From: Bacteroidales bacterium
Lineage (GTDB): Bacteria > Bacteroidota > Bacteroidia > Bacteroidales > UBA1715
Length of the DNA: 64,000 nt
Direction: 5' to 3'
NCBI GenBank assembly: GCA_045615765.1
Contig: JAZLFM010000014.1
Coordinates: 629-64,628, forward strand
The notes under the pieces were generated by a model, which worked only from the letters and a program-made list of their open reading frames with translations, was not told where the DNA came from and did no database searches. Every line of letters starts with the position of its first letter. The stretch's first letter is position 1. The translations under genes were made by a program, and so were the position numbers. Shown here piece by piece: positions 1-64,000 of this stretch.

Positions 1-386
1 GTTTTGTCTTTTGCAGGAGCAGACATGATAACTTTCTTAGCACCAGCTTTGATGTGAGCTTCAGCAAGTTCAGCTGTCAAGAAGAAACCAGTTGATTCAA
101 CAACTACATCTACACCAAGAGCACCCCAAGTGATTTGAGCTGGATCTTTTTCAGCGAAGATTTGGATTTTGTTACCATCAACGATCATGTAGTTACCTTC
201 TACTTTGATGTCGTGGTTGAATTGACCATGAACTGAATCATATTTTAGCATGTATGCTAAATAATCAGCGTCCAAAAGGTCGTTGATACCTACTACTTGA
301 ATGTCCTTGCCGAAGTTTTCTACAGCAGCACGGAACACCATACGGCCGATACGACCGAAACCGTTAATACCAAGTTTAATTGCCAT
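1..386 (-). CDS. gap: glyceraldehyde-3-phosphate dehydrogenase, N-terminal part (3' end lies outside the window)
   Basis: Reverse translation from the ATG at 384-386 gives [37 protein letters not shown]...SAPAKDK. The [12 protein letters not shown]-binding motif is typical of type I GAPDH. It is absent from the ORF track because there is no stop codon inside the window. Confidence 0.9.
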
Positions 387-432
387 AATAAATAAATTTA
401 TAAATTATTGTTAAAAACATTTTTGACGGCCA

Positions 433-440
433 CAAATTTA
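433..440 (-). promoter_or_regulatory. Bacteroidota-type -7 promoter box (TAnnTTTG) for gap
   Basis: TAAATTTG on the minus strand, 46 nt before the gap ATG. Confidence 0.55.
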
Positions 441-557
441 CATTAAAATTAAATATTTCAAAATGTTTATCTTTCATTTTTCTTTTCTTTTTCAAAAACA
501 ATTCCATTAAAATGCACAGATAAACAAGAGAATGATTGATAAAAAAATTTTTTACAA

Positions 558-565
558 TATTTTTG
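558..565 (+). promoter_or_regulatory. Bacteroidota-type -7 promoter box for rluD
   Basis: TATTTTTG, 12 nt before the ATG at 578. Confidence 0.5.
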
Positions 566-577
566 TAAAAAAATTGG

Positions 578-1615
578 ATGAACGAGGATTTCGACATAGA
601 AGAAATTGAAGAGAAAAGTTTGTACGAACATTACCGATATGTTGCGGACAAAGGACAGTCTCTTATACGCGTCGATAAATTTCTTAACGACAGAATCGAA
701 GGTATTTCTCGAACAAAAATACAAGATGCTGCAGAAGCAGGTTTTCTTTTTGCAAACGGGAATCCCATCAAAGCGAACTACAAAGTAAAGCCTAACGACA
801 TTATTACAATTGAGTTCGAAGCGCCAAAACAAGAATTACGAATAATACCTGAAGACATTCCACTTGACATTGTTTACGAAGACGACCAACTTATGGTCAT
901 AAACAAAAAGCCAGGAATGGTCGTACACCCAGGATGCGGGAACTACACTGGTACGTTAGTCAATGCGATTGCGTGGCATTTACAAGGAAATATTCAATTT
1001 GAAGAAAATGACCCTCGTCCTGGATTAGTTCACAGAATAGACAAAGACACTTCCGGACTACTTGTTGTTGCAAAAAATGAGCAGGCAAAGGCTTTCCTTG
1101 CTGATCAATTTTTCCATAAAACCACGCAAAGAACGTATGTTGCAATCGCCTGGGGTACACCCAAAGAAAGCGAAGGAACGATAACTGGTTATATCGGTCG
1201 TAGTTTAAAAGATAGAAAAGTTATGACATTGTTTCCAGACGAAACAAATGGGAAATGGTCGGTTACACATTATAAAGTACTGAAAGATTTGGGATACGTA
1301 TCTGTTGTTCAATGTAATCTCGAAACGGGAAGAACACACCAAATCCGTTGTCACTTCAAATCAATCGGGCATCCATTATTTAACGACGAAACATACGGAG
1401 GCAACCAAATAGTAAGAGGAACTACTTTTACGAAATACAAACAATTTGTAGAAAACTGTTTTTCTGTCTGTCCTCGCCAAGCGTTACACGCTAAAACACT
1501 AGGTTTTACCCATCCAACGACCGGAGAATTCATGCAATTCGATTCTGAAATCCCATCTGATATGGCAACATTAATTACGAAATGGGAGAAATACGGAAAC
1601 AACGATAAAAATTAA
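578..1615 (+). CDS. rluD: 23S rRNA pseudouridine synthase, RluA/RluD family
   Basis: 345 aa. N-terminal S4-like region, then the catalytic motif HRIDKDTSGLLVVAK and GRTHQIRCH. Confidence 0.9.
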   Translation: MNEDFDIEEIEEKSLYEHYRYVADKGQSLIRVDKFLNDRIEGISRTKIQDAAEAGFLFANGNPIKANYKVKPNDIITIEFEAPKQELRIIPEDIPLDIVYEDDQLMVINKKPGMVVHPGCGNYTGTLVNAIAWHLQGNIQFEENDPRPGLVHRIDKDTSGLLVVAKNEQAKAFLADQFFHKTTQRTYVAIAWGTPKESEGTITGYIGRSLKDRKVMTLFPDETNGKWSVTHYKVLKDLGYVSVVQCNLETGRTHQIRCHFKSIGHPLFNDETYGGNQIVRGTTFTKYKQFVENCFSVCPRQALHAKTLGFTHPTTGEFMQFDSEIPSDMATLITKWEKYGNNDKN

Positions 1616-1644
1616 TTTATTCTCTTTAATATAGAATCTTTTTT

Positions 1645-1652
1645 TACTTTTG
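1645..1652 (+). promoter_or_regulatory. Bacteroidota-type -7 promoter box for the TPR/OmpA pair
   Basis: TACTTTTG, 37 nt before the ATG at 1690. Confidence 0.55.
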
Positions 1653-1689
1653 ACTCGATTTTAATTCACACTTGTTAAAACAAATAACG

Positions 1690-2742
1690 ATGAAAAAAAC
1701 AATTTTAATTATTGGACTTCTGTTTTCATCTGCGTTGTTTTCTTTCGCTCAAGAAGAAGAAATCAACACTATCGTAGTGGAAGCAGGCCAAGAAGCAGAA
1801 GAGGCCTACAATGCGGGCATCACATTTATGTCTTCCAAACAATACAATGAGGCTATTGCAAAGTTTGAGGAAGCGACTAAAATCAACCCAAATTTCCGTC
1901 AAGCCTACATTAACCTTGGTAGTGCAAAATCTGCTGCACAAGACTACGATGGTGCTATTGTTGCATTCGACAAAGCACTAGACCTTGACACAACACAAGG
2001 ACAAGCATGGTACTTGAAAGGGATGGCAGAATTCAATAAGAATCGTTATAGAGAATCATACGAAGACTTACAAAGCGCTTTCCGTAACGGATACGAAACT
2101 GCAGAAGCAAACTACTATGCTGGCGTTGATTTATTCATGGTGAAAGACTACGAAAATGCACTAAAATCGTTCGACAAAGCAATACAATTAGATGAATCTT
2201 TTGCTTTTGCTTATAACGACCGAGGAAGTTGTTTCTTAAAACTTGAAAAATATGACGAAGCTATTAAAAACTACGAACAAGCTATCTCATACGATCCACA
2301 ATTGGCAAACACATATGACAATCTTGGCTCTGCATTAGTTAAGCAAGGTAATCTACCTGACGCTGTAAAGAACTTCACGTTAGCAATCAACAAGAAACAA
2401 AACTTCTACGCTGCCTACAACAACCGTGGCGAAGCATATTACAAACAAGGAGATATAAAAGCAGCTTTCAACGATTTCAAAAAAGCTATAGAAATCAACA
2501 ATCAATATGCATTAGCATACAATAACTTAGGTATCATTTACGCAAGCCAAAAGAAATATGAAGAAGCTTTGAAAATGTACGCAAAAGCTATCCAAATCAA
2601 TCCAAACTTTGGCTTGGCATATTACCACCAAGCTGCTGCACAAGAAATGCTTAGACAATTCGACGAATGTTGTATGTCGCTTGTAAAAGCTCGCGAACTT
2701 GGAGTAAACGTTCCTGCTGCATATACTACTAACTGTAATTAA
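1690..2742 (+). CDS. secreted tetratricopeptide (TPR) repeat protein
   Basis: Signal peptide MKKTILIIGLLFSSALFSFAQ, followed by about 8 TPR-like units (A..Y.NLG..., A...F.KAI..NP). The ORF-track TTG start at 1672 is trimmed to the ATG at 1690. Confidence 0.8.
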   Translation: MKKTILIIGLLFSSALFSFAQEEEINTIVVEAGQEAEEAYNAGITFMSSKQYNEAIAKFEEATKINPNFRQAYINLGSAKSAAQDYDGAIVAFDKALDLDTTQGQAWYLKGMAEFNKNRYRESYEDLQSAFRNGYETAEANYYAGVDLFMVKDYENALKSFDKAIQLDESFAFAYNDRGSCFLKLEKYDEAIKNYEQAISYDPQLANTYDNLGSALVKQGNLPDAVKNFTLAINKKQNFYAAYNNRGEAYYKQGDIKAAFNDFKKAIEINNQYALAYNNLGIIYASQKKYEEALKMYAKAIQINPNFGLAYYHQAAAQEMLRQFDECCMSLVKARELGVNVPAAYTTNCN

Positions 2743-2762
2743 TCACCCGAAAATTTTGTACA

Positions 2763-4832
2763 ATGAAATATATAGTAAAATGTATAACAATTGTAGCATT
2801 GCTTTTTAGCGCATCGCTTACATTTGGACAAAATGTTGAGTTTATAAAAAAGAACTTTAACGACGACAAAGGATTAAAGAACGCTTTGCGAGATGTTGAC
2901 GAAGGAGATTCTTACCAAGAAATAGGAGATTACAAAACAGCATTGAATGCATACTTAAAAGCACAAGCATTCAACCCTAACAATGCAGACCTTAACTATA
3001 AAATAGGTAAATGTTATTGGATGATGAGCGACCCAGAATCCTCAATTCCATATTTCACAAAAGCTATAGAATTGGATCCTGTAAACTCTGGTTTTATTTA
3101 TGGTGTTCTTGGTCAAGCATACCAAGCAACATACAAATTCGAAGAAGCTATTAACGCATACCAAAAAGCTCGTGCACGTCTTACTGCCGACGAAAAGAAA
3201 ACGAAAGGAAACGATTTGGCAAAACATATTGATGAATGTAACAATGGTAAACGATTCCTTACAGACTCAGTACGCGTTTTCATAGATAACATGGGTTCTG
3301 CTATCAACTCTAAATATACAGACTACGCTCCTATTATTTCTGCAGACCAATCAATGTTGATTTTCACTTCTACACGCGAAAATCCATACAACAAAAAAGC
3401 ATTCGACGATGGCGAATACGATGAAAACCTATGGGTTTCATATAGAAAGGGAACTACTTGGTCACAAGCTGAAGACATGGGTGAACCTATCAATACTAAA
3501 GAAAACGATGCTACTATCGGTTTGTCTGCCGATGGTCAGAAACTATTCACTTTCTATGGAAAGAATGGTGGTGATATTAAATATTCAGAAAAGAAAGGTG
3601 ACACTTGGACAAAACCAGAACTTTTCAGTGCAATAAATACACCAAACGGACACGAAAACTCTGCCAGTTTCTCATTCGACGGCAAGACAATCTACTTCTC
3701 TAGCGACAATATAGAAAAAGTCACAAACTACGGAGAACACGATATCTTCATGTGCCAAATGAACGAAAAAGGCAAATGGGGAAAACCTGTAAACATTGGT
3801 CCAACAATTAATACAGACAAAGATGAAATTGGAGTTTTCATGCACCCAGACGGAAGAACTTTGATCTTTGCATCAAATGGACACAACACAATGGGTGGAT
3901 ATGACATTTTCAAGACAACTCTACAAGATGACGGAACTTGGTCAGAACCAGAAAACATGGGATACCCTATCAACACTCCTGGTGACGAAACATTCTTAGT
4001 AATGGATGGTAGTGGAACACATGCATATTACGCTTCTACAAGAAAAGGTGGTTATGGAGGTCTTGATATCTATATGATTACTTTCCTTGGTCCAGAAAAG
4101 AAACTTAACATGACAACAGAAAACAACCTAATCGCTGTGATGGCAAACCCTATCCAACAAGAAGTTGTTATGGAAAAATCTGTTGAAATCAAGACTGCCC
4201 GTTTGACAGTCGTAAAAGGTGTTGTTTCAGAAGCCTATACGGATCCTGCTAAATACTTAGATGCACAAATCGAAATCACAGATAACGCAACCGGTCAAGT
4301 ACTTTTCACAAACCAAGCAAACTCTGTTACAGGTAAATTCTTGCTTCCACTTCCATCAGGAAAGAACTATGGTATCGCTGTTAAGAAAGACGGATATTTG
4401 TTCCATTCAGAGAACTTTGATGTTCCACAAACAACAGATTACCAAGAAATATTCCTTGACATTAAGTTGATGCCAATGACAAAAGACGCAAAAATCGTAT
4501 TGCGTAACGTATTCTTCGACACTGACAAATCAACTCTAAAACCAATGTCTTACACTGAGTTGGATAAATTAGTTGAAATCTTGACAAAGAATCCTAAGAT
4601 GAACATTGAAATTGGTGGACACACCGACAATGTTGGTTCAAAAGCTTACAATCAAAAACTTTCTCAAGCTCGTGCAGAAGCCGTTGTTAACTATTTGATA
4701 TCTAAGAATATTGCACAAAATAGATTAACATTCAAAGGTTATGCATTCGACGAACCAATTGAATCAAACGACACACCAGAAGGACGTGCTCAAAACCGTC
4801 GTGTTGAATTTAAAATCTTAAGCAACGAATAA
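2763..4832 (+). CDS. OmpA-family envelope protein (TPR + PD40/TolB-like beta-propeller + OmpA C-terminal domain)
   Basis: 689 aa with a signal peptide. N-terminal TPRs, central PD40-like repeats (YFSS/YYAS..R.GGYGGLDIY), and a C-terminal peptidoglycan-binding OmpA motif (GGHTDNVGSKAYNQKLSQARAEAVVNYL...RAQNRRVEF). Confidence 0.85.
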   Translation: MKYIVKCITIVALLFSASLTFGQNVEFIKKNFNDDKGLKNALRDVDEGDSYQEIGDYKTALNAYLKAQAFNPNNADLNYKIGKCYWMMSDPESSIPYFTKAIELDPVNSGFIYGVLGQAYQATYKFEEAINAYQKARARLTADEKKTKGNDLAKHIDECNNGKRFLTDSVRVFIDNMGSAINSKYTDYAPIISADQSMLIFTSTRENPYNKKAFDDGEYDENLWVSYRKGTTWSQAEDMGEPINTKENDATIGLSADGQKLFTFYGKNGGDIKYSEKKGDTWTKPELFSAINTPNGHENSASFSFDGKTIYFSSDNIEKVTNYGEHDIFMCQMNEKGKWGKPVNIGPTINTDKDEIGVFMHPDGRTLIFASNGHNTMGGYDIFKTTLQDDGTWSEPENMGYPINTPGDETFLVMDGSGTHAYYASTRKGGYGGLDIYMITFLGPEKKLNMTTENNLIAVMANPIQQEVVMEKSVEIKTARLTVVKGVVSEAYTDPAKYLDAQIEITDNATGQVLFTNQANSVTGKFLLPLPSGKNYGIAVKKDGYLFHSENFDVPQTTDYQEIFLDIKLMPMTKDAKIVLRNVFFDTDKSTLKPMSYTELDKLVEILTKNPKMNIEIGGHTDNVGSKAYNQKLSQARAEAVVNYLISKNIAQNRLTFKGYAFDEPIESNDTPEGRAQNRRVEFKILSNE

Positions 4833-4856
4833 AAATTCCCGATTGGGATGAGCACA

Positions 4857-4890
4857 AGAAAGCGTCATATTTTTTATGGCGCTTTTTTTA
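4857..4890 (+). terminator. rho-independent terminator after the OmpA-family gene
   Basis: The 8-bp stem AGCGTCAT / ATGGCGCT (one G.U pair) at 4861-4868 and 4876-4883 is followed by a T7 run. Confidence 0.7.
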
Positions 4891-4978
4891 TGCACTGAAA
4901 AATGCAACACATACAGAAAGAACAAAAAATACTTTAGTAAAAACAAAGTCGCATTTAGTATAATTCAAAATAATTTAC

Positions 4979-4986
4979 TATTTTTG
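4979..4986 (+). promoter_or_regulatory. Bacteroidota-type -7 promoter box for pckA
   Basis: TATTTTTG, 66 nt before the ATG at 5053. Confidence 0.55.
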
Positions 4987-5052
4987 CAAGGTTTGAGTTA
5001 CAAGCTCAAATAGGAATAGTTAAGTATTAATTCATAAATAAAAGTACAACAA

Positions 5053-6654
5053 ATGGCAAATTTAGATTTGACAAAGTACGGAATTACAGGTGCAACTGTA
5101 ATCGCCCACAATCCTTCTTATGAAGAATTGTTCAAAGAAGAAACTAAAGCTGGACTAGAAGGCTTTGAAGTTGGTCAAAACACTGAACTACAAGCAGTGA
5201 ATGTAATGACAGGTATCTACACTGGTCGTTCTCCTAAAGACAAATACATTGTAATGGATGAAAATTCTAAAAACACTGTATGGTGGACAACTGAAGGTTA
5301 CAAAAACGACAACCACCCAATGTCAGAAGAAGTTTGGGCTACAGTAAAAGGTCTTGCAGTAAAAGAACTTTGCAACAAAAATCTTTATGTAGTTGATGCT
5401 TTCTGCGGTGCTAACAAAGATACTCGTATGGCTGTTCGCTTCATCGTTGAAGTAGCATGGCAAGCACACTTTGTAACAAACATGTTCATTAAGCCAACTG
5501 CTGAAGAACTTGCTAACTTTACACCTGATTTCGTTGTTTACAATGCTTCTAAAGCAAAAGTAACTAACTTCAAAGAATTAGGTTTGAACTCTGAAACTTG
5601 CGTTGCTTTCAACACAACTTCTAAAGAACAAGTTATCATCAACACATGGTACGGTGGTGAAATGAAGAAAGGTATGTTCTCAATGATGAACTACTATCTT
5701 CCACTTAAAGGTATCGCTTCTATGCACTGTTCTGCAAACTGCGATATGAACGGTGAAAACACTGCTATTTTCTTCGGTCTTTCAGGAACTGGTAAAACAA
5801 CTCTTTCTACAGATCCAAAACGTCGTCTTATCGGTGATGACGAACACGGATGGGATGATAACGGTGTATTCAACTTCGAAGGTGGTTGCTACGCAAAAGT
5901 TATCGGTCTTTCTAAAGAACACGAACCAGATATCTACGGTGCTATCAAACGTAACGCTCTTCTTGAAAACGTTACAGTTGATGCTAATGGTAAAATTGAT
6001 TTCAACGATAAATCAGTTACAGAAAACACTCGTGTTTCTTACCCAATCAACCACATCAACAACATTCAACCAGGATCATCTGCTCCAGCTGCTAAGAATG
6101 TAATCTTCTTGTCTGCTGATGCATTCGGAGTTCTTCCTCCAGTATCTATCTTGACTCCAGCTCAAACTCAATACTATTTCTTGAGTGGTTTCACTGCTAA
6201 ATTGGCTGGTACTGAAAGAGGTATTACTGAACCAACTCCAACATTCTCTGCATGTTTCGGTCAAGCTTTCTTGGAATTGCACCCAACAAAATATGCTGAA
6301 GAATTAGTTAAGAAAATGGAAAAATCAGGTGCTAAAGCTTACTTAGTAAACACTGGTTGGAACGGTACAGGAAAACGTATTTCTATTCCTGATACTCGTG
6401 GTATCATCGATGCTATTCTTGATGGTTCTATCCTTAAAGCTGAAACTAAGAAAATCCCTATGTTCGATTTCGAAGTACCAACAGCTCTTCCAAATGTAAA
6501 CCCAGCTATCCTTGACCCACGCGACACTTACGATTGCGCTTGCAAATGGGAAGAAAAAGCTAAAGACTTGGCTGGTCGTTTCATTAAGAACTTCGAAAAA
6601 TACACAACTAACGAAGCTGGTAAAGCTTTAGTTGCAGCAGGTCCAAAACTATAA
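5053..6654 (+). CDS. pckA: phosphoenolpyruvate carboxykinase (ATP)
   Basis: 533 aa. Kinase-1a P-loop [21 protein letters not shown], and PEPCK-ATP family length. Biased codon usage suggests high expression. Confidence 0.95.
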
Positions 6655-6673
6655 TAAATAGTTTTCCTAATAG

Positions 6674-6708
6674 AAAAAGGTTCTGATCATTTGGTCAGAA
6701 CCTTTTTT
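6674..6708 (+). terminator. rho-independent terminator after pckA
   Basis: AAAAAGGTTCTGA ... TCAGAACCTTTTTT. The stem is flanked by an A-run and a T-run, so it could act in both directions. Confidence 0.75.
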
Positions 6709-6754
6709 ATTTTCTACAAATCAGTAAACAGGAATCAAAATCAACGAAAAAAGA

Positions 6755-6762
6755 TATCTTTG
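6755..6762 (+). promoter_or_regulatory. Bacteroidota-type -7 promoter box for the rfaE-like gene
   Basis: TATCTTTG, 23 nt before the ATG at 6786. The box position argues against the ORF-track TTG start at 6771. Confidence 0.55.
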
Positions 6763-6785
6763 CAAAGACATTGATTTTTATTCAA

Positions 6786-7757
6786 ATGAATTATAAAAAA
6801 GAATTTGAGGAAGCAGAAGAAAAAGCCATTATGATAATTGGCGATGTAATGCTTGATTCATACATTTGGGGAAGCGTTGACCGCGTGTCACCAGAAGCTC
6901 CAGTTCCTGTGGTTAATGTTAGTTCCACAGAAGACCGACTAGGCGGGGCAGCCAATGTAGTAAAAAACATTGCCTCACTTGGTATGAAACCTATTCTTTG
7001 TAGTGTGGTTGGCGATGATGAAGCAGGAAGAAAATTCTTTGACATTCTGGCAAAGCGTGAGATTCCATCACAATACTGCGTTGTTGACCACGAAAGAAAA
7101 ACTACCGTTAAAACACGAGTTATTTGCGGGAAACAACAAATGTTACGCGTTGATAGCGAACAAACTAACGAATTGGACGAAAACATACAGCAAGAACTCA
7201 AAAACAATATCGTAAAAGCAATTACAGAGCAAAAAGTTTCGGCTATCATTCTGCAAGATTATGACAAAGGAATTTTTTGCAAACAATTCATTGAATTTGT
7301 AGCCGAACTAGCGGCACAAAAAAATATACCCGTACTGGTTGATCCTAAAAAGCGAAACTTTAACAATTTCAAAAACATATCACTATTTAAACCTAACTTT
7401 AAGGAATTCACAGAAGGTATAGGAAAAACATGTGCAAAAGACGATTATATCGGATTATACACGCTTGCACGTGATTTTATGCTAAAAAACAATATTGCGA
7501 CAATGATGATTACACTTTCAGAACACGGAATATTTGTTGCAAATAAAGATCGATATATCCATATTCCTACTCAAGTTCGTCATGTAGCAGATGTTTCAGG
7601 AGCAGGAGACACCGTAATTAGCACAGCCGCTGTTTGTTATGTTTTAGGATTTCCAATGGAAGAAGTTGCTCGTATTTCAAACATAGCGGGCGGTTTAGTA
7701 TGTGAACAACCTGGAGTTGTAACTGTAGAAAAGAATCAATTAATACATCTCATATAA
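6786..7757 (+). CDS. rfaE: D-glycero-beta-D-manno-heptose-7-phosphate kinase-like (RfaE/HldE domain I, pfkB family)
   Basis: IGDVMLDSYIWGSVDRVSPEAPVPVV...RLGGAANV follows the HldE domain I pattern. The C-terminal DVSGAGDT is a pfkB motif. Confidence 0.8.
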   Translation: MNYKKEFEEAEEKAIMIIGDVMLDSYIWGSVDRVSPEAPVPVVNVSSTEDRLGGAANVVKNIASLGMKPILCSVVGDDEAGRKFFDILAKREIPSQYCVVDHERKTTVKTRVICGKQQMLRVDSEQTNELDENIQQELKNNIVKAITEQKVSAIILQDYDKGIFCKQFIEFVAELAAQKNIPVLVDPKKRNFNNFKNISLFKPNFKEFTEGIGKTCAKDDYIGLYTLARDFMLKNNIATMMITLSEHGIFVANKDRYIHIPTQVRHVADVSGAGDTVISTAAVCYVLGFPMEEVARISNIAGGLVCEQPGVVTVEKNQLIHLI

Positions 7758-8938
7758 TGACTGCAATATTAGTTGTCGATGACGAACGCGCTATTCGTAA
7801 TTCATTAAAAGAAATATTAGAATTTGAAGATTATAGCGTAGAACTTGCTGAAAATGGCGTAGAAGCATTAGAAAAAGTTAAAAACGGCAAATTTGATCTT
7901 GTTTTTTCTGACATAAAAATGCCAGAAATGGATGGAATCACATTACTTGAAGCTATTCTACAAGAAAGAAATGACATGCCTATCATTATGATGTCAGGAC
8001 ATGCCGAAATCGACACAGCAGTAAAAGCAATAAAACTCGGAGCATTTGATTTCATATCTAAGCCATTAGATATGAATAGAATACTTGTAACAGTACGAAA
8101 TGCTTTGGAAAAGAAAAACCTTGTACAAGAAACGACCAAACTAAAACAAGAAACTACAATGTTGAAGAAAAAAATCGGTTCAAAATACCAAATGATAGGT
8201 AAATCTGAACCATTACAAAAAATCTTTGACATTATAAACAAAGTAGCTCCTACCGATGCCCGTGTTCTTATAACTGGCCCAAATGGATCAGGGAAAGAAC
8301 TTATCGCACGAGCTCTTCACAATCAGAGCAATAGAAGCAATGCACCATTTGTAGAAGTCAATTGCGCAGCGATTCCTTCGGAATTGATTGAAAGTGAATT
8401 ATTTGGACACGAAAAAGGGGCTTTCACATCAGCTGTAAAAACTCGTATTGGAAAATTTGAACAAGCAGATGGTGGTACTTTATTTCTAGATGAAATTGGT
8501 GATATGAGTTTAGCTGCTCAAGCTAAAGTATTACGAGCTCTTCAAGAACAGAAAATCACTCGTGTTGGAAGCGACAAAGACATTTCCGTGAATGTACGTG
8601 TACTTGCAGCCACAAATAAAAATATGAAAGAGGAAATAGAAGAAAAACGCTTCCGCGAAGATTTATATCATCGTTTAAGTGTAATTCTAATAAAGAATCC
8701 TTCACTTGCAGAACGCATTGACGACATTCCATTACTAGCGGAACATTTTGTAGATATTTCTTGTCAGGAAATGGGCATACCGAAAAAAACTATTAGTGAC
8801 GCAGCAATAAAGAAACTACAAACTTTCCCATGGACAGGAAATATTCGAGAATTTCGTAATGTGATTGAACGTTTAGTAATTTTAGGAGGAAAGAGCATAG
8901 AGGAAAGCGATGTTGATTTATACACGCAACCTTTATAA
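7757..8938 (+). CDS. sigma-54-dependent response regulator (receiver + AAA+ domain, no C-terminal HTH)
   Basis: 393 aa. Receiver domain ([14 protein letters not shown]), Walker A GPNGSGKE, the sigma-54 contact loop as GAFTSA, and Walker B LFLDEIG. The protein ends right after the AAA+ lid. Its ATG overlaps the rfaE-like stop (TAATG). Confidence 0.85.
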
Positions 8939-8942
8939 ATTC

Positions 8943-10394
8943 TTAGTTTCCTTTTTTCCAAAAACTTGGTAAGAAAAGCACTAACATTGTAAACACCTCA
9001 AGTCTTCCAATTAACATCAACAAAGTCATCACATACTTTGAAGAAGCTGAGAATGTACTAAATTCTGTCATCATTCCTGATGGGCAGAAACCTATTCCCA
9101 CATTGGAAATAGACAATGCTGATGCAGAAAAAGCGGTATAAAAATCGTGACCTATAAAAGACAACGCCAAAGTTCCTAGCAAGAAAATCAGAACATACAT
9201 AACTATAAAGGCATATACATTCGAGATAACTTTGTTCTCAATAGGCTTTCCGCTCATTCTAAGCGTTAATATTGCATTAGGATGAACTATTTGCTTCAAA
9301 GCAAGATAACTGTTCTTTAACAAGACTGAAATACGAACTATTTTTATCGCACCGGATGTTGAACCCGCACAAGCGCCAAAGAATGTTAAGAAAAACAATA
9401 TCATCTTTGAAGCATTCGGCATCGAAGCATAATCTGTAATAACAAATCCTGATGTAGTAATTATAGAAATTACTTGAAATAGAACTATACGAATCTGTCG
9501 TTCAAGTTCTGAAAACGCTCCTGTTTTCCAAGCATTAATAACAAGAATTGCAAATGCACAGCCAAGAACAACAATAATATAATTCTTAAGTTCATCATCC
9601 TTAGCTACTACACGGAATTTTCCACGTAAAGCCATATATAAGAGTACAAAATTGACTCCAGATATAAACATAAAGAACATAACCACATATTGCGTGTATG
9701 GCGTCATTTCCATAACGCTTGCATTTTGACTAGAAAATCCTCCAGAAGAAATACTAGAAAGCGCAAGAATAAGCGATTCATAAAAATTCATTCCGCCACA
9801 CATAAGTAAGATTACTTCAAGCACTGTGCAAGCTACATAAATTAAATAAATACGACTTGCCGTATCTTTAATACGAGGATGAATTTTATCCTTTGTAGGA
9901 CCTGATGCTTCGGCAGAATACAGCTGCATTCCTCCCATACCAATCATTGGTATTACAGCAACAGTAAGGACTATTATTCCCATACCTCCTACCCACTGCA
10001 TTAGACAGCGCCATAAAATAATTTGCTTTGAAAGCACCTCAATATCGGCAAATGTAGTCGCACCTGTTGTGGTAAATCCCGACATTGATTCAAATAATGC
10101 ATCTGCAAAAGAATGAAGACTTCCCGAAAACAAAAATGGCATAGTTCCAAATAGGGAAAAAACAATCCACACAACTCCTACGATTACATAACCTTCACGC
10201 CTACCAACAGAAAGAGATGAATTTCTAGTTGCTATAATTGCCAATACACCTGCAGAAACCGAAATGCCTATAGAAAGAAGGAATCCACGTAGATCTTCAC
10301 CGTAGCAAATACCAGCAATTAGACAAAAAAGCATAAGTATGCTTTCAAGCATAACCAACATACCAATTGCTCGTATTACTACTTTAAAATTCAT
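8943..10394 (-). CDS. trkH: Trk-type potassium uptake membrane subunit
   Basis: 483-aa polytopic protein with four selectivity-filter-like segments (SGFTTTGAT, SSGGFSS, TTSGF, SNVGIG). Confidence 0.9.
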   Translation of the reverse strand: MNFKVVIRAIGMLVMLESILMLFCLIAGICYGEDLRGFLLSIGISVSAGVLAIIATRNSSLSVGRREGYVIVGVVWIVFSLFGTMPFLFSGSLHSFADALFESMSGFTTTGATTFADIEVLSKQIILWRCLMQWVGGMGIIVLTVAVIPMIGMGGMQLYSAEASGPTKDKIHPRIKDTASRIYLIYVACTVLEVILLMCGGMNFYESLILALSSISSGGFSSQNASVMEMTPYTQYVVMFFMFISGVNFVLLYMALRGKFRVVAKDDELKNYIIVVLGCAFAILVINAWKTGAFSELERQIRIVLFQVISIITTSGFVITDYASMPNASKMILFFLTFFGACAGSTSGAIKIVRISVLLKNSYLALKQIVHPNAILTLRMSGKPIENKVISNVYAFIVMYVLIFLLGTLALSFIGHDFYTAFSASALSISNVGIGFCPSGMMTEFSTFSASSKYVMTLLMLIGRLEVFTMLVLFLPSFWKKGN

Positions 10395-10570
10395 TATTCT
10401 TCTTTGTCTTTATCGTCGTGTTTTGAAGCCAAAAATTCAAAACTTACACAGATCAAACCAATAATCAATAAACTTGTAATTACCTTTTGTTCTGCAGCAT
10501 CCATAATCATTAACACTAACGCAGCAATGCCAACAGCAAAAGCAACTGACAATAAAATTTTTCCTCTCAT
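10394..10570 (-). CDS. uncalled small membrane protein (58 aa, two predicted TM helices) between trkA and trkH
   Basis: Hand translation gives MRGKILLSVAFAVGIAALVLMIMDAAEQKVITSLLIIGLICVSFEFLASKHDDKDKEE. Its ATG lies 2 nt after the trkA stop and its TAA overlaps the trkH ATG (TAATG). It is below the 60-aa cut-off of the ORF track. Confidence 0.45.
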   Translation of the reverse strand: MRGKILLSVAFAVGIAALVLMIMDAAEQKVITSLLIIGLICVSFEFLASKHDDKDKEE

Positions 10571-10572
10571 AA

Positions 10573-11928
10573 TTATTTTTCAAAAAAGTTTTTCACTTCA
10601 TTTACCGCAGAAGGAAGCGCAAAGACCAACACCTTGTCGCCTGCCGTTATCTGTGTTTTTCCAGAAGGTATGAAAGCATTTTTACCACGAACAACCCCAC
10701 CAATAACGGCATCTTTTGGGAAGTTCTTCATATCCATCAAAGTTGATTTTGTTATTTTCACATTTTCGTGGACCACAATTTCCAAAATCTGAGCATCACA
10801 TTGCGTCAAATGGCGAGTTGATGAAATATCGGCAGAACTACTCATAGTAAACTTATGGATACTATTAGCAGCGATAGTCTTTTTATTGATCAATGTATCA
10901 ATACCCATATCTGTTGCAAGACCAATATAATCAACATTTTCAACCTCAGCAATAGCACGCTTTACACCAACACGTTTAGCTAAATAACACGAAAGTATAT
11001 TTGTTTCTGCATTATTTGTCGTTGCAATAAACACATCAGTATCTCTAATGCCTTCTTCCACCAAAAGGTCCATACTACGGCCATCACCATTTATCACCAA
11101 AGTATTTTCCAATTGTTGGGACAATTTGCGAGCCTTTTCTGGATCAATTTCTATCAATTTAACATCAAACTGTTTTTGAAGAATTTTAGCAGTTGCACGA
11201 CCGGTACGGCTTCCGCCCAAAATCATAACCTGAGATACTGCCAAGTCCTTTTTTTCGAATGTTTCAAGCATTCGATTTACTCCTTGACGATTACTCACAA
11301 CATACAATATATCGTCTGGTTGACAAATATCATCGCCTTTTGGTATAATAGTAGAGAAGCCACGCTTTATAGCAATTACACGATATTTTTGTAGTTCTTC
11401 CTGCGAAGAAATAATTTCTTGCATATATTTTCCTACAACAGCAGCTGTCTCTTCTACTTTCAAGACAAAAAGAGACAATAAACCATCCGCAAAGTCAAAC
11501 GATTCACGAGTAGCAGCACGTTCAACAAATGTTGCAATTTCCTGAGCAGCAAGCGCTTGAGGATAGATAAGTGAATCTATACCCATACGACGATACAATT
11601 CAACATTTTTCTCCAACAACAATTCCGGATCACGAACACGAGCAATCGTATGTGGAGCACCTAATTGTTTAGCAATCACAGTAGAAGCGATATTCATTTC
11701 AGGGAAATGTGCTACTGCAATAAACAAATCGCACTGAGCGACACCAGCCTCATTCAACACAGAAATAGTTAATGCAGACCCCTGTATTGTCAATATATCC
11801 AAATGCGAAGAAAGTTGCTTAAGGTTTTGTGGATCAACATCAATAACTGTAACCTCGTGCCTATCATCGGCTAGAATTCGAGCCAAATGTTGTCCAACCT
11901 CTCCTGCACCTGCTATTATAATCTTCAT
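10573..11928 (-). CDS. trkA: Trk system potassium uptake protein TrkA (two RCK N/C modules)
   Basis: 451 aa. Two Rossmann motifs (MKIIIAGAGEVG and VMILGGSRTG), each followed by an RCK C-terminal domain. Confidence 0.9.
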   Translation of the reverse strand: MKIIIAGAGEVGQHLARILADDRHEVTVIDVDPQNLKQLSSHLDILTIQGSALTISVLNEAGVAQCDLFIAVAHFPEMNIASTVIAKQLGAPHTIARVRDPELLLEKNVELYRRMGIDSLIYPQALAAQEIATFVERAATRESFDFADGLLSLFVLKVEETAAVVGKYMQEIISSQEELQKYRVIAIKRGFSTIIPKGDDICQPDDILYVVSNRQGVNRMLETFEKKDLAVSQVMILGGSRTGRATAKILQKQFDVKLIEIDPEKARKLSQQLENTLVINGDGRSMDLLVEEGIRDTDVFIATTNNAETNILSCYLAKRVGVKRAIAEVENVDYIGLATDMGIDTLINKKTIAANSIHKFTMSSSADISSTRHLTQCDAQILEIVVHENVKITKSTLMDMKNFPKDAVIGGVVRGKNAFIPSGKTQITAGDKVLVFALPSAVNEVKNFFEK

Positions 11929-11980
11929 TTTCGTAACAAAAAATCGGTCTAATATACTATTTTTTACATTGTGTTCAATG

Positions 11981-11988
11981 CAAAATTA
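11981..11988 (-). promoter_or_regulatory. Bacteroidota-type -7 promoter box for the trkA-(small ORF)-trkH operon
   Basis: TAATTTTG on the minus strand, 52 nt before the trkA ATG. Confidence 0.55.
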
Positions 11989-12033
11989 AGGAATTACAAA
12001 AAGTCCAGATTAATAAAACAGTTAGAAGGACAT

Positions 12034-13779
12034 TTACCAATGTTTCACAACAGACTTAGCCGTATCACAAGAACGAATAATATAAGTTCCAGGAGCAATG
12101 TCTTTAACAGAAATCACTACTTTATCTGTTGAAATTGTATGATATGACACATGTGCAACAAGGCGACCATAAACATCATATACAGAAATTGGGCAAGCAG
12201 CAATTTGACGTCCTTCCACTACAAAAATATTCTCAGATTCAATTGCATAAGCTTTAAACAAATTGTTTCTCAAATTATTCCCGTGATTTACAGTCTTGAT
12301 ACTTGAATATGAGTAATCACCATCAAAATCGACTTGTTTCAATCGATAATACGAAATTCCATCAAGTGGTTCTTCATCTACAAACGAATAATAATGCATA
12401 GTGCTTGTTGTACCTGCACCGAAAAGAGAACCTATTCTTTCCCATCGCCTACCATCATACGAGCGTTCGATTTGGAACGTTTCGTTATTTTCCTCTGAAG
12501 AAGTACTCCATTCTAGCAACACAGAATTTTTCTCATTTTTTACCGTCCATGTTGCAATTTCTATAGATAACAAAACTGCCGGTTCGTTTTCTTTTAGAGT
12601 TAATTTTTTAAGACCATGAACTTCTACACCATTCCACCATGTATTCATCGTATTTTTATCACCAAACAAATCTATTGGGAACGGATGTCCACCACCTTCC
12701 GAACCTAAATAGCCACCTCTGCTTACATTTTCAATTCCCCTACAAGTTTTTTGTGCCGCAGTTTTTTGGATTAATTGAGAAAATTTCTTTACACCAACAG
12801 CTCCCTTTGCTAATGTTTTACAAACTCGTACTGTATTTCCATCTCCATTTTTAAAATCATAATATTTACTACACTTTCCGGTCCATGTCTCCCAATAATC
12901 TGTTTCCTTTGTTGTATATTCAGCAGATTTAATCACAGATTCTCCATATATATATTTTTTATCTGGAGATGTAGGCATTGTACATTCATTACCATAAGAT
13001 ATCAATCTATCATCCCAAAAAAGATTCAACTCTATACCGTATTCTTCTGAAAATCTATCTGTTTGATAATAATCCAAGGGAAGACTTTTATATCCATGTT
13101 CAGAATCTCGTAAAGAATCTTGAATCGGAGATATACGATACACTATCAATCCTTTTAATTCATCATTATATTTTATTTTCTCAGGATCATAAAAAGGAAA
13201 ATGAGTTACTCCTGAAGATTTCTGATAATCAACTGTCAAACTTCCAGTTACGCAATCTCCATTATCATATTTACCATCCCATGAAATATAGAAAGCTTCT
13301 GCATCACTATATAAACGACCAGCATTTTCGTTTCTCCACGTTCTACCCACACACATTGTCTCCAACAAACCGACACTACCATTAGCATCAAGATAACAAA
13401 CATCTGAATTTGCCGACACAAAATCAGATGCAAGAACTGCATCAAGCATAGGGAAACAACGCGTTCCGCTTGTTCCATCACTAATATCATCATAAAGATT
13501 TGTATTTGTTGTTGGGAATAATGTACCCAAATTCACACACGATATAATATCATTATCATCTAAAAGAGCCATTCCTCCTGCAATACCCGCCAAATACGAT
13601 TCCGCAACTATAGCACCACTATTATAACATTCTTTCAAATTAACCGAAGACGATACAGACCCAATTATTCCCCCCGCATTTTTTTCATCAGCAGCTATTT
13701 TTCCTTCATTTCTACATGCATAGAAACTATTTCCATCATCTTCTCCTACTATTCCGCCAACATTAGAGTAGGCAAACAT
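12034..13779 (-). CDS. C-terminal fragment of a frameshifted large T9SS surface protein (GLUG-like repeats, FN3-like domain, T9SS type A sorting domain)
   Basis: GGIVG/AGGIIG/AGIAGG repeats, an FN3-like module (LLEWSTSSEENNETFQIERSYDGRRWERIG...YYRLKQVDFDGDYSYS), and a C-terminal Por-secretion-tail-like end (APGTYIIRS....VVKHW). This reading frame stays open upstream to about 13929, reading NFWLYRGVVGYASDCEFSYCENF... Confidence 0.7.
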   Translation of the reverse strand: MFAYSNVGGIVGEDDGNSFYACRNEGKIAADEKNAGGIIGSVSSSVNLKECYNSGAIVAESYLAGIAGGMALLDDNDIISCVNLGTLFPTTNTNLYDDISDGTSGTRCFPMLDAVLASDFVSANSDVCYLDANGSVGLLETMCVGRTWRNENAGRLYSDAEAFYISWDGKYDNGDCVTGSLTVDYQKSSGVTHFPFYDPEKIKYNDELKGLIVYRISPIQDSLRDSEHGYKSLPLDYYQTDRFSEEYGIELNLFWDDRLISYGNECTMPTSPDKKYIYGESVIKSAEYTTKETDYWETWTGKCSKYYDFKNGDGNTVRVCKTLAKGAVGVKKFSQLIQKTAAQKTCRGIENVSRGGYLGSEGGGHPFPIDLFGDKNTMNTWWNGVEVHGLKKLTLKENEPAVLLSIEIATWTVKNEKNSVLLEWSTSSEENNETFQIERSYDGRRWERIGSLFGAGTTSTMHYYSFVDEEPLDGISYYRLKQVDFDGDYSYSSIKTVNHGNNLRNNLFKAYAIESENIFVVEGRQIAACPISVYDVYGRLVAHVSYHTISTDKVVISVKDIAPGTYIIRSCDTAKSVVKHW

Positions 13780-13919
13780 AGTTCCAACATTAAAACAATG
13801 TGAGAAAACAGAATTTTCTGCATAACCAGCTATTCCTGCAGTTCCACTTGCTTCATCAGGAACCTCTAAATCAGCAAAATTTTCACAATATGAAAATTCA
13901 CAATCGCTAGCATAGCCAA

Positions 13920-15926
13920 CTACCCCCCTGTATAACCAGAAATTTCAAATCCATCTATTATTGACAAAACATTTTTTATATCTGCTTTATTAACACAATA
14001 ACTAAATGTAGTATTTTCAGCAATGCCACAAATAGGCCCAAAACCTGCATCTAAATAAGACGAATAAAACTCTGTTTCTACAGCAAAACTTCCTTCAATG
14101 TGAATATTATCAATTGTCGCTCCATTGCAATAATTAAACAACCCATGAGTTGCATCTCCAAACGTAATTGCACATTGATCACCAGCCAAATCAGCTCTTC
14201 CCTCGTTCTGATTATCAGTCAATGGATTTGGATTATATCGACCTGCCCCAATATTTCCTTGAAACGGATTGTCACTCGTACCTAAACCTAACCACGTATT
14301 ATCCAATTGTATTGTACCAGTAGGAGCCACAATATAAAAATACATTCCTGCAAATCCATCCTTACCAGAAATAGGGAAGGTTCTTGAAATAGGTTCTTTA
14401 CTACCAGCTTTATATGCGAACGGATCTATTGTATAATAAAATAAATATCCACTATCTTCACCCTCGTCACTATTAATTTCTGTCTCTCCACGTAATGCAG
14501 CCGCTATTGCATCTAAATCTTCCTTTGAAGAAATCAAAATCGGATTAAATTCAGATCCTATTGGATTATCGCTCCAAGAAACATTCCCAAGTTCTTCACC
14601 TAAAACATCACCTACATTATATTCTTTAGCACCATTTTTAAATCTCTGATCAAACAAAGAAAGTTTATATTCACGCGGACAACCATCTGCTACTGGATAA
14701 TAAAAATAATGTCCTGCATCCTTAATCTCCGGTTTATCTTTCCATGGATAATGATAACCTCTATCCTTATTCTTTTCAACATCCAGCTTTTCTATAAAAA
14801 CCTTATCTATTCCATTATTTTCCTCCGGGTCCAAATCCAAAAACAATTCCAATGTAGCACTTTCATTTGCGAGCAATTTCACCACAAAAATCAAATCCTC
14901 ACACGTAATAGCATCACCAGCAAATGTCAAATCCTTTGGAATATTAGGGACTTCGCCTGCCTTATAGACACTTTCATCGGGTGAAGTTAAAAACACACGA
15001 TATTCAGGTTCAAAGGAATTCTTTCCTGGATACGACTGACGATTTTCCTCTGCAGTCTTATCACTTCTTGCACCATAGGAATTACACCCAAACACAAAAC
15101 GATAGGGTTTTATACCAGAGAAATAGACTTTTGAAGTGTAATGGTCGGTTGAATATGTATAAAATGTGCTCCACACCTCATTTTCTGAACCGTCTGCATT
15201 CAATCCCCAAGCCTTAGAATACACACGGCCATCAATTGCCTTATTCTGTACTACGTCAGCAACCGTAATATCAAACCACTTAAAATCCAAAGGATTTCCA
15301 GCTGCAACATTATAATCACACCCAATATCAAATTCTATATAATACAAACCAGGCTCTGTAGGTTTAAAACTTAAGCTGTTATAACCAGAACCTTTTGCTA
15401 CTTCCTTTGGACCACTCCATGCTTCATTATAACTTTGAATAACTCCTTTACCATTTACCGGAACATCTCGTTCTGCATAAACTATAGCATCATCTATAGC
15501 ATCATCAAAACCAGTAAATGCTGGATCCAGGTCATCTGCAGAAGATTTTTTTATACGAAATTTAGCAAAGGTACCAACAGGGAAATCATTAACTTTAGTG
15601 GTTTTATGAATATAATCAGTTCCATTATACCGCAAACCACCAAAACCAAAATAAACTATTTCCCCAACATTGTTTTTGTTGCTTGCATTCACAACTCTAA
15701 AATACAAACGATTTTCATCGCCACAACTTTTACCAGTTGAATGTTGATATCGAGCGAATTCACGAGAAGGACCACTACCACCTTCACGAGAACCTAAAGC
15801 AATGTAACAATAGCCCTTATGGTTTCCGCTTTCATCTTTAGGCATCAATTGCCGTGTTCCATCGGCAAAGACAACGTGCTCAAAAAGCAGAACGAAAAAC
15901 AATATAAACCAAAGTTTTTTCACCAA
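13920..15926 (-). CDS. N-terminal fragment of the same frameshifted large T9SS surface protein
   Basis: Signal peptide (KKLWFILFFVLLFEHVVFADG), a large beta-rich N-terminal region, and the first GLUG-like segments at its C-terminus. It stops at a TAG immediately after the G6 tract. The start is uncertain (TTG 15926 or GTG 15923). The ORF-track TTG at 15941 sits only 1 nt downstream of the -7 box, upstream of the predicted transcription start. Confidence 0.7.
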   Translation of the reverse strand: MVKKLWFILFFVLLFEHVVFADGTRQLMPKDESGNHKGYCYIALGSREGGSGPSREFARYQHSTGKSCGDENRLYFRVVNASNKNNVGEIVYFGFGGLRYNGTDYIHKTTKVNDFPVGTFAKFRIKKSSADDLDPAFTGFDDAIDDAIVYAERDVPVNGKGVIQSYNEAWSGPKEVAKGSGYNSLSFKPTEPGLYYIEFDIGCDYNVAAGNPLDFKWFDITVADVVQNKAIDGRVYSKAWGLNADGSENEVWSTFYTYSTDHYTSKVYFSGIKPYRFVFGCNSYGARSDKTAEENRQSYPGKNSFEPEYRVFLTSPDESVYKAGEVPNIPKDLTFAGDAITCEDLIFVVKLLANESATLELFLDLDPEENNGIDKVFIEKLDVEKNKDRGYHYPWKDKPEIKDAGHYFYYPVADGCPREYKLSLFDQRFKNGAKEYNVGDVLGEELGNVSWSDNPIGSEFNPILISSKEDLDAIAAALRGETEINSDEGEDSGYLFYYTIDPFAYKAGSKEPISRTFPISGKDGFAGMYFYIVAPTGTIQLDNTWLGLGTSDNPFQGNIGAGRYNPNPLTDNQNEGRADLAGDQCAITFGDATHGLFNYCNGATIDNIHIEGSFAVETEFYSSYLDAGFGPICGIAENTTFSYCVNKADIKNVLSIIDGFEISGYTGG
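13923..13928 (-). repeat. homopolymeric G6 tract (C6 on the plus strand) at the frameshift site
   Basis: The coding strand reads ...GGT TAT ACA GGG GGG TAG. With 7 or 4 G residues the frame continues as GVVGYASDCEF... into the 12034-13779 ORF. Confidence 0.85.
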
Positions 15927-15942
15927 ATATATTTTTGACAAG

Positions 15943-15950
15943 CAAAAATA
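15943..15950 (-). promoter_or_regulatory. Bacteroidota-type -7 promoter box for the GLUG/T9SS gene
   Basis: TATTTTTG on the minus strand, 16 nt before the TTG at 15926. Confidence 0.5.
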
Positions 15951-16094
15951 TAAAAAACTATATTGTCAACAACAAAAGAAAAACAATAAATCTCTAATTC
16001 TCAATCATTTATAATAATTCCAATATTGTAAAGTTTACATTTTAATGAAATACAAAACAAAGAATGATTTTGTTTCACATTTCTTAAGTCTTTT

Positions 16095-16102
16095 TATTTT
16101 TG
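16095..16102 (+). promoter_or_regulatory. Bacteroidota-type -7 promoter box for the LTA-synthase-family gene
   Basis: TATTTTTG, 18 nt before the ATG at 16121. Confidence 0.55.
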
Positions 16103-16120
16103 TAACAAATTCAAAGACAG

Positions 16121-18034
16121 ATGACAAAACCTCAAATAAATCATTATATCCTTTTTTTATACCGCATAGCTGTCGTTTATGTTCTTCTTACCATTACTCG
16201 TATCGCCTTCTATGCATACAACGCAAGTTTATTTCCAAACACAAGCTTTGTAGAATTGCTAACCATATTCAAAGGGGGACTTAAATTTGACACCACAACT
16301 ATTATCTATCTTAACATCGCATTTATTGTGATGAATATTCTCCCATTTCGTTTTATATATAATAATATATATCAACGAATTGCAAAAATAATATACATCA
16401 TCACCAATAGTATTGGACTATTAGGGAATGTAGCCGACACCATATATTACCAATTCACATTAAAACGAACAACTTCCCTTGTTATTTCTCAATTTGCAAA
16501 TGAGGAAAATCTATTGTCATTATTTGGTCAATTCATAGTACAATGGTGGTATGCTACACTATTTTTCATCATTCTTGTAGCTCTACTTATTTTCTTATAT
16601 GATAGATTCTGTGAAAAACAACCAACTACAAGCAATCTTGCATTTTACGGAACCGCTATACCCGCTTTATGTTTTGTCTTATTTTTATGCTTTGGCGGTG
16701 TCCGTGGTGGATTCCGACATAGCACACGACCTATATCCCCATCGGATGCAGGCGAATATGCAAAAGAGCCTAGCCAAATGGCCATAGTTCAAAACACACC
16801 TTTCACTTTTCTACGGACTATCGGCAAATCCGGCTTAAAACCTACACAGTATTTCGAAAAGAATGAAGCAGAAAAATACTTTAGTCCATACCATTCTGTT
16901 TCGTCTATAGAGAGCATGAAAAATTGTAATGTAGTAATAATCATACTTGAAAGTTGGGGACGGGAATATGTAGGTTTTCTTAACAAAGACATCCCTAACT
17001 ACAATGGATACACTCCATTTATGGATTCCCTAATGGAGCATAGCCTTGTGTTTAAATACGCATACGCAAACGGCAGAAAATCAATAGACGCAATACCGTC
17101 TGTTGTTGCAGGTATCCCGTACGTAAAAGTTCCTTACGTCCTTTCGCACTATTCAAGCAACAAAACATGTAGCTTGGCAAAATATTTAGGCGAGCAAGGA
17201 TATTACACGGCATTTTTCCATGGCGCTCCAAATGGATCAATGGGATTTCAATCATTTGCCAATCTTGTTGGATATGACGATTATTTTGGTAAAAACGAAT
17301 ATAACAACGACGACGATTTTGACGGAACTTGGGGTATTTGGGATGAAGAGTTTTTCCATTTCTATGCCGAAAAAATGAACACTTTCAAACAGCCATTCTT
17401 TACAAGTATTTTTTCTCTCTCATCGCACCATCCATTTAAAGTTCCGGAAAGATACGAAGGTGTTTTTCCTGAAGGTCCACTTCCGGTACATAAATGTATT
17501 GGTTATACAGACAATGCATTACGACAATTTTTTAACTATGCGAAAACTATGCCTTGGTATGACAACACATTATTTATTATTTCTGCGGATCATGCTTCTG
17601 TTGCACATTTAGAAGAATACAAAAACACACCTGGAGCATTTGCTATTCCTATTGTTTTCTACAAGCCCGACAATTCCCTACAAAAACTTGATACAACCAC
17701 AATAGCGCAACAAACAGACATTCTACCATCTGTTTTGTCATATTTAAATTATCCGCAAGATTACTTTGCTTTTGGCAAAAATGTATTCGACACGACTAAA
17801 CAACAAATGGCTATCAACTATACAAATGAAAACTTCCAATGTTTCTACAAAGATTTCGTATTACAGTTTGACGAAAAGAAATCCATAAACCTTTATAACT
17901 TCAAGAAAGACAGACTATTCAAAACAAATCTTTTAGACACAGGACTTCCTGAACAAGAAGAAATGGAAAACTACACAAAAGCATTTATACAAGAATACAC
18001 CAGCAGAATGATTAACGATAAAATGTGTGAGTAG
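16121..18034 (+). CDS. LTA synthase family / sulfatase-fold phosphoglycerol transferase-like membrane protein
   Basis: 637 aa. About 5 N-terminal TM helices, then an alkaline-phosphatase-superfamily domain (VVIIILESWGREY, SSHHPF, ISADHA). Confidence 0.8.
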   Translation: MTKPQINHYILFLYRIAVVYVLLTITRIAFYAYNASLFPNTSFVELLTIFKGGLKFDTTTIIYLNIAFIVMNILPFRFIYNNIYQRIAKIIYIITNSIGLLGNVADTIYYQFTLKRTTSLVISQFANEENLLSLFGQFIVQWWYATLFFIILVALLIFLYDRFCEKQPTTSNLAFYGTAIPALCFVLFLCFGGVRGGFRHSTRPISPSDAGEYAKEPSQMAIVQNTPFTFLRTIGKSGLKPTQYFEKNEAEKYFSPYHSVSSIESMKNCNVVIIILESWGREYVGFLNKDIPNYNGYTPFMDSLMEHSLVFKYAYANGRKSIDAIPSVVAGIPYVKVPYVLSHYSSNKTCSLAKYLGEQGYYTAFFHGAPNGSMGFQSFANLVGYDDYFGKNEYNNDDDFDGTWGIWDEEFFHFYAEKMNTFKQPFFTSIFSLSSHHPFKVPERYEGVFPEGPLPVHKCIGYTDNALRQFFNYAKTMPWYDNTLFIISADHASVAHLEEYKNTPGAFAIPIVFYKPDNSLQKLDTTTIAQQTDILPSVLSYLNYPQDYFAFGKNVFDTTKQQMAINYTNENFQCFYKDFVLQFDEKKSINLYNFKKDRLFKTNLLDTGLPEQEEMENYTKAFIQEYTSRMINDKMCE

Positions 18035-18053
18035 TTTAATAACAACATTTGAT

Positions 18054-18061
18054 TACTTTTG
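18054..18061 (+). promoter_or_regulatory. Bacteroidota-type -7 promoter box for metH
   Basis: TACTTTTG, 15 nt before the ATG at 18077. The ORF-track TTG at 18059 lies inside this box. Confidence 0.55.
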
Positions 18062-18076
18062 CGCAAAACTAAAACT

Positions 18077-21000
18077 ATGATTACAAAACAAGCTTTCAAA
18101 GATATTCTAGCAAAACGTATCCTCGTTCTTGACGGTGCCACAGGAACCATGATACAACGATTTAATCTTCAAGAAGATGACTATCGAGGAACTCGCTTTG
18201 CCGACCATCCGTTCCTATTAAAGGGAAACAATGATCTTCTTTGTCTTACCAAGCCTGAGGTCGTTCGCGAAATTCATACTAAATATCTTGAAGCAGGAGC
18301 CGATATAATCGAAACTAATACTTTTAATGCAAATAGAATCTCACAAGCTGACTACAATCTGCAAGATTTAGTTGTAGAAATGAATACCGCAGCCGTTTCT
18401 ATTGCACGTAAAGTTGCCGACGAATTCACGGCTAAGAATCCTGAAAAACCTCGTTTTGTTTGTGCTTCTATAGGACCAACAAATAAAACTGCCTCAATGT
18501 CTCCTGATGTAAATAATCCTGCATTTCGAGCAGTTACATTCGACTATCTTGTAGAGATTTACGAAGAACAAGTTGAAGCAATGCTTAAAGCAGGAGCAGA
18601 TCTTTTATTGGTTGAAACTTCATTCGATACACTTAACGTAAAAGCCTGCTTATATGCTATAGAAAACATACAAGCAAAACTAGGAACTGACGCTCCTGTA
18701 TTGGTTTCATTTACTATTGCCGACGCTAGTGGTCGTATATTAGCCGGACAAACAATTGAAGCCTGCATACGTTCAATTACCCACTCTAACATCACAAGTA
18801 TAGGGTTAAACTGTTCTCTCGGCGCTAAAGAACTTACGCCATTTGTGAAGGAATTAGCCGAAAAGTCTCCAGTGCTTGTCACAGCACACCCAAATGCCGG
18901 ATTACCAAACCAATTCGGTAAGTATGACCAAACGCCAGAACTTATGGCAGAGATGGTAAAACCATATCTGGAAAATTCATACTTAAACATTATTGGAGGA
19001 TGTTGTGGTACAACCGACGATCATATACGAGAAATTGCCAAAATTGTAGGGGACTACGAACCTCGTCCTATACCAAAGCCTACGCACACGATGTACCTTA
19101 GTGGTTTAGAACCACTTACTATAGAAAAAGACAAAAATTTTATAAATATCGGTGAGCGTACAAATGTCGCTGGTTCAGCTAAATTCGCTCGTTTGATTCG
19201 CGAAAAAAACTACGAAGAGGCTCTTTCTATTGCTCGTACACAAGTTGAAAATGGTGCACAAATCATTGATGTCAACTTAGATGACGCTATGCTTGATTCA
19301 AAAGAAGAAATGATTCACTTCTTAAATCTTCTTGCGTCAGAACCTGAGATTTCTCGTGTTCCTATTATGATAGACTCTTCGAAATGGGAAGTGCTTGAAG
19401 CAGGCCTTAAATGTGTGCAAGGTAAATGTTTAGTAAATTCATTAAGCTTGAAAGAAGGCGAAGAGATATTTCTTACAAAAGCTGCAAAAGTAAAGCGATA
19501 TGGTGCCGCACTTGTTGTTATGGCTTTTGATGAAACTGGACAAGCCGACACATACGAAAGAAAGATCTCTGTTTGTAAACGAGCTTACGATTTGCTTCTT
19601 TCTATTGATTTTCCTCCCGAAGACATTGTATTCGACACAAATGTGCTTACCATAGCTACAGGTATAGCCGAACACGACAACTATGCAAAAGATTTCATTG
19701 AATCTGTGCGCTGGATAAAACAAAATCTACCATACGCAAAAACAAGTGGTGGTATCAGTAATGTATCCTTTTCTTTTCGTGGGAACAATGCCGTTCGCGA
19801 AGCAATGCACTCCATATTCCTATACCATGCTATTAAAGCAGGACTTGATATGGGAATTGTAAATCCTGGATTATTACAAGTTTACGATGAAATCGATCCA
19901 GAGTTAAGAGATAAAATAGAAAAAGTTGTACTTAACACAACCTCAACGGCTGCTGAAGAGTTAGTAGAATATGCGAGTACAATCAAACAAAACGAAACAA
20001 CTACAGTAAAACACGACGATTGGAGAAATGCATCGGTTGAACGACGACTTGCATATGCTCTATTAAAAGGACTACCAGAACATCTCGAAGAAGATTTAGA
20101 AGAAGCACGACAAAAATATCCATCTTCGTTGGCTATTATTGAAGGACCATTAATGGGCGGTATGGGCGAAGTTGGAACCCAATTTGGACAAGGAAAAATG
20201 TTCTTACCACAAGTTGTTAAATCAGCCCGTACAATGAAAAAAGCTGTTTCTATTCTTGAACCATTCATTGAACAAGAAAAGCAACAAGCAAAAGCTACTT
20301 CTGCCGGAAAAATCCTATTAGCGACAGTAAAAGGTGACGTGCACGATATTGGTAAAAATATTGTTGGCGTAGTACTTGCCTGCAACAATTTTGAAGTAAT
20401 AGATTTAGGCGTAATGTGTCCGACAGAACAAATCGTAGACGCTGCAGTAGAAAACAATGTGGATTTCATTGGATTAAGCGGTTTAATTACACCATCACTT
20501 GAAGAGATGCAAAATGTTGCAGCTGAATTAGAACGCCGACATTTACAAATTCCTATACTCATTGGTGGCGCCACAACATCAAAAGTCCATACAGCAGTAA
20601 AAATCGCTCCACTATATTCTGCACCTGTCGTTTACGTTAGTGACGCATCAAAAGATGCAGGAGTATGTGCCGCTCTTTTATCCAAGAATAGACAAGCTTA
20701 TATTGACAAATTAAATCGTGAATACGAACTAATTAGAAGACTTTACTTAAATAGAAAAGTTAATGATGTTCTTCCACTTTCTGATGCACGAGAAAACAAA
20801 TTTGTATTTGAAAATGACAAAGCTGATATTGTTACACCATCATTCTTAGGGAACAAAACAATTGTAGATATTTCTATCGAAAATATTTCCAACTATATAG
20901 ACTGGTCTTTCTTTTTTAGTGCTTGGGGAATGAACGGAATTGCTTATCCTGCAATTCTAACAGATGAAAAACGTGGAGCCGAAGCAAGCGTTCTATTTGA

Positions 21001-21694
21001 GGACGCACAAAAAATGCTACAAAAAATCATTTCTGAAAAATTGCTTTCTCCTAAAGCTGTTATAGGATTTTACCCTGCCAATTCAATTGGTGACGATATT
21101 GAAATCTACAATACAGATTGTTCACAAGAAATTGGTGTATTGAACAACTACCGCCAACAAACCCTACAACCAAATGGAAATCCTAACTTATGTCTTGCCG
21201 ATTTCATTGCACCTAAAGACGAAAAAACGACCGACTACATCGGACTTTTCGCGTTAACTGCAGGTCTTGAAGTCGACGCACTTGCAGAGAAATACAAAAA
21301 TGAAGGTGATGATTATTCGTCTATGCTTGTACGCACATTAGCCGACAGAATTGCCGAAGCGTTTACTGAAAAATTACATTTCGATGTTAGAAAAACATTA
21401 TGGGGATATTCACCTAATGAAACTGAAAACATAGAACAAATTCTAAAAACAAACTACCGCGGTCGTCGTATGGCAATCGGTTACCCTTCTTGTCCGGACC
21501 ATTCACAAAAACAGACAATATTCAATATATTGAAGGCTACAGAAGAAATTGGCGTCACAATGACAGAGTCTTATATGATGCGACCTGTTTCATCTGTTTG
21601 TGGATTGTTTTTCGCACATCCTGAAATACAATATTTCGGTGTTGGTGAAATTAGCGCAGAACAAGAAAAGGATTATACGGAGAGAAAGAAATAA
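18077..21694 (+). CDS. metH: cobalamin-dependent methionine synthase
   Basis: Four modules are present: homocysteine-binding, pterin-binding, B12-binding (GDVHDIGKN plus [10 protein letters not shown]) and the AdoMet reactivation domain. About 1205 aa from [11 protein letters not shown]. Confidence 0.95.
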
Positions 21695-21763
21695 TGTGCA
21701 GATACACTCTATTCATAGAGATTTTTCGCTAACGCTCAAAATGACGAGGTAAGACTAATGAGT

Positions 21764-22894
21764 TTATTTTACTAATCGTATTACTCCAGCATTCGGAATT
21801 GCATCAAACAGTATATATGTATCTGTTTGATTAGTAATTGGTAATTCTATGCCATTTTGAGTAATACTTTTATACTTATCCGATGCTGATTTAAAAACTA
21901 CAACGGAGACAGGAATTAAATCTTTTTGAAGTACTAAATGAAGCAACGATGTATCTGTAACCTGCAACGATAAATCAACGTATTTCTTTGTTGATTTTTT
22001 TATTTTCAGTATTGCATTATTTGCCTCACGATGATACAAAATTGCATTCCTAAAAGTAGTTACCCACACTTCTTTTTTCTCTTTCAAACTCTGTAAATAA
22101 GCCAATTGATCGCAAAATGACTGTAGTTTCACTTGAGCATACCAATTGTCATTATAAGAATTTTGTTCGTCATCAACACTGTGATACAAAAGCGTCAACA
22201 AGCCTCCCCCAGAAACTATTTTATCGAATTCCGAACACACTTCTTCGGTAGTTGTTTGTTCTGTTAAAGCAAACATCTGAATTCTATAATAATCGTCTTC
22301 AGAATTCGCGAAAGAGTAACCATAATTTGAAATTCTCCATACACTTCGCGCTGCAATATGTCCACCGCTACGAAGAAAATCTCGTACACGCATATCATCT
22401 TCTGTATCGCCTGCACCTGCACCATACGGATACGCGAGTGTATTCACATTTGTTCCGACATGCTCCCGTATTACCTCTTGTGGCTCTGTTGTTTCACGAG
22501 CAAGTTCACCTATAGGCAATTTTGTTAAATCCGGATGAGTAATGGTATGATTACCAATTTCATTTCCTTTTTCCAATGTTTTTTGTATTGCCGCCCACGA
22601 ATAATCATAGCGTTCAATATTGTTCAGAATAGGGAAAAAAGTTCCCACCAGACCATATTTCTGCAATGCAGGAACCACAAGCGGATATTGACCAGGAGAC
22701 CAATCATCGAATGTTAAAGCTACAGCAGAATTTCTACCATCTTTCCAACAACAAATTCCAACCTTGACTTCACTATTTTGTTGTTCTAAAGTAGTCTGAT
22801 TTTCGAACAAAACTGTACCAAATCTATTCGATTGCGCGTGTGTCATACAAGTAAACAATATAAATGTAAAAAACAGAGAAATTCTTTTAATCAT
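21764..22894 (-). CDS. polysaccharide deacetylase (NodB homology) family protein, secreted
   Basis: Signal peptide MIKRISLFFTFILFTCMTHAQ. NodB motifs VALTFDDW and HTITHPDL. The ORF-track N-terminus MTMTMTTT is read-through of the upstream acidic tail. The ATG at 22894 overlaps the upstream stop by 8 nt. Confidence 0.75.
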   Translation of the reverse strand: MIKRISLFFTFILFTCMTHAQSNRFGTVLFENQTTLEQQNSEVKVGICCWKDGRNSAVALTFDDWSPGQYPLVVPALQKYGLVGTFFPILNNIERYDYSWAAIQKTLEKGNEIGNHTITHPDLTKLPIGELARETTEPQEVIREHVGTNVNTLAYPYGAGAGDTEDDMRVRDFLRSGGHIAARSVWRISNYGYSFANSEDDYYRIQMFALTEQTTTEEVCSEFDKIVSGGGLLTLLYHSVDDEQNSYNDNWYAQVKLQSFCDQLAYLQSLKEKKEVWVTTFRNAILYHREANNAILKIKKSTKKYVDLSLQVTDTSLLHLVLQKDLIPVSVVVFKSASDKYKSITQNGIELPITNQTDTYILFDAIPNAGVIRLVK

Positions 22895-23912
22895 CGTAGT
22901 CGTCATAGTCATCGTCATCAGAATCTTTAGATTTCTTTTCTTTTTTAGGCTTTGCCGTTTTTTCTTTCTTCTGTTTATCCTTTGATTCTGGTTTCGCCTT
23001 TACATCATCATCGTCGTAATCCTCATCATAAACCGTTTCTGCCTTAGAATCCTTCTTCTTTGTATCTTTCGAGTTTTCCTTTACTACAGTAGGCGCAACT
23101 TCTTCTTGACCAACATTTTCCGATTCATAATCATCGTCTTCCCCGTCTTCTTTTTCCTTATGTTTTTTCTTTTCCTTTTCGGCAAGAGCTGCCGCGGCAG
23201 CAGCCTTTTCTGCCTCTATATCCTCAGGATCTTTGTTGTAGTCTGCATATTTGCCTTCCGTATCTTTCAATAAATAATTTTCAAGTTTCAAATATTCAGT
23301 CGGATCATACGGTTTTGCTGTAGGCGGAGCCTTTATCTCTTCCTGGACTTTGAATGTTCGTTTTCTTATTAAAGTGCCCGGTATCATTCGTTTAGCTCGA
23401 GTTTTTGTTTCATAAATCGACCAAGCCTTCATATCAGCCCACACGGCATTACACCAATCCTCTACTTCCATGCACTTTCCAGAAGGGACCTTATCATAAT
23501 CCATAATACGACCAAAAGAATTGGTTCCATATTCCGAGAATCTTGCTTCATGAAGGAAGTTCGTAAACTTCGTTACAATTATCGAATCCTGAATACTAAC
23601 TTCTATACTAAATACAATACTGCCTTTGGTTTTCTCAGCAGCATGCGACGACAAATAAATATCAGGAATATGCACATGATTTGAATACGGGAAATAGCCT
23701 TTCCCTTTGAATATCATCTCCTTACGATTCTTTGCAATTAACCGTTGACCTTTTTCATTTTTAAACCAATGGTCTATATTTCGCATCAAACGAATTCTAC
23801 TAGTTCCATGGCGAATAGGAATAGTATCGGTTACGACAAAAGCTTGTGAAAACGCACTATACGAAAGACAACAAAGCCAGAATATTATACATATAATCAA
23901 ACTTTTTCGCAT
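22887..23912 (-). CDS. secreted hypothetical protein with a roughly 120-aa K/E/D-rich low-complexity C-terminal tail
   Basis: Signal peptide MRKSLIICIIFWLCCLSYSAFSQ, a globular domain of about 190 aa, then a tail running from AEKAAAAAALAEKEKKKHKEKEDGEDDDYESE... to ...KKEKKSKDSDDDDYDDYDD. Confidence 0.6.
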   Translation of the reverse strand: MRKSLIICIIFWLCCLSYSAFSQAFVVTDTIPIRHGTSRIRLMRNIDHWFKNEKGQRLIAKNRKEMIFKGKGYFPYSNHVHIPDIYLSSHAAEKTKGSIVFSIEVSIQDSIIVTKFTNFLHEARFSEYGTNSFGRIMDYDKVPSGKCMEVEDWCNAVWADMKAWSIYETKTRAKRMIPGTLIRKRTFKVQEEIKAPPTAKPYDPTEYLKLENYLLKDTEGKYADYNKDPEDIEAEKAAAAAALAEKEKKKHKEKEDGEDDDYESENVGQEEVAPTVVKENSKDTKKKDSKAETVYDEDYDDDDVKAKPESKDKQKKEKTAKPKKEKKSKDSDDDDYDDYDD

Positions 23913-23940
23913 AGTTTTATTTTTCAAAACGAAATCAATC

Positions 23941-24636
23941 TTATTTTATTGAACAATCTACAAGTTTATATGTTGTAATTGTTCCTTTTGTGATTCTTTC
24001 TTCTATAGGATCATTCAAATCTATAGGAGCATGGTTAGGTTGGGATTCAACATCAATATTCTTACGATATACCAAGCCTACATTTTTAGCATAGCGTTCT
24101 TCACTATGTTGATATGAATATAAAGACTTAAAATCTTGTTGTAAGACAAAAAGAACTGAATCAGAATCTGTTTCATCATCAAATTCATTTATACCTACAT
24201 AGTTAATTTGTTGTTCTTGCGACATATTGTACGCATTCAAATCCCATGAATAAGACGTACTTGGAGGGAATTTTAGCACACATAGTGGGACATTTTCTTC
24301 CACTCGAACAATTTGATGGTCATATTGCTGAACACTATGAGAAGAATATGGTGCCCAAGTTGATTCTCCTTTTACCTTTTTTTCTGTTTGAATAGCATAT
24401 ACCCTACAAGAATTTGTATCGGAAATACACGCAACAACCGTTTCACGAATTTGGTAATATGCAGTGTCTTCTATTCCTGTAGGCACATCAATTCGTATAG
24501 AGACACAATCGTATGTGCGAGTACTGCCTATTGTCAATGGATAATATTCATTCCACTGTACAAATGGTTGTACGTCAGTCTTTTTACAAGAAACTACAAG
24601 ACAAGCAAGTAAACAATATACAAGAATTCGTTTCAT
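23941..24636 (-). CDS. hypothetical lipoprotein
   Basis: Lipoprotein signal MKRILVYCLLACLVVSCKK. 231 aa with no motif I recognise. Confidence 0.65.
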   Translation of the reverse strand: MKRILVYCLLACLVVSCKKTDVQPFVQWNEYYPLTIGSTRTYDCVSIRIDVPTGIEDTAYYQIRETVVACISDTNSCRVYAIQTEKKVKGESTWAPYSSHSVQQYDHQIVRVEENVPLCVLKFPPSTSYSWDLNAYNMSQEQQINYVGINEFDDETDSDSVLFVLQQDFKSLYSYQHSEERYAKNVGLVYRKNIDVESQPNHAPIDLNDPIEERITKGTITTYKLVDCSIK

Positions 24637-24652
24637 AACTTTTACAAGAAAT

Positions 24653-24660
24653 CAAATGTA
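24653..24660 (-). promoter_or_regulatory. Bacteroidota-type -7 promoter box for the 23941-24636 lipoprotein gene
   Basis: TACATTTG on the minus strand, 16 nt before the ATG at 24636. Confidence 0.45.
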
Positions 24661-24681
24661 CAAAATTCTCGCAATTGAAAT

Positions 24682-25926
24682 TTATTTCTTTGTCATAAAC
24701 GACAAATCATCCCAGAAACCAGGATATGATTTTGCTACACATTCAGGATTTTCCACTTCTACGGGTTCTGTTGCCAACAATGCTGCGACAGCTCCTGCCA
24801 TAGCGATTCTATGATCGTTGTTAGCATGCATTTTTCCTCCACGCAATGTTCCGCCATATACAAACATCTCGTCATCAGTACACTCAATTCGAGTTCCTAA
24901 TTTTGCAAATTCTTTTTGAAGAACTAAAGCACGATTGCTTTCCTTATGTGCTAGACGAGAGACTCCCTTAATTGTAGTAACACCTTTACAATGTGCTGCA
25001 AGCGAAACTAATGGAGGGAATAAATCTGGACATTCTGTTGCATCAAATTCAAAAGCACGCAATTCATTTGAGCTAACAGATATCTCGTTCTCTCCCAATA
25101 CAATATTTGCACCTACTTTCTGTAAAGCTTCAACTATTGCCTTGTCTGCTTGACACGACGACATAGAAATATTCTTTACCGTAATATTCCCGCGTAACGC
25201 ACCTGCTACAAGCAAGAAAGATGCTCCACTCCAATCGCCTTCAACAACGAAATCCATTGCTTTATACGATTGTCCTGCTGGTATTCGGAAAGTTACATAT
25301 TCCTCTCTATCTACTTTTACGCCAAACTTACGCATCATATCAATAGTTATATCGATATATGGTTTGCTTTTCAAATCTGTAACTTGCAAAACAACATCTT
25401 TTTGAGCGTATGGAGCGGCAATCAATAAACCTGTAAGAATTTGAGAACTTAACGAACCATCTACCTCAGCATTACCTCCAACCATTGGTCCACAAACTTG
25501 TACAGGAACAAATCCATTATTTGTTTCAATCTGCACACCTAATTGACGCAATGGCGCTTCCAATACCGACACTGGACGAGTTTTTAAGGATCCCTCGCCC
25601 TGAAGTGTTATAGGTTCTTTCCATAAAGAAGCTACAGGAGTAAACATACGAATACCCAAACCTGCCTCACCACAATTCAATTCTTTTGACTTTGGATTTA
25701 GTCCGCCAACAATTGTAACATTTTCTCCATCAACAGAGACTGTAGAACCAAGATTTTCAGCAATTTTCAATGCTGCATCGCTATCATTACTTGAAGAGTA
25801 TCCATGCAAATACGATGTTCCTTGAGCTAATGCAGCTATTGCTATTGCTCGTTGCATTACACTTTTTGAAGCAGGTGGTACAATTGTACCCTGTACTTCG
25901 GTTGGATATATTATTTTGTTCCCCAT
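24682..25926 (-). CDS. aroA: 3-phosphoshikimate 1-carboxyvinyltransferase (EPSP synthase)
   Basis: 414 aa. PPASKSVMQRAIAIAAL, LKTRPVS and RLAHKESNR motifs, and a two-lobed repeat architecture. Its start overlaps the aroE-aroK stop by 16 nt. Confidence 0.9.
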   Translation of the reverse strand: MGNKIIYPTEVQGTIVPPASKSVMQRAIAIAALAQGTSYLHGYSSSNDSDAALKIAENLGSTVSVDGENVTIVGGLNPKSKELNCGEAGLGIRMFTPVASLWKEPITLQGEGSLKTRPVSVLEAPLRQLGVQIETNNGFVPVQVCGPMVGGNAEVDGSLSSQILTGLLIAAPYAQKDVVLQVTDLKSKPYIDITIDMMRKFGVKVDREEYVTFRIPAGQSYKAMDFVVEGDWSGASFLLVAGALRGNITVKNISMSSCQADKAIVEALQKVGANIVLGENEISVSSNELRAFEFDATECPDLFPPLVSLAAHCKGVTTIKGVSRLAHKESNRALVLQKEFAKLGTRIECTDDEMFVYGGTLRGGKMHANNDHRIAMAGAVAALLATEPVEVENPECVAKSYPGFWDDLSFMTKK

Positions 25927-27224
25927 ATTCGTACAAATTCATTTGTAACACGCTCTGCCGTATGTACTTTCGATGCCGTTTCCGTACAGAACACCACATG
26001 TGCTGTATGAGCATACAAATCACGACGCTCTTGTAATAATTTTTGTAATATTTCTGCAGGATTCCCTTTCTGCAACAACGGTCTCTTCTCTATATTAACT
26101 CTTTGTGAAATTGTTTCTGGCGTTGCATAAAACCATACAACAACAGTATTTTGTTTTAATAAATCACGATTTGGTTTATTCAGTACAATACCACCGCCAC
26201 ACGAAAGTATGCTCGCCTCCGAAGAATTAAATTTATCTGATAAAACTTCTTTTTCTAATTCACGAAAATAAGCTTCACCATTTTGAGCAAAAATATCAGT
26301 AATCGTGCGTCCTTCTTTTTCCACGATTTCGTCATCAATATCGTAGAACTTGTAACCTAATTGTTCTGCCACAAGTTTTCCATGCGAAGTTTTTCCCGCT
26401 CCCATAATTCCTATCGTGGAAATTATATGATTTTTCTGTGCCAAAGTTGGCATAGACAAACCTGAACGCATCACCTCTTTATCGGGATTTTCCCCTAAAA
26501 ACAAAGAATAAGAAACAACAGCTTGATTCAAAAGCCAATCTTCTGCCGAAACTATGGTACAAGCTTTACGGCGTGCCATATCAACGAGCAATGAACCTTT
26601 ATAATTAGCATCAAAAACGATATGCTTCGGCAAAAGCCACTCTTCTTTTATAGGATTTACATTTTGTTGCAATGCAGAAATTATAATATCACTTTCTGCA
26701 ACCAATTGTTCCAAAGAATGTAATTCGGCTGATCTACAACCAATAATTTGTGCAGATTCTTGTGCTTTACTGTAAGTTCTATTTACAATAACAACATCTG
26801 CTCCTTGTGAATGAAGGCCATACGCAGCAGATTTCCCAGCACCACCAGCGCCAATCACTACACATTTTTTCCCCTTCACATCGATGCCGGAATCGATAAA
26901 ACTTTGTGTCACACCACAAAAATCAGTATTGTAGCCATGTAATACGCCATCTTTATTTACAACTGTATTTACACTACCCAACACTTTTGCTTCGTCGTGT
27001 ACAACATCTAATAAACGAGCTATTTTTTCCTTAAAAGGAGATGTAACATTCATTCCAACAATGCCCATCTTCTTAAAAAGAAACATCGCTTCTTCGGCCG
27101 TTTCTGCAGCAACATAAATATATTCTGCATCAAGGCCATTGTGTGCAAACATCGCATTGAACATATTAGGGCTCTTGCTATGCAAGATAGGATTGCCCGT
27201 AACTGCCAATAACTTTGTTGCCAT
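25911..27224 (-). CDS. aroE/aroK: bifunctional shikimate dehydrogenase / shikimate kinase fusion protein
   Basis: 437 aa. The N-terminal half is AroE-like (TGNPILHSKSPNMFN, VIGAGGAGKSAAYGL). The C-terminal 170 aa are AroK-like (P-loop GIMGAGKTSHGK, FYDIDDEI, SCGGGIV). Confidence 0.85.
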   Translation of the reverse strand: MATKLLAVTGNPILHSKSPNMFNAMFAHNGLDAEYIYVAAETAEEAMFLFKKMGIVGMNVTSPFKEKIARLLDVVHDEAKVLGSVNTVVNKDGVLHGYNTDFCGVTQSFIDSGIDVKGKKCVVIGAGGAGKSAAYGLHSQGADVVIVNRTYSKAQESAQIIGCRSAELHSLEQLVAESDIIISALQQNVNPIKEEWLLPKHIVFDANYKGSLLVDMARRKACTIVSAEDWLLNQAVVSYSLFLGENPDKEVMRSGLSMPTLAQKNHIISTIGIMGAGKTSHGKLVAEQLGYKFYDIDDEIVEKEGRTITDIFAQNGEAYFRELEKEVLSDKFNSSEASILSCGGGIVLNKPNRDLLKQNTVVVWFYATPETISQRVNIEKRPLLQKGNPAEILQKLLQERRDLYAHTAHVVFCTETASKVHTAERVTNEFVRIWGTK

Positions 27225-27255
27225 ATAACTTTATTAAAAGAAGATAAAGGTGTGA

Positions 27256-28314
27256 TTATTTCACCACACCTTCTTTAATCAAATATTCACCAATTTGAAC
27301 TGCATTCAAAGCAGCACCTTTCTTAATTTGGTCGCCCGACAACCAGAATGTTAAGCCATTGTCGTTAGCTAAATCTTTACGAACACGACCTACATACACA
27401 TTGTCCTTTCCACCTGTGTACAATGGCATTGGATAAGGCAATTTTTCTAGTGTTTCTGCTTCAGGATTTGCATTTGCTTTTGTTCCAACTGCTTTTGGAT
27501 TATCAACTAATGTAACACCTTCTGCTGAAGCAAGTGCTTTTCTTGCTTCTTCTTCGCTGATTGGTTTTTCAGTTTCAATCCATACAGCTTCTGAGTGAGC
27601 ACGAAGTGAAGAAATACGAACACACATTGCAGAGCAACGAGCATCTGTATGCATAATCTTGCGTGTTTCGTTAAACATCTTCATTTCTTCTTTTGTATAA
27701 CCATTGTCAGTGAACACATCAATTTGAGGAATCACATTGTATGCCAACTGATAAGCGAATTTATTTACAGTTGGTTGTTGATCATTTGCAAGTTCTTTAT
27801 ATTGTTGTTGCAATTCAGCCATTGCAGCAGCACCAGCACCTGAAGCACTTTGGTAAGATGCAATATGAATGGACTTGATGTGAGATATTTTTTCAAGTGG
27901 TTGCAAACAAACAACCATCATAATTGTTGTACAATTAGGGTTTGCAATAATACCTCTTGGGCGAACCAATGCATCTTTTGCATTACATTCAGGAACAACA
28001 AGAGGAACATCCTCATCCATACGGAACGCACTTGAGTTATCGATCATTATTGCACCGTATTTTGTAATATCTTCAGCAAATTCTTTTGAAACGCCAGCAC
28101 CAGCCGATGTAAATGCGATGTCAACACCTTTGAAGTCATCACCGTGTTTCAATAATTGAACAGTGTATTCTTTACCTTTGAAGGTATATTTTTTTCCTGC
28201 ACTGCGTTCTGAACCGAACAACACTAATTCATCCATTGGGAAGTTTCTTTCCTCCAACACGCGAAGGAATTCTTGACCTACTGCACCACTTGCGCCTACA
28301 ATTGCAACTTTCAT
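27256..28314 (-). CDS. asd: aspartate-semialdehyde dehydrogenase
   Basis: [19 protein letters not shown](P)-binding motif, active-site NPNCTTI, 352 aa. Confidence 0.9.
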
Positions 28315-28323
28315 AAAAATTCG

Positions 28324-28331
28324 TATTTTTG
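28324..28331 (+). promoter_or_regulatory. Bacteroidota-type -7 promoter box for the lamin-tail-domain gene
   Basis: TATTTTTG, 36 nt before the ATG at 28368. Confidence 0.5.
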
Positions 28332-28352
28332 TTTCGTTATTTTTTAACGCCG

Positions 28353-28360
28353 CAAATATA
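28353..28360 (-). promoter_or_regulatory. Bacteroidota-type -7 promoter box for asd
   Basis: TATATTTG on the minus strand, 38 nt before the asd ATG. Confidence 0.55.
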
Positions 28361-28367
28361 CTGATTT

Positions 28368-30713
28368 ATGAAAAAAATTTTTACTGTCTGTGCATTTTTA
28401 TGCGCACCTTTCTGCTTGCTTGCACAAGTATTTGAACAATTTGACAATTTAGACGCAGGTTCGACCTATTCATCCGGCATGTTTACCGGAAATCACAACA
28501 TTACTTGGAATTATTGTAATGCACGTGGTAATCAGAGACTTACTCAAAACGGAGACAAGGCAATTAGTTTCAACAAAGCTGAAAATGCATCACTCATTTC
28601 CGACAGTATTCCAAATGGAATAAAGTCAATTTCTTTCCTCTATGAACAAACACTTACCACCAACTGCGACATGCTTGTATTTGTCAATGACTCCTGCATC
28701 GGAAGAATTTACACAAACGACGAAAAAGGAGTCACTAAGTCTTTTTCCAGCGACATATACACCGAAGGAAACTTTGTAATAAAATTACAACAAACCAATA
28801 GTAATTCCGGACAAATTACCATCGACGACATAGCCATCACTTTTGCAAAAATTCCCTTCACTTACATATCCCATGAATTTACAGACTCCACATTCACCAT
28901 CACTTATTCACTTCCCATACAAACTATTACAATAGAAGATACCTATAACGGCACAACAAAAGAAACCTATATATCTGACAACAAGGCAATTACATATCTA
29001 AATACAAATTATTGTGGAGAAGCATCTTTTGAAGTTTCACAATGCACAAGTACGACTAACGACTTGCTCCAAGACACTATCTTCACACATAATTTTTATG
29101 CAAAACCTACCATTAATGACATCATAATTACCGAAATCATGGCTGATCCTTCACCTATTGTTGGATTGCCAGATTTCGAATATATAGAATTATACAATAG
29201 AACTGACTGCCAAATCTTATGTAAGAATCTTACTCTACATATTGGAAATTCATCTGTTTCTCTACCCGACACCATTTTCCAGCCGCAAAAATTTATTTGT
29301 CTTGTACCCAACAAATCTCTTGAGTATTTTTTTCAATATAGAAACTGTGTAGGACTACCTACATTTCCTGCGATACCCAATAGTGGGACAACCATCGCAC
29401 TCACATATCAAGGGGAACTAATTACTTCCGTTCAGTTCAGCGATAATTGGTACAACGATAATTTTAAGAAAGATGGTGGTTGGTCTTTAGAAAAGATTGA
29501 CATCGATAATCTATCAGAAACTGCTGAAAACTGGGCGGCTGCCTGCAATAAACTTGGAGGAACGCCAGGCTATCATAATTCTATCGAAAAAGACAATCCC
29601 GACAACATTTCTCCACACATTAGAAACATTCAGGTAAAAAATGACTCAACACTCATCCTTAATTTTTCGGAAAATATTGATTTCAAACAATTTGTAGAAC
29701 ATGCTCTTTTTAATCCCGAAATCACAATAACAACTTGGGAAGCAATTCAAAATTCTCTTATGCAATATGAATTACATTTAGAAAAAGCATATGACTTTTC
29801 TAAACCACACAGCCTAATTCTTTCGGAAGCTTGTAGTGATTACAACGAAAACGAATTTCAAAAAAATGAATTCTTATTTGCGAAAACCGACTCTATTACA
29901 GAAAGTAATTGTATAACTATCAACGAAATACTATTCAATCCAATCAAAAATCAGAATGACTTTATTGAACTGTATAACACAAGTTCTTCGTTCTACGATT
30001 TGTCGGAATTATTTATTTCGAATGGAGAAAAATATGTACGAATCGCTGACGAATTCACCTTGTTTCCGCCCCATTCTTATGCCGTAATTTCTGCTGATTG
30101 CAGCTACTATATGCAAAAAAACGAATGCGACGCTATTTTCATCAACACAAGTTTACCAACTATGCCCGACGATGCAGGAACTATCAAATTAGTAAACAAA
30201 TGGGAAGAAACTATAGATTCTCTTACCTACAACAAATCGTGGCATGCACAATATCTAAAAAACGACGAAGGGGTTTCTTTAGAGAAGTTTTCACCTAAAA
30301 TGCCTTCACATCTACAATCTTCTTGGGGATCTGCTTCGGAGGACACAGGATTTTCCACCCCAGGGTGCGCAAATTCCCAACAGAAAAACATAAAAACATC
30401 TAAATTGATTTCGATTCTTTCAGATATTGTTACACCAAACAACGATGGAGATAATGATCAAGCGATTCTTTCATTTGCAAACATTGAATATGGCACATAT
30501 CTAAACGCAAGAGTTTACACGTCAAGTGGCCACATAATAAATCAAATTGCAAACAATACACTGCTTGGGAACAATAGTGTCATACAATGGGATTGTACCG
30601 ATTCACGAGGAAATTTGGTTAATCCTGGCATCTACATAATACATGCCGAGTTGTTAAAAAACGGAAAAAGAATTTCGTCAGAAAAAATTTATTGTACTGT
30701 TTTATATGAATAA
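28368..30713 (+). CDS. lamin tail domain (LTD) protein with T9SS type B (gliding-motility CHU_C-like) C-terminal sorting domain
   Basis: Signal peptide. Two LTD-like segments (IIITEIMADPSP...FEYIELYNRTD and ITINEILFNPIKNQNDFIELYNTS). C-terminal IVTPNNDGDNDQAILSF...GIYIIHAEL motif. Confidence 0.8.
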   Translation: MKKIFTVCAFLCAPFCLLAQVFEQFDNLDAGSTYSSGMFTGNHNITWNYCNARGNQRLTQNGDKAISFNKAENASLISDSIPNGIKSISFLYEQTLTTNCDMLVFVNDSCIGRIYTNDEKGVTKSFSSDIYTEGNFVIKLQQTNSNSGQITIDDIAITFAKIPFTYISHEFTDSTFTITYSLPIQTITIEDTYNGTTKETYISDNKAITYLNTNYCGEASFEVSQCTSTTNDLLQDTIFTHNFYAKPTINDIIITEIMADPSPIVGLPDFEYIELYNRTDCQILCKNLTLHIGNSSVSLPDTIFQPQKFICLVPNKSLEYFFQYRNCVGLPTFPAIPNSGTTIALTYQGELITSVQFSDNWYNDNFKKDGGWSLEKIDIDNLSETAENWAAACNKLGGTPGYHNSIEKDNPDNISPHIRNIQVKNDSTLILNFSENIDFKQFVEHALFNPEITITTWEAIQNSLMQYELHLEKAYDFSKPHSLILSEACSDYNENEFQKNEFLFAKTDSITESNCITINEILFNPIKNQNDFIELYNTSSSFYDLSELFISNGEKYVRIADEFTLFPPHSYAVISADCSYYMQKNECDAIFINTSLPTMPDDAGTIKLVNKWEETIDSLTYNKSWHAQYLKNDEGVSLEKFSPKMPSHLQSSWGSASEDTGFSTPGCANSQQKNIKTSKLISILSDIVTPNNDGDNDQAILSFANIEYGTYLNARVYTSSGHIINQIANNTLLGNNSVIQWDCTDSRGNLVNPGIYIIHAELLKNGKRISSEKIYCTVLYE

Positions 30714-30744
30714 AAAAATAGAGACGCAAAATATTGCGCCTCTA
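30712..30744 (-). terminator. hairpin terminator between the convergent LTD gene and mscS (best fit on the minus strand)
   Basis: TAGAGACGCAA-AATA-TTGCGCCTCTA (11-bp stem, one mismatch) at 30719-30744, preceded on the plus strand by A7, which reads as a T7 run after the hairpin on the minus strand. Confidence 0.65.
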
Positions 30745-30771
30745 TTCACACATTATCGTTCTATTCACACA

Positions 30772-31815
30772 TTACTGTTTTGTATAAATTGTTTGTGTTG
30801 GGAATGCAAATTCAAGTCCATTCGCATTAAATTGACGAAGAATTTCCATATTTACTTCGGATTGAGTTAGGAAATAGTCGCCAGATTTCTTTATGAAATA
30901 TGCAAACATTATCTGCAACGAGAAATCGCCATATTGCATAAAACTAACAACGGTTGTTTCTTCAATATTTGGTATTGACTTTGGTAAATTGCGCAACAAT
31001 TCCATTGCCAATTCCATTTTTTCTGGAGTGGTGTCGTAAGTTAGACCAAGATTCAGAGTAATTTTTGTTGAAGGTTCAGAATTAACATTTTCTATAGCGC
31101 TATCTACAACCATAGAGTTTGGAATTGTAACCATTCTATTATTCAATGTTTGGATTCGAAGGCTGCGCAAACCAATATGCATTACAAAACCTTCAATTCC
31201 ATTAAAGCGAATTCTATCACCTAAATTAAATGGACGGTCAAACACAAGCATTATACCGCCAAAAAGGTTTTTAATGGTATCTTGTGCAGCCAACGCAACT
31301 GCCATACCACCAATACCAAGACCGGCAATAAGAGTTCCTATCTCAATGCCGATGTTGTTCATCGCAACAAGAACACCCAAAGCCCATATAATATACTTTA
31401 CGATTCGCAATATAAGATTTGACACAGCCTCATTTAACTTAGCATCCTTTTTCTCTGTAAATCGTGTCAATACATCTTGTAGCACGGCAGAAATCACACG
31501 AGAAATTGCCCAAGTAAAATTTATGACAATAAGTACTGTATAGGCTTTTTCTATCGAAGAAGCCACAAAAGCAGACAATGCCAATCGCTTCAACGCGTAC
31601 CAAATTGATGCGATAATTGCCGCAAACATAAAAGGAGCACGGAAATTCTCAACTAAAATATCATCTACAGTCGATTCTGTTTTAGCTGCAAGTTTTCCGA
31701 ACACTTTAGTAAAAATCAAATAAATTAACTTTGCCAAGAAAAATCCACCTACTGCAATGCCTAATGAAATCAATAAATTTAGGATAGTATTACCCCATAA
31801 AACCTGTTCTAACAT
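30772..31815 (-). CDS. mscS: mechanosensitive ion channel, MscS family
   Basis: TM helices followed by the MscS beta domain FDRPFNLGDRIRFNGIEGFVMHIGLRSLRIQTLNNRMVTIPNS. The start is moved to the ATG at 31815 (MLEQVLWG...) because the -7 box covers the ORF-track TTG. Confidence 0.85.
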   Translation of the reverse strand: MLEQVLWGNTILNLLISLGIAVGGFFLAKLIYLIFTKVFGKLAAKTESTVDDILVENFRAPFMFAAIIASIWYALKRLALSAFVASSIEKAYTVLIVINFTWAISRVISAVLQDVLTRFTEKKDAKLNEAVSNLILRIVKYIIWALGVLVAMNNIGIEIGTLIAGLGIGGMAVALAAQDTIKNLFGGIMLVFDRPFNLGDRIRFNGIEGFVMHIGLRSLRIQTLNNRMVTIPNSMVVDSAIENVNSEPSTKITLNLGLTYDTTPEKMELAMELLRNLPKSIPNIEETTVVSFMQYGDFSLQIMFAYFIKKSGDYFLTQSEVNMEILRQFNANGLEFAFPTQTIYTKQ

Positions 31816-31833
31816 ACGTAATAATTTTTGCGG

Positions 31834-31841
31834 CAAAAATA
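31834..31841 (-). promoter_or_regulatory. Bacteroidota-type -7 promoter box for mscS
   Basis: TATTTTTG on the minus strand, 18 nt before the ATG at 31815. Confidence 0.55.
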
Positions 31842-31898
31842 GTGAACTCTAAAACACTACCATTACCCAAATGAAAGAAAAAGCGTTATACACGCAAA

Positions 31899-32165
31899 TT
31901 ATTTGTCTATTTTTATAATATTCTCACCAAGAACATACGAGATATCGGCAATAGTTGCAAGTGTAAAATTATGAAACCCACACATCCATTTGCTTATTTC
32001 CTGTTCTTTCTTCCCCATTTGCAGAGCAAGATCTTTTTGTGTCATACCTTTCTTTTTAAGAATTACAGAAATTCTTTCCGATACCGAATACATTAGTTCA
32101 TAACGATTTCTATCCTTTTCAGGAATCTTTGCTAATTCCGAACGAAACAAAGCATTTGTAATCAT
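31899..32165 (-). CDS. XRE-family helix-turn-helix protein (putative HigA-like antitoxin)
   Basis: 88 aa. The HTH reads GMTQKDLALQMGKKEQEISKWMCGFHNFTLATIADI. There is a 4-nt ATGA overlap with the upstream ORF. Confidence 0.8.
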   Translation of the reverse strand: MITNALFRSELAKIPEKDRNRYELMYSVSERISVILKKKGMTQKDLALQMGKKEQEISKWMCGFHNFTLATIADISYVLGENIIKIDK

Positions 32166-32638
32166 AATGTGAAAATTTTCTCCTCTATATGCGTAATTAT
32201 ATTTTTCTCTATCGTAATTTCTCCATTTTTTTGAGCTTGTTTTAACAACGATTCAAATTTCTGAAGACTAATCACATATCCTAACAACTCTTCATCTTCT
32301 TGATATGTCCGCGTTTTCTTAACACCTCCATTCCCAACTATCAAGATTTGATCTGAAATTCTCAAACAATACAATCGTAATTTTTTAGAATTAATTGAAA
32401 GCGCACAAACAGAATCATTCATTTTTCCTTCAATTCTAAAATGCCTCTCAAATACCCCATTAGATACAATCTTGGACAGTGCAAAAAGAATTTTCTTATA
32501 ATCTTCATTCACTTCACCATTATCTTTGAATTTCAAGATAAACTTCTCAAATTCACTCTCTTGTTCTTCGTTAAAGCAGATAGAATACAAGCTTACAGTA
32601 TCGGTCTGCTCGATTGTTTTTAGTTTAGCTTTTGCCAT
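32162..32638 (-). CDS. putative RelE/HigB (Gp49-like) toxin with N-terminal extension
   Basis: 158 aa. The core LRLYCLRISDQILIVGNGGVKKTRTYQEDEEL resembles the RelE/ParE-superfamily beta-sheet plus GxxKK segment. Toxin-first gene order as in higBA. Confidence 0.55.
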   Translation of the reverse strand: MAKAKLKTIEQTDTVSLYSICFNEEQESEFEKFILKFKDNGEVNEDYKKILFALSKIVSNGVFERHFRIEGKMNDSVCALSINSKKLRLYCLRISDQILIVGNGGVKKTRTYQEDEELLGYVISLQKFESLLKQAQKNGEITIEKNIITHIEEKIFTL

Positions 32639-32664
32639 AATGTTATGTTAATTGTGTTGTATGG

Positions 32665-32672
32665 CAAATATA
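32665..32672 (-). promoter_or_regulatory. Bacteroidota-type -7 promoter box for the toxin-antitoxin pair
   Basis: TATATTTG on the minus strand, 26 nt before the ATG at 32638. Confidence 0.5.
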
Positions 32673-32724
32673 CACTTTTTCGTAGAAAACTAAACTTACA
32701 AGTTGATTTTTCGCAATTGTACAT

Positions 32725-32757
32725 AAAAAAACCTCGATTCTTTCGAATCGAGGTTTT
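32725..32757 (-). terminator. rho-independent terminator after the 32779-33297 lipoprotein gene
   Basis: CCTCGATTC-TTTC-GAATCGAGG, a perfect 9-bp stem flanked by A7 and T4. On the minus strand the hairpin is followed by T7. Confidence 0.8.
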
Positions 32758-32778
32758 ATATTTAAACAAGATTATATC

Positions 32779-33297
32779 TTATTTAAGGATGTAAACTGTC
32801 ATAGACAAATCTTCAGCAGCTTCATCGTAGTTAGTGATTTCGAAGAAACCTTTGCATTTGTCGTTCATGAAAGCAACAGCTTTTTTACCGTTTTCAAGTT
32901 TACGGCTGATCTTAACTTCAGTATCTTTGAAATCAGATTCGTTAAGTTTAGATGCTTTTGCAACAGAAGCTTCACCGATAACAGCGAATTTAGTTTCAGA
33001 AGCTTGTTTTTTAACGATTTCGTTTTCAGCAACTGTACCAGAGATGAATTGGAAATCTTCAGCAAGAGTTGAGAAGCAGAAAATTACATTACCTGCTTGG
33101 TCACCTAGTTGTACTTTTGTTTGAACACCATTGTCACAAGTGTAGAATGAACCGTTTGCAGATTTTGCACCACCCATTACAACCATTGATTGAACTGCTT
33201 CAGCATCAGATGCGCAGAAAGCGATTTCTTCTTCATCACAAGATGCCATTCCGAATGCTGCTACAAGAGCAAGAGCGAAAAATTTTAATTTTTTCAT
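32779..33297 (-). CDS. hypothetical lipoprotein
   Basis: Lipoprotein signal MKKLKFFALALVAAFGMASCDEEE. 172 aa. Codon usage resembles the highly expressed genes in this window (gap, pckA, atp). Confidence 0.7.
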   Translation of the reverse strand: MKKLKFFALALVAAFGMASCDEEEIAFCASDAEAVQSMVVMGGAKSANGSFYTCDNGVQTKVQLGDQAGNVIFCFSTLAEDFQFISGTVAENEIVKKQASETKFAVIGEASVAKASKLNESDFKDTEVKISRKLENGKKAVAFMNDKCKGFFEITNYDEAAEDLSMTVYILK

Positions 33298-33340
33298 AAC
33301 TTTGTTTGTTTAATTAGTTAATAATATATTTTAGACAAGG

Positions 33341-33348
33341 CAAAAATA
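33341..33348 (-). promoter_or_regulatory. Bacteroidota-type -7 promoter box for the 32779-33297 lipoprotein gene
   Basis: TATTTTTG on the minus strand, 43 nt before the ATG at 33297. Confidence 0.55.
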
Positions 33349-33635
33349 CGATTTTTTTAGAAACACACATACAATAACATATTTTTTTATCACATAGCAT
33401 TATACAAACACACCTGTTTTAACCTATTTCATAATTTATTCGTTGAAACAATCGTTTCCCCAATGTATTGGATTTAATCGTATATAATTCACAATACGTT
33501 CATACGACATTTGGGTACGAATTATATGTTCATAATAATTTCGTTGCCACACATTTTCACCAATTGTATGGTGCAATTCATTTATTTTTCGTGCGGAAAA
33601 TGTTTTAAATCCACGAACAATTTCCGTCAACGGTT

Positions 33636-33663
33636 TTGTAGGGGAAGGTTTCAAACCTTCCCC
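33636..33663. repeat. REP-like perfect palindrome copy 1 (inside the RAYT-like ORF)
   Basis: TTGTAGGGGAAGGTTTCAAACCTTCCCC. 11-bp arms GGGGAAGGTTT / AAACCTTCCCC around a single C. Confidence 0.9.
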
Positions 33664-33689
33664 GATGAATAATTTCGAATTGTTTGTTG

Positions 33690-33720
33690 TTGTAGGGGAA
33701 GGTTTCAAACCTTCCCCTAC
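33690..33720. repeat. REP-like perfect palindrome copy 2 (inside the RAYT-like ORF)
   Basis: The same 28-nt unit, 54 bp (18 codons) from copy 1. The arms are extended to 14 bp (GTAGGGGAAGGTTT / AAACCTTCCCCTAC). Confidence 0.9.
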
Positions 33721-34022
33721 GGGGGATACCATATCCATAACCGATAATATTTGAACAATGCCATGAAAATGATTTGGCATCACAACATAATCATGTAACC
33801 GGATTGATGGGTAATGGTCTATTAAATGTTTCCAAACATATTCCACGATTTTTCCATTTTCATTTAAAACCATTTTGTTATTCACAATTTTCCCAAATCT
33901 ATGGATACGATTACGGGTACAAATTGTTACAAAATATAATCCAGGTAATGAATAATCATATCCTTTCAATCGAATTGATTTTCTTTTTTTCATTATTGTA
34001 TGCTTGCGGGTTAATACTATCA

Positions 34023-34030
34023 CAAACATA
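34023..34030 (-). promoter_or_regulatory. Bacteroidota-type -7 promoter box for the RAYT-like gene
   Basis: TATGTTTG on the minus strand, 29 nt before the ATG at 33993. Confidence 0.45.
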
Positions 34031-34099
34031 CACAAAACGCATTGTGTTTCAAATAGTTATTTTTCTAAACATACATAAATAAATAGATATAACCATAAA

Positions 34100-34133
34100 T
34101 AAAAAAGCAGAATCTCATTTCTGAAATTCTGCT
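34100..34133 (-). terminator. rho-independent terminator of the atp operon (after atpG)
   Basis: On the minus strand, AGCAGAAU...AUUCUGCU is followed by U6. Confidence 0.7.
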
Positions 34134-34156
34134 CTCTTATAAATTTGAGAATTTAT

Positions 34157-35038
34157 CTATCCTTGTAATGCATTAGCACCACTTACGATTTCGTTCAACT
34201 CGTTCGTAATTGCAGCTTGACGAGCTTTGTTGTACTCAATCTTAAGATCTTTCAAAAGAGTACCTGCATTATCAGTTGCTTTATGCATTGCAGTCATTCG
34301 AGCACCGTGTTCCGAAGCGTATGAATCTAACAAAATGCTGTAGAACTGCGTTTTCAAAGACTTTGGAATCAATTCATTTACAATATATTCCTTATTTGGT
34401 TCAAAAATATAATCGTAGTTAAATGACGATGAAGATTCCGATTCGTCTTGAACTATTGGCAAGTATTGAGCAGTTGTAATAATTTGTGTTGCCGCATTTT
34501 TGAATTTATTATACACAACAACAACCTTATCGTAAGTACCTGCAACAAATTCGTTCATTATTTCTTCAGAAATTTTCGAAACTTCCGCATAGGTCAAAGA
34601 ATCAAATATTTCTACAAACGACTTCGAAGCGACAATACCTTTACTTTTCAAAGAATCGCAAACTTTTTTACCAATTGCATACACTGTTACATTACCTGCT
34701 GCATTTTGATTTGCATAATCGGATTTTATTAAAGTAGCAACTGTTTTTCCAATATTTGAGTTGAAACCGCCACACAAACCACTATTCGAAGCAACAGCAA
34801 CAATCAAAATCTTATTTTCTGGACGAGCAACTGCATAGGCATTACCTTCGCTCGACTCCAAGCCACTGCTTACATTACGCAAGATTTCTTGCAATTTCTC
34901 TGAATAAGGACGCATTTGCAATACTGCTTGTTGAGCTTTACGCAATTTTGCAGCAGACACCATTTTCATGGCGCTGGTGATTTTTTGCGTACTGCTTACC
35001 GAAGCGATTCTATTGCGTATTTCCTTAATACCTGCCAT
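34157..35038 (-). CDS. atpG: F0F1 ATP synthase subunit gamma
   Basis: MAGIKEIRNRIASVSSTQKITSAMKMVSAAKLRKAQ... ends in ...ITNELNEIVSGANALQG. 293 aa. Confidence 0.95.
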   Translation of the reverse strand: MAGIKEIRNRIASVSSTQKITSAMKMVSAAKLRKAQQAVLQMRPYSEKLQEILRNVSSGLESSEGNAYAVARPENKILIVAVASNSGLCGGFNSNIGKTVATLIKSDYANQNAAGNVTVYAIGKKVCDSLKSKGIVASKSFVEIFDSLTYAEVSKISEEIMNEFVAGTYDKVVVVYNKFKNAATQIITTAQYLPIVQDESESSSSFNYDYIFEPNKEYIVNELIPKSLKTQFYSILLDSYASEHGARMTAMHKATDNAGTLLKDLKIEYNKARQAAITNELNEIVSGANALQG

Positions 35039-35141
35039 GTTATTAGTTATTAGTGTTTAGAGATTAGTTATTGGTGTTTAGTGAAGACGATAAGTGAAAA
35101 GGAAACCTAATCACTTATCATTAATCACTATCCGTTAATCA
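35039..35141 (-). repeat. repeat-rich 103-nt atpA-atpG spacer
   Basis: Two 19-nt direct repeats (35042-35060 and 35063-35081, 1 mismatch). A 9-bp hairpin GATAAGTGA/TCACTTATC (35089-35119). Three TAATCACT copies (starting at 35108, 35122 and 35136). Confidence 0.8.
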
Positions 35142-36722
35142 CTATTTTTTATATTTTGCTGAAACTTCTTTTGCCGCAGTTGCCAAAATTGCCTTAATGT
35201 CGTCGTCGATTGCACCACCAGCAATTTTATCAAGCGTATCTTTATGTTTCAAATCAAGATATTCTAAATATTCTTTTTCGAAATCAAGAACCTTGTCGAT
35301 TGGAACATCGCCCAATAAACCTTGAGTACCACAATAAATGATTGCAACTTGATGTTGAACCTTCATTGGAGAATATTGTCCTTGTTTCAAAATTTGAACG
35401 TTTCTACGACCTTTAGCCAACACAGCCATTGTTGCAGCATCCAAATCAGAACCGAATTTAGAGAATGCCTCCAATTCACGGAATTGAGCTTGATCCACAC
35501 GCAATGTACCAGCAACTTTCTTCATAGCCTTGATTTGAGCGTTACCACCCACACGAGACACAGAGATACCTACATTGATTGCAGGGCGAATACCAGCGTG
35601 GAACAAACTAGATTCAAGATAAATCTGACCGTCTGTAATAGAGATCACATTTGTTGGAATATATGCCGAAACGTCACCTTCTTGAGTTTCAATAATTGGA
35701 AGAGCAGTCAAAGAACCACCACCTTTTATTTTACCTTTCAATGAAGCAGGAACGTCGTTCATATTTTGAGCAACTTCATCGTTTGCGATAATCTTAGCAG
35801 CTCTTTCTAGCAAACGAGAGTGCAAATAGAACACATCACCTGGATATGCTTCACGTCCTGGTGGACGACGAAGAAGCAAAGACACTTCACGATATGCAAC
35901 TGCTTGCTTTGACAAATCATCATAGATAATCAATGCTGGACGACCAGTATCACGGAAGTACTCACCAATTGCACAACCTGCGAATGGAGCATAATATTGC
36001 AATGCTGCAGGATCAGATGCTGTAGATGATACGATAGTTGTATAAGCCATAGCACCATGAGCTTCCAATGTTTTTGCTATACTTGCTACAGTAGAACCTT
36101 TTTGACCAACTGCTACATAAATACAGTAAACAGGTTCACCTTTTTCGTAGAATTCTTTTTGATTGATGATGGTATCGATAGCAATTGCAGTTTTACCAGT
36201 TTGACGGTCACCAATAATCAACTCACGTTGACCACGACCAACAGGAATCATTGCATCGATTGGTTTAATACCAGTTTGTAATGGTTCTGTTACAGGTTGA
36301 CGATACAAAATACCAGGAGCTTTTCTTTCAAGTGGCATTTCCAACAATTCTCCTGTAATATCACCTTTACCATCAATTGCTTCACCCAATGTATTTACAA
36401 CACGGCCAAGAAGACCTTCGCCCACCATAATAGAGGCGATTTTTTGTGTACGTTTTACTGTATCGCCTTCGCTAATACCATCTGATTCACCAAGAAGAAC
36501 GGCACCAACATTGTCTTCTTCAAGGTTTAGCACGATACCTTTTGTTCCATTCGAGAACTCGATCATTTCATTGGCTTGTACATTTGTCAAACCATGAATA
36601 CGAGCAATACTATCACCTACTGAAAGTACTGTTCCAACTTCTTCTAATTCAGTTTCAGTCTTGTAGCCTTCAAGCTGTTTTTTCAAGATTTCCGAAACCT
36701 CTGCTGGTTTTATATCTGCCAT
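35142..36722 (-). CDS. atpA: F0F1 ATP synthase subunit alpha
   Basis: 526 aa. Walker [10 protein letters not shown]. Confidence 0.95.
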
Positions 36723-36733
36723 AATAACTTATT

Positions 36734-37276
36734 TTACTTATTTGCCATTAATTCATTTTTAACTTGTTTCAATCGTGTTTTCACACTTGCATCATATTGC
36801 ATATCCTCAACACGAAGCACAAAACCACCCAACAAAGAAGGATCTATGTTTGTTTGTAGTTCCACTTCGGTGTTTTTGCCTTTCTTTACAAGATCAACAA
36901 TAGATGATTGTTGTTCTGCAGACAATGGAGTAGCTGATGTTAGTGTTACTGCAGTTATACCTGCTTTCTTTCTATAAATATCAAGAACATTGCGCAAAAT
37001 GTCTTGAATATAGATTTCACGATTGTTTGCAATAACAAGATTGAGGAAATCTATCATTTCCTTGCTTACTTTTCCAGTTAACAAGGCAGAAACAAAAGAT
37101 TTTTTCTTGCTAGGCTTTACAATAGGATTTTGGAAAACCTCAGCAAGTTCAGCAATCTCGTTCAAACTCTTCGAAAGTAGCTTTACATCGGCAATAACAG
37201 TATCAAGCACGCCTCGTTCCGAAGCGAACTCAAACAATGCCTTTGCGTAGCGTACCGAGATTTTACTTTGATTCAT
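36734..37276 (-). CDS. atpH: F0F1 ATP synthase subunit delta (OSCP)
   Basis: 180 aa. Operon position between atpF and atpA, and an N-terminus VRYAKALFEFA typical of OSCP. Confidence 0.9.
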   Translation of the reverse strand: MNQSKISVRYAKALFEFASERGVLDTVIADVKLLSKSLNEIAELAEVFQNPIVKPSKKKSFVSALLTGKVSKEMIDFLNLVIANNREIYIQDILRNVLDIYRKKAGITAVTLTSATPLSAEQQSSIVDLVKKGKNTEVELQTNIDPSLLGGFVLRVEDMQYDASVKTRLKQVKNELMANK

Positions 37277-37294
37277 ATGTATTGTTTTTGAATC

Positions 37295-37789
37295 CTAATT
37301 TAATTTCAAATTATTGATAGATTCAGAAATAATAGTATCTGAAGCTGATTTATTTTCCAATTCTTTACCAATAACTTTTTCTGCAATTTCAAAAGACAAA
37401 GCTGCAACTTGGCTTTTTAATTCCTGCATTGCCTGGTTCTTTTCATTCTCAATTGCTTGTTTTGCCGAAGCCATAATCTTATTTGCTTCCTCTGTCGCAT
37501 CAACTTTGGCTTGAGAAATCATTTGTTCACGAAGTTCACGAGCTTCTTTCAACAAAGCATCGCGTTCTTTTCGTGCTTCAGCAACGATTTTTTCGTTATC
37601 GGCTTGAAGTGCTTTCATTTCTGCTTTTGTTGTTTCTGCAAGTTTCAAAGCATCTTCAATAGATTTATTACGTTCGTTTATCATTCCCAACACTGGTTTC
37701 CAAGCGAACTTAATCAAAAGGAAAACAACAAGTAAGAATGTAATCGTTGTCCAAAATACTAAACCTATACCGGGAGTTACTAAATCCAT
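37295..37789 (-). CDS. atpF: F0F1 ATP synthase subunit b
   Basis: 164 aa. One N-terminal TM helix followed by a long charged helix. Operon position supports the call. Confidence 0.9.
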   Translation of the reverse strand: MDLVTPGIGLVFWTTITFLLVVFLLIKFAWKPVLGMINERNKSIEDALKLAETTKAEMKALQADNEKIVAEARKERDALLKEARELREQMISQAKVDATEEANKIMASAKQAIENEKNQAMQELKSQVAALSFEIAEKVIGKELENKSASDTIISESINNLKLN

Positions 37790-37873
37790 ATTATATTGTT
37801 TGTTAAATTTTCCGTTTCAAAAAGGGATCTTTTAAAGCCAACCGCTCTAAAAGAGTCCCTCATTTGTTTTTTG

Positions 37874-38092
<219 letters not shown>

Positions 38093-38121
38093 TTAAGTTA
38101 AACAAAAAATAAATTTCAATT

Positions 38122-39210
38122 TTAATGTCCGTGACCTTCTGGCATTGCAAGACCTATAAACAAAGCCGACAACATTGTAAATATATATGCTTGCAAAGCT
38201 GCAACGAACAATTCAAGAACATCCATGAACATCACGAAGAATACCGAAACAGGAGCAATAGCCAATGTTCCAAATATGAAAATCAGTGATGTCAAACTCA
38301 ACACAATAATGTGACCTGCTGTGATGTTCGCAAACAAACGAATCATCAAAGCGAATGGTTTCGTAAAGATACCTATTACTTCTACCACAGCCATAATTGG
38401 CAACAACGGCCAAGGCAAACCTGGCATAGCAAAAATATCTTTCCAATATTCTTTATTACCACTCACATTTGTTATTATCAAAGTGAAAACTGCCAACACG
38501 AATGTAAAGGCGATATTACCAGAAACATTCGCACTACCAGGGAAGAATGGGATCAATCCCATCATGTTTGTAATCCAAATAAAGAAGAATACTGTCAACA
38601 AGTATGGCAAGTATTTATCTGTATGTTTTCCCAAATTAGGTTCTACAACATCTTCTTTTATAAACAATATCACTGGTTCCAACCATGCTTGCAATCCTTT
38701 TGGTGCTTGACCAGGACGACGTTTGTAAGCATTCGCTAAACTAATAAACATCACCAACATAATGATTGCAACCAAGAACAATGTGAACACATTCTTTGTT
38801 ATAGAAAAATCAAGTGGACCATTTTCTGTAGCATTACCATTTTCATCGACATATACGATATCTTGGCCACCCATTGCCTTTGCTACCATTTTATATGTAT
38901 GGTCACCTTTTGTCACCGTTTTGTGTCCATGTTCAAATTCACTAGACATAAAACAATCTATAGAAAAAGGATTTGTGTTAACTAAAATAATAGGCAAAGG
39001 GAACCCAACAGCGTGTTCTGTTCCATCTTCTTTAGTGATGTCAAACATGTGCCAATCGTGATTATCACCAATATGGCCAAAAATTGTTGAGTTTATATCA
39101 AATTCAGATTCCGCCTTTGCAGAACCTTCTTCTTGAGCAAAAGAGATACAAGAAAAAAGAATCGCAGCACAAAATGCTAAAAGTTTTCTTTTTGTAGGTT
39201 TAAAAAACAT
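38122..39210 (-). CDS. atpB: F0F1 ATP synthase subunit a
   Basis: Conserved Arg region LMIRLFANITAGH. Long N-terminal extension with a signal-like start, MFFKPTKRKLLAFCAAILF. The start is moved to the ATG at 39210 because of the -7 box position. Confidence 0.9.
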   Translation of the reverse strand: MFFKPTKRKLLAFCAAILFSCISFAQEEGSAKAESEFDINSTIFGHIGDNHDWHMFDITKEDGTEHAVGFPLPIILVNTNPFSIDCFMSSEFEHGHKTVTKGDHTYKMVAKAMGGQDIVYVDENGNATENGPLDFSITKNVFTLFLVAIIMLVMFISLANAYKRRPGQAPKGLQAWLEPVILFIKEDVVEPNLGKHTDKYLPYLLTVFFFIWITNMMGLIPFFPGSANVSGNIAFTFVLAVFTLIITNVSGNKEYWKDIFAMPGLPWPLLPIMAVVEVIGIFTKPFALMIRLFANITAGHIIVLSLTSLIFIFGTLAIAPVSVFFVMFMDVLELFVAALQAYIFTMLSALFIGLAMPEGHGH

Positions 39211-39249
39211 AATTCTAAAATTTTTTACCTCGTACAATTTACAATCTTA

Positions 39250-39257
39250 CAAATGTA
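39250..39257 (-). promoter_or_regulatory. Bacteroidota-type -7 promoter box for the atpBEFHAG operon
   Basis: TACATTTG on the minus strand, 39 nt before the ATG at 39210. Confidence 0.55.
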
Positions 39258-39321
39258 AAAATTTTTTCTAAAATCTTTAACAAATCATGTTTTTTTTGAA
39301 AGAAATATTTTTGATTCTATA

Positions 39322-40116
39322 TTATAATGTATACTTAAATACAAAATCGCCATTTACGAGCTCTATTTCGAACACTTTTTTAGGGAAAGCAGTTGCAAAT
39401 GAATGTTTTTGAACTAATTCTTGTGGCGAACCTATTTCTATAGTCCCACCCTTTTGCATAAGCCAAACGGTATCGGCTACATGTAATGCCAATTCCAATT
39501 CGTGAGTTGAAAGTAAAATAGCTTTATTTGTTTCGTGTGCCAATTTTCGTAGCAACAACATTGTCTCTATACGATTTGGCAAATCCAAATGTGCGGTTGG
39601 TTCGTCTAACAAAATAAAAGGTGTATCCTGTGCCAAAGACTTCGCTATCATTGTGCGTTGTTTTTCTCCATCACTCAAACAACTAAAGTCCTTATCCGCA
39701 ATATCTTGCAATCCAACCATTTGTATAGCATTTTCTACATACTGCTCATCTTCGGCTGTCATTGTGCCATACCACGAAGTGTACGGAAATCGACCTAATG
39801 CCACAATAGATTTCACAGACATATTTGCAACAGAAACGGATTCCGTGAAAACAACGCTCATTGCCTTAGCACGCTGTTCCACCGTAAGCAATGACAAATC
39901 ACTACCTTCAATTGAAACACTTCCTGACAACAATGGTTGCATACCAGAAATAGAACGAATTAAGGTTGATTTTCCGCAACCGTTCGTTCCCAGCAGACAA
40001 ACCATTTCACCACGATTAATGCGTAAGGAAACATTCTCTGCAACTATATGTTTTGTTTGTTTGGAACAATACCCTATCGAAGCATTAGAAACGGAAAGTG
40101 TTGGTGCGTTCATCAT
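39322..40116 (-). CDS. ABC transporter ATP-binding protein (FecE/BtuD-like), no permease or binding protein adjacent
   Basis: Walker A GTNGCGKST, signature LSDGEKQR, Walker B FILLDEPTAHLD. 4-nt overlap with the ubiX stop. Confidence 0.8.
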   Translation of the reverse strand: MMNAPTLSVSNASIGYCSKQTKHIVAENVSLRINRGEMVCLLGTNGCGKSTLIRSISGMQPLLSGSVSIEGSDLSLLTVEQRAKAMSVVFTESVSVANMSVKSIVALGRFPYTSWYGTMTAEDEQYVENAIQMVGLQDIADKDFSCLSDGEKQRTMIAKSLAQDTPFILLDEPTAHLDLPNRIETMLLLRKLAHETNKAILLSTHELELALHVADTVWLMQKGGTIEIGSPQELVQKHSFATAFPKKVFEIELVNGDFVFKYTL

Positions 40117-40661
40117 TTTGTTCCCCAGCGTTTACAATCGTTCGACAAGCCAACCAAATCAAGCACGCGATTCACCACAGTATCACAAACTTCTTCAATA
40201 GTAGATGGTTTTGAATAAAAAGAAGGAGTCGCAGGACAAATAATACCACCAGCAAGCGTAATAGTTTCCATATTCTTAATATGTATCAAATTATATGGAG
40301 TTTCGCGAAGCAGCAAAATCAATTTTCGGCGTTCTTTTAGCATAACATCAGCCGCGCGAGCAATAAGATTATCCGCTGTTCCATTAGCAATTCTTCCCAT
40401 TGTACCAGCACTACAAGGGCAAATCACCATTGCATCATACTTAGCAGAACCTGAAGCAATAGGAGCAAAAAAATCATTGTTTGCATATTCTACAAATTCA
40501 AAAATCTGTGGTTTTCCTCCCAACTCATACTTCCAGACATCTTTTGCCGTATCAGAAAAAACGACAGCAACCTCAACATCTTCTTGTTTGTGAAGTTTTT
40601 CAAACAACCGCTGTGCATAGATAGCACCAGAAGCACCAGTTACAGCGACAATGATTTTCAT
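40113..40661 (-). CDS. ubiX: UbiX-family flavin prenyltransferase
   Basis: MKIIVAVTGASGAIYAQRL..., 182 aa, flavoprotein fold with PCSAGTMG. Confidence 0.9.
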   Translation of the reverse strand: MKIIVAVTGASGAIYAQRLFEKLHKQEDVEVAVVFSDTAKDVWKYELGGKPQIFEFVEYANNDFFAPIASGSAKYDAMVICPCSAGTMGRIANGTADNLIARAADVMLKERRKLILLLRETPYNLIHIKNMETITLAGGIICPATPSFYSKPSTIEEVCDTVVNRVLDLVGLSNDCKRWGTK

Positions 40662-40676
40662 ACAAGTTGTATATTA

Positions 40677-40703
40677 TAGAGACGCAATTAATCGCATCTC
40701 TAC
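40677..40703 (-). repeat. REP-like palindromic hairpin between the OmpH-like gene and ubiX
   Basis: TAGAGACGCAATTAATCGCATCTCTA. Both plus-strand mismatches become G.U pairs on the minus (mRNA) strand. No T-run follows the hairpin. Confidence 0.7.
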
Positions 40704-40709
40704 ATAGAT

Positions 40710-41360
40710 TTATTTTTTTGCCTGAGCTGGTTGCGATGCATTATAACGAGCATTCATTACTTTGAGAATGTCGTTCGTAATGTTCAATTGTTCTTCGGCA
40801 TACAATACACTACTTTGATATGCATTATTCAAAATAATCTTGTATTTACCATCCGCATTGTAGAACTTAATGCACGCATTCACGCTATCAATTAATTGCT
40901 CTTGTAATTTTTGTTCTTTAATAGCCAACTCTTGCTGTTTCTTTTGTTGTTCAGCATATAAATTTTGTTGGCGTTGTTCCAATTCAGTTTGTTTTGCCTG
41001 TGCATCGGCAGTCGTAATAATTCGATTTTCTACTTGATATTGAAAATCTTGTACATCTTTTTGAAATGCTTCTGCTTTTTTCTGCAATTTACTTTCTTCT
41101 GCAGAAACTAAATTTTGCAATTGTTTTTCTAACTTTTTGAAAAACAAATAGTTTTGCATAACTGAATCAACAACAACATACGCAATTGGGAAGTTAGCTT
41201 CCACCATAGGTTCGTCATTAAAAATTGTATCTAACACAGCAACAGTATCTTGTACATTTGATTTTTTCTTTTCAACCGAAGGTTTCTGAACATACAATAC
41301 AAATAAAATAACAATTGCGACTCCAAAAATAATGTTTACAATAATGTTTCCGTTTTTCAT
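40710..41360 (-). CDS. OmpH/Skp-like periplasmic chaperone
   Basis: N-terminal anchor, then a Q/K/E-rich coiled-coil core with the typical start PIAYVVVDSVMQNY and end ...VLYAEEQLNITNDILKVMN. Confidence 0.7.
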   Translation of the reverse strand: MKNGNIIVNIIFGVAIVILFVLYVQKPSVEKKKSNVQDTVAVLDTIFNDEPMVEANFPIAYVVVDSVMQNYLFFKKLEKQLQNLVSAEESKLQKKAEAFQKDVQDFQYQVENRIITTADAQAKQTELEQRQQNLYAEQQKKQQELAIKEQKLQEQLIDSVNACIKFYNADGKYKIILNNAYQSSVLYAEEQLNITNDILKVMNARYNASQPAQAKK

Positions 41361-41371
41361 GATTTTAGTAT

Positions 41372-41815
41372 TTATCGTTTTTCTTTAAAAAAATTCTGCA
41401 TTAACTCTTCACATTGTTCTTTAAGAACACCGCCAACAACAATAGTTTTTGGATGTAATATACGGCTATGTAATTCCGAAACTTTACGTTTCACATCCGA
41501 TGCTCCATAGACTATTTTCCCCAATTGTTCCCAATACGATGCACCACAACACATTACACAAGGTTCAACAGTGACATACAAAGTACACTTTTGCAAGCTT
41601 TTCCCACCTAAATATTCTGTAGCCATAGTAAATGCCTGCATTTCGGCATGGGCAGTTGGATCATTCAATGTTTCAGACAGATTATAGGCACGAGCAATTA
41701 TTTGGTCCTCGCAAACAATCACGCAACCAATAGGAACTTCGTCCTTTTCGTAGGCAATTTTCGCCTGCGCTAAAGCTTGTTCCATATAATATTCGTCGGT
41801 CTTTTTTTCTGCCAT
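41372..41815 (-). CDS. tadA: tRNA adenosine(34) deaminase
   Basis: CDA-fold zinc motifs HAEM and PCVMCCGA. 147 aa. Confidence 0.9.
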   Translation of the reverse strand: MAEKKTDEYYMEQALAQAKIAYEKDEVPIGCVIVCEDQIIARAYNLSETLNDPTAHAEMQAFTMATEYLGGKSLQKCTLYVTVEPCVMCCGASYWEQLGKIVYGASDVKRKVSELHSRILHPKTIVVGGVLKEQCEELMQNFFKEKR

Positions 41816-41852
41816 AATATAAAAATGGGGCGTATGGCTATACGCCCTTACA

Positions 41853-43610
41853 TTATTCTATTGGTTTAATATCTAAGAACAATTCGTCTAATTGTTTTTG
41901 ATCGATAACTGATGGTGCATCAAGCATAACATCGCGACCTGAATTATTTTTAGGGAACGCTATACAGTCGCGGATACTATCCAAGCCAGCGAACAAGCTT
42001 ACCCAGCGGTCAAGACCGTATGCCAAACCTCCGTGAGGTGGTGCTCCATATTTAAAGGCATTCATTAAGAAACCAAATTGTTCTTGTGCTTTTTCTGGTG
42101 TAAAGCCTAAAATCTTAAAGATTTTTGCTTGTAATTGACTGTCGTGAATACGAATTGAACCACCACCGACTTCAACACCATTGATTACCATATCGTATGC
42201 ATTTGCACGAACCGATGCAGGATCAGTATCCAACAATGGAACATCTTCTGGCTTTGGACTTGTAAATGGATGGTGCATTGCCATTAAACGGCCTTCTTCT
42301 TCACTCCATTCGTACATTGGGAAATCAATAACCCACAAGCATGCAAATTTATCTTTATCGCGAAGACCAAGTTGATTTGCTACTTCCAAACGAAGTTCAC
42401 ACAATTGTTTGCGTGTCTTCATTGCATCGTCGCCACTCAAGATTAAGATTAAGTCACCGGCTTCGGCACCAAATGCTTCTTTCATTTTTTGAAGCACATC
42501 TTGAGAATAGAATTTGTCAACGCTTGATTTTACCGTACCGTCTGTTTCCACACGAGCATAAACCATACCTTTCGCGCCTATTTGAGGGCGTTTTACAAAT
42601 TCAGTTAATTGGTCTAATTGTTTACGAGTGTATGTAGCCGCACCTTTTGCACAGATACCACCGATATATTCTGCATTGTCGAACACGCCAAAACCATATC
42701 CTTTCAACACATCCATAAGTTCCACGAACTTCATATCGAAACGAAGATCTGGTTTGTCACTTCCATAATATTTCATAGCGTCATGCCAAGAAATACGAGG
42801 GAATGCTTCAGTAATATCAATATTACGAATTGTCTTGAACAAGTGTTTTGCCATACCTTCAAAAAGAGTAATGATATCTTCTTGTTCAACAAAACTCATC
42901 TCACAGTCTATCTGAGTAAACTCAGGTTGACGATCTGCACGAAGATCCTCGTCACGGAAACATTTCACAATCTGGAAGTAGCGGTCGAAACCGGCAACCA
43001 TAAGCAATTGTTTCAACGTTTGTGGACTTTGTGGCAAAGCATAAAATTGACCAGGATTCATACGAGAAGGTACAACGAAATCGCGAGCGCCCTCTGGAGT
43101 TGATCCAATCAATACTGGAGTTTCAACTTCCAAGAAACCTTGTTTGTCAAGATAACTACGAACTTCGAATGCCATTTTATGGCGAAGTTCCAGATTTTTT
43201 CTCACTGCCGCACGACGTAAATCCAAGTAACGATACTTCATACGAAGATCATCTCCACCGTCTGTATCATCTTGAATTGTAAATGGAGGAACTTCCGAGG
43301 AATTAAGTATAGTAAGTTTGTTTACAATGATTTCTATGTCGCCAGTATCCATTTTAGGATTCTTGCTTGATCGTTCAACAACCTTACCTTCAATTTGAAT
43401 TACAAATTCACGACCTAAATTCTTTGCTTGCTGACAAACATCGGCATTTTGATTTTCATCGAATACCAACTGCGTAATACCATATCTATCACGCAAGTCA
43501 ACAAATGTCATTCCACCTAATTCACGAGTTTTTTGAACCCAACCGCTTAAAGTAACGGTTTCGCCAATATTTGCAGCACGCAATTCGCCGCAGGTATGAG
43601 ATCTATACAT
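41853..43610 (-). CDS. aspS: aspartate--tRNA ligase
   Basis: 585 aa. OB-fold N-terminus, class II motifs [18 protein letters not shown] and GGGSIRIH, and the GAD insertion domain. Confidence 0.95.
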
Positions 43611-43641
43611 AAATAGTTATTAGTTTTATCATAAACTTTTG

Positions 43642-43649
43642 CAAATATA
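43642..43649 (-). promoter_or_regulatory. Bacteroidota-type -7 promoter box for aspS
   Basis: TATATTTG on the minus strand, 31 nt before the ATG at 43610. Confidence 0.55.
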
Positions 43650-43745
43650 TTGAATTTTAGAATTATCTACTTAAATCTTACAAATGCTTTGACACACAAG
43701 AATAGTAACTCTGATTAATTTGTAATTTCACAACAAAATAAATCA

Positions 43746-43753
43746 TACATTTG
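43746..43753 (+). promoter_or_regulatory. Bacteroidota-type -7 promoter box for the TolB-like gene
   Basis: TACATTTG, 20 nt before the ATG at 43774. Confidence 0.55.
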
Positions 43754-43773
43754 CAAGACTAAAAACTACAAAA

Positions 43774-44655
43774 ATGAATGTATTAACAACAAAACGAGAA
43801 GTTGAAGAAAGAAATGTTATTTCTGTTCTTGAAACATACGACCTCGCCACTCAGAAACGCGAAGTCATAGCAGAATTTGACGAATTAATTGAAGCGCCAA
43901 ACTGGTTAAAGGATGGCAAAACATTGATTTTTAATGGACATGGAAATCTGTATTCTTTTAATTTGGATACAAAAGAACGCAAGCAAATTGATTTAGGTTT
44001 CTGTGTTCAATGCAACAACGACCATGTTCTTTCGCCAAACCACGACAAAGTTGCTGTAAGCCATCACACAAGCGAAGACGGACAAAGTCGCGTGTATGTT
44101 ATTCCATTTGAAACGGGCATTCCAGAACTTATAACACCAATTGCGCCAAGTTACTTACATGGTTGGTCTCCCGATGGAAAATCGTTAGCATATTGTGCTG
44201 AGAGAAACGGAGAATACGACATTTATACAATTCCTGCTAAAGGCGGCATTGAAACGAGACTTACTGACGCTCCAGGTCTAAACGATGGTTGTGAATATTC
44301 GCCTTGTGGAAAATACATTTGGTTTAACAGTGTTCGTACTGGATTAATGCAAATTTGGAGAATGAAAGCCGATGGTAGCGAACAAACACAAATGACTTTC
44401 GACAAAGACCGCGATAGCTGGTTTGCCCATGTATCTCCCGACGGCGAAAAGGTTGTGTATATTGCCTACAACAAAGACGACATCAATCCTGGAGACCATC
44501 CTGCGAACAAAAATGTAGAAATCAGAACAATGTCACCAAACGGTGGCGAATGCAAAACATTGTTCAAACTTTTTGGCGGACAAGGAACTATCAATGTAAA
44601 CAGCTGGTCGCCAGACAGTAAAAAATTCGCTTTCGTTAGTTACAAATTGAAATAG
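43774..44655 (+). CDS. TolB-like PD40 beta-propeller protein without signal peptide
   Basis: 293 aa. Repeated SPDG/SPNH..-A/V-..-DIY/IW blades (WSPDGKSLAY, YSPCGKYIWF, VSPDGEKVVY, WSPDSKKFAF). Confidence 0.7.
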   Translation: MNVLTTKREVEERNVISVLETYDLATQKREVIAEFDELIEAPNWLKDGKTLIFNGHGNLYSFNLDTKERKQIDLGFCVQCNNDHVLSPNHDKVAVSHHTSEDGQSRVYVIPFETGIPELITPIAPSYLHGWSPDGKSLAYCAERNGEYDIYTIPAKGGIETRLTDAPGLNDGCEYSPCGKYIWFNSVRTGLMQIWRMKADGSEQTQMTFDKDRDSWFAHVSPDGEKVVYIAYNKDDINPGDHPANKNVEIRTMSPNGGECKTLFKLFGGQGTINVNSWSPDSKKFAFVSYKLK

Positions 44656-44662
44656 CACTTTC

Positions 44663-44690
44663 GTAGAGGCTATGTAACCATAGCCTCTAC
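44663..44690. repeat. perfect 12-bp-stem palindrome between the TolB-like gene and pepP
   Basis: GTAGAGGCTATG-TAAC-CATAGCCTCTAC. No T-run follows on the plus strand. Confidence 0.8.
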
Positions 44691-44706
44691 AATAACAATA
44701 TTGGTT

Positions 44707-45987
44707 ATGCGTTACTCAAAAATTCCTACATCTCTTTTTGAAAAAAACAGAGAGAAAATTTTTGCAAAATTGCCAGAATCCAGTTCGGCAGTAGTTTTTT
44801 CGAATCCACAAATGCCACGAAATGGAGATTTATTCTTTCCATACAGACAAAATTCTGACTTATTTTACCTAACAGGCATAACACAAGAAAAGTCTATACT
44901 TATACTAACAAACAACAAATCAGAGAAAAAAGCCATTCTCTTCATTTTGAATCCACGTCCTGAGTTGGAGCAATGGGAAGGCAAAAAACTAAGCATTGAC
45001 GAAGCAAAGGAAATTTCTGGAATATCGGAAATTCACTACACCGAAGAATTCCAAGCTATTTGGGACGAAACCGCATACAATAGCGATCATTTATTGTATG
45101 GACAAAATTGTAATCCGCGACTAAAAACAGACTTACTTCTTCCAGACAAATTATTTGGAGACCAACTAAAAGACAAATGGACAAACAAAGACATTGCCTG
45201 TCTTTCTCCTATACTTACAGCATGCAGAGTGATAAAAGAACCGGAAGAAATTGCTCTTATAGAACAAGCATGCAACATAACAAAAGAAGCATTTTTAGAA
45301 ATCATACATGCAACAAAACCTGGCAGATTCGAGTATGAATTAGAGGCAATTATGACAAATGTCTTTTTACGAAATGGAGCAAATGGTCATGCGTTTGACC
45401 CAATTATTGCAAACGGAAGAAATACTTGTTATTTGCACTATGTAAAGAACGACCAACTTTTACAAGATGGCAATCTAATTCTAATGGATTTCGGTTCCGA
45501 ATACGCTAATTATTCTAGCGATTGTACACGAGTTTTCCCTGTAAACGGGAAATTCTCAAAACGACAAAAAGAGATTCATTCGGCAGTGTACAAGGTCTTC
45601 ACTGCAATTAAAGGCGAAATTGCTCCGGGAAAAACTATCAGTGAATTACAAAAGCTAACTTGCAGACTAATACAAGAGGAATTACTTTCTTTAGGAATTC
45701 TATCAAAGCAGGATATTGAAACAAAAGGAGAACATCCTGCATATTTTAAATACTACATGCATGGCGTATCTCATTTCATCGGATTAGACACACACGATGT
45801 TGGAGAAAGAGATGAGATATTAAAGCCAGGAATGGTACTTAGCTGCGAACCAGGCATTTACACTTTCGAAGAAGAAATCGGCATCAGATTAGAAGACACG
45901 ATGTTGGTTACAGAAAAAGGTTGTTCAGATCTGATGAGTTCTATTCCAATGGAAGCAAATGAAATAGAAGAACTTATGAATTCCTAA
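44707..45987 (+). CDS. pepP: Xaa-Pro aminopeptidase (M24B)
   Basis: Metal-ligand motifs DFGSEYANYSSDCTR, HGVSHFIGLDTHD, EPGIY and RLEDT. The TTG at 44701 is trimmed to the ATG at 44707. Confidence 0.85.
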   Translation: MRYSKIPTSLFEKNREKIFAKLPESSSAVVFSNPQMPRNGDLFFPYRQNSDLFYLTGITQEKSILILTNNKSEKKAILFILNPRPELEQWEGKKLSIDEAKEISGISEIHYTEEFQAIWDETAYNSDHLLYGQNCNPRLKTDLLLPDKLFGDQLKDKWTNKDIACLSPILTACRVIKEPEEIALIEQACNITKEAFLEIIHATKPGRFEYELEAIMTNVFLRNGANGHAFDPIIANGRNTCYLHYVKNDQLLQDGNLILMDFGSEYANYSSDCTRVFPVNGKFSKRQKEIHSAVYKVFTAIKGEIAPGKTISELQKLTCRLIQEELLSLGILSKQDIETKGEHPAYFKYYMHGVSHFIGLDTHDVGERDEILKPGMVLSCEPGIYTFEEEIGIRLEDTMLVTEKGCSDLMSSIPMEANEIEELMNS

Positions 45988-46679
45988 TCAAGGAAATTCA
46001 TTTTTCGTTTAAACTCTTCCTTAAATGTTAAGCCAATAGGAATATCTTTTCCCGCAAGGGAAATAACACGACCTTTTACCGAGTCAATTTTATCTATTGC
46101 GACAATATAGGACTTATGAACACGCACGAAACGATCCTCAGGAAGTTTTTCTAAAATACCTTTAATGTTTGTAAGAGTAATGATTTTCTTCGTTGGTAAG
46201 ACTATGCGTACATAATCCTTTAAACCTTCAATATATAGAATATCAGAGAATTTCACCTTCACATCTTGATAATCGGCACGAACATAGAAAGAATCTTCGA
46301 TTTCTTGCTCTCCTTTTTTCTCCAATAACATGAGATGTTCGACCTTTTCTATAGCTTGTTTAAATCGTGCAGGCGAAATCGGTTTCATTAGATAATCAAC
46401 AGCATTCACTTCAAATCCCTCAACAGCATATTGGTCATAAGCAGTTGTAAACACTATCATTGGAGGATTTTTCAAAGATTTAGCCAAATTCATTCCCGAC
46501 AAGTCAGGCATTTGTATATCAAGGAACAATAAATCTACTTGTTCTTTTTCCAACAAATCAATTGCTTGCTTTGCATTCTTACATGTTGCAACTAATTGCA
46601 AATTAGAATAATCCGAAACATAACCTTCCAACACATCTCGTGCTAAAGGTTCATCATCAACAATTGCACAACGAATCAT
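45984..46679 (-). CDS. LytR/AlgR-family response regulator (receiver + LytTR DNA-binding domain)
   Basis: 231 aa. The receiver carries LLFLDIQMPDLSG. The C-terminal half is LytTR-like (ILYIEGLKDYVRI...RVHKSYIV). Confidence 0.85.
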   Translation of the reverse strand: MIRCAIVDDEPLARDVLEGYVSDYSNLQLVATCKNAKQAIDLLEKEQVDLLFLDIQMPDLSGMNLAKSLKNPPMIVFTTAYDQYAVEGFEVNAVDYLMKPISPARFKQAIEKVEHLMLLEKKGEQEIEDSFYVRADYQDVKVKFSDILYIEGLKDYVRIVLPTKKIITLTNIKGILEKLPEDRFVRVHKSYIVAIDKIDSVKGRVISLAGKDIPIGLTFKEEFKRKMNFLD

Positions 46680-47713
46680 AACTTTATCTTTAAATTCACA
46701 ACATACATTTCACCAGCATCATCAATGTCAAGACTACATTTAGAGCCATAAACTAGATACAATCTGTTCTTAACATTTTGGATACCGATACCATGAACCT
46801 TATCTTTTTGATTTCCAGTATATTTTTTATTTTCTATATGGAATTCTATCAGTTTATTTGTTATAGTTATATGACAATCAATATTCACAATACCCTCGGT
46901 GTCAACCCCATGTTTAAATGCATTTTCTAAAAATGGAACCAAAATCATAGGAGCGATTTCAGCTTGTTCATTTTGATTATCAACCTTTAAATTAATAACA
47001 CTTTCGGGAGACAAACGAAGTTGCTGTAATTTTATATAGTCCTGTAAATAATTGATTTCCTTCTTTACATTAACCATATTTTCGTTTGAATCGTATGTAA
47101 CATACCGAAGTAAATCCGACATTGTTAAAATTGTCTCCGGCAACTTATCTGACTTTTTCAACGACAATGAATACAAACTATTCATTGCGTTAAACAAGAA
47201 ATGCGGACTTAACTGCGATTTTAGCAATTGCATATTCGAAGTAATCTGCTGTCTTTCCAATTCCCGCAACAATTTCTCTCTCTTCTCGTGACGAATACTT
47301 GAACCATACACCAAACTCGCCGCAAGAGTAACCATAAATGACATATATAAATGTGGTGGTATAAAATCATTTCGAATAACTTTTGGTCGCGGACGCGGAG
47401 AATCTAAAGTAAGTTCTCTTAGAAGATTCAAAAAGTCAGTATGAATTGGCTTCATACATTTGAACAAGCAGACATACAACAATGCAAGCAATACTAGCGA
47501 AATGCAGTATAAAAGATATTTTTTCCTATAAAACAGCTGCGGCATTATTAGCAATGCATGGGAATAAAACACGACAAAAGTTCCTGTCAGTGCAATAAAC
47601 TCATATCCCATCAATTTAATAGAAAATGGAACAGAAAAGAATATATGTGGGATCATTAATAAAATCATCCAACCACATACATGTTTTAGAAATCTTTCCG
47701 CACCTACTTGCAT
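46676..47713 (-). CDS. LytS/YehU-type sensor histidine kinase
   Basis: 345 aa. N-terminal TM helices, His_kinase motif LSPHFLFNAMNSLYSL, and a C-terminal HATPase_c domain. 4-nt overlap with the response regulator gene. Confidence 0.8.
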   Translation of the reverse strand: MQVGAERFLKHVCGWMILLMIPHIFFSVPFSIKLMGYEFIALTGTFVVFYSHALLIMPQLFYRKKYLLYCISLVLLALLYVCLFKCMKPIHTDFLNLLRELTLDSPRPRPKVIRNDFIPPHLYMSFMVTLAASLVYGSSIRHEKREKLLRELERQQITSNMQLLKSQLSPHFLFNAMNSLYSLSLKKSDKLPETILTMSDLLRYVTYDSNENMVNVKKEINYLQDYIKLQQLRLSPESVINLKVDNQNEQAEIAPMILVPFLENAFKHGVDTEGIVNIDCHITITNKLIEFHIENKKYTGNQKDKVHGIGIQNVKNRLYLVYGSKCSLDIDDAGEMYVVNLKIKL

Positions 47714-47731
47714 ATCAAAAAATTATATAGT

Positions 47732-47739
47732 CAAATATA
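47732..47739 (-). promoter_or_regulatory. Bacteroidota-type -7 promoter box for the two-component operon
   Basis: TATATTTG on the minus strand, 18 nt before the ATG at 47713. Confidence 0.5.
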
Positions 47740-47841
47740 AAACAATCATTTTCTTTTTATCGAAAATATAGACTAAAGCATCGAAATACCGTGCAAACGC
47801 AATTTTATTTTCAAATAATAGTTACAAAAAGATAAAAAGTG

Positions 47842-47849
47842 TACTTTTG
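47842..47849 (+). promoter_or_regulatory. Bacteroidota-type -7 promoter box for the 47872 gene
   Basis: TACTTTTG, 22 nt before the ATG at 47872. Confidence 0.55.
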
Positions 47850-47871
47850 TAAAAATTAAATCAGAAAAAAA

Positions 47872-48753
47872 ATGAATTCTAAATCAAGCATCATCTTTTT
47901 AGTTATTGCAGTACTCCTAGCTTTAGGACTTGGTTATTTTGTTTGGCAAAACCAACAACTAAAAGCTGAGATAGAAACTTTACAAGATACTGTTTCGAGT
48001 GTACACATCGAAAAAGCAAAATTGTTAAACAATCTTGATTCTTTGGAAGTTGAGATAAAGAAACAAGTTGCTGCAAACGACGAAATGGACTCAGTTCTTG
48101 CTGAACGATTAGCAGAAATCGAAGAAACACGTGCAGAATTGGCTGTTGCTCAAGCTGACGCAGCATTAGTTGCTAAATACAAAAAACAAATCGAAGCTTT
48201 GAAAGCTACAGCTCAACAATTTATTCGTGAAAACGATATGCTTAAACACAGAGTTGACTCGTTGAAATTCGAAGATAGTTTGAAGAAACAAAAAATCGAC
48301 ACAATGACGATTTTGGATTACCAAAAGACTCAACAAATCGAACAACTAAGCGAAAAAGTTGAAAAAGGTTCTCAACTACGAATCAGCGACATTGTTGCCC
48401 GCGGTTACAACCAAACAGGTAAAATTGCCACAAAAGCTCGTAGAACAGCAAAAATCGGCGTAAGCGGTACATTACAAAAGAACTCATTGGCTGAATCTGG
48501 TTCAAAATTGCTATTCATCCGAATAATCGCTCCTAACGGAACAGTTTTGACATCAAGCAATGCAAACCAATTCGATTTCGAAGGCAAAACAATTATGTAC
48601 ACCGAAAAGAAAGAACTTGGCTACGACAACGAAGATGTTAAATTCGAAATCTTCTACAACGCTGAAAACGAAATGCTAGAAATTGGTACATACCAAATCT
48701 CTATTTTCTGCGACGGCAAGGAAATCGGACGATCTTCTCTAGGTTTGCAATAA
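47872..48753 (+). CDS. membrane-anchored coiled-coil protein, function unknown
   Basis: 293 aa. One N-terminal TM helix (IIFLVIAVLLALGLGYFVW), about 150 aa of heptad-like sequence, and a beta-rich C-terminal domain. Confidence 0.6.
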   Translation: MNSKSSIIFLVIAVLLALGLGYFVWQNQQLKAEIETLQDTVSSVHIEKAKLLNNLDSLEVEIKKQVAANDEMDSVLAERLAEIEETRAELAVAQADAALVAKYKKQIEALKATAQQFIRENDMLKHRVDSLKFEDSLKKQKIDTMTILDYQKTQQIEQLSEKVEKGSQLRISDIVARGYNQTGKIATKARRTAKIGVSGTLQKNSLAESGSKLLFIRIIAPNGTVLTSSNANQFDFEGKTIMYTEKKELGYDNEDVKFEIFYNAENEMLEIGTYQISIFCDGKEIGRSSLGLQ

Positions 48754-48760
48754 AATTTAC

Positions 48761-48768
48761 TATATTTG
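48761..48768 (+). promoter_or_regulatory. Bacteroidota-type -7 promoter box upstream of the greA leader
   Basis: TATATTTG, 8 nt after the upstream stop codon and 74 nt before the greA ATG. Confidence 0.45.
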
Positions 48769-48781
48769 CAAAGAAGAAATG

Positions 48782-48819
48782 GGAATCCTGGAAAACAGGA
48801 TTCCTTTTGTTTTATTTTA
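48782..48819 (+). terminator. intrinsic terminator located between the candidate greA promoter and the greA start codon
   Basis: GGAATCCTG-GAAAA-CAGGATTCC, a perfect 9-bp stem followed by TTTTGTTTTATTTTA. Confidence 0.75.
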
Positions 48820-48842
48820 TACCAAAGAAAATTTTATCACTT

Positions 48843-49313
48843 ATGGCTATTTCTTATGTAACAGAAGAAGGCTTGCGTAAACTACAGCAAGAACTAGAAC
48901 AATTGACAACTGTTGAGCGTAAAAAAATCTCTCAACAAATTGCAGAGGCTCGTGACAAAGGAGACTTGTCGGAAAACGCAGAATACGATGCAGCAAGAGA
49001 AGCACAAGGATTGTTGGAATTGCGTATTTCTAAACTGCAACAAACAATTATGAATTCTCGTATCATCGATGAATCTAAATTGGATATGTCAACAGTTCAG
49101 ATTTTATCGAAGGTAAAAGTTCGTAATACAAAGACAAACAAAGAAATGCAATATACACTTGTTGCTGAATCTGAAGCAGATTTAAAAACAGGAAAAATTG
49201 CAATCAGCACACCTATAGCTAAAGGCCTACTAGGTAAAAAAGTTGGCGACATTGCTGAAATTCAAGTTCCAGCAGGCACCATTCCTTTCGAAATTATTGA
49301 AATATCTCGTTAA
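48843..49313 (+). CDS. greA: transcription elongation factor GreA
   Basis: 157 aa from MAISYVTEEGLRKLQQELEQL. Contains the acidic-tip motif DLSENAEYDAAREAQ. Confidence 0.9.
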   Translation: MAISYVTEEGLRKLQQELEQLTTVERKKISQQIAEARDKGDLSENAEYDAAREAQGLLELRISKLQQTIMNSRIIDESKLDMSTVQILSKVKVRNTKTNKEMQYTLVAESEADLKTGKIAISTPIAKGLLGKKVGDIAEIQVPAGTIPFEIIEISR

Positions 49314-49317
49314 TACT

Positions 49318-49713
49318 ATGGCTTCTATTTTCTCTAAAATTGTAGCTGGTGAAATTCCTGCTCACAAAGTTGCCGAAAACGATGAATTTTTGGCTTTTCT
49401 TGACATCAGTCCTATGACAATGGGACATACATTAGTTATTCCTAAAAAAGAAATTTCGTACATTTTCGATGTTGACGACGATCTTTTAGGAAGAATGATG
49501 GTATTTGCAAAACAAGTGGCAAAAGCTGTTGAAAAAAGCGTTGACTGCGTTCGTATTGGCGTAGGCGTTGTTGGACTAGAAGTTCCTCACTGTCATATAC
49601 ACTTAATTCCGCTACACAATTCTGTTGGTGAAATGAACTTTGGCGGCCCAAAACTTTCTCCTTCAAATGAGGAATTGGCAGAAATGGCAGCAAAAATAAA
49701 ATCTAACCTATAA
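49318..49713 (+). CDS. HIT (histidine triad) family nucleotide hydrolase
   Basis: 131 aa from MASIFSKIVAGEIPAHKV. HxHxHxx triad as HCHIHLIP. The gene starts 4 nt after the greA stop. Confidence 0.85.
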   Translation: MASIFSKIVAGEIPAHKVAENDEFLAFLDISPMTMGHTLVIPKKEISYIFDVDDDLLGRMMVFAKQVAKAVEKSVDCVRIGVGVVGLEVPHCHIHLIPLHNSVGEMNFGGPKLSPSNEELAEMAAKIKSNL

Positions 49714-49730
49714 AAATCTTTCCTGTTCCT

Positions 49731-51041
49731 ATGGAAAAGATTGCTATTTATACAGAATCAAAATTTTTACCTGAGAAGAATTATGTCTTCAAGGTTATAT
49801 TTGAGGAAATTCTTGGCATTACATACGAGGTATTCGATACATCGGTAAGCCAAGTGTATAAAATAGTACTACCGAACGAGAAATTCATAGAGTTCGCCGA
49901 CGACTTTTTTACATATATTCCAGAATCAATAGGATATTGTAAAAAAGCCTATTTGCCACAAAAAGTATGGCAATTAAAAAACGACTTTGGCGAACCTATT
50001 CCTTTTTTCTACGGTTCGAATCGATATACCGACCACGGAAAATCAATTTACTGCGGCTTAGACATTATTGGTAATTCTTTCTTTATGCTCAGCCGTTGGG
50101 AAGAAATGATTGCCGACAAAAAAGATAAACACGGCAGATTTCCAGAAGAAGACGCTTGTGCGGTAAAATTCGGATTAATACAAAAACCTCTTGTACACAT
50201 TTATGCGGAATTTCTACGAAGATTGTTTCAACAATTTGGCTACGAGATTCCTGTGAAACATAAGTATAAAAAAATACTTACACACGATATTGACTATTTG
50301 TACAAATGGGGAACACGCTTTGATTATGTAAAAAATTGCATAGGAGATATATGTAAACGGTTTTCAATAAAATCATTGAAAACGACTATGAATATGTACA
50401 AAAACGGTCAAGATCCGTATGATACCTATCAATATCTTATGGATTTGAGCGAACAAAATGGTCAGAAGTCATTATTTTACTTTTTAAAATCAAAGAAAAA
50501 CGACTTTGAAATCATAACAGAGCGTGGTCAAAAGATAATACAATCTATTATTGCAAGAGGACACAATGTAGCTATACACTCAAACTATTTTCTTGAAGGA
50601 GAATGGCGTGAAATACAAGCCGACAAGGAATATTACGAACGCATTTTCAGTAAGAAGATTGAGCAAAACCGACAACATTATCTTAAAGTAAACATTCCGC
50701 AAACATTTCGTTTGTTGGAAGAAAATGGCATATCCCAAGACAGTAGTTTATACTACTCACATCACTTAGGATTTCGTACAGGAATGTGTATAGAACATTC
50801 TCTTTTCGATTGCGAGCGAAGAAGAATCCTAAAATTAAAAGAACTGCCGTTGACCCTTATGGATATTTCCCTACAGAATGCACGGAAATACGACGAGGCT
50901 GTAGAAATGGTTGACACATTGATAGAAACCGTAAAAAAATATAATGGAACATTTGTATGCTTATGGCATAACAGCAGTTTCAATTCTCCTGAATGGAGAT
51001 ATTTAGCAGGAATTTACGAGCACATTGTAGAAGCGAAATAA
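49731..51041 (+). CDS. hypothetical protein (possibly a divergent NodB-like/polysaccharide-deacetylase fold in the C-terminal half)
   Basis: 436 aa. The only hints are weak motifs (ILTHDIDYL, VAIHSNY, NRQHYLK). Position between the HIT gene and aroC. Confidence 0.5.
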   Translation: MEKIAIYTESKFLPEKNYVFKVIFEEILGITYEVFDTSVSQVYKIVLPNEKFIEFADDFFTYIPESIGYCKKAYLPQKVWQLKNDFGEPIPFFYGSNRYTDHGKSIYCGLDIIGNSFFMLSRWEEMIADKKDKHGRFPEEDACAVKFGLIQKPLVHIYAEFLRRLFQQFGYEIPVKHKYKKILTHDIDYLYKWGTRFDYVKNCIGDICKRFSIKSLKTTMNMYKNGQDPYDTYQYLMDLSEQNGQKSLFYFLKSKKNDFEIITERGQKIIQSIIARGHNVAIHSNYFLEGEWREIQADKEYYERIFSKKIEQNRQHYLKVNIPQTFRLLEENGISQDSSLYYSHHLGFRTGMCIEHSLFDCERRRILKLKELPLTLMDISLQNARKYDEAVEMVDTLIETVKKYNGTFVCLWHNSSFNSPEWRYLAGIYEHIVEAK

Positions 51042-51069
51042 ATTTCTACATTTACCAAAATTTTAAACG

Positions 51070-52050
51070 ATGAAGAATATATTTGGAGACATATTTAAAG
51101 TTGTGATTTTCGGAGAAAGTCACGGAGATAAAGTCGGAGTTGTCGTAGATGGTTGTCCCGTAGGAATTGACCTATGCGAAGCAGATTTTGACACAGACAT
51201 TCAACGCCGTCGTTCTGGGAAATTAGGCTCTACTCCACGTATTGAAGCTGACATTCCACATATAGTTAGCGGTGTATTCAACGGAAAGACAAATGGTTCT
51301 CCAATTACCATTCTTTTTGAAAATACAAACACAAAATCTGGCGATTACTCGAACTTGGTAAATCATCCAAGACCTGGACACGCTGATTTCACAGCAAAAG
51401 AAAAATTCAAAGGCTACAACGATCCACGAGGCGGCGGACACTTTTCGGGAAGAATTACTCTTGGACTAGTAGCAGCAGGTGTAATTGCAAAGAAAATCGT
51501 TGCACCTATTCAAATTGAAGCAACTTTGACTGAAGTTGGTGGTAGCACAAATATAGAAGAGACTATTAAGGAAGCTATTCGCCGACAAGATTCTATTGGC
51601 GGTATGGTTTCATGTAAATGTACTAATGTGCCTGTAGGACTTGGCGAACCATTTTTTGGTTCTGTTGAATCAGAAATTGCACATATTATGTTTTCGATTC
51701 CAGCAATAAAAAGTATAGATTTCGGTTGCGGCCGCGATGCCGCAAAAATGTACGGAAGCGAACATAACGATATGATTATTGAAGCCTCGGGAAAAACTGC
51801 AACAAACAATGCAGGAGGAATCAATGGCGGAATCACAAATGGCAACGATATAACGTTCTCTGTGGCCGTAAAACCAACAGCAAGCATTTCTCTACCACAA
51901 GACACGTTTAACTTCGCTGACGGCAAAATAGAACCGCTTACAATTGTGGGACGACACGACGCATGCATTGCAGTACGCGTACCAGTAATTGTTGAATGCG
52001 CAGCAGCAATTGTTCTTGCTGACTTAACGCTTAAAGCGAAAGCACAATAA
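51070..52050 (+). CDS. aroC: chorismate synthase (short form)
   Basis: FGESHG, HPRPGHAD and RGGGHFSGR motifs. 326 aa. Confidence 0.9.
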   Translation: MKNIFGDIFKVVIFGESHGDKVGVVVDGCPVGIDLCEADFDTDIQRRRSGKLGSTPRIEADIPHIVSGVFNGKTNGSPITILFENTNTKSGDYSNLVNHPRPGHADFTAKEKFKGYNDPRGGGHFSGRITLGLVAAGVIAKKIVAPIQIEATLTEVGGSTNIEETIKEAIRRQDSIGGMVSCKCTNVPVGLGEPFFGSVESEIAHIMFSIPAIKSIDFGCGRDAAKMYGSEHNDMIIEASGKTATNNAGGINGGITNGNDITFSVAVKPTASISLPQDTFNFADGKIEPLTIVGRHDACIAVRVPVIVECAAAIVLADLTLKAKAQ

Positions 52051-52461
52051 TTATTCCACAACAAATTCAAACACTGTTGATAGTTTAGGATGGGTGACAT
52101 GAATATCACCCATTCCCATTATATCCATACCTATTATCATATCGTAACGTATTAATGGAGCTTCTACAACAGAAGTAAATCCTATTTTTAGATTTCCAAA
52201 CTCTAAATCAACAATATATGATTTTGCCAGAATTGACGAGCCTACAAAACCGCTTACTCTTTTCACGTCAATAGGTATAAGTCCAAGTTCTTGAACCAAA
52301 TTTGTTGATATAACACTAATTGTCGCACCGGTATCCCATAGAGCAGAAACACCCTTTTTTATTTTCAGATCAGGAGAATTTGTCTCATAATCAGAAAGAT
52401 TTAATGTGCAGGGAGTTATCAAGAGATTTGAAATACCATTCTTCACGAAAGAATATCTCAT
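52051..52461 (-). CDS. retropepsin-like (clan AA) aspartic protease
   Basis: Catalytic motif ALWDTGATISVIS and the downstream IIGMDIM segment. 136 aa from the ATG at 52461. Its stop codon directly abuts the aroC stop with no spacer. Confidence 0.7.
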   Translation of the reverse strand: MRYSFVKNGISNLLITPCTLNLSDYETNSPDLKIKKGVSALWDTGATISVISTNLVQELGLIPIDVKRVSGFVGSSILAKSYIVDLEFGNLKIGFTSVVEAPLIRYDMIIGMDIMGMGDIHVTHPKLSTVFEFVVE

Positions 52462-52467
52462 ATCCAA

Positions 52468-52701
52468 TTAATAGTTATAATGAATGATATGAGTTTCTAA
52501 ACTATTCTTCTCACATTTATGAAGAAGGAAATGACCGACACCAAAGTTTGTAACTCCAAAGTCGTATGCAGACCTTGCTTTTTCAAAAGGAAAAACCTGA
52601 CAATTGTCCGAAATAACTAAATAACTACCCTCATAAAGAGACAATAAGTCACTCTCGTGGGCAACATAAAAATCATACTGTTTTTGCAATGGTATTATCA
52701 T
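52468..52701 (-). CDS. small hypothetical protein paired with the aspartic protease
   Basis: 77 aa. Its stop lies 6 nt before the protease ATG, and it has its own -7 box upstream. I have a weak recollection of a DUF5678-like pattern (L..Y.G.YLVISD..V). Confidence 0.5.
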   Translation of the reverse strand: MIIPLQKQYDFYVAHESDLLSLYEGSYLVISDNCQVFPFEKARSAYDFGVTNFGVGHFLLHKCEKNSLETHIIHYNY

Positions 52702-52721
52702 AATTAGGATATTTGGTTTGA

Positions 52722-52729
52722 CAAATATA
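52722..52729 (-). promoter_or_regulatory. Bacteroidota-type -7 promoter box for the small-protein/protease cassette
   Basis: TATATTTG on the minus strand, 20 nt before the ATG at 52701. Confidence 0.55.
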
Positions 52730-52803
52730 TCATTTTAATAAATGATAGCCAAATTGCAAGTTGCTTTTATATAGCAAAAGAATATAAAATCATACACTGT
52801 TCA

Positions 52804-52837
52804 TAAAAAATACCCCAACCGAATTTATCGATTGAGG
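52804..52837 (-). terminator. rho-independent terminator of the four-gene envelope module
   Basis: On the minus strand, CCUCAAUCGA-UAAAU-UCGGUUGGGG forms 10 bp including two G.U pairs that work only on this strand. It is followed by UAUUUUUU. Confidence 0.7.
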
Positions 52838-52876
52838 TAGGACATGTCAAATACTTTTCTTTACTACAACATCTAT

Positions 52877-53761
52877 TTAATCCAAAAACTTTTTAATTGC
52901 TTTTTCTGTTTGAACAGGTAGAGCGGTTTTATAACAAGCATATTTTTGTACTCCCATTTCTGAACACCATTTTCCTAGAAACTCTTTCATTACATCAAAA
53001 TCACTTGGTCGTGACGAATTCGGGTTTAACTCAAGAAATAAAACCTTCGTATCATTAAGATCCTTTCTTGTTGCTATAAATCCTAAATCCTGTGTTGCAA
53101 TAATATCTAAACACTTTGTAGGATTATCTAAACCTTTACTTCGAATAAGATTAGGAAGCAAATATGAGTATCTGTTACCTTGTTGCATCACAGAACTTTG
53201 ATGATATATGTAACCATCGGTTACAACAATAAATATGTTATTATAATCATCATCTTTATATAAATCTATTTCATCTTTAAAAAATCTCCAAATATCACAA
53301 CCAACCCAAGAGTTAGATTGTATGCTCATATCATAAATCTTTCGTAATGAAGAAGTAAATATACTATCCATATTGTCGTAATAATACTTTTTGGTTTTAT
53401 TATCCATTGGACCTAAATCTACAACTAATGTTTTTGCGAGAGATGCGATTGTTGAATTTGATGGTGCTGGAGAAAATACTACTTGAATTTTTCCTTTTGC
53501 CATATAAGCGCCTTTTGCCCTCATATCCTCCTTAAAGTATTTTACGACATTAGACACTATTGCCAAATCTCTTTCTGTGTGATTTGGAGTATCTGTAGCT
53601 ATAATTCTATCTGATAAATCAAGCAAAATAGTAACATTAAGTTGTTTTGTTGATATTTCCACAGATTCCTCTGTACCTTTACCATTTCCATCTACTTCTG
53701 ATACACACGAAGAGAACAAAGAAATACCCAATGTTAAAAATGCAAATACTGTCTTTTTCAT
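52877..53761 (-). CDS. lipoprotein with a possible vWA-like/Rossmann-like domain
   Basis: Lipobox LFSSC. Beta-strand plus acidic motif VTILLDLSDRI and, later, IFIVVTDGYI, as in vWA domains. The MIDAS motif would be degenerate (DxSxR). Confidence 0.6.
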   Translation of the reverse strand: MKKTVFAFLTLGISLFSSCVSEVDGNGKGTEESVEISTKQLNVTILLDLSDRIIATDTPNHTERDLAIVSNVVKYFKEDMRAKGAYMAKGKIQVVFSPAPSNSTIASLAKTLVVDLGPMDNKTKKYYYDNMDSIFTSSLRKIYDMSIQSNSWVGCDIWRFFKDEIDLYKDDDYNNIFIVVTDGYIYHQSSVMQQGNRYSYLLPNLIRSKGLDNPTKCLDIIATQDLGFIATRKDLNDTKVLFLELNPNSSRPSDFDVMKEFLGKWCSEMGVQKYACYKTALPVQTEKAIKKFLD

Positions 53762-53769
53762 TTCAATAA

Positions 53770-55002
53770 TTATTTAGAAATCTCACCTATTGTATTTTGA
53801 CCTGTAAGCCTTATCTGTTCTTGTTCATTTTTTGCCTTGCCCACACCTGCCAAAAAATTCATCCAACCGGCCAAATAACTATTCAAACAATCGACTAAGA
53901 TATTTACAGGATAAACAACATAATTCAATTCATTTTCTTTTGCTTTTATCTCAATATTTTTTGTTTTGATTTCACTTTCAATCTTTTCTATGTCGTTTTT
54001 ATATTCATTACATTGTTTTTTCTTATACCGTATTTTTTCATCTAAATTATCTATTGCAACTTTTACAACATTCAACTTTGCATGTGCATCCATTACAAAA
54101 TCAAAAACAAAACCCCAGATTAAATAAACAACAAAACCAGAAAAAATAATAAGCCAAAATTCAGGACTCTGAAAAGCTATTTTGAAATCATATTCTGGCA
54201 TGATTTCAAAAGTACCATTTTTTACAAAATCATAAGCTTTTTTCTCAATAACATATGCAATAAGAACATCATACACAAAAGTAACGGCAACTAAGGAGCC
54301 TATTTTTATATATTTCGAGAAACCTTTCCCTTGACCAAACTTATATATTAGATAACCTAAACCCAAGAAAACAAAAGGGATACACATTATAAACAGTGCC
54401 TGTGTCCAACTTCCCGCCAATGCGTTTGGAACTGCATCAGGATCTAGTACCTTTGCTTGAAAGTTTAATTCATCATGACTTGTAAACACTCTAAACATTG
54501 CCGTATAAGTCGCAGAAGAATAAAAAAGCCATAGATATAATGTCATCGCCAATATTATTATAACTCCGATTCTAAATCCAACCTTATCAGTCGGATTTTC
54601 CACGATTAAAGTTGGATTATTTTTTATATTAGCAATTTCCGCCTTAGATTTTTCAATGTTTTCCTCCGCTAAATTTAAATCATTTACTATTTTTTCCTTT
54701 TTTATTTCAAGACCAGCTTTGTCCCCTTCCAGACTAACAATTTCATTTTTTATTCTAGTTCGCTCTCTTTCTTGAATTGCACTATCAGCAGCAAGTTCTG
54801 CTTGCAACTTTGCCTTTGCTGCATGTAAATTAGGAATTAACGCCGCTTCTGATCCTCCAACTTTTCCTGCATCAGAAAAGCCAAGCGATTTATAGTTTTG
54901 CTTACGAACAGAATTATCATCATTTACAGCACTATTAATCGATTGGTTCGTCTTATCTACTTTATCAACACCCAAAAGAGTTTTAAAAATCTTCAAATCC
55001 AT
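53770..55002 (-). CDS. membrane protein: N-terminal coiled coil, four TM helices, C-terminal coiled coil
   Basis: 410 aa. Heptad-rich segments at about residues 60-135 and 315-365. TM helices at IGVIIILAMTLYLWLF, ALFIMCIPFVFLGLGYLIY, IGSLVAVTFVYDVLIAYVI and FWLIIFSGFVVYLIWGFVF. Confidence 0.65.
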   Translation of the reverse strand: MDLKIFKTLLGVDKVDKTNQSINSAVNDDNSVRKQNYKSLGFSDAGKVGGSEAALIPNLHAAKAKLQAELAADSAIQERERTRIKNEIVSLEGDKAGLEIKKEKIVNDLNLAEENIEKSKAEIANIKNNPTLIVENPTDKVGFRIGVIIILAMTLYLWLFYSSATYTAMFRVFTSHDELNFQAKVLDPDAVPNALAGSWTQALFIMCIPFVFLGLGYLIYKFGQGKGFSKYIKIGSLVAVTFVYDVLIAYVIEKKAYDFVKNGTFEIMPEYDFKIAFQSPEFWLIIFSGFVVYLIWGFVFDFVMDAHAKLNVVKVAIDNLDEKIRYKKKQCNEYKNDIEKIESEIKTKNIEIKAKENELNYVVYPVNILVDCLNSYLAGWMNFLAGVGKAKNEQEQIRLTGQNTIGEISK

Positions 55003-55009
55003 AACTCTA

Positions 55010-55396
55010 CTATGCTAATTCATTTAACAATTGTTCTTCCGTTATGCCATTTTTTACACCTTCAAAAAGAAAATCTGCAATAGAATGAATATTCTCTGTT
55101 GGAAAACCCATTTTTGCACAAATAGATTCAACCATTCTTCTTTCTTCTTCTTGAATTTCACCATCTGCCCAAGCTAATTGAACCAAATCGTATAGCATAA
55201 TTACTTTTTCTTCTATAGTATCTGGCAAATAATTTGAACCACCAGGTTTCATAACTACAGCATTAATTTCTTCTGTTGTTACTCCTCTTTTTTTCCCTAT
55301 TTCATAAAGAACACTTAATTCTCGAGGATCAATTCTGCCATCAGCTAACATTAAAGCATAAATTCTTAAAAAATGTGCTTTTAACTTTTCATTCAT
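55010..55396 (-). CDS. TerB-like (tellurite-resistance TerB / DjlA N-terminal type) domain protein
   Basis: 128 aa. Paired acidic helix motifs LADGRIDPRELSVL and WADGEIQEEERRMV are typical of the TerB fold. Confidence 0.7.
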   Translation of the reverse strand: MNEKLKAHFLRIYALMLADGRIDPRELSVLYEIGKKRGVTTEEINAVVMKPGGSNYLPDTIEEKVIMLYDLVQLAWADGEIQEEERRMVESICAKMGFPTENIHSIADFLFEGVKNGITEEQLLNELA

Positions 55397-55413
55397 ACAT
55401 AAAATTTTTAATA

Positions 55414-55629
55414 TTATCTATACCATTCACAAACACCACGATGATGAGAACAAGTTCCTTGATGATTTTGACTATAACTATACGTTCCATCACAACAACG
55501 AGCTGTTGGACCTTGATATTTATACTCCATAACTTCACTTAATGATTCCCAAGTTGTTTCCTTTGGATTGCCTGCAAAATTTGCACATGACAACAGTAAC
55601 ATGGTCGCAAGGCTTAAAAATTTCTTCAT
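55414..55629 (-). CDS. small secreted/lipoprotein with a DUF3761-like Cys/His motif
   Basis: 71 aa. Signal with LLSC lipobox. C-terminal ARCCDGTYSYSQNHQGTCSHHRGVCEW matches the C.DG..S.S....G.CS.HGGV..W pattern I recall for DUF3761. Confidence 0.65.
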   Translation of the reverse strand: MKKFLSLATMLLLSCANFAGNPKETTWESLSEVMEYKYQGPTARCCDGTYSYSQNHQGTCSHHRGVCEWYR

Positions 55630-55664
55630 CTTTTTCTATATTTTTTGTTTTCACCTATGGGCAT

Positions 55665-55695
55665 AAAAAAAGCGTGAAACTTACCGTCTCCCGCT
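55665..55695 (-). terminator. intrinsic terminator at the 3' end of the structured leader, 35 nt upstream of the DUF3761-like ATG
   Basis: On the minus strand, AGCGGGAGAC-GGUAA-GUUUCACGCU (10 positions: 8 Watson-Crick, one G.U, one mismatch) is followed by U7. Confidence 0.7.
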
Positions 55696-55810
55696 CTATG
55701 AGGTGTTTGGCGTAACCTGAATACACGAAATAAGTAAAGCCCACGCCGTAGCATGAACATAGTCACTTATTTCTTTTGTATTCTATTATAGTCGCCAAAC
55801 TTTCATAGAG
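55694..55810 (-). ncRNA. candidate structured RNA (cis-regulatory leader or sRNA), class unknown
   Basis: Nested perfect helices: 55694-55701 with 55803-55810 (8 bp), 55706-55712 with 55793-55799 (7 bp), 55719-55725 with 55777-55783 (7 bp), and 55727-55735 with 55765-55773 (9 bp). No ORF. The strand is inferred from the adjoining minus-strand terminator. Confidence 0.45.
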
Positions 55811-55841
55811 AAAGAAATAAAGCTCAATGCTTCTAATATGT

Positions 55842-55876
55842 CAAAATCACATTTGTGATTCCTTTACAAATGTGAT
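55842..55876 (-). promoter_or_regulatory. imperfect -7 box (TGATTTTG) overlapped by an 11-bp perfect inverted repeat (possible operator)
   Basis: ATCACATTTGT-N9-ACAAATGTGAT at 55846-55856 and 55866-55876. TGATTTTG on the minus strand at 55842-55849. A TTTG lies 17 nt upstream on the minus strand. Confidence 0.35.
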
Positions 55877-55884
55877 AATTATTT

Positions 55885-55923
55885 TCAAAAAAAGCAAATC
55901 AATCCGAAGATCAATTTGCTTTC
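55885..55923 (-). terminator. rho-independent terminator after lysA
   Basis: On the minus strand, GCAAAUUGAUC-UUCG-GAUUGAUUUGC (11 bp including two G.U pairs, UUCG tetraloop) is followed by U7. Confidence 0.8.
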
Positions 55924-55947
55924 ATATTCTAACTATATGGTTTTCTA

Positions 55948-57207
55948 CTATTTAAAATCCTTTAAACCAGCAAAATCAAGAGTCGCAAATAAATCTTCAA
56001 CAGTTTCGGCGCGGCGAATCATTTTCACGCTACCATCTGTTCTTAACAACAATTCTGCAGAACGAAGTTTTCCATTGTAGTTGAAGCCCATTGCATGACC
56101 ATGAGCGCCTGCATCGTGGATTGCAATTATATCACCAACTTCAACTTCTGGCAATTCACGATGAATAGCAAACTTATCGTTGTTCTCACAAAGCGAACCT
56201 GTTACATCATAAACATGATCGCAAGGAGCATTTTCCTTACCAAGAACTGTAATATGATGATATGCGCCATACATACCAGGACGCATTAAGTTATTCATAC
56301 TAGCATCAACGCCAACATATTCACGGAAAGTATGTTTTAAGTGACGAACTGTTGTCACCAAATATCCATAAGGTCCTGTGATAAAACGACCTGACTCTAA
56401 GTATAATTTAACAGGAGCTAGACCATTTGGAACCAATATAGATTCATACTCTTTACGAATTCCTTCGCTGATTTTGAACACATCCAATTTCTTTTGTTCT
56501 GGGCGATATGGTATTCCCAATCCACCACCAAGGTTAATGAAATCGAACTTTATACCTAATTGTTTATTGATTTTCACAACAAGGTTGAAAAGTATTCGAG
56601 CTGTTTCAACGAAATATTCTTCATTCAATTCATTCGAAGCTACCATTGTATGAATACCAAAGCGTTTCACACCTTTATCCATCAACATTTTATATCCTTC
56701 GAACAATTGGTTTTCCATACAACCATATTTGGCTTCTTCAGGATTACCAATAATATCATTACCAGATTTTAAGCTACCTGGGTTATAACGGAAAGACACC
56801 AATTCTGGAATACCTGCACATTTTTCCAAGAAAGCAACATGCGAAATATCGTCAAGATTGATGATAGCACCCAATTCTTTTGCTTTCTTGAATTCGTAAT
56901 CGCCAGTATCGTTCGAAGTGAACATAATGTTTTCGCCAACATTGCCAACTTGTTCTGAAATTAATAGCTCAGGATAAGAACTACAATCACAGCCGAAACC
57001 ATGTTGAGCCAACAACTTTGCCAAATATGGATTTGGAGCAGCTTTTACTGCAAAATATTCATGAAAACCTTCATTCCAAGCAAATGCTTTTTTTAATTCT
57101 TCTGCATTTTCCAAAATTGCTTTTTCATCATAAATATGAAAAGGCGTTGGGAACTGTTTTATAATTTCTTGTATTTTTTCTTTTGAAAAAGGAAGTGTTT
57201 TTGCCAT
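55948..57207 (-). CDS. lysA: diaminopimelate decarboxylase (PLP-dependent, group IV decarboxylase fold)
   Basis: 419 aa from MAKTLPFSKEK. YFAVKAAPNP (PLP lysine), GGGLGIPY, ESGRFITGP and CENNDKF. The upstream 18 codons in the ORF track overlap the -7 box. Confidence 0.8.
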   Translation of the reverse strand: MAKTLPFSKEKIQEIIKQFPTPFHIYDEKAILENAEELKKAFAWNEGFHEYFAVKAAPNPYLAKLLAQHGFGCDCSSYPELLISEQVGNVGENIMFTSNDTGDYEFKKAKELGAIINLDDISHVAFLEKCAGIPELVSFRYNPGSLKSGNDIIGNPEEAKYGCMENQLFEGYKMLMDKGVKRFGIHTMVASNELNEEYFVETARILFNLVVKINKQLGIKFDFINLGGGLGIPYRPEQKKLDVFKISEGIRKEYESILVPNGLAPVKLYLESGRFITGPYGYLVTTVRHLKHTFREYVGVDASMNNLMRPGMYGAYHHITVLGKENAPCDHVYDVTGSLCENNDKFAIHRELPEVEVGDIIAIHDAGAHGHAMGFNYNGKLRSAELLLRTDGSVKMIRRAETVEDLFATLDFAGLKDFK

Positions 57208-57227
57208 AATTCCAATTATTAGTAATG

Positions 57228-57235
57228 CAAAATTA
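57228..57235 (-). promoter_or_regulatory. Bacteroidota-type -7 promoter box for lysA
   Basis: TAATTTTG on the minus strand, 20 nt before the ATG at 57207. Confidence 0.55.
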
Positions 57236-57384
57236 AAATTTCTCGTTCGAAATACAACCATTTCACATGATTTATCTTAAAGTATTTAATGTTTGTCAAA
57301 CGACTTGTTCGAAAAGAAATTTACATCATAAAAAAAAGATTGAAATATTTTTCACATTTCTATTGGAAATATAAAAAATAGAGT

Positions 57385-57392
57385 TACTTTTG
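57385..57392 (+). promoter_or_regulatory. Bacteroidota-type -7 promoter box for tRNA-Pro
   Basis: TACTTTTG, 12 nt before the first tRNA nucleotide. Confidence 0.6.
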
Positions 57393-57404
57393 CATCGTTA
57401 AAAA

Positions 57405-57479
57405 CGGGGTATAGTACAGTCCGGTTAGTATGCTTGGTTTGGGACCAAGAGGTCGCAGGTTCGAATCCTGCTACCCCGA
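57405..57479 (+). tRNA. tRNA-Pro (anticodon TGG)
   Basis: Hand-folded cloverleaf. Acceptor CGGGGTA/TACCCCG, anticodon stem CTTGG/CCAAG with loop TTTGGGA, T arm GCAGG-TTCGAAT-CCTGC, 5-nt variable loop, discriminator A. No encoded CCA. Confidence 0.95.
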
Positions 57480-57484
57480 CACTG

Positions 57485-57517
57485 AAAGGAACAAGAAATT
57501 GTTCCTTTTTTGTTTTT
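57485..57517 (+). terminator. rho-independent terminator after tRNA-Pro
   Basis: AAAGGAACAA-GAAA-TTGTTCCTTT (10 bp, GNRA loop) followed by TTTTGTTTTT. Confidence 0.85.
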
Positions 57518-57623
57518 ACCCCTATTGTAATTGCAACCCCGTTAGAAGCTGCACAAACGAAGGAAAGGTTACTTTACAACCAAGAGGTTTTTCCTACGGA
57601 ATATATTCTCACACACTATCGTT

Positions 57624-57660
57624 TGAAAACAAAAAGAGACCATCGTTTCCGACAGCCTCT
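57624..57660 (-). terminator. rho-independent terminator after the 57687-58814 gene
   Basis: On the minus strand, AGAGGCUGUCG-GAAA-CGAUGGUCUCU (11 bp including G.U pairs) is followed by UUUUGUUUUC. Confidence 0.75.
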
Positions 57661-57686
57661 TATGTTATTTATAGGAATAGAAACTT

Positions 57687-58814
57687 CTATTTATACGAAA
57701 TCTGACGAGTCATAGTTTTTGTCTTTCCATTCTCTACAACTGTTAAAGAAATCCAATTACCTTGTGCGTCGAATTCATAGGTATATTGACATAGGGAACG
57801 ACCGTTCACACTTTTCACAACACAATTTTGTTCATTGTATTCACACTGAAACATTGGAGTCATCTCACCATTTTCCTGTTTTTTCTGAACCTTTACTATT
57901 CTATTCTTACCATCACGGTTCATCACACAATAATCATAACGATAACCGTCATAACTTGAATATTCGACCAAGTTTCCTACTGAGTCATACACCATAGTGT
58001 TTGTTTCGGAACTAATCAATGGAGGATTTCTCTTTGCACGTTTAAAATAACCTTTGTTTACCTTAGAAAGCTTTCCGTTTTCATAAAAGTACATAGAACT
58101 TTCAACCATTGGGCTATTTGTATATGATTTAATTTGCTGTTGTAATGCCTTGTTTTTGTATGTAAAATCAAAAACTGCATCACGAGAATTGTTGCTTGCA
58201 GTAACAATTTTCTCTTTCATTAAACCATTACCTTTATAATCGTACAAGTACATAGCATCTATAGCCCATTCACGCACACTAGAGCCTAATATTTCCAACA
58301 AATAAATTCGAGGAGAAGTAAGCGTTTTGCTCCAGCCGTCAAGGAAAATATAATCATCAGTAACTATTAACTTTGAAGAATTATAATCACCTGATAAAGT
58401 CTTTTTTTCAGAATTCGGATATAAGCAAGCCTCACTAGCCACACGACCTTTTTTATCGTAAGTAATTGCGATAATTTTATCTACAAGATTAACAACTTCC
58501 ACTTGGTTGTTTTCGTTATAAGTTAGCTTACAAAGTACATTTCCTTCACTCGTAATTTCTTTTAATTGTCCAAGTTCATTATAAGCACAAGCATACTGAA
58601 CTCCATCCTTTTGAACTGTGATTTTTTCAACAGAACCTGCCGCCAACGCGAACTCGAAATTAGACTGAAGTATTGCTGGCAAAGAATATTCCAGACGATT
58701 CGCCATTAAATTCTTTGGAGAAAATGTTGTTGAAACTTCATCTGCCGTAAGCATCTGTGCAAACGAACAAACAGAGAAAAACACCAATATAAAAACGCTA
58801 ACTATATGTTTCAT
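57687..58814 (-). CDS. secreted hypothetical protein with YD/RHS-like short repeats
   Basis: Signal peptide MKHIVSVFILVFFSVCSFAQ. Recurring Y(N/D)..G.L/V..-type segments (AYNELGQLKEI, TYDKKGRVASE, VYDSVGNLVEY, EFDAQGNWISL). Confidence 0.65.
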   Translation of the reverse strand: MKHIVSVFILVFFSVCSFAQMLTADEVSTTFSPKNLMANRLEYSLPAILQSNFEFALAAGSVEKITVQKDGVQYACAYNELGQLKEITSEGNVLCKLTYNENNQVEVVNLVDKIIAITYDKKGRVASEACLYPNSEKKTLSGDYNSSKLIVTDDYIFLDGWSKTLTSPRIYLLEILGSSVREWAIDAMYLYDYKGNGLMKEKIVTASNNSRDAVFDFTYKNKALQQQIKSYTNSPMVESSMYFYENGKLSKVNKGYFKRAKRNPPLISSETNTMVYDSVGNLVEYSSYDGYRYDYCVMNRDGKNRIVKVQKKQENGEMTPMFQCEYNEQNCVVKSVNGRSLCQYTYEFDAQGNWISLTVVENGKTKTMTRQISYK

Positions 58815-58825
58815 CGCTATTCTTT

Positions 58826-58865
58826 TTCAAAAAAACAAAAGGCCATCCTATCGGACAGCCTTTTT
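58826..58865 (-). terminator. hairpin terminator between the giant adhesin gene and the next gene
   Basis: On the minus strand, AAAAGGCUGUCC-GAUA-GGAUGGCCUUUU is followed by a U-rich run. The stem sequence is related to the 57635-57660 hairpin. Confidence 0.7.
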
Positions 58866-58877
58866 ATTACATTACAA

Positions 58878-61800
58878 TTATTTCTTTATAAAACTTGATC
58901 TTGCTTTTACCTTATGGTTATTTGAAACAACAATATAATATAAGCCTGATGTCAAATTATTCACTGATATTTCCTGATTTTCTGAATCTGCAGTAAGAGT
59001 CATCACTGTCTTTCCTGAAGCAGAAACGAATTGAATCAAATCACCTTCTGTAACGCCCGCAACAGTAATCATTGAACTTGCAACTGAAGGATAAGCAAGA
59101 ATAGATGTTGCAACTATATCGTCAACCGCAGTAGTAGCCATGTGATATTCAAAATTAGGAACAGAAGCACCATATAATGAACTCAATGAGTTACCTTTAT
59201 ATTCAATAACGATATCATTTGGATCATCGATATATGAACCAAGAGAAATTACAATTCGGTTAGGATTCAATGGCCACAATGAAACATTTTTCACATTGTA
59301 CATTGGGATTTCTTTTCCATAAACATATAATTCTGAATAAACATTTGGAGCAGGCTCACTCATACTTTCTGCGAAGTCAAGATATAACTGATCGCCCTTC
59401 AAACTCATTTCTACAGAGATGATTTCAGGAACCTTTGTTACAACTACAACCATTCTATCGCTTAATGCTGCATTATTTGTATAAGAAACAGAGATTGCTG
59501 TACTACCAGCTTGTTTTGCCTCAATCATACCTGAACCATATACCTGAGCAACTGAATTATTTGAAGATGTCCAAGTAAAGTTTGTATAATCTGAAGTTGC
59601 ACCTACAGGATTCAAAATTAATTCTGGAGTATATTTTTGACCTTCCACCAAATAGATTTTGTCAGCCTCAAATGCAACACTTGTTAACTCATTCTTGATT
59701 TCAGAGTTCAAGAATGCTGTGATTGCATTTTGTAATGATAACACAGCCGAATTAACAATATTTTGACTTGTTGGATTGCTGTTCAACACATTATTAGCGG
59801 CAGCAATTTCATTTTGCAACATATTGAAACTTTCAGCAGGAATATTGCCAACAGAAGTTCCTTTCTTAGATTCATTTATAGAAGCAGTTGTTATAGCCTC
59901 TTGAATTTTTTGTTGCAACTTAGACAAATCTACGCCATCAATTTTGCTTGCCATAAATGCATCCATAGCAGCCTTTAAGTCAGCAACTTGCTTGTCTAAA
60001 TCTGCTTGTGTATATGACATATAATCATCATAATAACTTTGTGCTACTCGAATTGCTTGATTCAATATCACCTTCGCTGACGATGGGTATAGATTGTCAT
60101 CGGCATACATTGCAGAAATACTGTTTGCAAGCGTAATGGTTTGTCCCAATTCTGTTCTATCAAGAGTTGCACCTTTCGTAACAGTAATCTTTGTTGTAGC
60201 AGTGTTAGAACAACCATTCAAATCTTCGTATGTATAAGAGATAGTATAAACACCCACACCTACAGAAGGGTCAAACTTAGAACCAGTCACTCCGTTTCCA
60301 CTAAATACACCACCTGCAGGAGAAGCCGAGATAGCAACAGGAGAATCGTCTGTTGTTAAAGCATCTACCGACGAAACCGAAACTAATGGTAATTCATATA
60401 CATGCAAAGCAACCTTTGTTGCAGGACTTTGACAAGTTGTCTTTTGTACTACATAGTAATAATATGTACCAGCAGCAGTAACACTTGGACTAAATGTTTT
60501 TGTTGAAGCAACTGATTTCGTTAATGCAGCATCAGAATACCATACTACAGAATTTGTTGCGCTTGTTGAGAATGAAGGAGCTATTCCTTCAGCACACATT
60601 GATTGTTCGGCTTTACTAACAACAGGAGCAGTCAAATCACAATCAGATATTTGTAAACTTACTGGAGTTTTTTCAGATGAACATCCTGTCGATTTATTTG
60701 ATACTACTACATAATATGTATATGTTCCTATTTCTGTTTGTTTTGTAGGGAAACTGCTTCCTGTACCAACCGAAGCATTATTGTAATACCATGTTACAGT
60801 ATTATCTGTACTTGTTGCAACTTTCAAATCAGGAATAGTTGAACCAAATGTTGCAGTAACATCAGTCACAGTAAATTCAGGAGCTTCATTAATAGAATAT
60901 GTAACAGTTGTTGCTTGGCTATAGCATCCATCTACATATTGTTTTACTAAATATGTTCCCGCTACAGCAGGAGAATATGTATTGCCCTTTGAAAGTTCAG
61001 TATTGTCGGCAGAATACCAAATTGAAACAACATCTGCACTAAATGTACCTTTTTCACCTTCGCAAACCGAAACATTTGATACAACTGGTTTTGCAGGAAT
61101 AGCATTTTCTATCAATGTTACAGGAACCTTAGTACTTTCACAACCTGCTAATTCTTGATACACCAAGTATCTTCCTGTTGTCGCCGTAGAGAAAGAGTTT
61201 GTAGAACTTACTTTCTTACCACTTTCATCTTCCCAAATCCAAGTTGCTTTTGCATCACCTGTTGCTAAGAATGTAACCTTTTCTGATGTCCCAGCACAAA
61301 TTGATTGTGTTGCATTAGTAACTCTAGGAGCAGACAAATTACAATCTTTCACAACCGTCACTGTTACTTGAGCAGACTTGCTAGAACCATCTTCGGTAGT
61401 TACAGTTACTGTAATAACGACATCAGTATTTTCCTCAACAGCCGAAGCAGAAACAACACCATCTTCTACAGAAACTATAGAAGAAGATGCAGACCATGTA
61501 ATATTCTTTATTGAAGCATCGGAAGGATTTATAACAACATAATTTGATATATCTACAAAATTACCTTCTGGAACTGTCAAGTCTTTTGTATTATTGAATG
61601 ACACTGATTCTACAGGAGCTACTACAGAAATCTCACAACTAACAGACTTTGTATTTGTATATGTAGATGTTGCAGTAATTGTTGCTGTACCAGCACCAAC
61701 GGCAGTAATTTTTCCATTTGCATCTACAGTTACAACCTTAGGATTTGAAGAAACCCAAGAAACTGTTGTAGGTGCTTCTTTAGGAGTAATAGTTAGAACG

Positions 61801-64000
61801 AAGCCATCATACACATCACCTTTTTCCAAAGAAAGATTTTCTGTATTCAAAGTAATTGTTTCTACCGCAGGAGCTTCACAATTATCAATAGAGAAAGTCA
61901 CTTTCGATTCACCATAGCAACCATTTTGATCTTCATAAGCATATGCTACTGTATGAGAGCCAACAGACAAACTAGAAGGAACGAAATCTTCTGCAATGAT
62001 ATCATCAATTGTAAAATCACCACCTGCTAAATCAGCAGAAAGAATAACTTTTGTATCAGAATCAGAGCAATATGATTTTTCGATAGAGATTACTGGTTCT
62101 GGCAAAGCATTTACCGTCAACGTTGCTGTAGCTTTTTCGCTCACACAACCATTCACGATTTGTTCTACGCTATATGTGTATTCTTTTGCAGTTGTTACTG
62201 CTACTGTTTGAATTGATTCTGTTCCTTTTGCAACGCCATTTTCGTCATACCATTGAAGAGTTGCACCAGCAGCAAGGCTACCCGACATTCTCACAATATA
62301 GTCTGCTGTTGAGTTCAAACAAGCTTTTGTTGCGTCTGTCTTTGGAGTTGCTGGTTTTGGAGCAACAGCTACTACTACAGAAGCACGTGGACCTTCGCAT
62401 CCAGGATTTTGAGATGCATAATATGTACCAGCAGCTGTAGGATTGAATGTTGCACCAGTACCTAATTGTTTTCCACCAGTCACAGCATCGTACCATACAA
62501 TATTCTTACCTGTTGCAGACAATGTTGGGAATTCTGTAGAGCCCTCGCAAACAGCATCTACATCTGCAATAGAAGGAGCCTCTGTAGAACAAGAAGTAAC
62601 AGAGAATGTAACTGCTACAAATTCACTTTCACAAGAATTTTCCGTATTTGTTACATAAAATGTATATACTTTTTCAGCAGCTGTTGAAACAGATGGAGTA
62701 TAAGTTGCACCTGTTCCTACTTTTGTTTTTGCATCATTATACCAAGTTATTATTCCAGAACCTGTTGCAGATAACTCAGGAACTGTACCATTTATTTCCA
62801 CTGTTGCAGGAGTTGCAGTTGGAATAGCAGGAGTTGTTACTACAATATCAACATCTTTACTTGCACTACACAAATCTGTTGACACTGTGTATGTAATTGT
62901 ACTTGATCCATTTTCAGGAGAGAAAGAAGAACCTGTAACACCAGTACCAGACCATACACCGCCAGCTGGAGTTGCAGTTAATGTTTGTGCAGCATCGGCA
63001 GCACACATAGTTGTTTTTACCGAAGTCACATCTATCACTGGAGCAGCTTCAATAGTCAAAGTTACTGCGCGACGTTCTACACTTTCGCAAGTTCCATCAT
63101 TTTTAGCAACATAGAACTGATATTCTCCAGCAGCAGTTTTTCCATGTTTGAAAGCATTACCTGAATATAACGCCGTTCCACCTGTTTCTGCAGCGTACCA
63201 AACTGCAACATCTGTTTTATTTGCAAACGAAGCAGCAAGTGTTGCTGTAACATCGCTAGAGCAATATGAAGCATCTGGAATTTCTGTCGCCGTTGGAACA
63301 GAAGCTGTACAAGATTCTTGTACAAAAGTAACAGTATAGTCAGTAGTTGTTCCATCTTCTGCTGTTACCGTTATTGTCGTCACAGCCTTTCCACTTGCAT
63401 CAAAAGTTGTTGCCGCATCGACAGAAGCCGTCGCTCTAGAATCTAAGGCAACAGCGGAATAAGCGCTGGCAGCAGGAAGTTTTGCTCCAAAAGGCACGGA
63501 AATTTCATATTCCGTAGTTGTCGCAGAAAAAACAGGAGTTAATGTATTCGAAGTAATCGACAACGATTCCAACTCGCTGTTTGTATTTGGTTTACCAATA
63601 ATGTAATCGAAAATTTCTCCAGCAGATTGTGTCATTAACGTACCTTTAACGGTATGATTAATCAACTTACTAGCAGAATTATCCCAAACTTTGAATTCAA
63701 CCTCTTCAGGTTCTGAAGTTGAGCCTGTCATATCAGAAGCATCACCACCATGAATAACTGAAGAAACATACAACTTACCATCGTACGCAAATACTTGTGC
63801 GACCATTCTACACTCATCGCCAACAAAAGCGCCGATAAAATCACCTTCTTCCACAACTATAGGGAATGTTGCATCGTACTCGTTAATTTTGACAGTACCA
63901 ATAAACGCTGTCGAGCTAGTATAATTCACACGAGTCCATGTTGGATCTGACGCAAAAACTGAAACAGAAAACAAAGTAGCAAATGCTACCGAAAATGTTC
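58878..64000 (-). CDS. giant T9SS-secreted adhesin-like protein (more than 1700 aa), with its N-terminal few codons outside the window
   Basis: The frame stays open to the window edge (..TFSVAFATLFSVSVFASDP looks like the end of a signal peptide, so the TTG at 63974 is not the true start). It has a cadherin-like beta-sandwich (LESLSITSNTLTPVFSATTTEYEISV) and many Ig-like modules with the C....WY......G..F.P...GTY.YYV....C.S pattern. It also has BIG2 domains ([31 protein letters not shown]), FIVAR-like helical repeats and a C-terminal type A sorting domain (LTSGLYYIVVSNNHKVKARSSFIKK). Confidence 0.85.
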   Translation of the reverse strand, partial: TFSVAFATLFSVSVFASDPTWTRVNYTSSTAFIGTVKINEYDATFPIVVEEGDFIGAFVGDECRMVAQVFAYDGKLYVSSVIHGGDASDMTGSTSEPEEVEFKVWDNSASKLINHTVKGTLMTQSAGEIFDYIIGKPNTNSELESLSITSNTLTPVFSATTTEYEISVPFGAKLPAASAYSAVALDSRATASVDAATTFDASGKAVTTITVTAEDGTTTDYTVTFVQESCTASVPTATEIPDASYCSSDVTATLAASFANKTDVAVWYAAETGGTALYSGNAFKHGKTAAGEYQFYVAKNDGTCESVERRAVTLTIEAAPVIDVTSVKTTMCAADAAQTLTATPAGGVWSGTGVTGSSFSPENGSSTITYTVSTDLCSASKDVDIVVTTPAIPTATPATVEINGTVPELSATGSGIITWYNDAKTKVGTGATYTPSVSTAAEKVYTFYVTNTENSCESEFVAVTFSVTSCSTEAPSIADVDAVCEGSTEFPTLSATGKNIVWYDAVTGGKQLGTGATFNPTAAGTYYASQNPGCEGPRASVVVAVAPKPATPKTDATKACLNSTADYIVRMSGSLAAGATLQWYDENGVAKGTESIQTVAVTTAKEYTYSVEQIVNGCVSEKATATLTVNALPEPVISIEKSYCSDSDTKVILSADLAGGDFTIDDIIAEDFVPSSLSVGSHTVAYAYEDQNGCYGESKVTFSIDNCEAPAVETITLNTENLSLEKGDVYDGFVLTITPKEAPTTVSWVSSNPKVVTVDANGKITAVGAGTATITATSTYTNTKSVSCEISVVAPVESVSFNNTKDLTVPEGNFVDISNYVVINPSDASIKNITWSASSSIVSVEDGVVSASAVEENTDVVITVTVTTEDGSSKSAQVTVTVVKDCNLSAPRVTNATQSICAGTSEKVTFLATGDAKATWIWEDESGKKVSSTNSFSTATTGRYLVYQELAGCESTKVPVTLIENAIPAKPVVSNVSVCEGEKGTFSADVVSIWYSADNTELSKGNTYSPAVAGTYLVKQYVDGCYSQATTVTYSINEAPEFTVTDVTATFGSTIPDLKVATSTDNTVTWYYNNASVGTGSSFPTKQTEIGTYTYYVVVSNKSTGCSSEKTPVSLQISDCDLTAPVVSKAEQSMCAEGIAPSFSTSATNSVVWYSDAALTKSVASTKTFSPSVTAAGTYYYYVVQKTTCQSPATKVALHVYELPLVSVSSVDALTTDDSPVAISASPAGGVFSGNGVTGSKFDPSVGVGVYTISYTYEDLNGCSNTATTKITVTKGATLDRTELGQTITLANSISAMYADDNLYPSSAKVILNQAIRVAQSYYDDYMSYTQADLDKQVADLKAAMDAFMASKIDGVDLSKLQQKIQEAITTASINESKKGTSVGNIPAESFNMLQNEIAAANNVLNSNPTSQNIVNSAVLSLQNAITAFLNSEIKNELTSVAFEADKIYLVEGQKYTPELILNPVGATSDYTNFTWTSSNNSVAQVYGSGMIEAKQAGSTAISVSYTNNAALSDRMVVVVTKVPEIISVEMSLKGDQLYLDFAESMSEPAPNVYSELYVYGKEIPMYNVKNVSLWPLNPNRIVISLGSYIDDPNDIVIEYKGNSLSSLYGASVPNFEYHMATTAVDDIVATSILAYPSVASSMITVAGVTEGDLIQFVSASGKTVMTLTADSENQEISVNNLTSGLYYIVVSNNHKVKARSSFIKK

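Follow-up and report, generated by a model that had tools for sequence, protein, structure and literature searches.

A conserved three-gene membrane module with TerB and vWA-like components in Bacteroidota, preceded by a structured leader RNA in a Bacteroidales bacterium

Introduction

Dionysus, a validated anti-phage system of Pseudomonas, is composed of DinA (MAEBL plus TM), the TerB-like protein DinB and the four-TM, alpha-pore-forming protein DinC (bioRxiv 10.1101/2025.09.30.679545). It has been reported only from Gamma- and Betaproteobacteria and acts on the early infection vesicles of jumbo phages, and membrane surveillance has been proposed (bioRxiv 10.1101/2025.09.30.679545). The same work also describes TerB domains in Bunzi and Shango.

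Three other groups of systems share features with the locus described here. TerB and vWA proteins are found together in the membrane-associated accessory locus formed by the Ter cluster (terZABCDE) with TerY vWA/TerY-P (PP2C phosphatase and kinase). The TerB-like domain of E. coli DjlA and YebE (DUF533) is cytoplasmic and acts at the inner membrane. Finally, the Bacteroides Bat/MoxR-vWA and vWA-MoxR ternary conflict systems place a vWA protein in an envelope or conflict locus of Bacteroidota; TerB is not mentioned in the vWA-MoxR paper (PMC7159879).

Results and Discussion

Organization of the Locus and Comparison with Described Systems

The locus lies on the minus strand of a 64-kb stretch of DNA from a Bacteroidales bacterium (hereafter, the window). 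ORF calls gave four closely packed genes, A (55414..55629), B (55010..55396), C (53770..55002) and D (52877..53761), separated by gaps of 17, 7 and 8 nt, in agreement with the first-pass annotation. A structured leader RNA (55659..55814, minus strand) precedes gene A, and the A-B-C-D transcription unit ends at an intrinsic terminator (52804..52839), a stem (52839-52811) followed by a T-run, which was found on the minus strand only, as had been noted. Just 5′ of the leader, a 13-bp perfect palindrome, ATCACATTTGT...ACAAATGTGAT (55846..55876), may be an insulator, a terminator or an operator; an upstream hairpin is present at this position in other members of the leader family, with a different sequence. 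The low GC content that had been suspected was also observed in a windowed calculation, with 31.8% in 52804-55876 versus 35.9 ± 1.5% across all 3-kb windows (z = −2.75), this region being the lowest-GC stretch within the 64 kb. Genes E (77 aa; 52468-52701, minus strand) and F (138 aa; 52051-52467, minus strand), the latter encoding a retropepsin-like aspartic protease, form a separate two-gene unit (52051..52729, minus strand) with a dedicated TATATTTG box at 52729. This unit belongs to the same horizontally exchanged island (see below) and is outside the B-C-D module.

In a comparison of architecture only, Dionysus appears to be the closest analogue of B-C-D. Both comprise three genes encoding a small TerB-like protein, an alpha-helical four-TM protein and a third, membrane-anchored protein, and neither includes an enzymatic effector. 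In contrast to the MAEBL-like TM protein of Dionysus, the third component is here a vWA lipoprotein, no MAEBL-type protein is present, and a coiled coil and four TM helices are combined in one protein, C. The architecture had been presented as undescribed. No PADLOC-DB v2 system was indeed matched by the component set, domain-level matches being weak only, but Dionysus is a validated system that would be functionally analogous, so that a described counterpart of the architecture does exist.

The cassette differs from the Ter/TerY-P loci in that it lacks TerC, TerD, TerA, TerZ, TerE, kinase and phosphatase, in that its vWA protein is an exported lipoprotein in which the second MIDAS Ser is replaced by Arg, and in that its membrane partner belongs to an unrelated coiled-coil/4-TM family. 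Pfam and PADLOC scans confirmed the absence of TerC, TerD, kinases, phosphatases and ATPases noted at first pass. No member of the TerC or TerD (TerA/D/E/Z) families was found by a Pfam scan of all six island proteins, and such genes were not represented in the Pfam families found most often in 139 neighbouring ORFs. The kinase and phosphatase of a TerY-P triad were not found in the island and were not recurrent among the neighbours, and the cassette encodes no ATPase or helicase. With the anti-phage systems Shango (SngA TerB-N, ATPase and helicase) and Bunzi (BnzA), it shares a TerB-type domain, but its partners are membrane or exported proteins. Unlike the inner-membrane-tethered domains of DjlA and YebE, B is separate, soluble and devoid of a J-domain, and unlike the Bat/MoxR-vWA systems, the locus has no MoxR AAA+ ATPase and D is a single-domain lipoprotein.

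Proteins Encoded by the Locus

Two of the predicted assignments were above the Pfam gathering thresholds. Gene A encodes a Cys/His-rich, lipoprotein-like mini-protein of 71 aa matching DUF3761 (PF12587; E 2.6e-13, 50.7 bits, cut-off 29), and gene B encodes a stand-alone cytoplasmic TerB domain protein of 128 aa (PF05099; 32.6 bits, cut-off 24.4, E 1.1e-7, residues 62-106) with neither a TM segment nor a signal peptide. B contains two acidic repeats (D...D..E and WADG..D..E), conserved in 67 homologues, which are probably metal-binding. Its second repeat also matches the DUF533 (E 1.1e-5) and DjlA (E 1.2e-7) models, with scores well under the cut-offs of those families, and among PADLOC models B weakly matches BnzA (E 0.004) and, more strongly, the candidate PDC-S48 (E 1.4e-5).

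Gene C encodes an inner-membrane protein of 410 aa, matching no catalogued family, with an N-terminal coiled coil, four TM segments and, at the C terminus, a second coiled coil with a helical bundle. Its hydrophobic segments (residues 140-165, ~197-223, 231-253 and 280-304) are flanked by long helices. This coiled-coil/4-TM/coiled-coil layout is the one initially described, but the coiled coils had been placed on both faces of the membrane, whereas charge counts (loop 2 KR/DE = 3/0) predict an N-in/C-in topology with both coiled coils in the cytoplasm. Polar residues H220, D245 and E251, located in TM2 and TM3, are conserved in the C family. PADLOC searches returned weak matches to the coiled-coil parts of LmuB/JetC, and a Foldseek match to ClyA/AhlB was non-significant (E ~0.6).

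Gene D encodes a lipoprotein of 294 aa with a signal peptide and a lipobox Cys19 that is at least 90% conserved. The vWA-like character previously attributed to D was not recovered by sequence profiles: D had no Pfam, NCBIfam or PADLOC match, only 1 of 30 relatives matched VWA_2 (E 0.06), and the family profile had no PDB sequence match. It was, however, recovered by fold and motif positions. The AlphaFold2 model (pLDDT 87.2, pTM 0.83) gave seven Foldseek matches at E ≤ 0.001, all of them vWA, as were most later ones; TFIIH p44, PilB, SpaC, factor B/C2a, integrin I and Rpn10 were among the vWA matches, with E values down to 1e-4 and TM-scores of only 0.3-0.4. D48-L-S50-D-R52 after beta1, D156 before a helix and T181-D182-G183 after beta4 are invariant, and, compared with the canonical MIDAS DxSxS...T...D, Arg stands at the position of the second Ser and Asp at that of the Thr. 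From fold and motif positions only, D is thus modelled as a vWA-like alpha/beta fold with a putative, modified MIDAS. In several D homologues, the lipobox Cys is followed by K/S-D/E, which in our reading resembles a Bacteroidetes surface-export signal.

Conservation, Fusion and Exchange of the Cassette

Eighty loci were fetched across all classes of Bacteroidota. The B-C-D order was kept in approximately 70 of them, from Bacteroidia, Flavobacteriia, Chitinophagia, Sphingobacteriia, Cytophagia and Saprospiria, with gaps of 1-4 nt between B and C and of −4 to ~20 nt between C and D, and the flanking genes varied. B was directly upstream of C in 67 loci, and it is from this gene order only that we infer a possible interaction between the two proteins. 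The family is patchy (280 loci in 185,579 species genomes; 921 clusters at 50% identity), with no homologue in 50,697 phage records and a single plasmid match.

Runella encodes a single 704-aa protein that joins C to D through an additional TM helix, and hhalign assigned its two parts to C (99.5%, E 1.4e-22) and D (98.2%, E 5.9e-14). This fusion is found inside type III-B CRISPR-Cas loci, adjoining a WYL regulator. Another fused relative adjoins SIR2_2 and a giant caspase-TPR protein; caspase, TIR-FGE and DUF1508 genes are located directly upstream and co-oriented in Chitinophaga loci, and HSDR_N and SNase genes are found in those of Pedobacter and Flavobacteriia. A PADLOC comparison of nearest neighbours with distal controls was not sufficiently clean to demonstrate an enrichment.

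Compared with a relative whose flanking housekeeping genes are 82-92% identical, the island shows 98-100% identity, and the centre of C (54820-53921) is a divergent allele cassette with 57-67% identity to the same relative. These identities indicate that the island was recently exchanged horizontally between diverged lineages, and they argue for the horizontal acquisition first proposed from base composition much more strongly than GC content does.

A Structured Leader RNA

In the predicted fold of the leader, a long, rod-shaped hairpin comes before a terminator hairpin; the element is supported by this fold, by a covariance model match of 143 bits and by covariation in the family. P1 pairs 55810-55803 with 55701-55694 and P2 pairs 55800-55793 with 55712-55705; they are followed by a long P3 with an apical hairpin (55758-55751 with 55746-55739). 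The intrinsic terminator (55694-55672; stem GCGGGAGAC/GUUUCACGC) ends in a U-run at 55671-55665 (U7). The folding energy of 55800-55630 (minus strand) was −56.2 kcal/mol versus −32.2 ± 4.0 for shuffled sequences (z = −6.0; 0 of 200 shuffles as good), which substantiates the structured, terminator-bearing leader of the first-pass annotation. Covariation was assessed over 28 family members: each P1 pair was canonical in 24-28 of the 28, with three or four canonical pair types per position.

The leader is also found 5′ of unrelated accessory genes in Bacteroidales. It precedes TerB modules in at least nine other Bacteroidales loci, with model matches 5′ of TerB in L001, L048, L005, L019, L036, L078, L012 and L065, and one gene further upstream in L007. 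Other clients are C5 and N6/N4 methyltransferases and an SRA protein (restriction-modification), and small secreted proteins are common independent clients. A search of Rfam 15 returned nothing relevant at E ≤ 10 for 55620-55900 and nothing at E ≤ 1 for 50000-59000, and there was no match above the Rfam gathering score at the leader position in 11 loci. On sequence evidence, the leader belongs to a covarying RNA family without an Rfam match, generic in Bacteroidales and not private to this operon. The Rfam DUF805/DUF805b motifs of Bacteroidales are likewise structured 5′ leaders with an intrinsic terminator, co-oriented with their clients, and in L019 and L007 a DUF805b motif intervenes between the present leader and the start of the gene. 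Compared with attenuator/riboswitch-type leaders, the present one is rod-like with conserved internal loops, and its clients are heterogeneous accessory or defence genes instead of one pathway.

In the upstream alignment of the family, a near-match to the −7 box, GAGCTTTA (55818..55825, minus strand), for which most members read TAGCTTTA, sits 7-8 nt ahead of the point where base pairing in the leader begins, as a candidate Bacteroidetes promoter for the leader transcript. TAnnTTTG, even relaxed, was not found on the minus strand in 55950-55630, and its absence between the leader terminator and the first ATG, noted earlier, was confirmed. The leader, GC-rich hairpin and U-run are directly 5′ of a co-oriented gene, and no promoter lies in between, this being the arrangement of an attenuator.

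Proposed Function

By analogy with described systems, B-C-D may be a membrane-surveillance conflict or defence module, led here by an attenuator, and we give this reading an even chance; it is probably an envelope-guarding or anti-phage device. The self-contained, horizontally mobile cassette would encode a trans-membrane complex, in which C presumably oligomerises via its two cytoplasmic coiled coils, B would associate with the cytoplasmic part of C, and the vWA-like domain of D would be docked onto C on the periplasmic face. D, and possibly TerB too, would sense events at the envelope or membrane, phage entry being one example, and C, with its conserved polar TM2/TM3 residues, would be a membrane-acting transducer or effector. 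As an attenuator, the leader would be a generic Bacteroidales element common to restriction-modification and other accessory genes. The cassette and the passenger DUF3761 gene would be transcribed from a promoter ahead of the ~145-nt leader, and because the leader ends in an intrinsic terminator, expression of the cassette would require read-through.

A conflict role is supported by the fusion in CRISPR-Cas loci and by the SIR2_2/caspase and HSDR_N/SNase neighbours, by the exchange of an island with a divergent C cassette and the patchy occurrence of the family, and by the leader shared with methyltransferases and SRA together with the TerB precedents of Dionysus, Bunzi and Shango. Several observations count against it. 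C has no recognisable effector fold (Foldseek returned coiled coils only), in its allele in the window two polar residues that are nearly invariant in the family are replaced (H220 by Y and E251 by V), C and D fit no PADLOC model, the phage records yielded no homologue and plasmids a single match, the neighbour comparison gave no clean enrichment, the CRISPR-embedded fusion is essentially one lineage, and many loci have housekeeping neighbours.

These neighbours would also fit an envelope/metal (Ter-like) stress-homeostasis module that is not immune, in which TerB would bind an inner-leaflet metal or lipid signal and D a periplasmic ligand or cation, C coupling both and adjusting the envelope. 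Taken jointly with this mechanism, such a role is possible but doubtful. TerB and DUF533/DjlA-type domains, to which B is similar, are classically tied to stress responses (discussed in PMC11709261), the acidic repeats of B are conserved, the MIDAS of D appears partly preserved, and the core contains no nuclease, protease or NTPase effector. The patchy distribution, recent horizontal exchange and hypervariable C cassette, the fused version within CRISPR-Cas loci and beside SIR2 and caspase genes, a leader common to restriction-modification genes, and the absence of TerC, TerD and TerA speak against a homeostatic role.

As regards the leader only, a separate small-RNA gene that carries a promoter and terminator of its own, instead of a cis attenuator, is considered unlikely. 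The strong U7 terminator is kept in most family members, a promoter-like block is conserved upstream and the downstream genes are functionally heterogeneous, as in such a gene; however, in every locus where the contig reaches that far, the following gene is co-oriented and close, starting ~40-190 nt past the terminator and mostly within ~90 nt, no promoter box separates the terminator from the first ATG in this window, and the leader travels with the exchanged island. Moreover, the apical 3′ strand and the segment preceding the U-run are complementary (a mean of 6.56 of 7 pairs versus 5.24 for shuffled segments), with a 7/7 match in 60% of types versus 5% when shuffled, although this segment resembles the apical 5′ strand and the match is not independent proof. 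Compensatory changes in this pairing (L036, L012, L078 and L106) suggest that it may form an alternative anti-terminator, and in the methyltransferase-linked subfamily another hairpin, using the P1 3′ strand, takes the place of the U-run terminator. As an attenuator, the leader would be a generic Bacteroidales element common to restriction-modification and other accessory genes. The cassette and the passenger DUF3761 gene would be transcribed from a promoter ahead of the ~145-nt leader, and because the leader ends in an intrinsic terminator, expression of the cassette would require read-through.

A structural or adhesive envelope device without a sensing or conflict role, either a tether between inner and outer membranes or a surface vWA adhesin with its anchor, is very unlikely. 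Some vWA lipoproteins can be adhesins, such as CglB (PMC9946355), the Foldseek matches PilB and SpaC are pilus adhesins, and the residues after the lipobox Cys are surface-export-like in several D homologues, but the TM helix right after C in the Runella fusion tethers the D domain to the inner membrane, the cytoplasmic TerB partner is conserved, and the cassette occurs in gliding and non-gliding taxa alike, with variable neighbours.

Finally, a genuine four-gene system with an integral DUF3761 protein, as in the first-pass annotation, is extremely improbable: A is 17 nt from B under the same leader, L030 has a DUF3761 gene elsewhere, ~540 nt downstream of D, and other small Cys-rich secreted proteins follow D in ~10 loci, but A accompanies the module only in the near-identical relative L001 and is absent from 78 of the 80 loci, the same leader directly precedes TerB with no gene A between in L048, and it commonly serves small secreted proteins independently.

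Conclusions

As judged from gene neighbourhoods, the conserved module is made of the three genes B-C-D, and A is a co-transcribed passenger. B-C-D represents a conserved three-gene membrane module across Bacteroidota, found here behind a leader RNA that is absent from Rfam.

Organization and Conservation of the Gene Cluster

As described in the first-pass annotation, four packed open reading frames lie on the minus strand between aroC and lysA: gene A (55414–55629, 71 aa), gene B (55010–55396, 128 aa), gene C (53770–55002, 410 aa), and gene D (52877–53761, 294 aa), with A–B, B–C, and C–D gaps of 17, 7, and 8 nt. A and B cleared the Pfam thresholds for DUF3761 and TerB, respectively, in agreement with their initial assignments. 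B also matched the DUF533 and DjlA models, far under their cut-offs. No transmembrane (TM) segment or signal peptide was predicted in B, and two acidic repeats (D...D..E and WADG..D..E) were kept across 67 homologues.

The suspected low GC content was borne out by calculation (31.8% versus 35.9 ± 1.5% across all 3-kb windows, z = −2.75), region 52804–55876 being the lowest-GC stretch of the entire window. A terminator at 52839–52811 with a T-run ends the unit downstream, as predicted. On the upstream side, the lysA stop codon at 55948 is followed by the terminator of lysA itself, a perfect 13-bp palindrome (55876–55846), a long hairpin, and the terminator hairpin of a leader RNA with a U7 tract (55694–55665, minus strand). 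The first ATG, that of gene A, is located ~35 nt past this last terminator, and no TAnnTTTG box, even in a relaxed form, was found on the minus strand from 55950 to 55630. Just past lysA, a tRNA gene is located at 57405–57479 (plus strand), and region 57627–57752 (minus strand), with a terminator at its end, resembles the Bacteroides GibS sRNA model only weakly and below threshold (37 bits for a gathering score of 115).

Relatives of C were sought by scanning one genome per species with a degenerate pattern, and 280 loci were found to encode one. The 80 best loci were analyzed by tblastn and by clustering of ORFs called with a naive ATG-ORF finder: 79 contained C, 76 contained D, and 67 contained B, always in the order B–C–D and on one strand, with B–C gaps mostly of 1–4 nt and C–D gaps of −4 to ~20 nt. 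The cassette was found in Bacteroidia, Flavobacteriia, Chitinophagia, Sphingobacteriia, Cytophagia, Saprospiria, and one Ignavibacteria MAG, so that gene order and spacing recur across Bacteroidota. The proposed four-gene unit must, however, be reduced to three genes, as the DUF3761 gene was found alongside the triad only in the near-identical relative L001, and at another position in L030. Gene A is a passenger, outside the conserved triad. TerB is itself replaced by a DUF6804 membrane protein in some Pedobacter loci and is absent from two Chitinophaga loci, and the tightest pair is thus C–D.

An exhaustive profile search for C retrieved 921 clusters at 50% identity, 735 of them at E ≤ 1e-10, and nearly all of the 150 best matches listed were ~410 aa long. 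In L032, the full-length C gene (3000–4088) is directly preceded by an additional, truncated one (177 aa; 2410–2889). C and D represent two uncatalogued families for which no Pfam, NCBIfam, or PADLOC model was matched. With TerB they make up a small cassette that, among those of Bacteroidota, is one of the most tightly conserved, although its distribution is patchy. These bacteria dominate gut and soil communities and, to our knowledge, few of their defense systems have been tested.

Predicted Architecture of the C and D Proteins

The AlphaFold2 model of C is all-helical (pLDDT 82) and contains four hydrophobic helices (residues 140–165, ~197–223, 231–253, and 280–304), consistent with the coiled coils and four TM helices initially described. 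The coiled coils had been described on both sides of these helices. Since the short TM2–TM3 loop is basic (KR/DE 3/0) and the remaining loops are neutral or acidic, both termini and both coiled coils are predicted to be cytoplasmic, not on opposite membrane faces. Polar residues in or near TM2 and TM3 (H220, K221, D245, and E251) are invariant or nearly so, and Asp187, in the first periplasmic loop, is invariant. A profile search against PDB chains returned only coiled-coil noise, and Foldseek matched the model of C only to dynein, SMC, and chemoreceptor coiled coils; ClyA/AhlB gave a non-significant E of ~0.6. A candidate TerB–C fusion, the 560-aa relative P0291, was rejected, being only a C protein with expanded coiled-coil repeats.

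D had no HMM match in Pfam or NCBIfam, and a profile search against all PDB chains was also empty. Its model was confident (pLDDT 87, pTM 0.83), and all seven Foldseek matches at E ≤ 0.001 were vWA domains (TFIIH p44 and the PilB and SpaC adhesins), as were most of the later ones (factor B/C2a, integrin I domains, and Rpn10); E-values reached 1e-4, yet TM-scores were just 0.3–0.4. All three MIDAS loops are correctly positioned and do not vary across 30 relatives (D48-x-S50-x-R52, D156, and T181-D182-G183), and the lipobox cysteine is at least 90% conserved. On the basis of the confident model, the vWA-dominated matches, and the MIDAS loops, we accept for D a predicted vWA-like fold with a modified MIDAS. 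The vWA-like lipoprotein of the first-pass annotation is thus retained for its fold, MIDAS positions, and lipobox, but not for vWA membership by sequence.

Fusion of C and D

When C was compared by tblastn with phages and plasmids, no phage match was found, and the sole plasmid match was a 704-aa protein of Runella sp. SP2. Residues 43–421 of this protein match the C profile (hhalign 99.5%, E 1.4e-22) and residues 467–702 the D profile (98.2%, E 5.9e-14), with an extra hydrophobic helix between the two parts. This arrangement argues for a physical C–D complex and for a location of the vWA domain outside the inner membrane, and it offers a concrete physical model, in which a periplasmic vWA domain would sit upon a four-TM coiled-coil protein. 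The Runella fusion is embedded in a type III-B CRISPR-Cas locus that comprises cmr4-6, csx2, and a divergent WYL regulator, followed by a primase-polymerase, cas2, and cas1, and a 93%-identical copy was found in the same context on a metagenomic contig. Another fused relative, 46% identical, is located between SIR2_2, a TraG-like ATPase, and a giant caspase-TPR protein.

Recent Exchange of the Island

Nucleotide identities were determined against L001 (Bacteroidales bacterium UBA1715). The flanking lysA and aroC genes are 82–92% identical and the ORF at 49731–51041 ~76% identical, whereas regions 55920–54821 and 53920–52122, which contain the leader, A, B, the ends of C, most of D, and the two further genes E and F, are 98–100% identical, with a dip to 91–95% in D (53520–53121). 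We conclude that a recent exchange of the island took place between diverged lineages, in support of the suggested horizontal acquisition. The center of C (54820–53921, ~aa 61–360) shares only 57–67% identity with L001, and it looks as if the coiled-coil/TM core had been swapped for a very different allele inside the island, in a cassette-type allelic replacement. A third allele of C, P0002, shows 83% protein identity. The allele of the window is unusual in carrying Tyr at position 220 and Val at position 251, at the end of TM2 and in TM3, where at least 90% of the family, as well as the L001 allele, has His220 and Glu251; it may be a functional variant or a weakened copy. Neither flanking repeats, mobile-element ends, nor further leader copies were found in the window.

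The E and F genes form a separate unit (52051–52729, minus strand) with its own TATATTTG box at 52729, which was co-transferred with the island. E encodes a 77-aa protein of no family and abuts F without a gap; F encodes a 138-aa retropepsin-like aspartic protease (Asp_protease_2, E 3.8e-9; PADLOC candidate PDC-M08B, E 9.8e-6).

A Portable Leader RNA

The structured leader noticed initially was confirmed, region 55800–55630 (minus strand) folding at −56.2 kcal/mol versus −32.2 ± 4.0 kcal/mol for shuffled sequences (z = −6.0). It consists, in order, of stem P1 (8 bp), an AAA bulge, P2 (8 bp), an internal loop (.../GGUUA), a long P3 with an apical hairpin (CACG-loop-GCGUGGGC), ACC(U), and the terminator. 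A conserved block ending in TAGCTTTA (GAGCTTTA in the window, 55825–55818) is found 7–8 nt ahead of P1 and resembles a −7 box; the hairpin upstream is conserved in position and variable in sequence.

Over 185 nt, the leader shares 73.5% identity with the upstream sequence of L048, a rumen Bacteroidales locus whose B, C, and D proteins are only 34–44% identical to those of the window. A search with one exact 18-mer, taken from the conserved block on the 3′ side, retrieved 31 metagenomic sites; in 22 of them the 5′ partner GTTTGGCG was correctly spaced, and the remaining nine were chance matches, as expected. A covariance model, whose E-values are rough owing to a shortened calibration, detected a single copy in the window (143 bits) and divergent leaders directly upstream of TerB in six loci (L005, L019, L036, L078, L012, and L065). 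The leader lies one gene further up from TerB in L007, and in L013 (3616–3761, minus strand) it fronts a different, 366-aa gene on the opposite strand, divergent from a leaderless TerB cassette. An Rfam DUF805b motif (RF02914), above its gathering threshold, was observed between the leader terminator and the next gene in L019 (5448–5482) and L007 (4612–4643).

No Rfam family matched the leader. Each P1 pair is canonical in 24–28 of 28 sense copies, with three or four canonical pair types per position. In divergent copies, P2 shows full covariation (for example CUUCAAC/GUUGAAG and ACCGCCA/UGGCGGU); its invariance in metagenomic copies is an ascertainment effect of the search pattern. The apical stem covaries too. 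The pre-U segment in the 3′ strand of the terminator (55680–55672) is complementary to the apical 3′ strand (55746–55739). The complementarity extends to 27 other leaders. A mean of 6.56 of 7 pairs can form versus 5.24 with shuffled segments, and compensatory changes occur in four divergent members (L036, L012, L078, and L106); an anti-terminator pairing is thus possible. Readings of the leader as an attC-like element, an invertible promoter, or a MITE were rejected: there is one copy per locus with no arrays, compensatory changes keep the pairing, and the conserved inverted repeat has the opposite polarity to attC.

Where contigs were long enough, the genes downstream of the leader were co-oriented and started ~40–190 nt past the terminator, mostly within ~90 nt. 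They encode a C5 methyltransferase with an HTH, N6/N4 methyltransferases, an SRA-domain protein, a 769-aa NPPY-motif protein, a T9SS-tailed protein, a Fib_succ lipoprotein, and several small secreted proteins. We conclude that this RNA serves accessory genes as a generic and portable 5′ module of the attenuator type, with the TerB cassette among its frequent clients, and that it possibly represents a new, additional family of cis-regulatory RNA. In the window, a unit made of the leader and a small secreted protein and the B–C–D unit appear to have been joined.

Genomic Context and Possible Function

Most genes that flank the triad occur at a single locus. Recurrent neighbors encode DUF6804 (14 loci), a lipoprotein staphylococcal nuclease (11), DUF1508/YegP (8), and an HSDR_N nuclease-like protein (6). 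In eight Chitinophaga loci (L014, L022, L031, L033, L038, L041, L049, and L068, at ~3000–5500), the cassette is immediately preceded by genes in the same orientation for a caspase (Peptidase_C14), a TIR-TM-FGE-sulfatase protein, and DUF1508/YegP, and TerB is absent in two of them. In L058, L072, L075, L076, L080, and others, D is followed (~8150–8900) by genes for a small Cys-rich secreted protein (~69 aa, no Pfam) and the lipoprotein nuclease homologue; in loci of this type DUF6804 lies directly upstream of the cassette, replacing TerB in some and preceding it in L076. A gene for a DUF805 protein is located directly upstream of TerB in L002. Strong single PADLOC matches were obtained among the 139 nearest ORFs and some also in 109 distal control ORFs, counts that are blurred by redundant type I S-subunit models, and an enrichment of defense genes near the triad is unproven.

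The impression that the cluster corresponds to no described system was supported by PADLOC, which matched no system for the six island proteins, and a literature search by sequence returned nothing relevant. By architecture, the closest experimentally characterized analogue of B–C–D is Dionysus of Pseudomonas, which comprises DinA (MAEBL and TM), DinB (TerB-like), and DinC (a four-TM alpha-pore-forming protein); all three genes are needed, and jumbo-phage early infection vesicles are blocked (bioRxiv 10.1101/2025.09.30.679545). The same work reports TerB domains in Bunzi and Shango and raises the idea of TerB as a membrane-surveillance module, a speculation also summarized for the TerB-like domain of DjlA (PMC11709261); a survey of vWA conflict systems makes no mention of TerB (PMC7159879).

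We rate B–C–D as belonging with TerB-containing membrane conflict or stress systems. A role in Ter-like stress homeostasis appears somewhat unlikely. From the Dionysus analogue and the membrane-surveillance idea, we favor a role in conflict or defense, to which we give about an even chance. In the proposed mechanism, TerB would dock on C, D would sense something periplasmic, and C would be a membrane-acting effector or transducer; Dionysus provides an experimental template for a cassette of this kind.

Taken jointly, two broader proposals are unlikely to both hold: that TerB–C–D would be a new, Bacteroidota-wide, membrane-acting anti-phage or anti-MGE system, with the periplasmic vWA lipoprotein as sensor and the coiled-coil four-TM protein, subject to allelic cassette exchange, as effector; and that the rod-shaped leader would be a new class of cis-regulatory RNA gating, via conditional terminator read-through, an entire set of horizontally acquired defense and accessory cassettes of Bacteroidales (restriction-modification methyltransferases, SRA proteins, secreted proteins, and B–C–D). 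With its abundant covariation and its position in front of restriction-modification, TerB-cassette, and secreted-protein genes, the leader could account for the regulation of recently gained genes in Bacteroidales and, if the joint proposal is true, would be a shared control switch of their mobile defensome.

Follow-up and report, generated by a model that had tools for sequence, protein, structure and literature searches.

The hairpin-rich stretch upstream of a four-gene operon in a 64,000-nucleotide piece of Bacteroidales DNA (the window) is a genuine structured RNA element. It belongs to a previously uncatalogued RNA family, whose general kind, the structured attenuating leader, is known and whose regulon is unusual. 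The original prediction, made from this one sequence, had described it as a riboswitch-, attenuator- or sRNA-type leader of no known class, which is supported by the covariation among its relatives, by the negative Rfam searches and by the controls described below. With regard to its function, a cis-acting attenuator of some sort, whatever the type of effector, appears probable. The narrower statements are held less firmly: that the leader of this DUF3761/TerB-like/membrane-protein/lipoprotein operon is a cis-acting transcription attenuator with an effector still unknown has, in our judgement, an even chance of being right, and an attenuator with factor-dependent switching is similarly poised between acceptance and rejection.

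The window has a G+C content of about 36%, and the genes around the leader all lie on the minus strand (Table 1). A gap of 318 nt separates the decarboxylase gene from the tight downstream operon and, since the decarboxylase gene has a separate terminator, the leader constitutes its own transcription unit. The ATG of the DUF3761 gene, at 55629, is found 35 nt past the last U of the U7 run. This spacing, the length of the gap and a 29-nt apical region had all been given in the original prediction, and each of them is present at the place where it was put.

Table 1. Positions of the leader, its parts and the neighbouring genes, counted from the first letter of the window.
Feature	Position	Strand	Basis or remarks
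PLP-dependent Orn/DAP/Arg-type decarboxylase gene	57261-55948	minus	upstream neighbour
Terminator hairpin of the decarboxylase gene	55922-55887	minus	inverted repeat I2, then U-run
Candidate -33 TTTG, Bacteroidota sigma-A-type promoter	55895-55898	minus	inferred; 20 nt upstream of the -7 box
Candidate -7 box CACATTTG, consensus TAnnTTTG	55867-55874	minus	boxes at the same place in subgroup relatives
5'-proximal hairpin AAUCACAAAUGUGAUU	55845-55860	minus	-4.1 kcal/mol, z = -4.9
Conserved core of the RNA family (P0, pyrimidine tract, rod P1-P5, terminator)	55664-55838	minus	covariance model R1
P0 hairpin AAGC-AUUGA-GCUU	55820-55832	minus	93-95% of cells paired
Pyrimidine tract UAUUUCUUU, candidate anti-terminator strand	55811-55819	minus	family consensus UUyuuUcU, nearly invariant
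Rod, five nested helices P1-P5	55694-55810	minus	covariation and folding
P1, CUCUAUGA with UCAUAGAG	55810-55803 with 55701-55694	minus	8 bp
P2, GUUUGGCG with CGCCAAAC	55800-55793 with 55712-55705	minus	8 bp
P3, GAAUACA with UGUAUUC	55783-55777 with 55725-55719	minus	7 bp
P4, GAAAUAAGU with ACUUAUUUC	55773-55765 with 55735-55727	minus	9 bp
P5, apical 8-bp hairpin, three G.U pairs	55758-55739	minus	inside the 29-nt apical stretch 55764-55736
Intrinsic terminator AGCGGGAGAC-GGUAA-GUUUCACGCU and U7	55665-55695	minus	hairpin 55695-55671, U7 55671-55665
Downstream operon, four genes	52877-55629	minus	ORFs and Pfam matches
DUF3761 lipoprotein gene, first in the operon	55629-55414	minus	ORF and Pfam
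TerB-like gene	55396-55010	minus	ORF and Pfam
Gene for 410-aa membrane/coiled-coil protein	55002-53770	minus	ORF/Pfam search
Gene for 294-aa lipoprotein	53761-52877	minus	ORF/Pfam search

Both strands of the region 55655-55850 were folded and compared with shuffled sequences, as had been proposed with the original prediction. The minus strand reaches -69.1 kcal/mol (z = -8.0), a value equalled by none of 200 shuffles, and the plus strand -52.6 kcal/mol (z = -5.9). The four helices of 8, 7, 7 and 9 bp that had been drawn by eye are at their coordinates, except that the second is 8 bp long and not 7. The apical 29 nt, which had been regarded as a region that the helices merely enclose, fold themselves into the helix P5. 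Likewise, the element of about 117 nt falls short in extent, as the conserved unit also takes in P0 and the pyrimidine tract.

Relatives of the leader were recovered by two pattern scans and one protein lookup, giving 44 matches with 40 distinct sequences, from Bacteroidales genomes and metagenomes of rumen, horse-gut and bovine origin. A scan of species-representative genomes with the terminator as pattern returned 28 loci, 27 of which are genuine, a Stenotrophomonas locus having been rejected as a chance match. These 27 come from rumen, yak, buffalo, sheep, horse or gut Bacteroidales genomes assembled from metagenomes, and are labelled Salinivirgaceae, Paludibacteraceae or Bacteroidales. In the JGI metagenomes, a core pattern without the terminator yielded 19 further loci, all with the full element. 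As far as such exact-pattern scans show, the family appears to be confined to uncultured rumen and hindgut Bacteroidales.

The protein lookup led to a locus, L002, whose TerB-like protein is 80% identical to that of the window; there, the leader stands directly before the TerB-like gene and no DUF3761 gene is present. The two leaders share about 95% of their DNA sequence, compared with the 80% of the adjacent protein, and their differences fall on loop positions or keep the pair (A-U to G.U, U.G to U-A, G.U to A-U). A leader more conserved than the neighbouring protein may be counted as a sign of selection. In strains of the same species (L001, L004, L005 and L007) the leader is identical, but so is the whole recombination block of 1.1 kb around it (about 54800-55900, 100% identity, diverged flanks), so that this identity says nothing on selection. 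In gut-metagenome assemblies, each sample has several contigs whose match is limited to about 55665-55854, with divergence beyond it; in some of them the outer helix has changed by four double substitutions. The conservation starts near the RNA start and stops within a few nucleotides of the U-run. Furthermore, each of four genomes holds two diverged copies at different loci, one locus has an extra diverged copy, and the paralogues inside one genome are not near-identical, differing instead by compensatory changes.

When every member was folded alone, a common architecture of P0, pyrimidine tract, P1-P5 rod and terminator emerged, with conserved internal loops separating the helices of the rod. 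Across the family P0 reads AAGC/GCUU, P2 UUUGGCG/CGCCAAA, P4 GAAAUAAG/CUUAUUUC and P5 CACGC/GCGUG, while P1 and P3 are variable. A plain MAFFT alignment misregistered these two variable helices, and two other alignments were used instead: a structural one made by hand from the per-sequence MFE folds (26 distinct sequences, N-padded) and one fitted with a covariance model (44 matches, 40 distinct). In the hand-made and the model-based alignment, respectively, 96.1% and 95.0% of the cells are paired, compared with 35-49% and 38-49% when the partners are slid; 20 and 19 pairs change on both sides, in 148 and 212 cells; and the covariation score is 0.393 and 0.356, slid controls giving 0.04-0.07 and none of 500 shuffles attaining the observed score in either alignment. 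The helices are therefore far better than both shuffled and slid controls, the former of which had been named as able to undo the original prediction, and the conservation and covariation among relatives on which it had been made to depend are strong over 40 distinct sequences.

The changes on both sides are concentrated in P1 (6-7 pairs), P3 (5-6) and P2 (3-6), with up to five pair types per position in P1 and P3. One pair of P0 changes on both sides as well (A-U to U-A or C-G). P4 and P5 vary solely through A-U/G.U and C-G/U.G exchanges, always on the 5' strand, which leaves the 3' strand of the rod almost invariant. Internal loops such as GGuUa, aCCu and CUUnA are invariant too. Both alignments are biased towards structure, the first being built from MFE partners and the second fitted to a model; the variety of pair types at fully paired positions nevertheless far exceeds what fitting could produce. 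On this comparative evidence, the leader meets the criterion of a conserved structure backed by compensatory changes that is expected of a cis-regulatory leader. With regard to the strand, the G.U pairs and the score of model R1 on the 64-kb window (a single match, at 164.7 bits on the minus strand vs 16.6 on the plus) place the RNA on the gene strand.

The rod runs directly into the terminator, whose first two bases double as the last two of P1. The hairpin has nine pairs, one of them G.U, and one G.A mismatch (-10.1 kcal/mol, z = -4.2), and it was found as originally described, with a G.U pair and a following U7 on the minus strand. It meets the criterion for an intrinsic (Rho-independent) terminator, for which there are no termination data. 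A rule-based terminator scan passed over this hairpin, since the internal G.A mismatch breaks the rule of the scan, and flagged the apical hairpin P5 instead. Nonetheless, the terminator is a constant part of the family: it is present in 19/19 of the metagenome members recovered by the pattern that lacked it, and the G.A mismatch is retained in 39 of the 40 distinct sequences. Moreover, the covariance-model alignment shows double-sided changes at two terminator pairs; one G.U pair of the hairpin is replaced by U-A in five distinct sequences and by A-U in two.

The family does not appear to be one already described. In Rfam 15, the whole window gives a tRNA at 57405-57479 as its sole match at the gathering score, and the region 55400-56100 searched at E <= 10 gives only chance-level matches, far below gathering. 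The absence of any match to a known riboswitch class, noted from the sequence at the outset, thus holds for Rfam 15. The gap was compared by BLAST with the 64-kb window, the rest of the genome being outside the scan, and no second copy was found. Viral contigs scanned for the family gave 0 matches, and on this ground a phage or viral association was rejected. None of these searches returned the known RNA family, repeat or mobile-element end that would have refuted the original prediction. A description of the motif was not found in the literature searched, which was a limited library. An AUG in P1 of the window, considered as the start of a leader peptide within the rod, is not conserved and was discarded.

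What follows the terminator is constant in position and diverse in kind. The downstream ORFs of the genome loci were read by three-frame translation with stops as X. Of about 39 loci, all except L050 have a co-directional ORF that begins 12-174 nt past the U-run, and typically 30-100 nt past it; at L050, only a degraded gene remnant is seen. By these readings, the leader satisfies the criterion of a fixed position upstream of a co-directional ORF. The genes themselves share no common pathway or transporter theme. They encode lipoproteins and small membrane proteins without a Pfam family, BspA-type leucine-rich-repeat (LRR), DUF3836 and MORN-variant repeat proteins, T9SS cargo, a membrane-anchored arginine-deiminase-like protein and, in the window, L002 and L019, TerB-like proteins. 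A few are cytoplasmic and defence-like; a DNA methyltransferase stands behind a diverged copy at L011 (assigned by motif, not Pfam), and candidate DUF262-type and PLD-type proteins were recognised by eye, not by Pfam. A strand-specific structure, a covarying terminator, a fixed position and several diverged copies, taken together, fit the cis leader of a dispersed regulon.

At the 5' end, the assignments are inferred. The -7 box of the window is CACAUUUG at 55874-55867 and not TGATTTTG, which corrects the promoter placement of the original prediction. Most relatives of the window's subgroup have a perfect TAnnTTTG (TATATTTG, TACCTTTG, TATCTTTG, TACATTTG), located 39-56 nt upstream of P0, and the window and its two closest relatives have the form CACATTTG. 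The candidate -33 element falls within the terminator tail of the decarboxylase gene. Transcription would probably start near 55860, about 6 nt past the -7 box, and the 5'-proximal hairpin is probably at or close to the RNA 5' end. Upstream of P0, the subgroups have no conserved sequence in common; relatives have a hairpin at the 5'-proximal site with other sequences (CGCA/UGCG, AUUGCA/UGCAAU, UCUUC/GAAGA).

Folding predictions suggest that the terminator competes with another conformer. In the MFE structure of the window, the pyrimidine tract pairs with the GGGAGA of the terminator 5' arm in a helix stacked on P1, and the terminator 3' arm is taken up by the 5' region. Over 39 members, the best terminator-containing and the best terminator-blocking folds are -2.8 to +7.3 kcal/mol apart (mean 2.4), with the rod conformer favoured at equilibrium in 33 of them. 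Such near-iso-energetic conformers, if the energies are taken at face value, have the balance expected of an expression platform. The antiterminator that had been suggested at the outset, between the apical GGCGUGGG (the 3' arm of P5) and the terminator 3' arm, involves two invariant strands, on which covariation is uninformative; the pairing of the pyrimidine tract with the terminator 5' arm is the thermodynamically favoured alternative to it in these calculations. The evidence for this helix is weak in its turn. Its cells are paired in 92.6% of cases with zero compensatory changes, nearly any pyrimidine tract will find partners in a purine tract, and one of the pairs is open in 11/37 distinct sequences, the L046 group among them. 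The covariation in P0 is that of a local hairpin and speaks against selection for an alternative pairing between P0 and the U-tract. Pairing of the 5' linker (ACAU/ACAAU) with the sequence after the U-run (AUGU/AUUGU) gives -3.5 kcal/mol for cognate vs -3.1 for non-cognate combinations, a difference that cannot be separated from subfamily ancestry.

The attenuator mechanism that we infer would proceed as follows. Once transcription has started some 6 nt past CACAUUUG, the nascent RNA would fold in order into the short 5' hairpin, P0 and the P1-P5 rod. The pyrimidine tract 5' of P1 may then pair with GGGAGA, giving a longer rod in which the terminator is blocked. Whether the polymerase halts at 55665 or reads through into the operon would probably be decided during transcription, as the two conformers are nearly iso-energetic, and the deciding partner would read the conserved, invariant face of the rod. 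Direct evidence is lacking for termination, for read-through and for regulation, so regulation itself and the existence and nature of an effector remain inferences, as does the antiterminator pairing, which lacks compensatory change. It also counts against an attenuator that its terminator hairpin goes uncalled by a simple scan, and that this terminator is as conserved as the rod, a situation commoner in sRNAs than in the expression platforms of riboswitches. As for the effector, a protein or other macromolecule seems more likely than a metabolite, given the unbranched rod without a multi-helix junction and the genes without a shared pathway; no ligand or binding data are available.

The structured leader RNAs known so far are mostly from cultured Firmicutes and Proteobacteria. 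In the Bacteroidota, Shine-Dalgarno-based control, Hfq and ProQ are largely absent, and few RNA switches have been characterised. Should the leader act as a conditional attenuator, envelope genes of unknown function in major fibre-degrading gut bacteria would form its regulon, and leader-reporter fusions would provide a handle on the controlling signal.

A more specific version of the attenuator, which we put forward tentatively and regard as doubtful, is that the rod is an RNA receptor for an unknown signal, be it an elongation or antitermination factor recruited by the nascent RNA or an unrecognised small ligand, that jointly switches on dispersed and unrelated accessory genes of surface, secreted and defence type. 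The closest parallels are the leaders on which specialised NusG paralogues decide the fate of the polymerase, UpxY with opsX in Bacteroides (PMC11685472) and LoaP in Bacillus (PMC12691694). In these systems, a hairpin in the nascent RNA aids recognition, as proposed for LoaP (PMC12691694) and as the pause hairpin in opsX (PMC11685472). The opsX element is about 40 bp long and has a non-template hairpin, YGCGNAGCR, after the pause hairpin, and the first genes behind it encode UpxY and UpxZ (PMC11685472). The present leaders resemble those of UpxY/opsX and LoaP in being attached to surface and accessory operons and in their antitermination logic, UpxY being also from the Bacteroidales. Conversely, the leader described here is a 175-nt conserved RNA with its own terminator, unlike opsX. 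The motif YGCGNAGCR occurs 7 times in the window but never within 55600-55950, the first gene after the leader encodes the DUF3761 lipoprotein and no NusG-like gene follows, so that membership of the UpxY/opsX leaders was rejected. Were the receptor reading true, the leader would be an RNA-based counterpart of ops/RfaH- or UpxY-type control.

The rod may alternatively be the aptamer of a small-molecule or ion riboswitch, in which the ligand stabilises P1 and its extension, or the reverse, and thereby switches the terminator. We consider this unlikely. Every member does have the layout of an aptamer-like domain followed by a terminator and an ORF, the internal loops are invariant, P1 adjoins the terminator with conformers close in energy, and the several copies per genome are regulon-like. 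In having a covarying 5' domain whose P1 abuts the terminator, predicted competing pairings and several operons per genome, the family is comparable to terminator-coupled riboswitches and to orphan riboswitch candidates, the cis-regulatory leader motifs of Rfam/CMfinder type. It departs from both in its unbranched rod, its conserved terminator sequence, the lack of a metabolic theme and the absence of a match in Rfam 15. The heterogeneity of the downstream genes argues against a metabolite-specific type in particular, there is no signal of a multi-helix junction or pseudoknot, the conservation is concentrated on one strand of the helices and not on a pocket-like junction, and no known class matches. 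An invariant 3' strand together with a conserved terminator that has a fixed G.A mismatch is unusual for riboswitch platforms and would point to an undescribed recognition mechanism. T-box leaders offer a further comparison, as they too have a long rod-like helix, conserved internal loops, a mutually exclusive terminator and antiterminator (only predicted for the present family) and many different genes per genome behind them. Unlike them, the family has no T-box sequence, specifier-loop architecture or Rfam match, and its genes are not concerned with aminoacyl-tRNA or amino acids.

A stand-alone or dual-function sRNA, that is, a terminated transcript of about 175-195 nt that acts in trans, with the downstream genes expressed by leak-through or independently, seems improbable. 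The boundaries of conservation, from near the RNA start to a few nucleotides around the U-run, are those of such a transcript, many sRNAs likewise have a conserved terminator sequence, and the family is multicopy, as are some sRNA families of the Bacteroidales such as FopS (PMC11697453). In the Bacteroidaceae, FopS RNAs of about 65-70 nt with an unpaired 5' seed lie for the most part between genes or antisense to them (PMC11697453). The likeness to FopS/GibS (PMC11697453) is that of a paralogous, multicopy non-coding RNA of the Bacteroidales linked to control of the cell surface; the leader family differs from FopS in being about 175 nt long and almost fully paired and in standing immediately before a co-directional ORF. 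A rod in which nearly everything is paired leaves no obvious single-stranded seed, and an ORF that usually begins 30-100 nt past the U-run leaves scant room for a promoter. The RNA data do not settle the matter. In two bovine gut metatranscriptome runs the family is represented, though by short contigs of low depth alone; three host-labelled RNA runs had no reads, and a search for read-level RNA data from a carrier found none. The contigs cover the leader only, as an sRNA would require; their ends, however, coincide with the limits of the sequence shared between loci, where assembly graphs break, and are consequently uninformative on RNA 3' ends. 6S RNA is similarly rod-like, of about 180 nt and with internal loops, and the family is set apart from it by the absence of an Rfam match to 6S or Bacteroidales-1 and of a large central bubble, by the occurrence of several diverged copies in a genome, and by the terminator and ORF that follow it.

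Even less probable is a constitutive 5'-UTR module without a switch, whose role would lie in stabilising or processing the mRNA, or in shielding acquired genes from transcription that arrives from upstream. Such a role would be in keeping with heterogeneous genes of accessory type, a 5'-proximal hairpin that resembles a stabiliser and the preference for the extended rod in 33/39 members at equilibrium. Notwithstanding, a covarying terminator with a perfect U-run ahead of an ORF would be counter-productive without regulation, alternatives close in energy are maintained throughout the family, and the invariant loop nucleotides suggest that a partner recognises them.

Finally, a DNA-level repeat (MITE/REP-like) or mobile-element end without RNA function is scarcely tenable: the long imperfect inverted repeat, which folds well on the plus strand too, and the several loci in some genomes would suit it, but the MITE/REP criterion is unmet by an element with one copy in the 64 kb of the window, no viral matches, no terminal inverted repeats or target-site duplications noticed in the alignments (without a dedicated search), compensatory differences between copies of the same genome, a fixed orientation relative to the next gene and G.U pairs valid on one strand only. 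Also at the DNA level, an 11-bp perfect palindrome that had been considered as an operator is better read as the -7 box together with the 5'-terminal RNA hairpin.

The perfect 11-bp inverted repeat that lies upstream of the P0 hairpin of the leader can be read either as an operator or as a part of the transcript itself. One of its arms contains the likely -7 box, CACATTTG, while the second arm is part of a small hairpin, whose structure is kept in relatives but whose sequence is not. A 5'-terminal RNA hairpin is more likely than an operator here. The arrangement differs in one subgroup (L013, L017, L045 and L009), where the nearest box matching the Bacteroidota consensus TAnnTTTG, TATCTTTG, is found 106-115 nt upstream of P0 and is followed downstream by an additional conserved stretch (GAAACUAAUUGAUGCC...). 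As judged from sequence, these members therefore have a leader that is longer and includes one more 5' domain. With regard to transcripts, two bovine gut metatranscriptome assemblies (X44 and X45; L032:4139-4306, a leader-family locus) contain short contigs that span only family leaders, and one of these contigs, from an L022-type locus, starts 3 nt past the TTTG of the upstream box.

Within the leader, a simple terminator scan marked P5, the apical hairpin, together with the UUUACUUAUU after it, as terminator-like. The sequence CUUAUUUC includes a TTNTTT-type motif, and motifs of this type are linked to NusG-dependent pausing in Bacillus. By analogy, the P5 region may act as a pause site within the leader.

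Directly after the leader U-run there is a 12-codon ORF (AUGCCCAUAGGUGAA...AGAUGA), the stop of which overlaps the start codon of the DUF3761 lipoprotein gene (AUGA). The first bases past the U-run, AU(U)GYC, are conserved in many relatives; the AUG of the ORF is not, being replaced by AUUG in about a third of them. This ORF probably belongs to the terminator context rather than being a leader peptide.

Coordinates of the features discussed
Feature	Sequence	Positions	Strand
Perfect 11-bp inverted repeat	window	55846-55876	
Likely -7 box	window	55874-55867	
Small hairpin	window	55860-55845	
P5	window	55739-55758	
12-codon ORF	window	55626-55664	
DUF3761 lipoprotein gene	window	55414-55629	-
410-aa membrane/coiled-coil gene	window	53770-55002	-
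Variable central part of the 410-aa gene	window	53900-54800	
Near-identical flanks	window	54800-55900; 53500-53900	
Family member, first	L011	6030-6198	+
Family member, second	L011	3386-3563	-
Identical leader copies	L046	2533-2708; 13279-13454	

Judged by sequence comparison alone, the DUF3761 gene is polymorphic and can be dispensed with. The relative L002 lacks it and has the leader directly adjoining the TerB-like gene, and in two same-species strains (L004/L005:2769-3008) a 1-base deletion (CATCAAGG to CATC-AGG) alters its 3' end, which then overlaps the TerB-like start. Further down the operon, the central part of the 410-aa gene shows 18-44 differences per 100 bases against the same-species contig L001, whereas the flanks on either side are 99-100% identical. 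This centre is a mosaic or hypervariable cassette within an otherwise identical block.

Certain contigs carry two leaders. In the Paludibacteraceae contig L011, two family members are separated by 2.5 kb and lie on opposite strands. The second, a diverged copy (57.7 bits), has a weak and different terminator and precedes a putative 561-aa DNA methyltransferase gene, assigned from its DPPY motif and not from Pfam. The two identical copies in L046 are 10.7 kb apart, and each is followed by the same three small genes. They represent a large tandem duplication, or else an assembly repeat.
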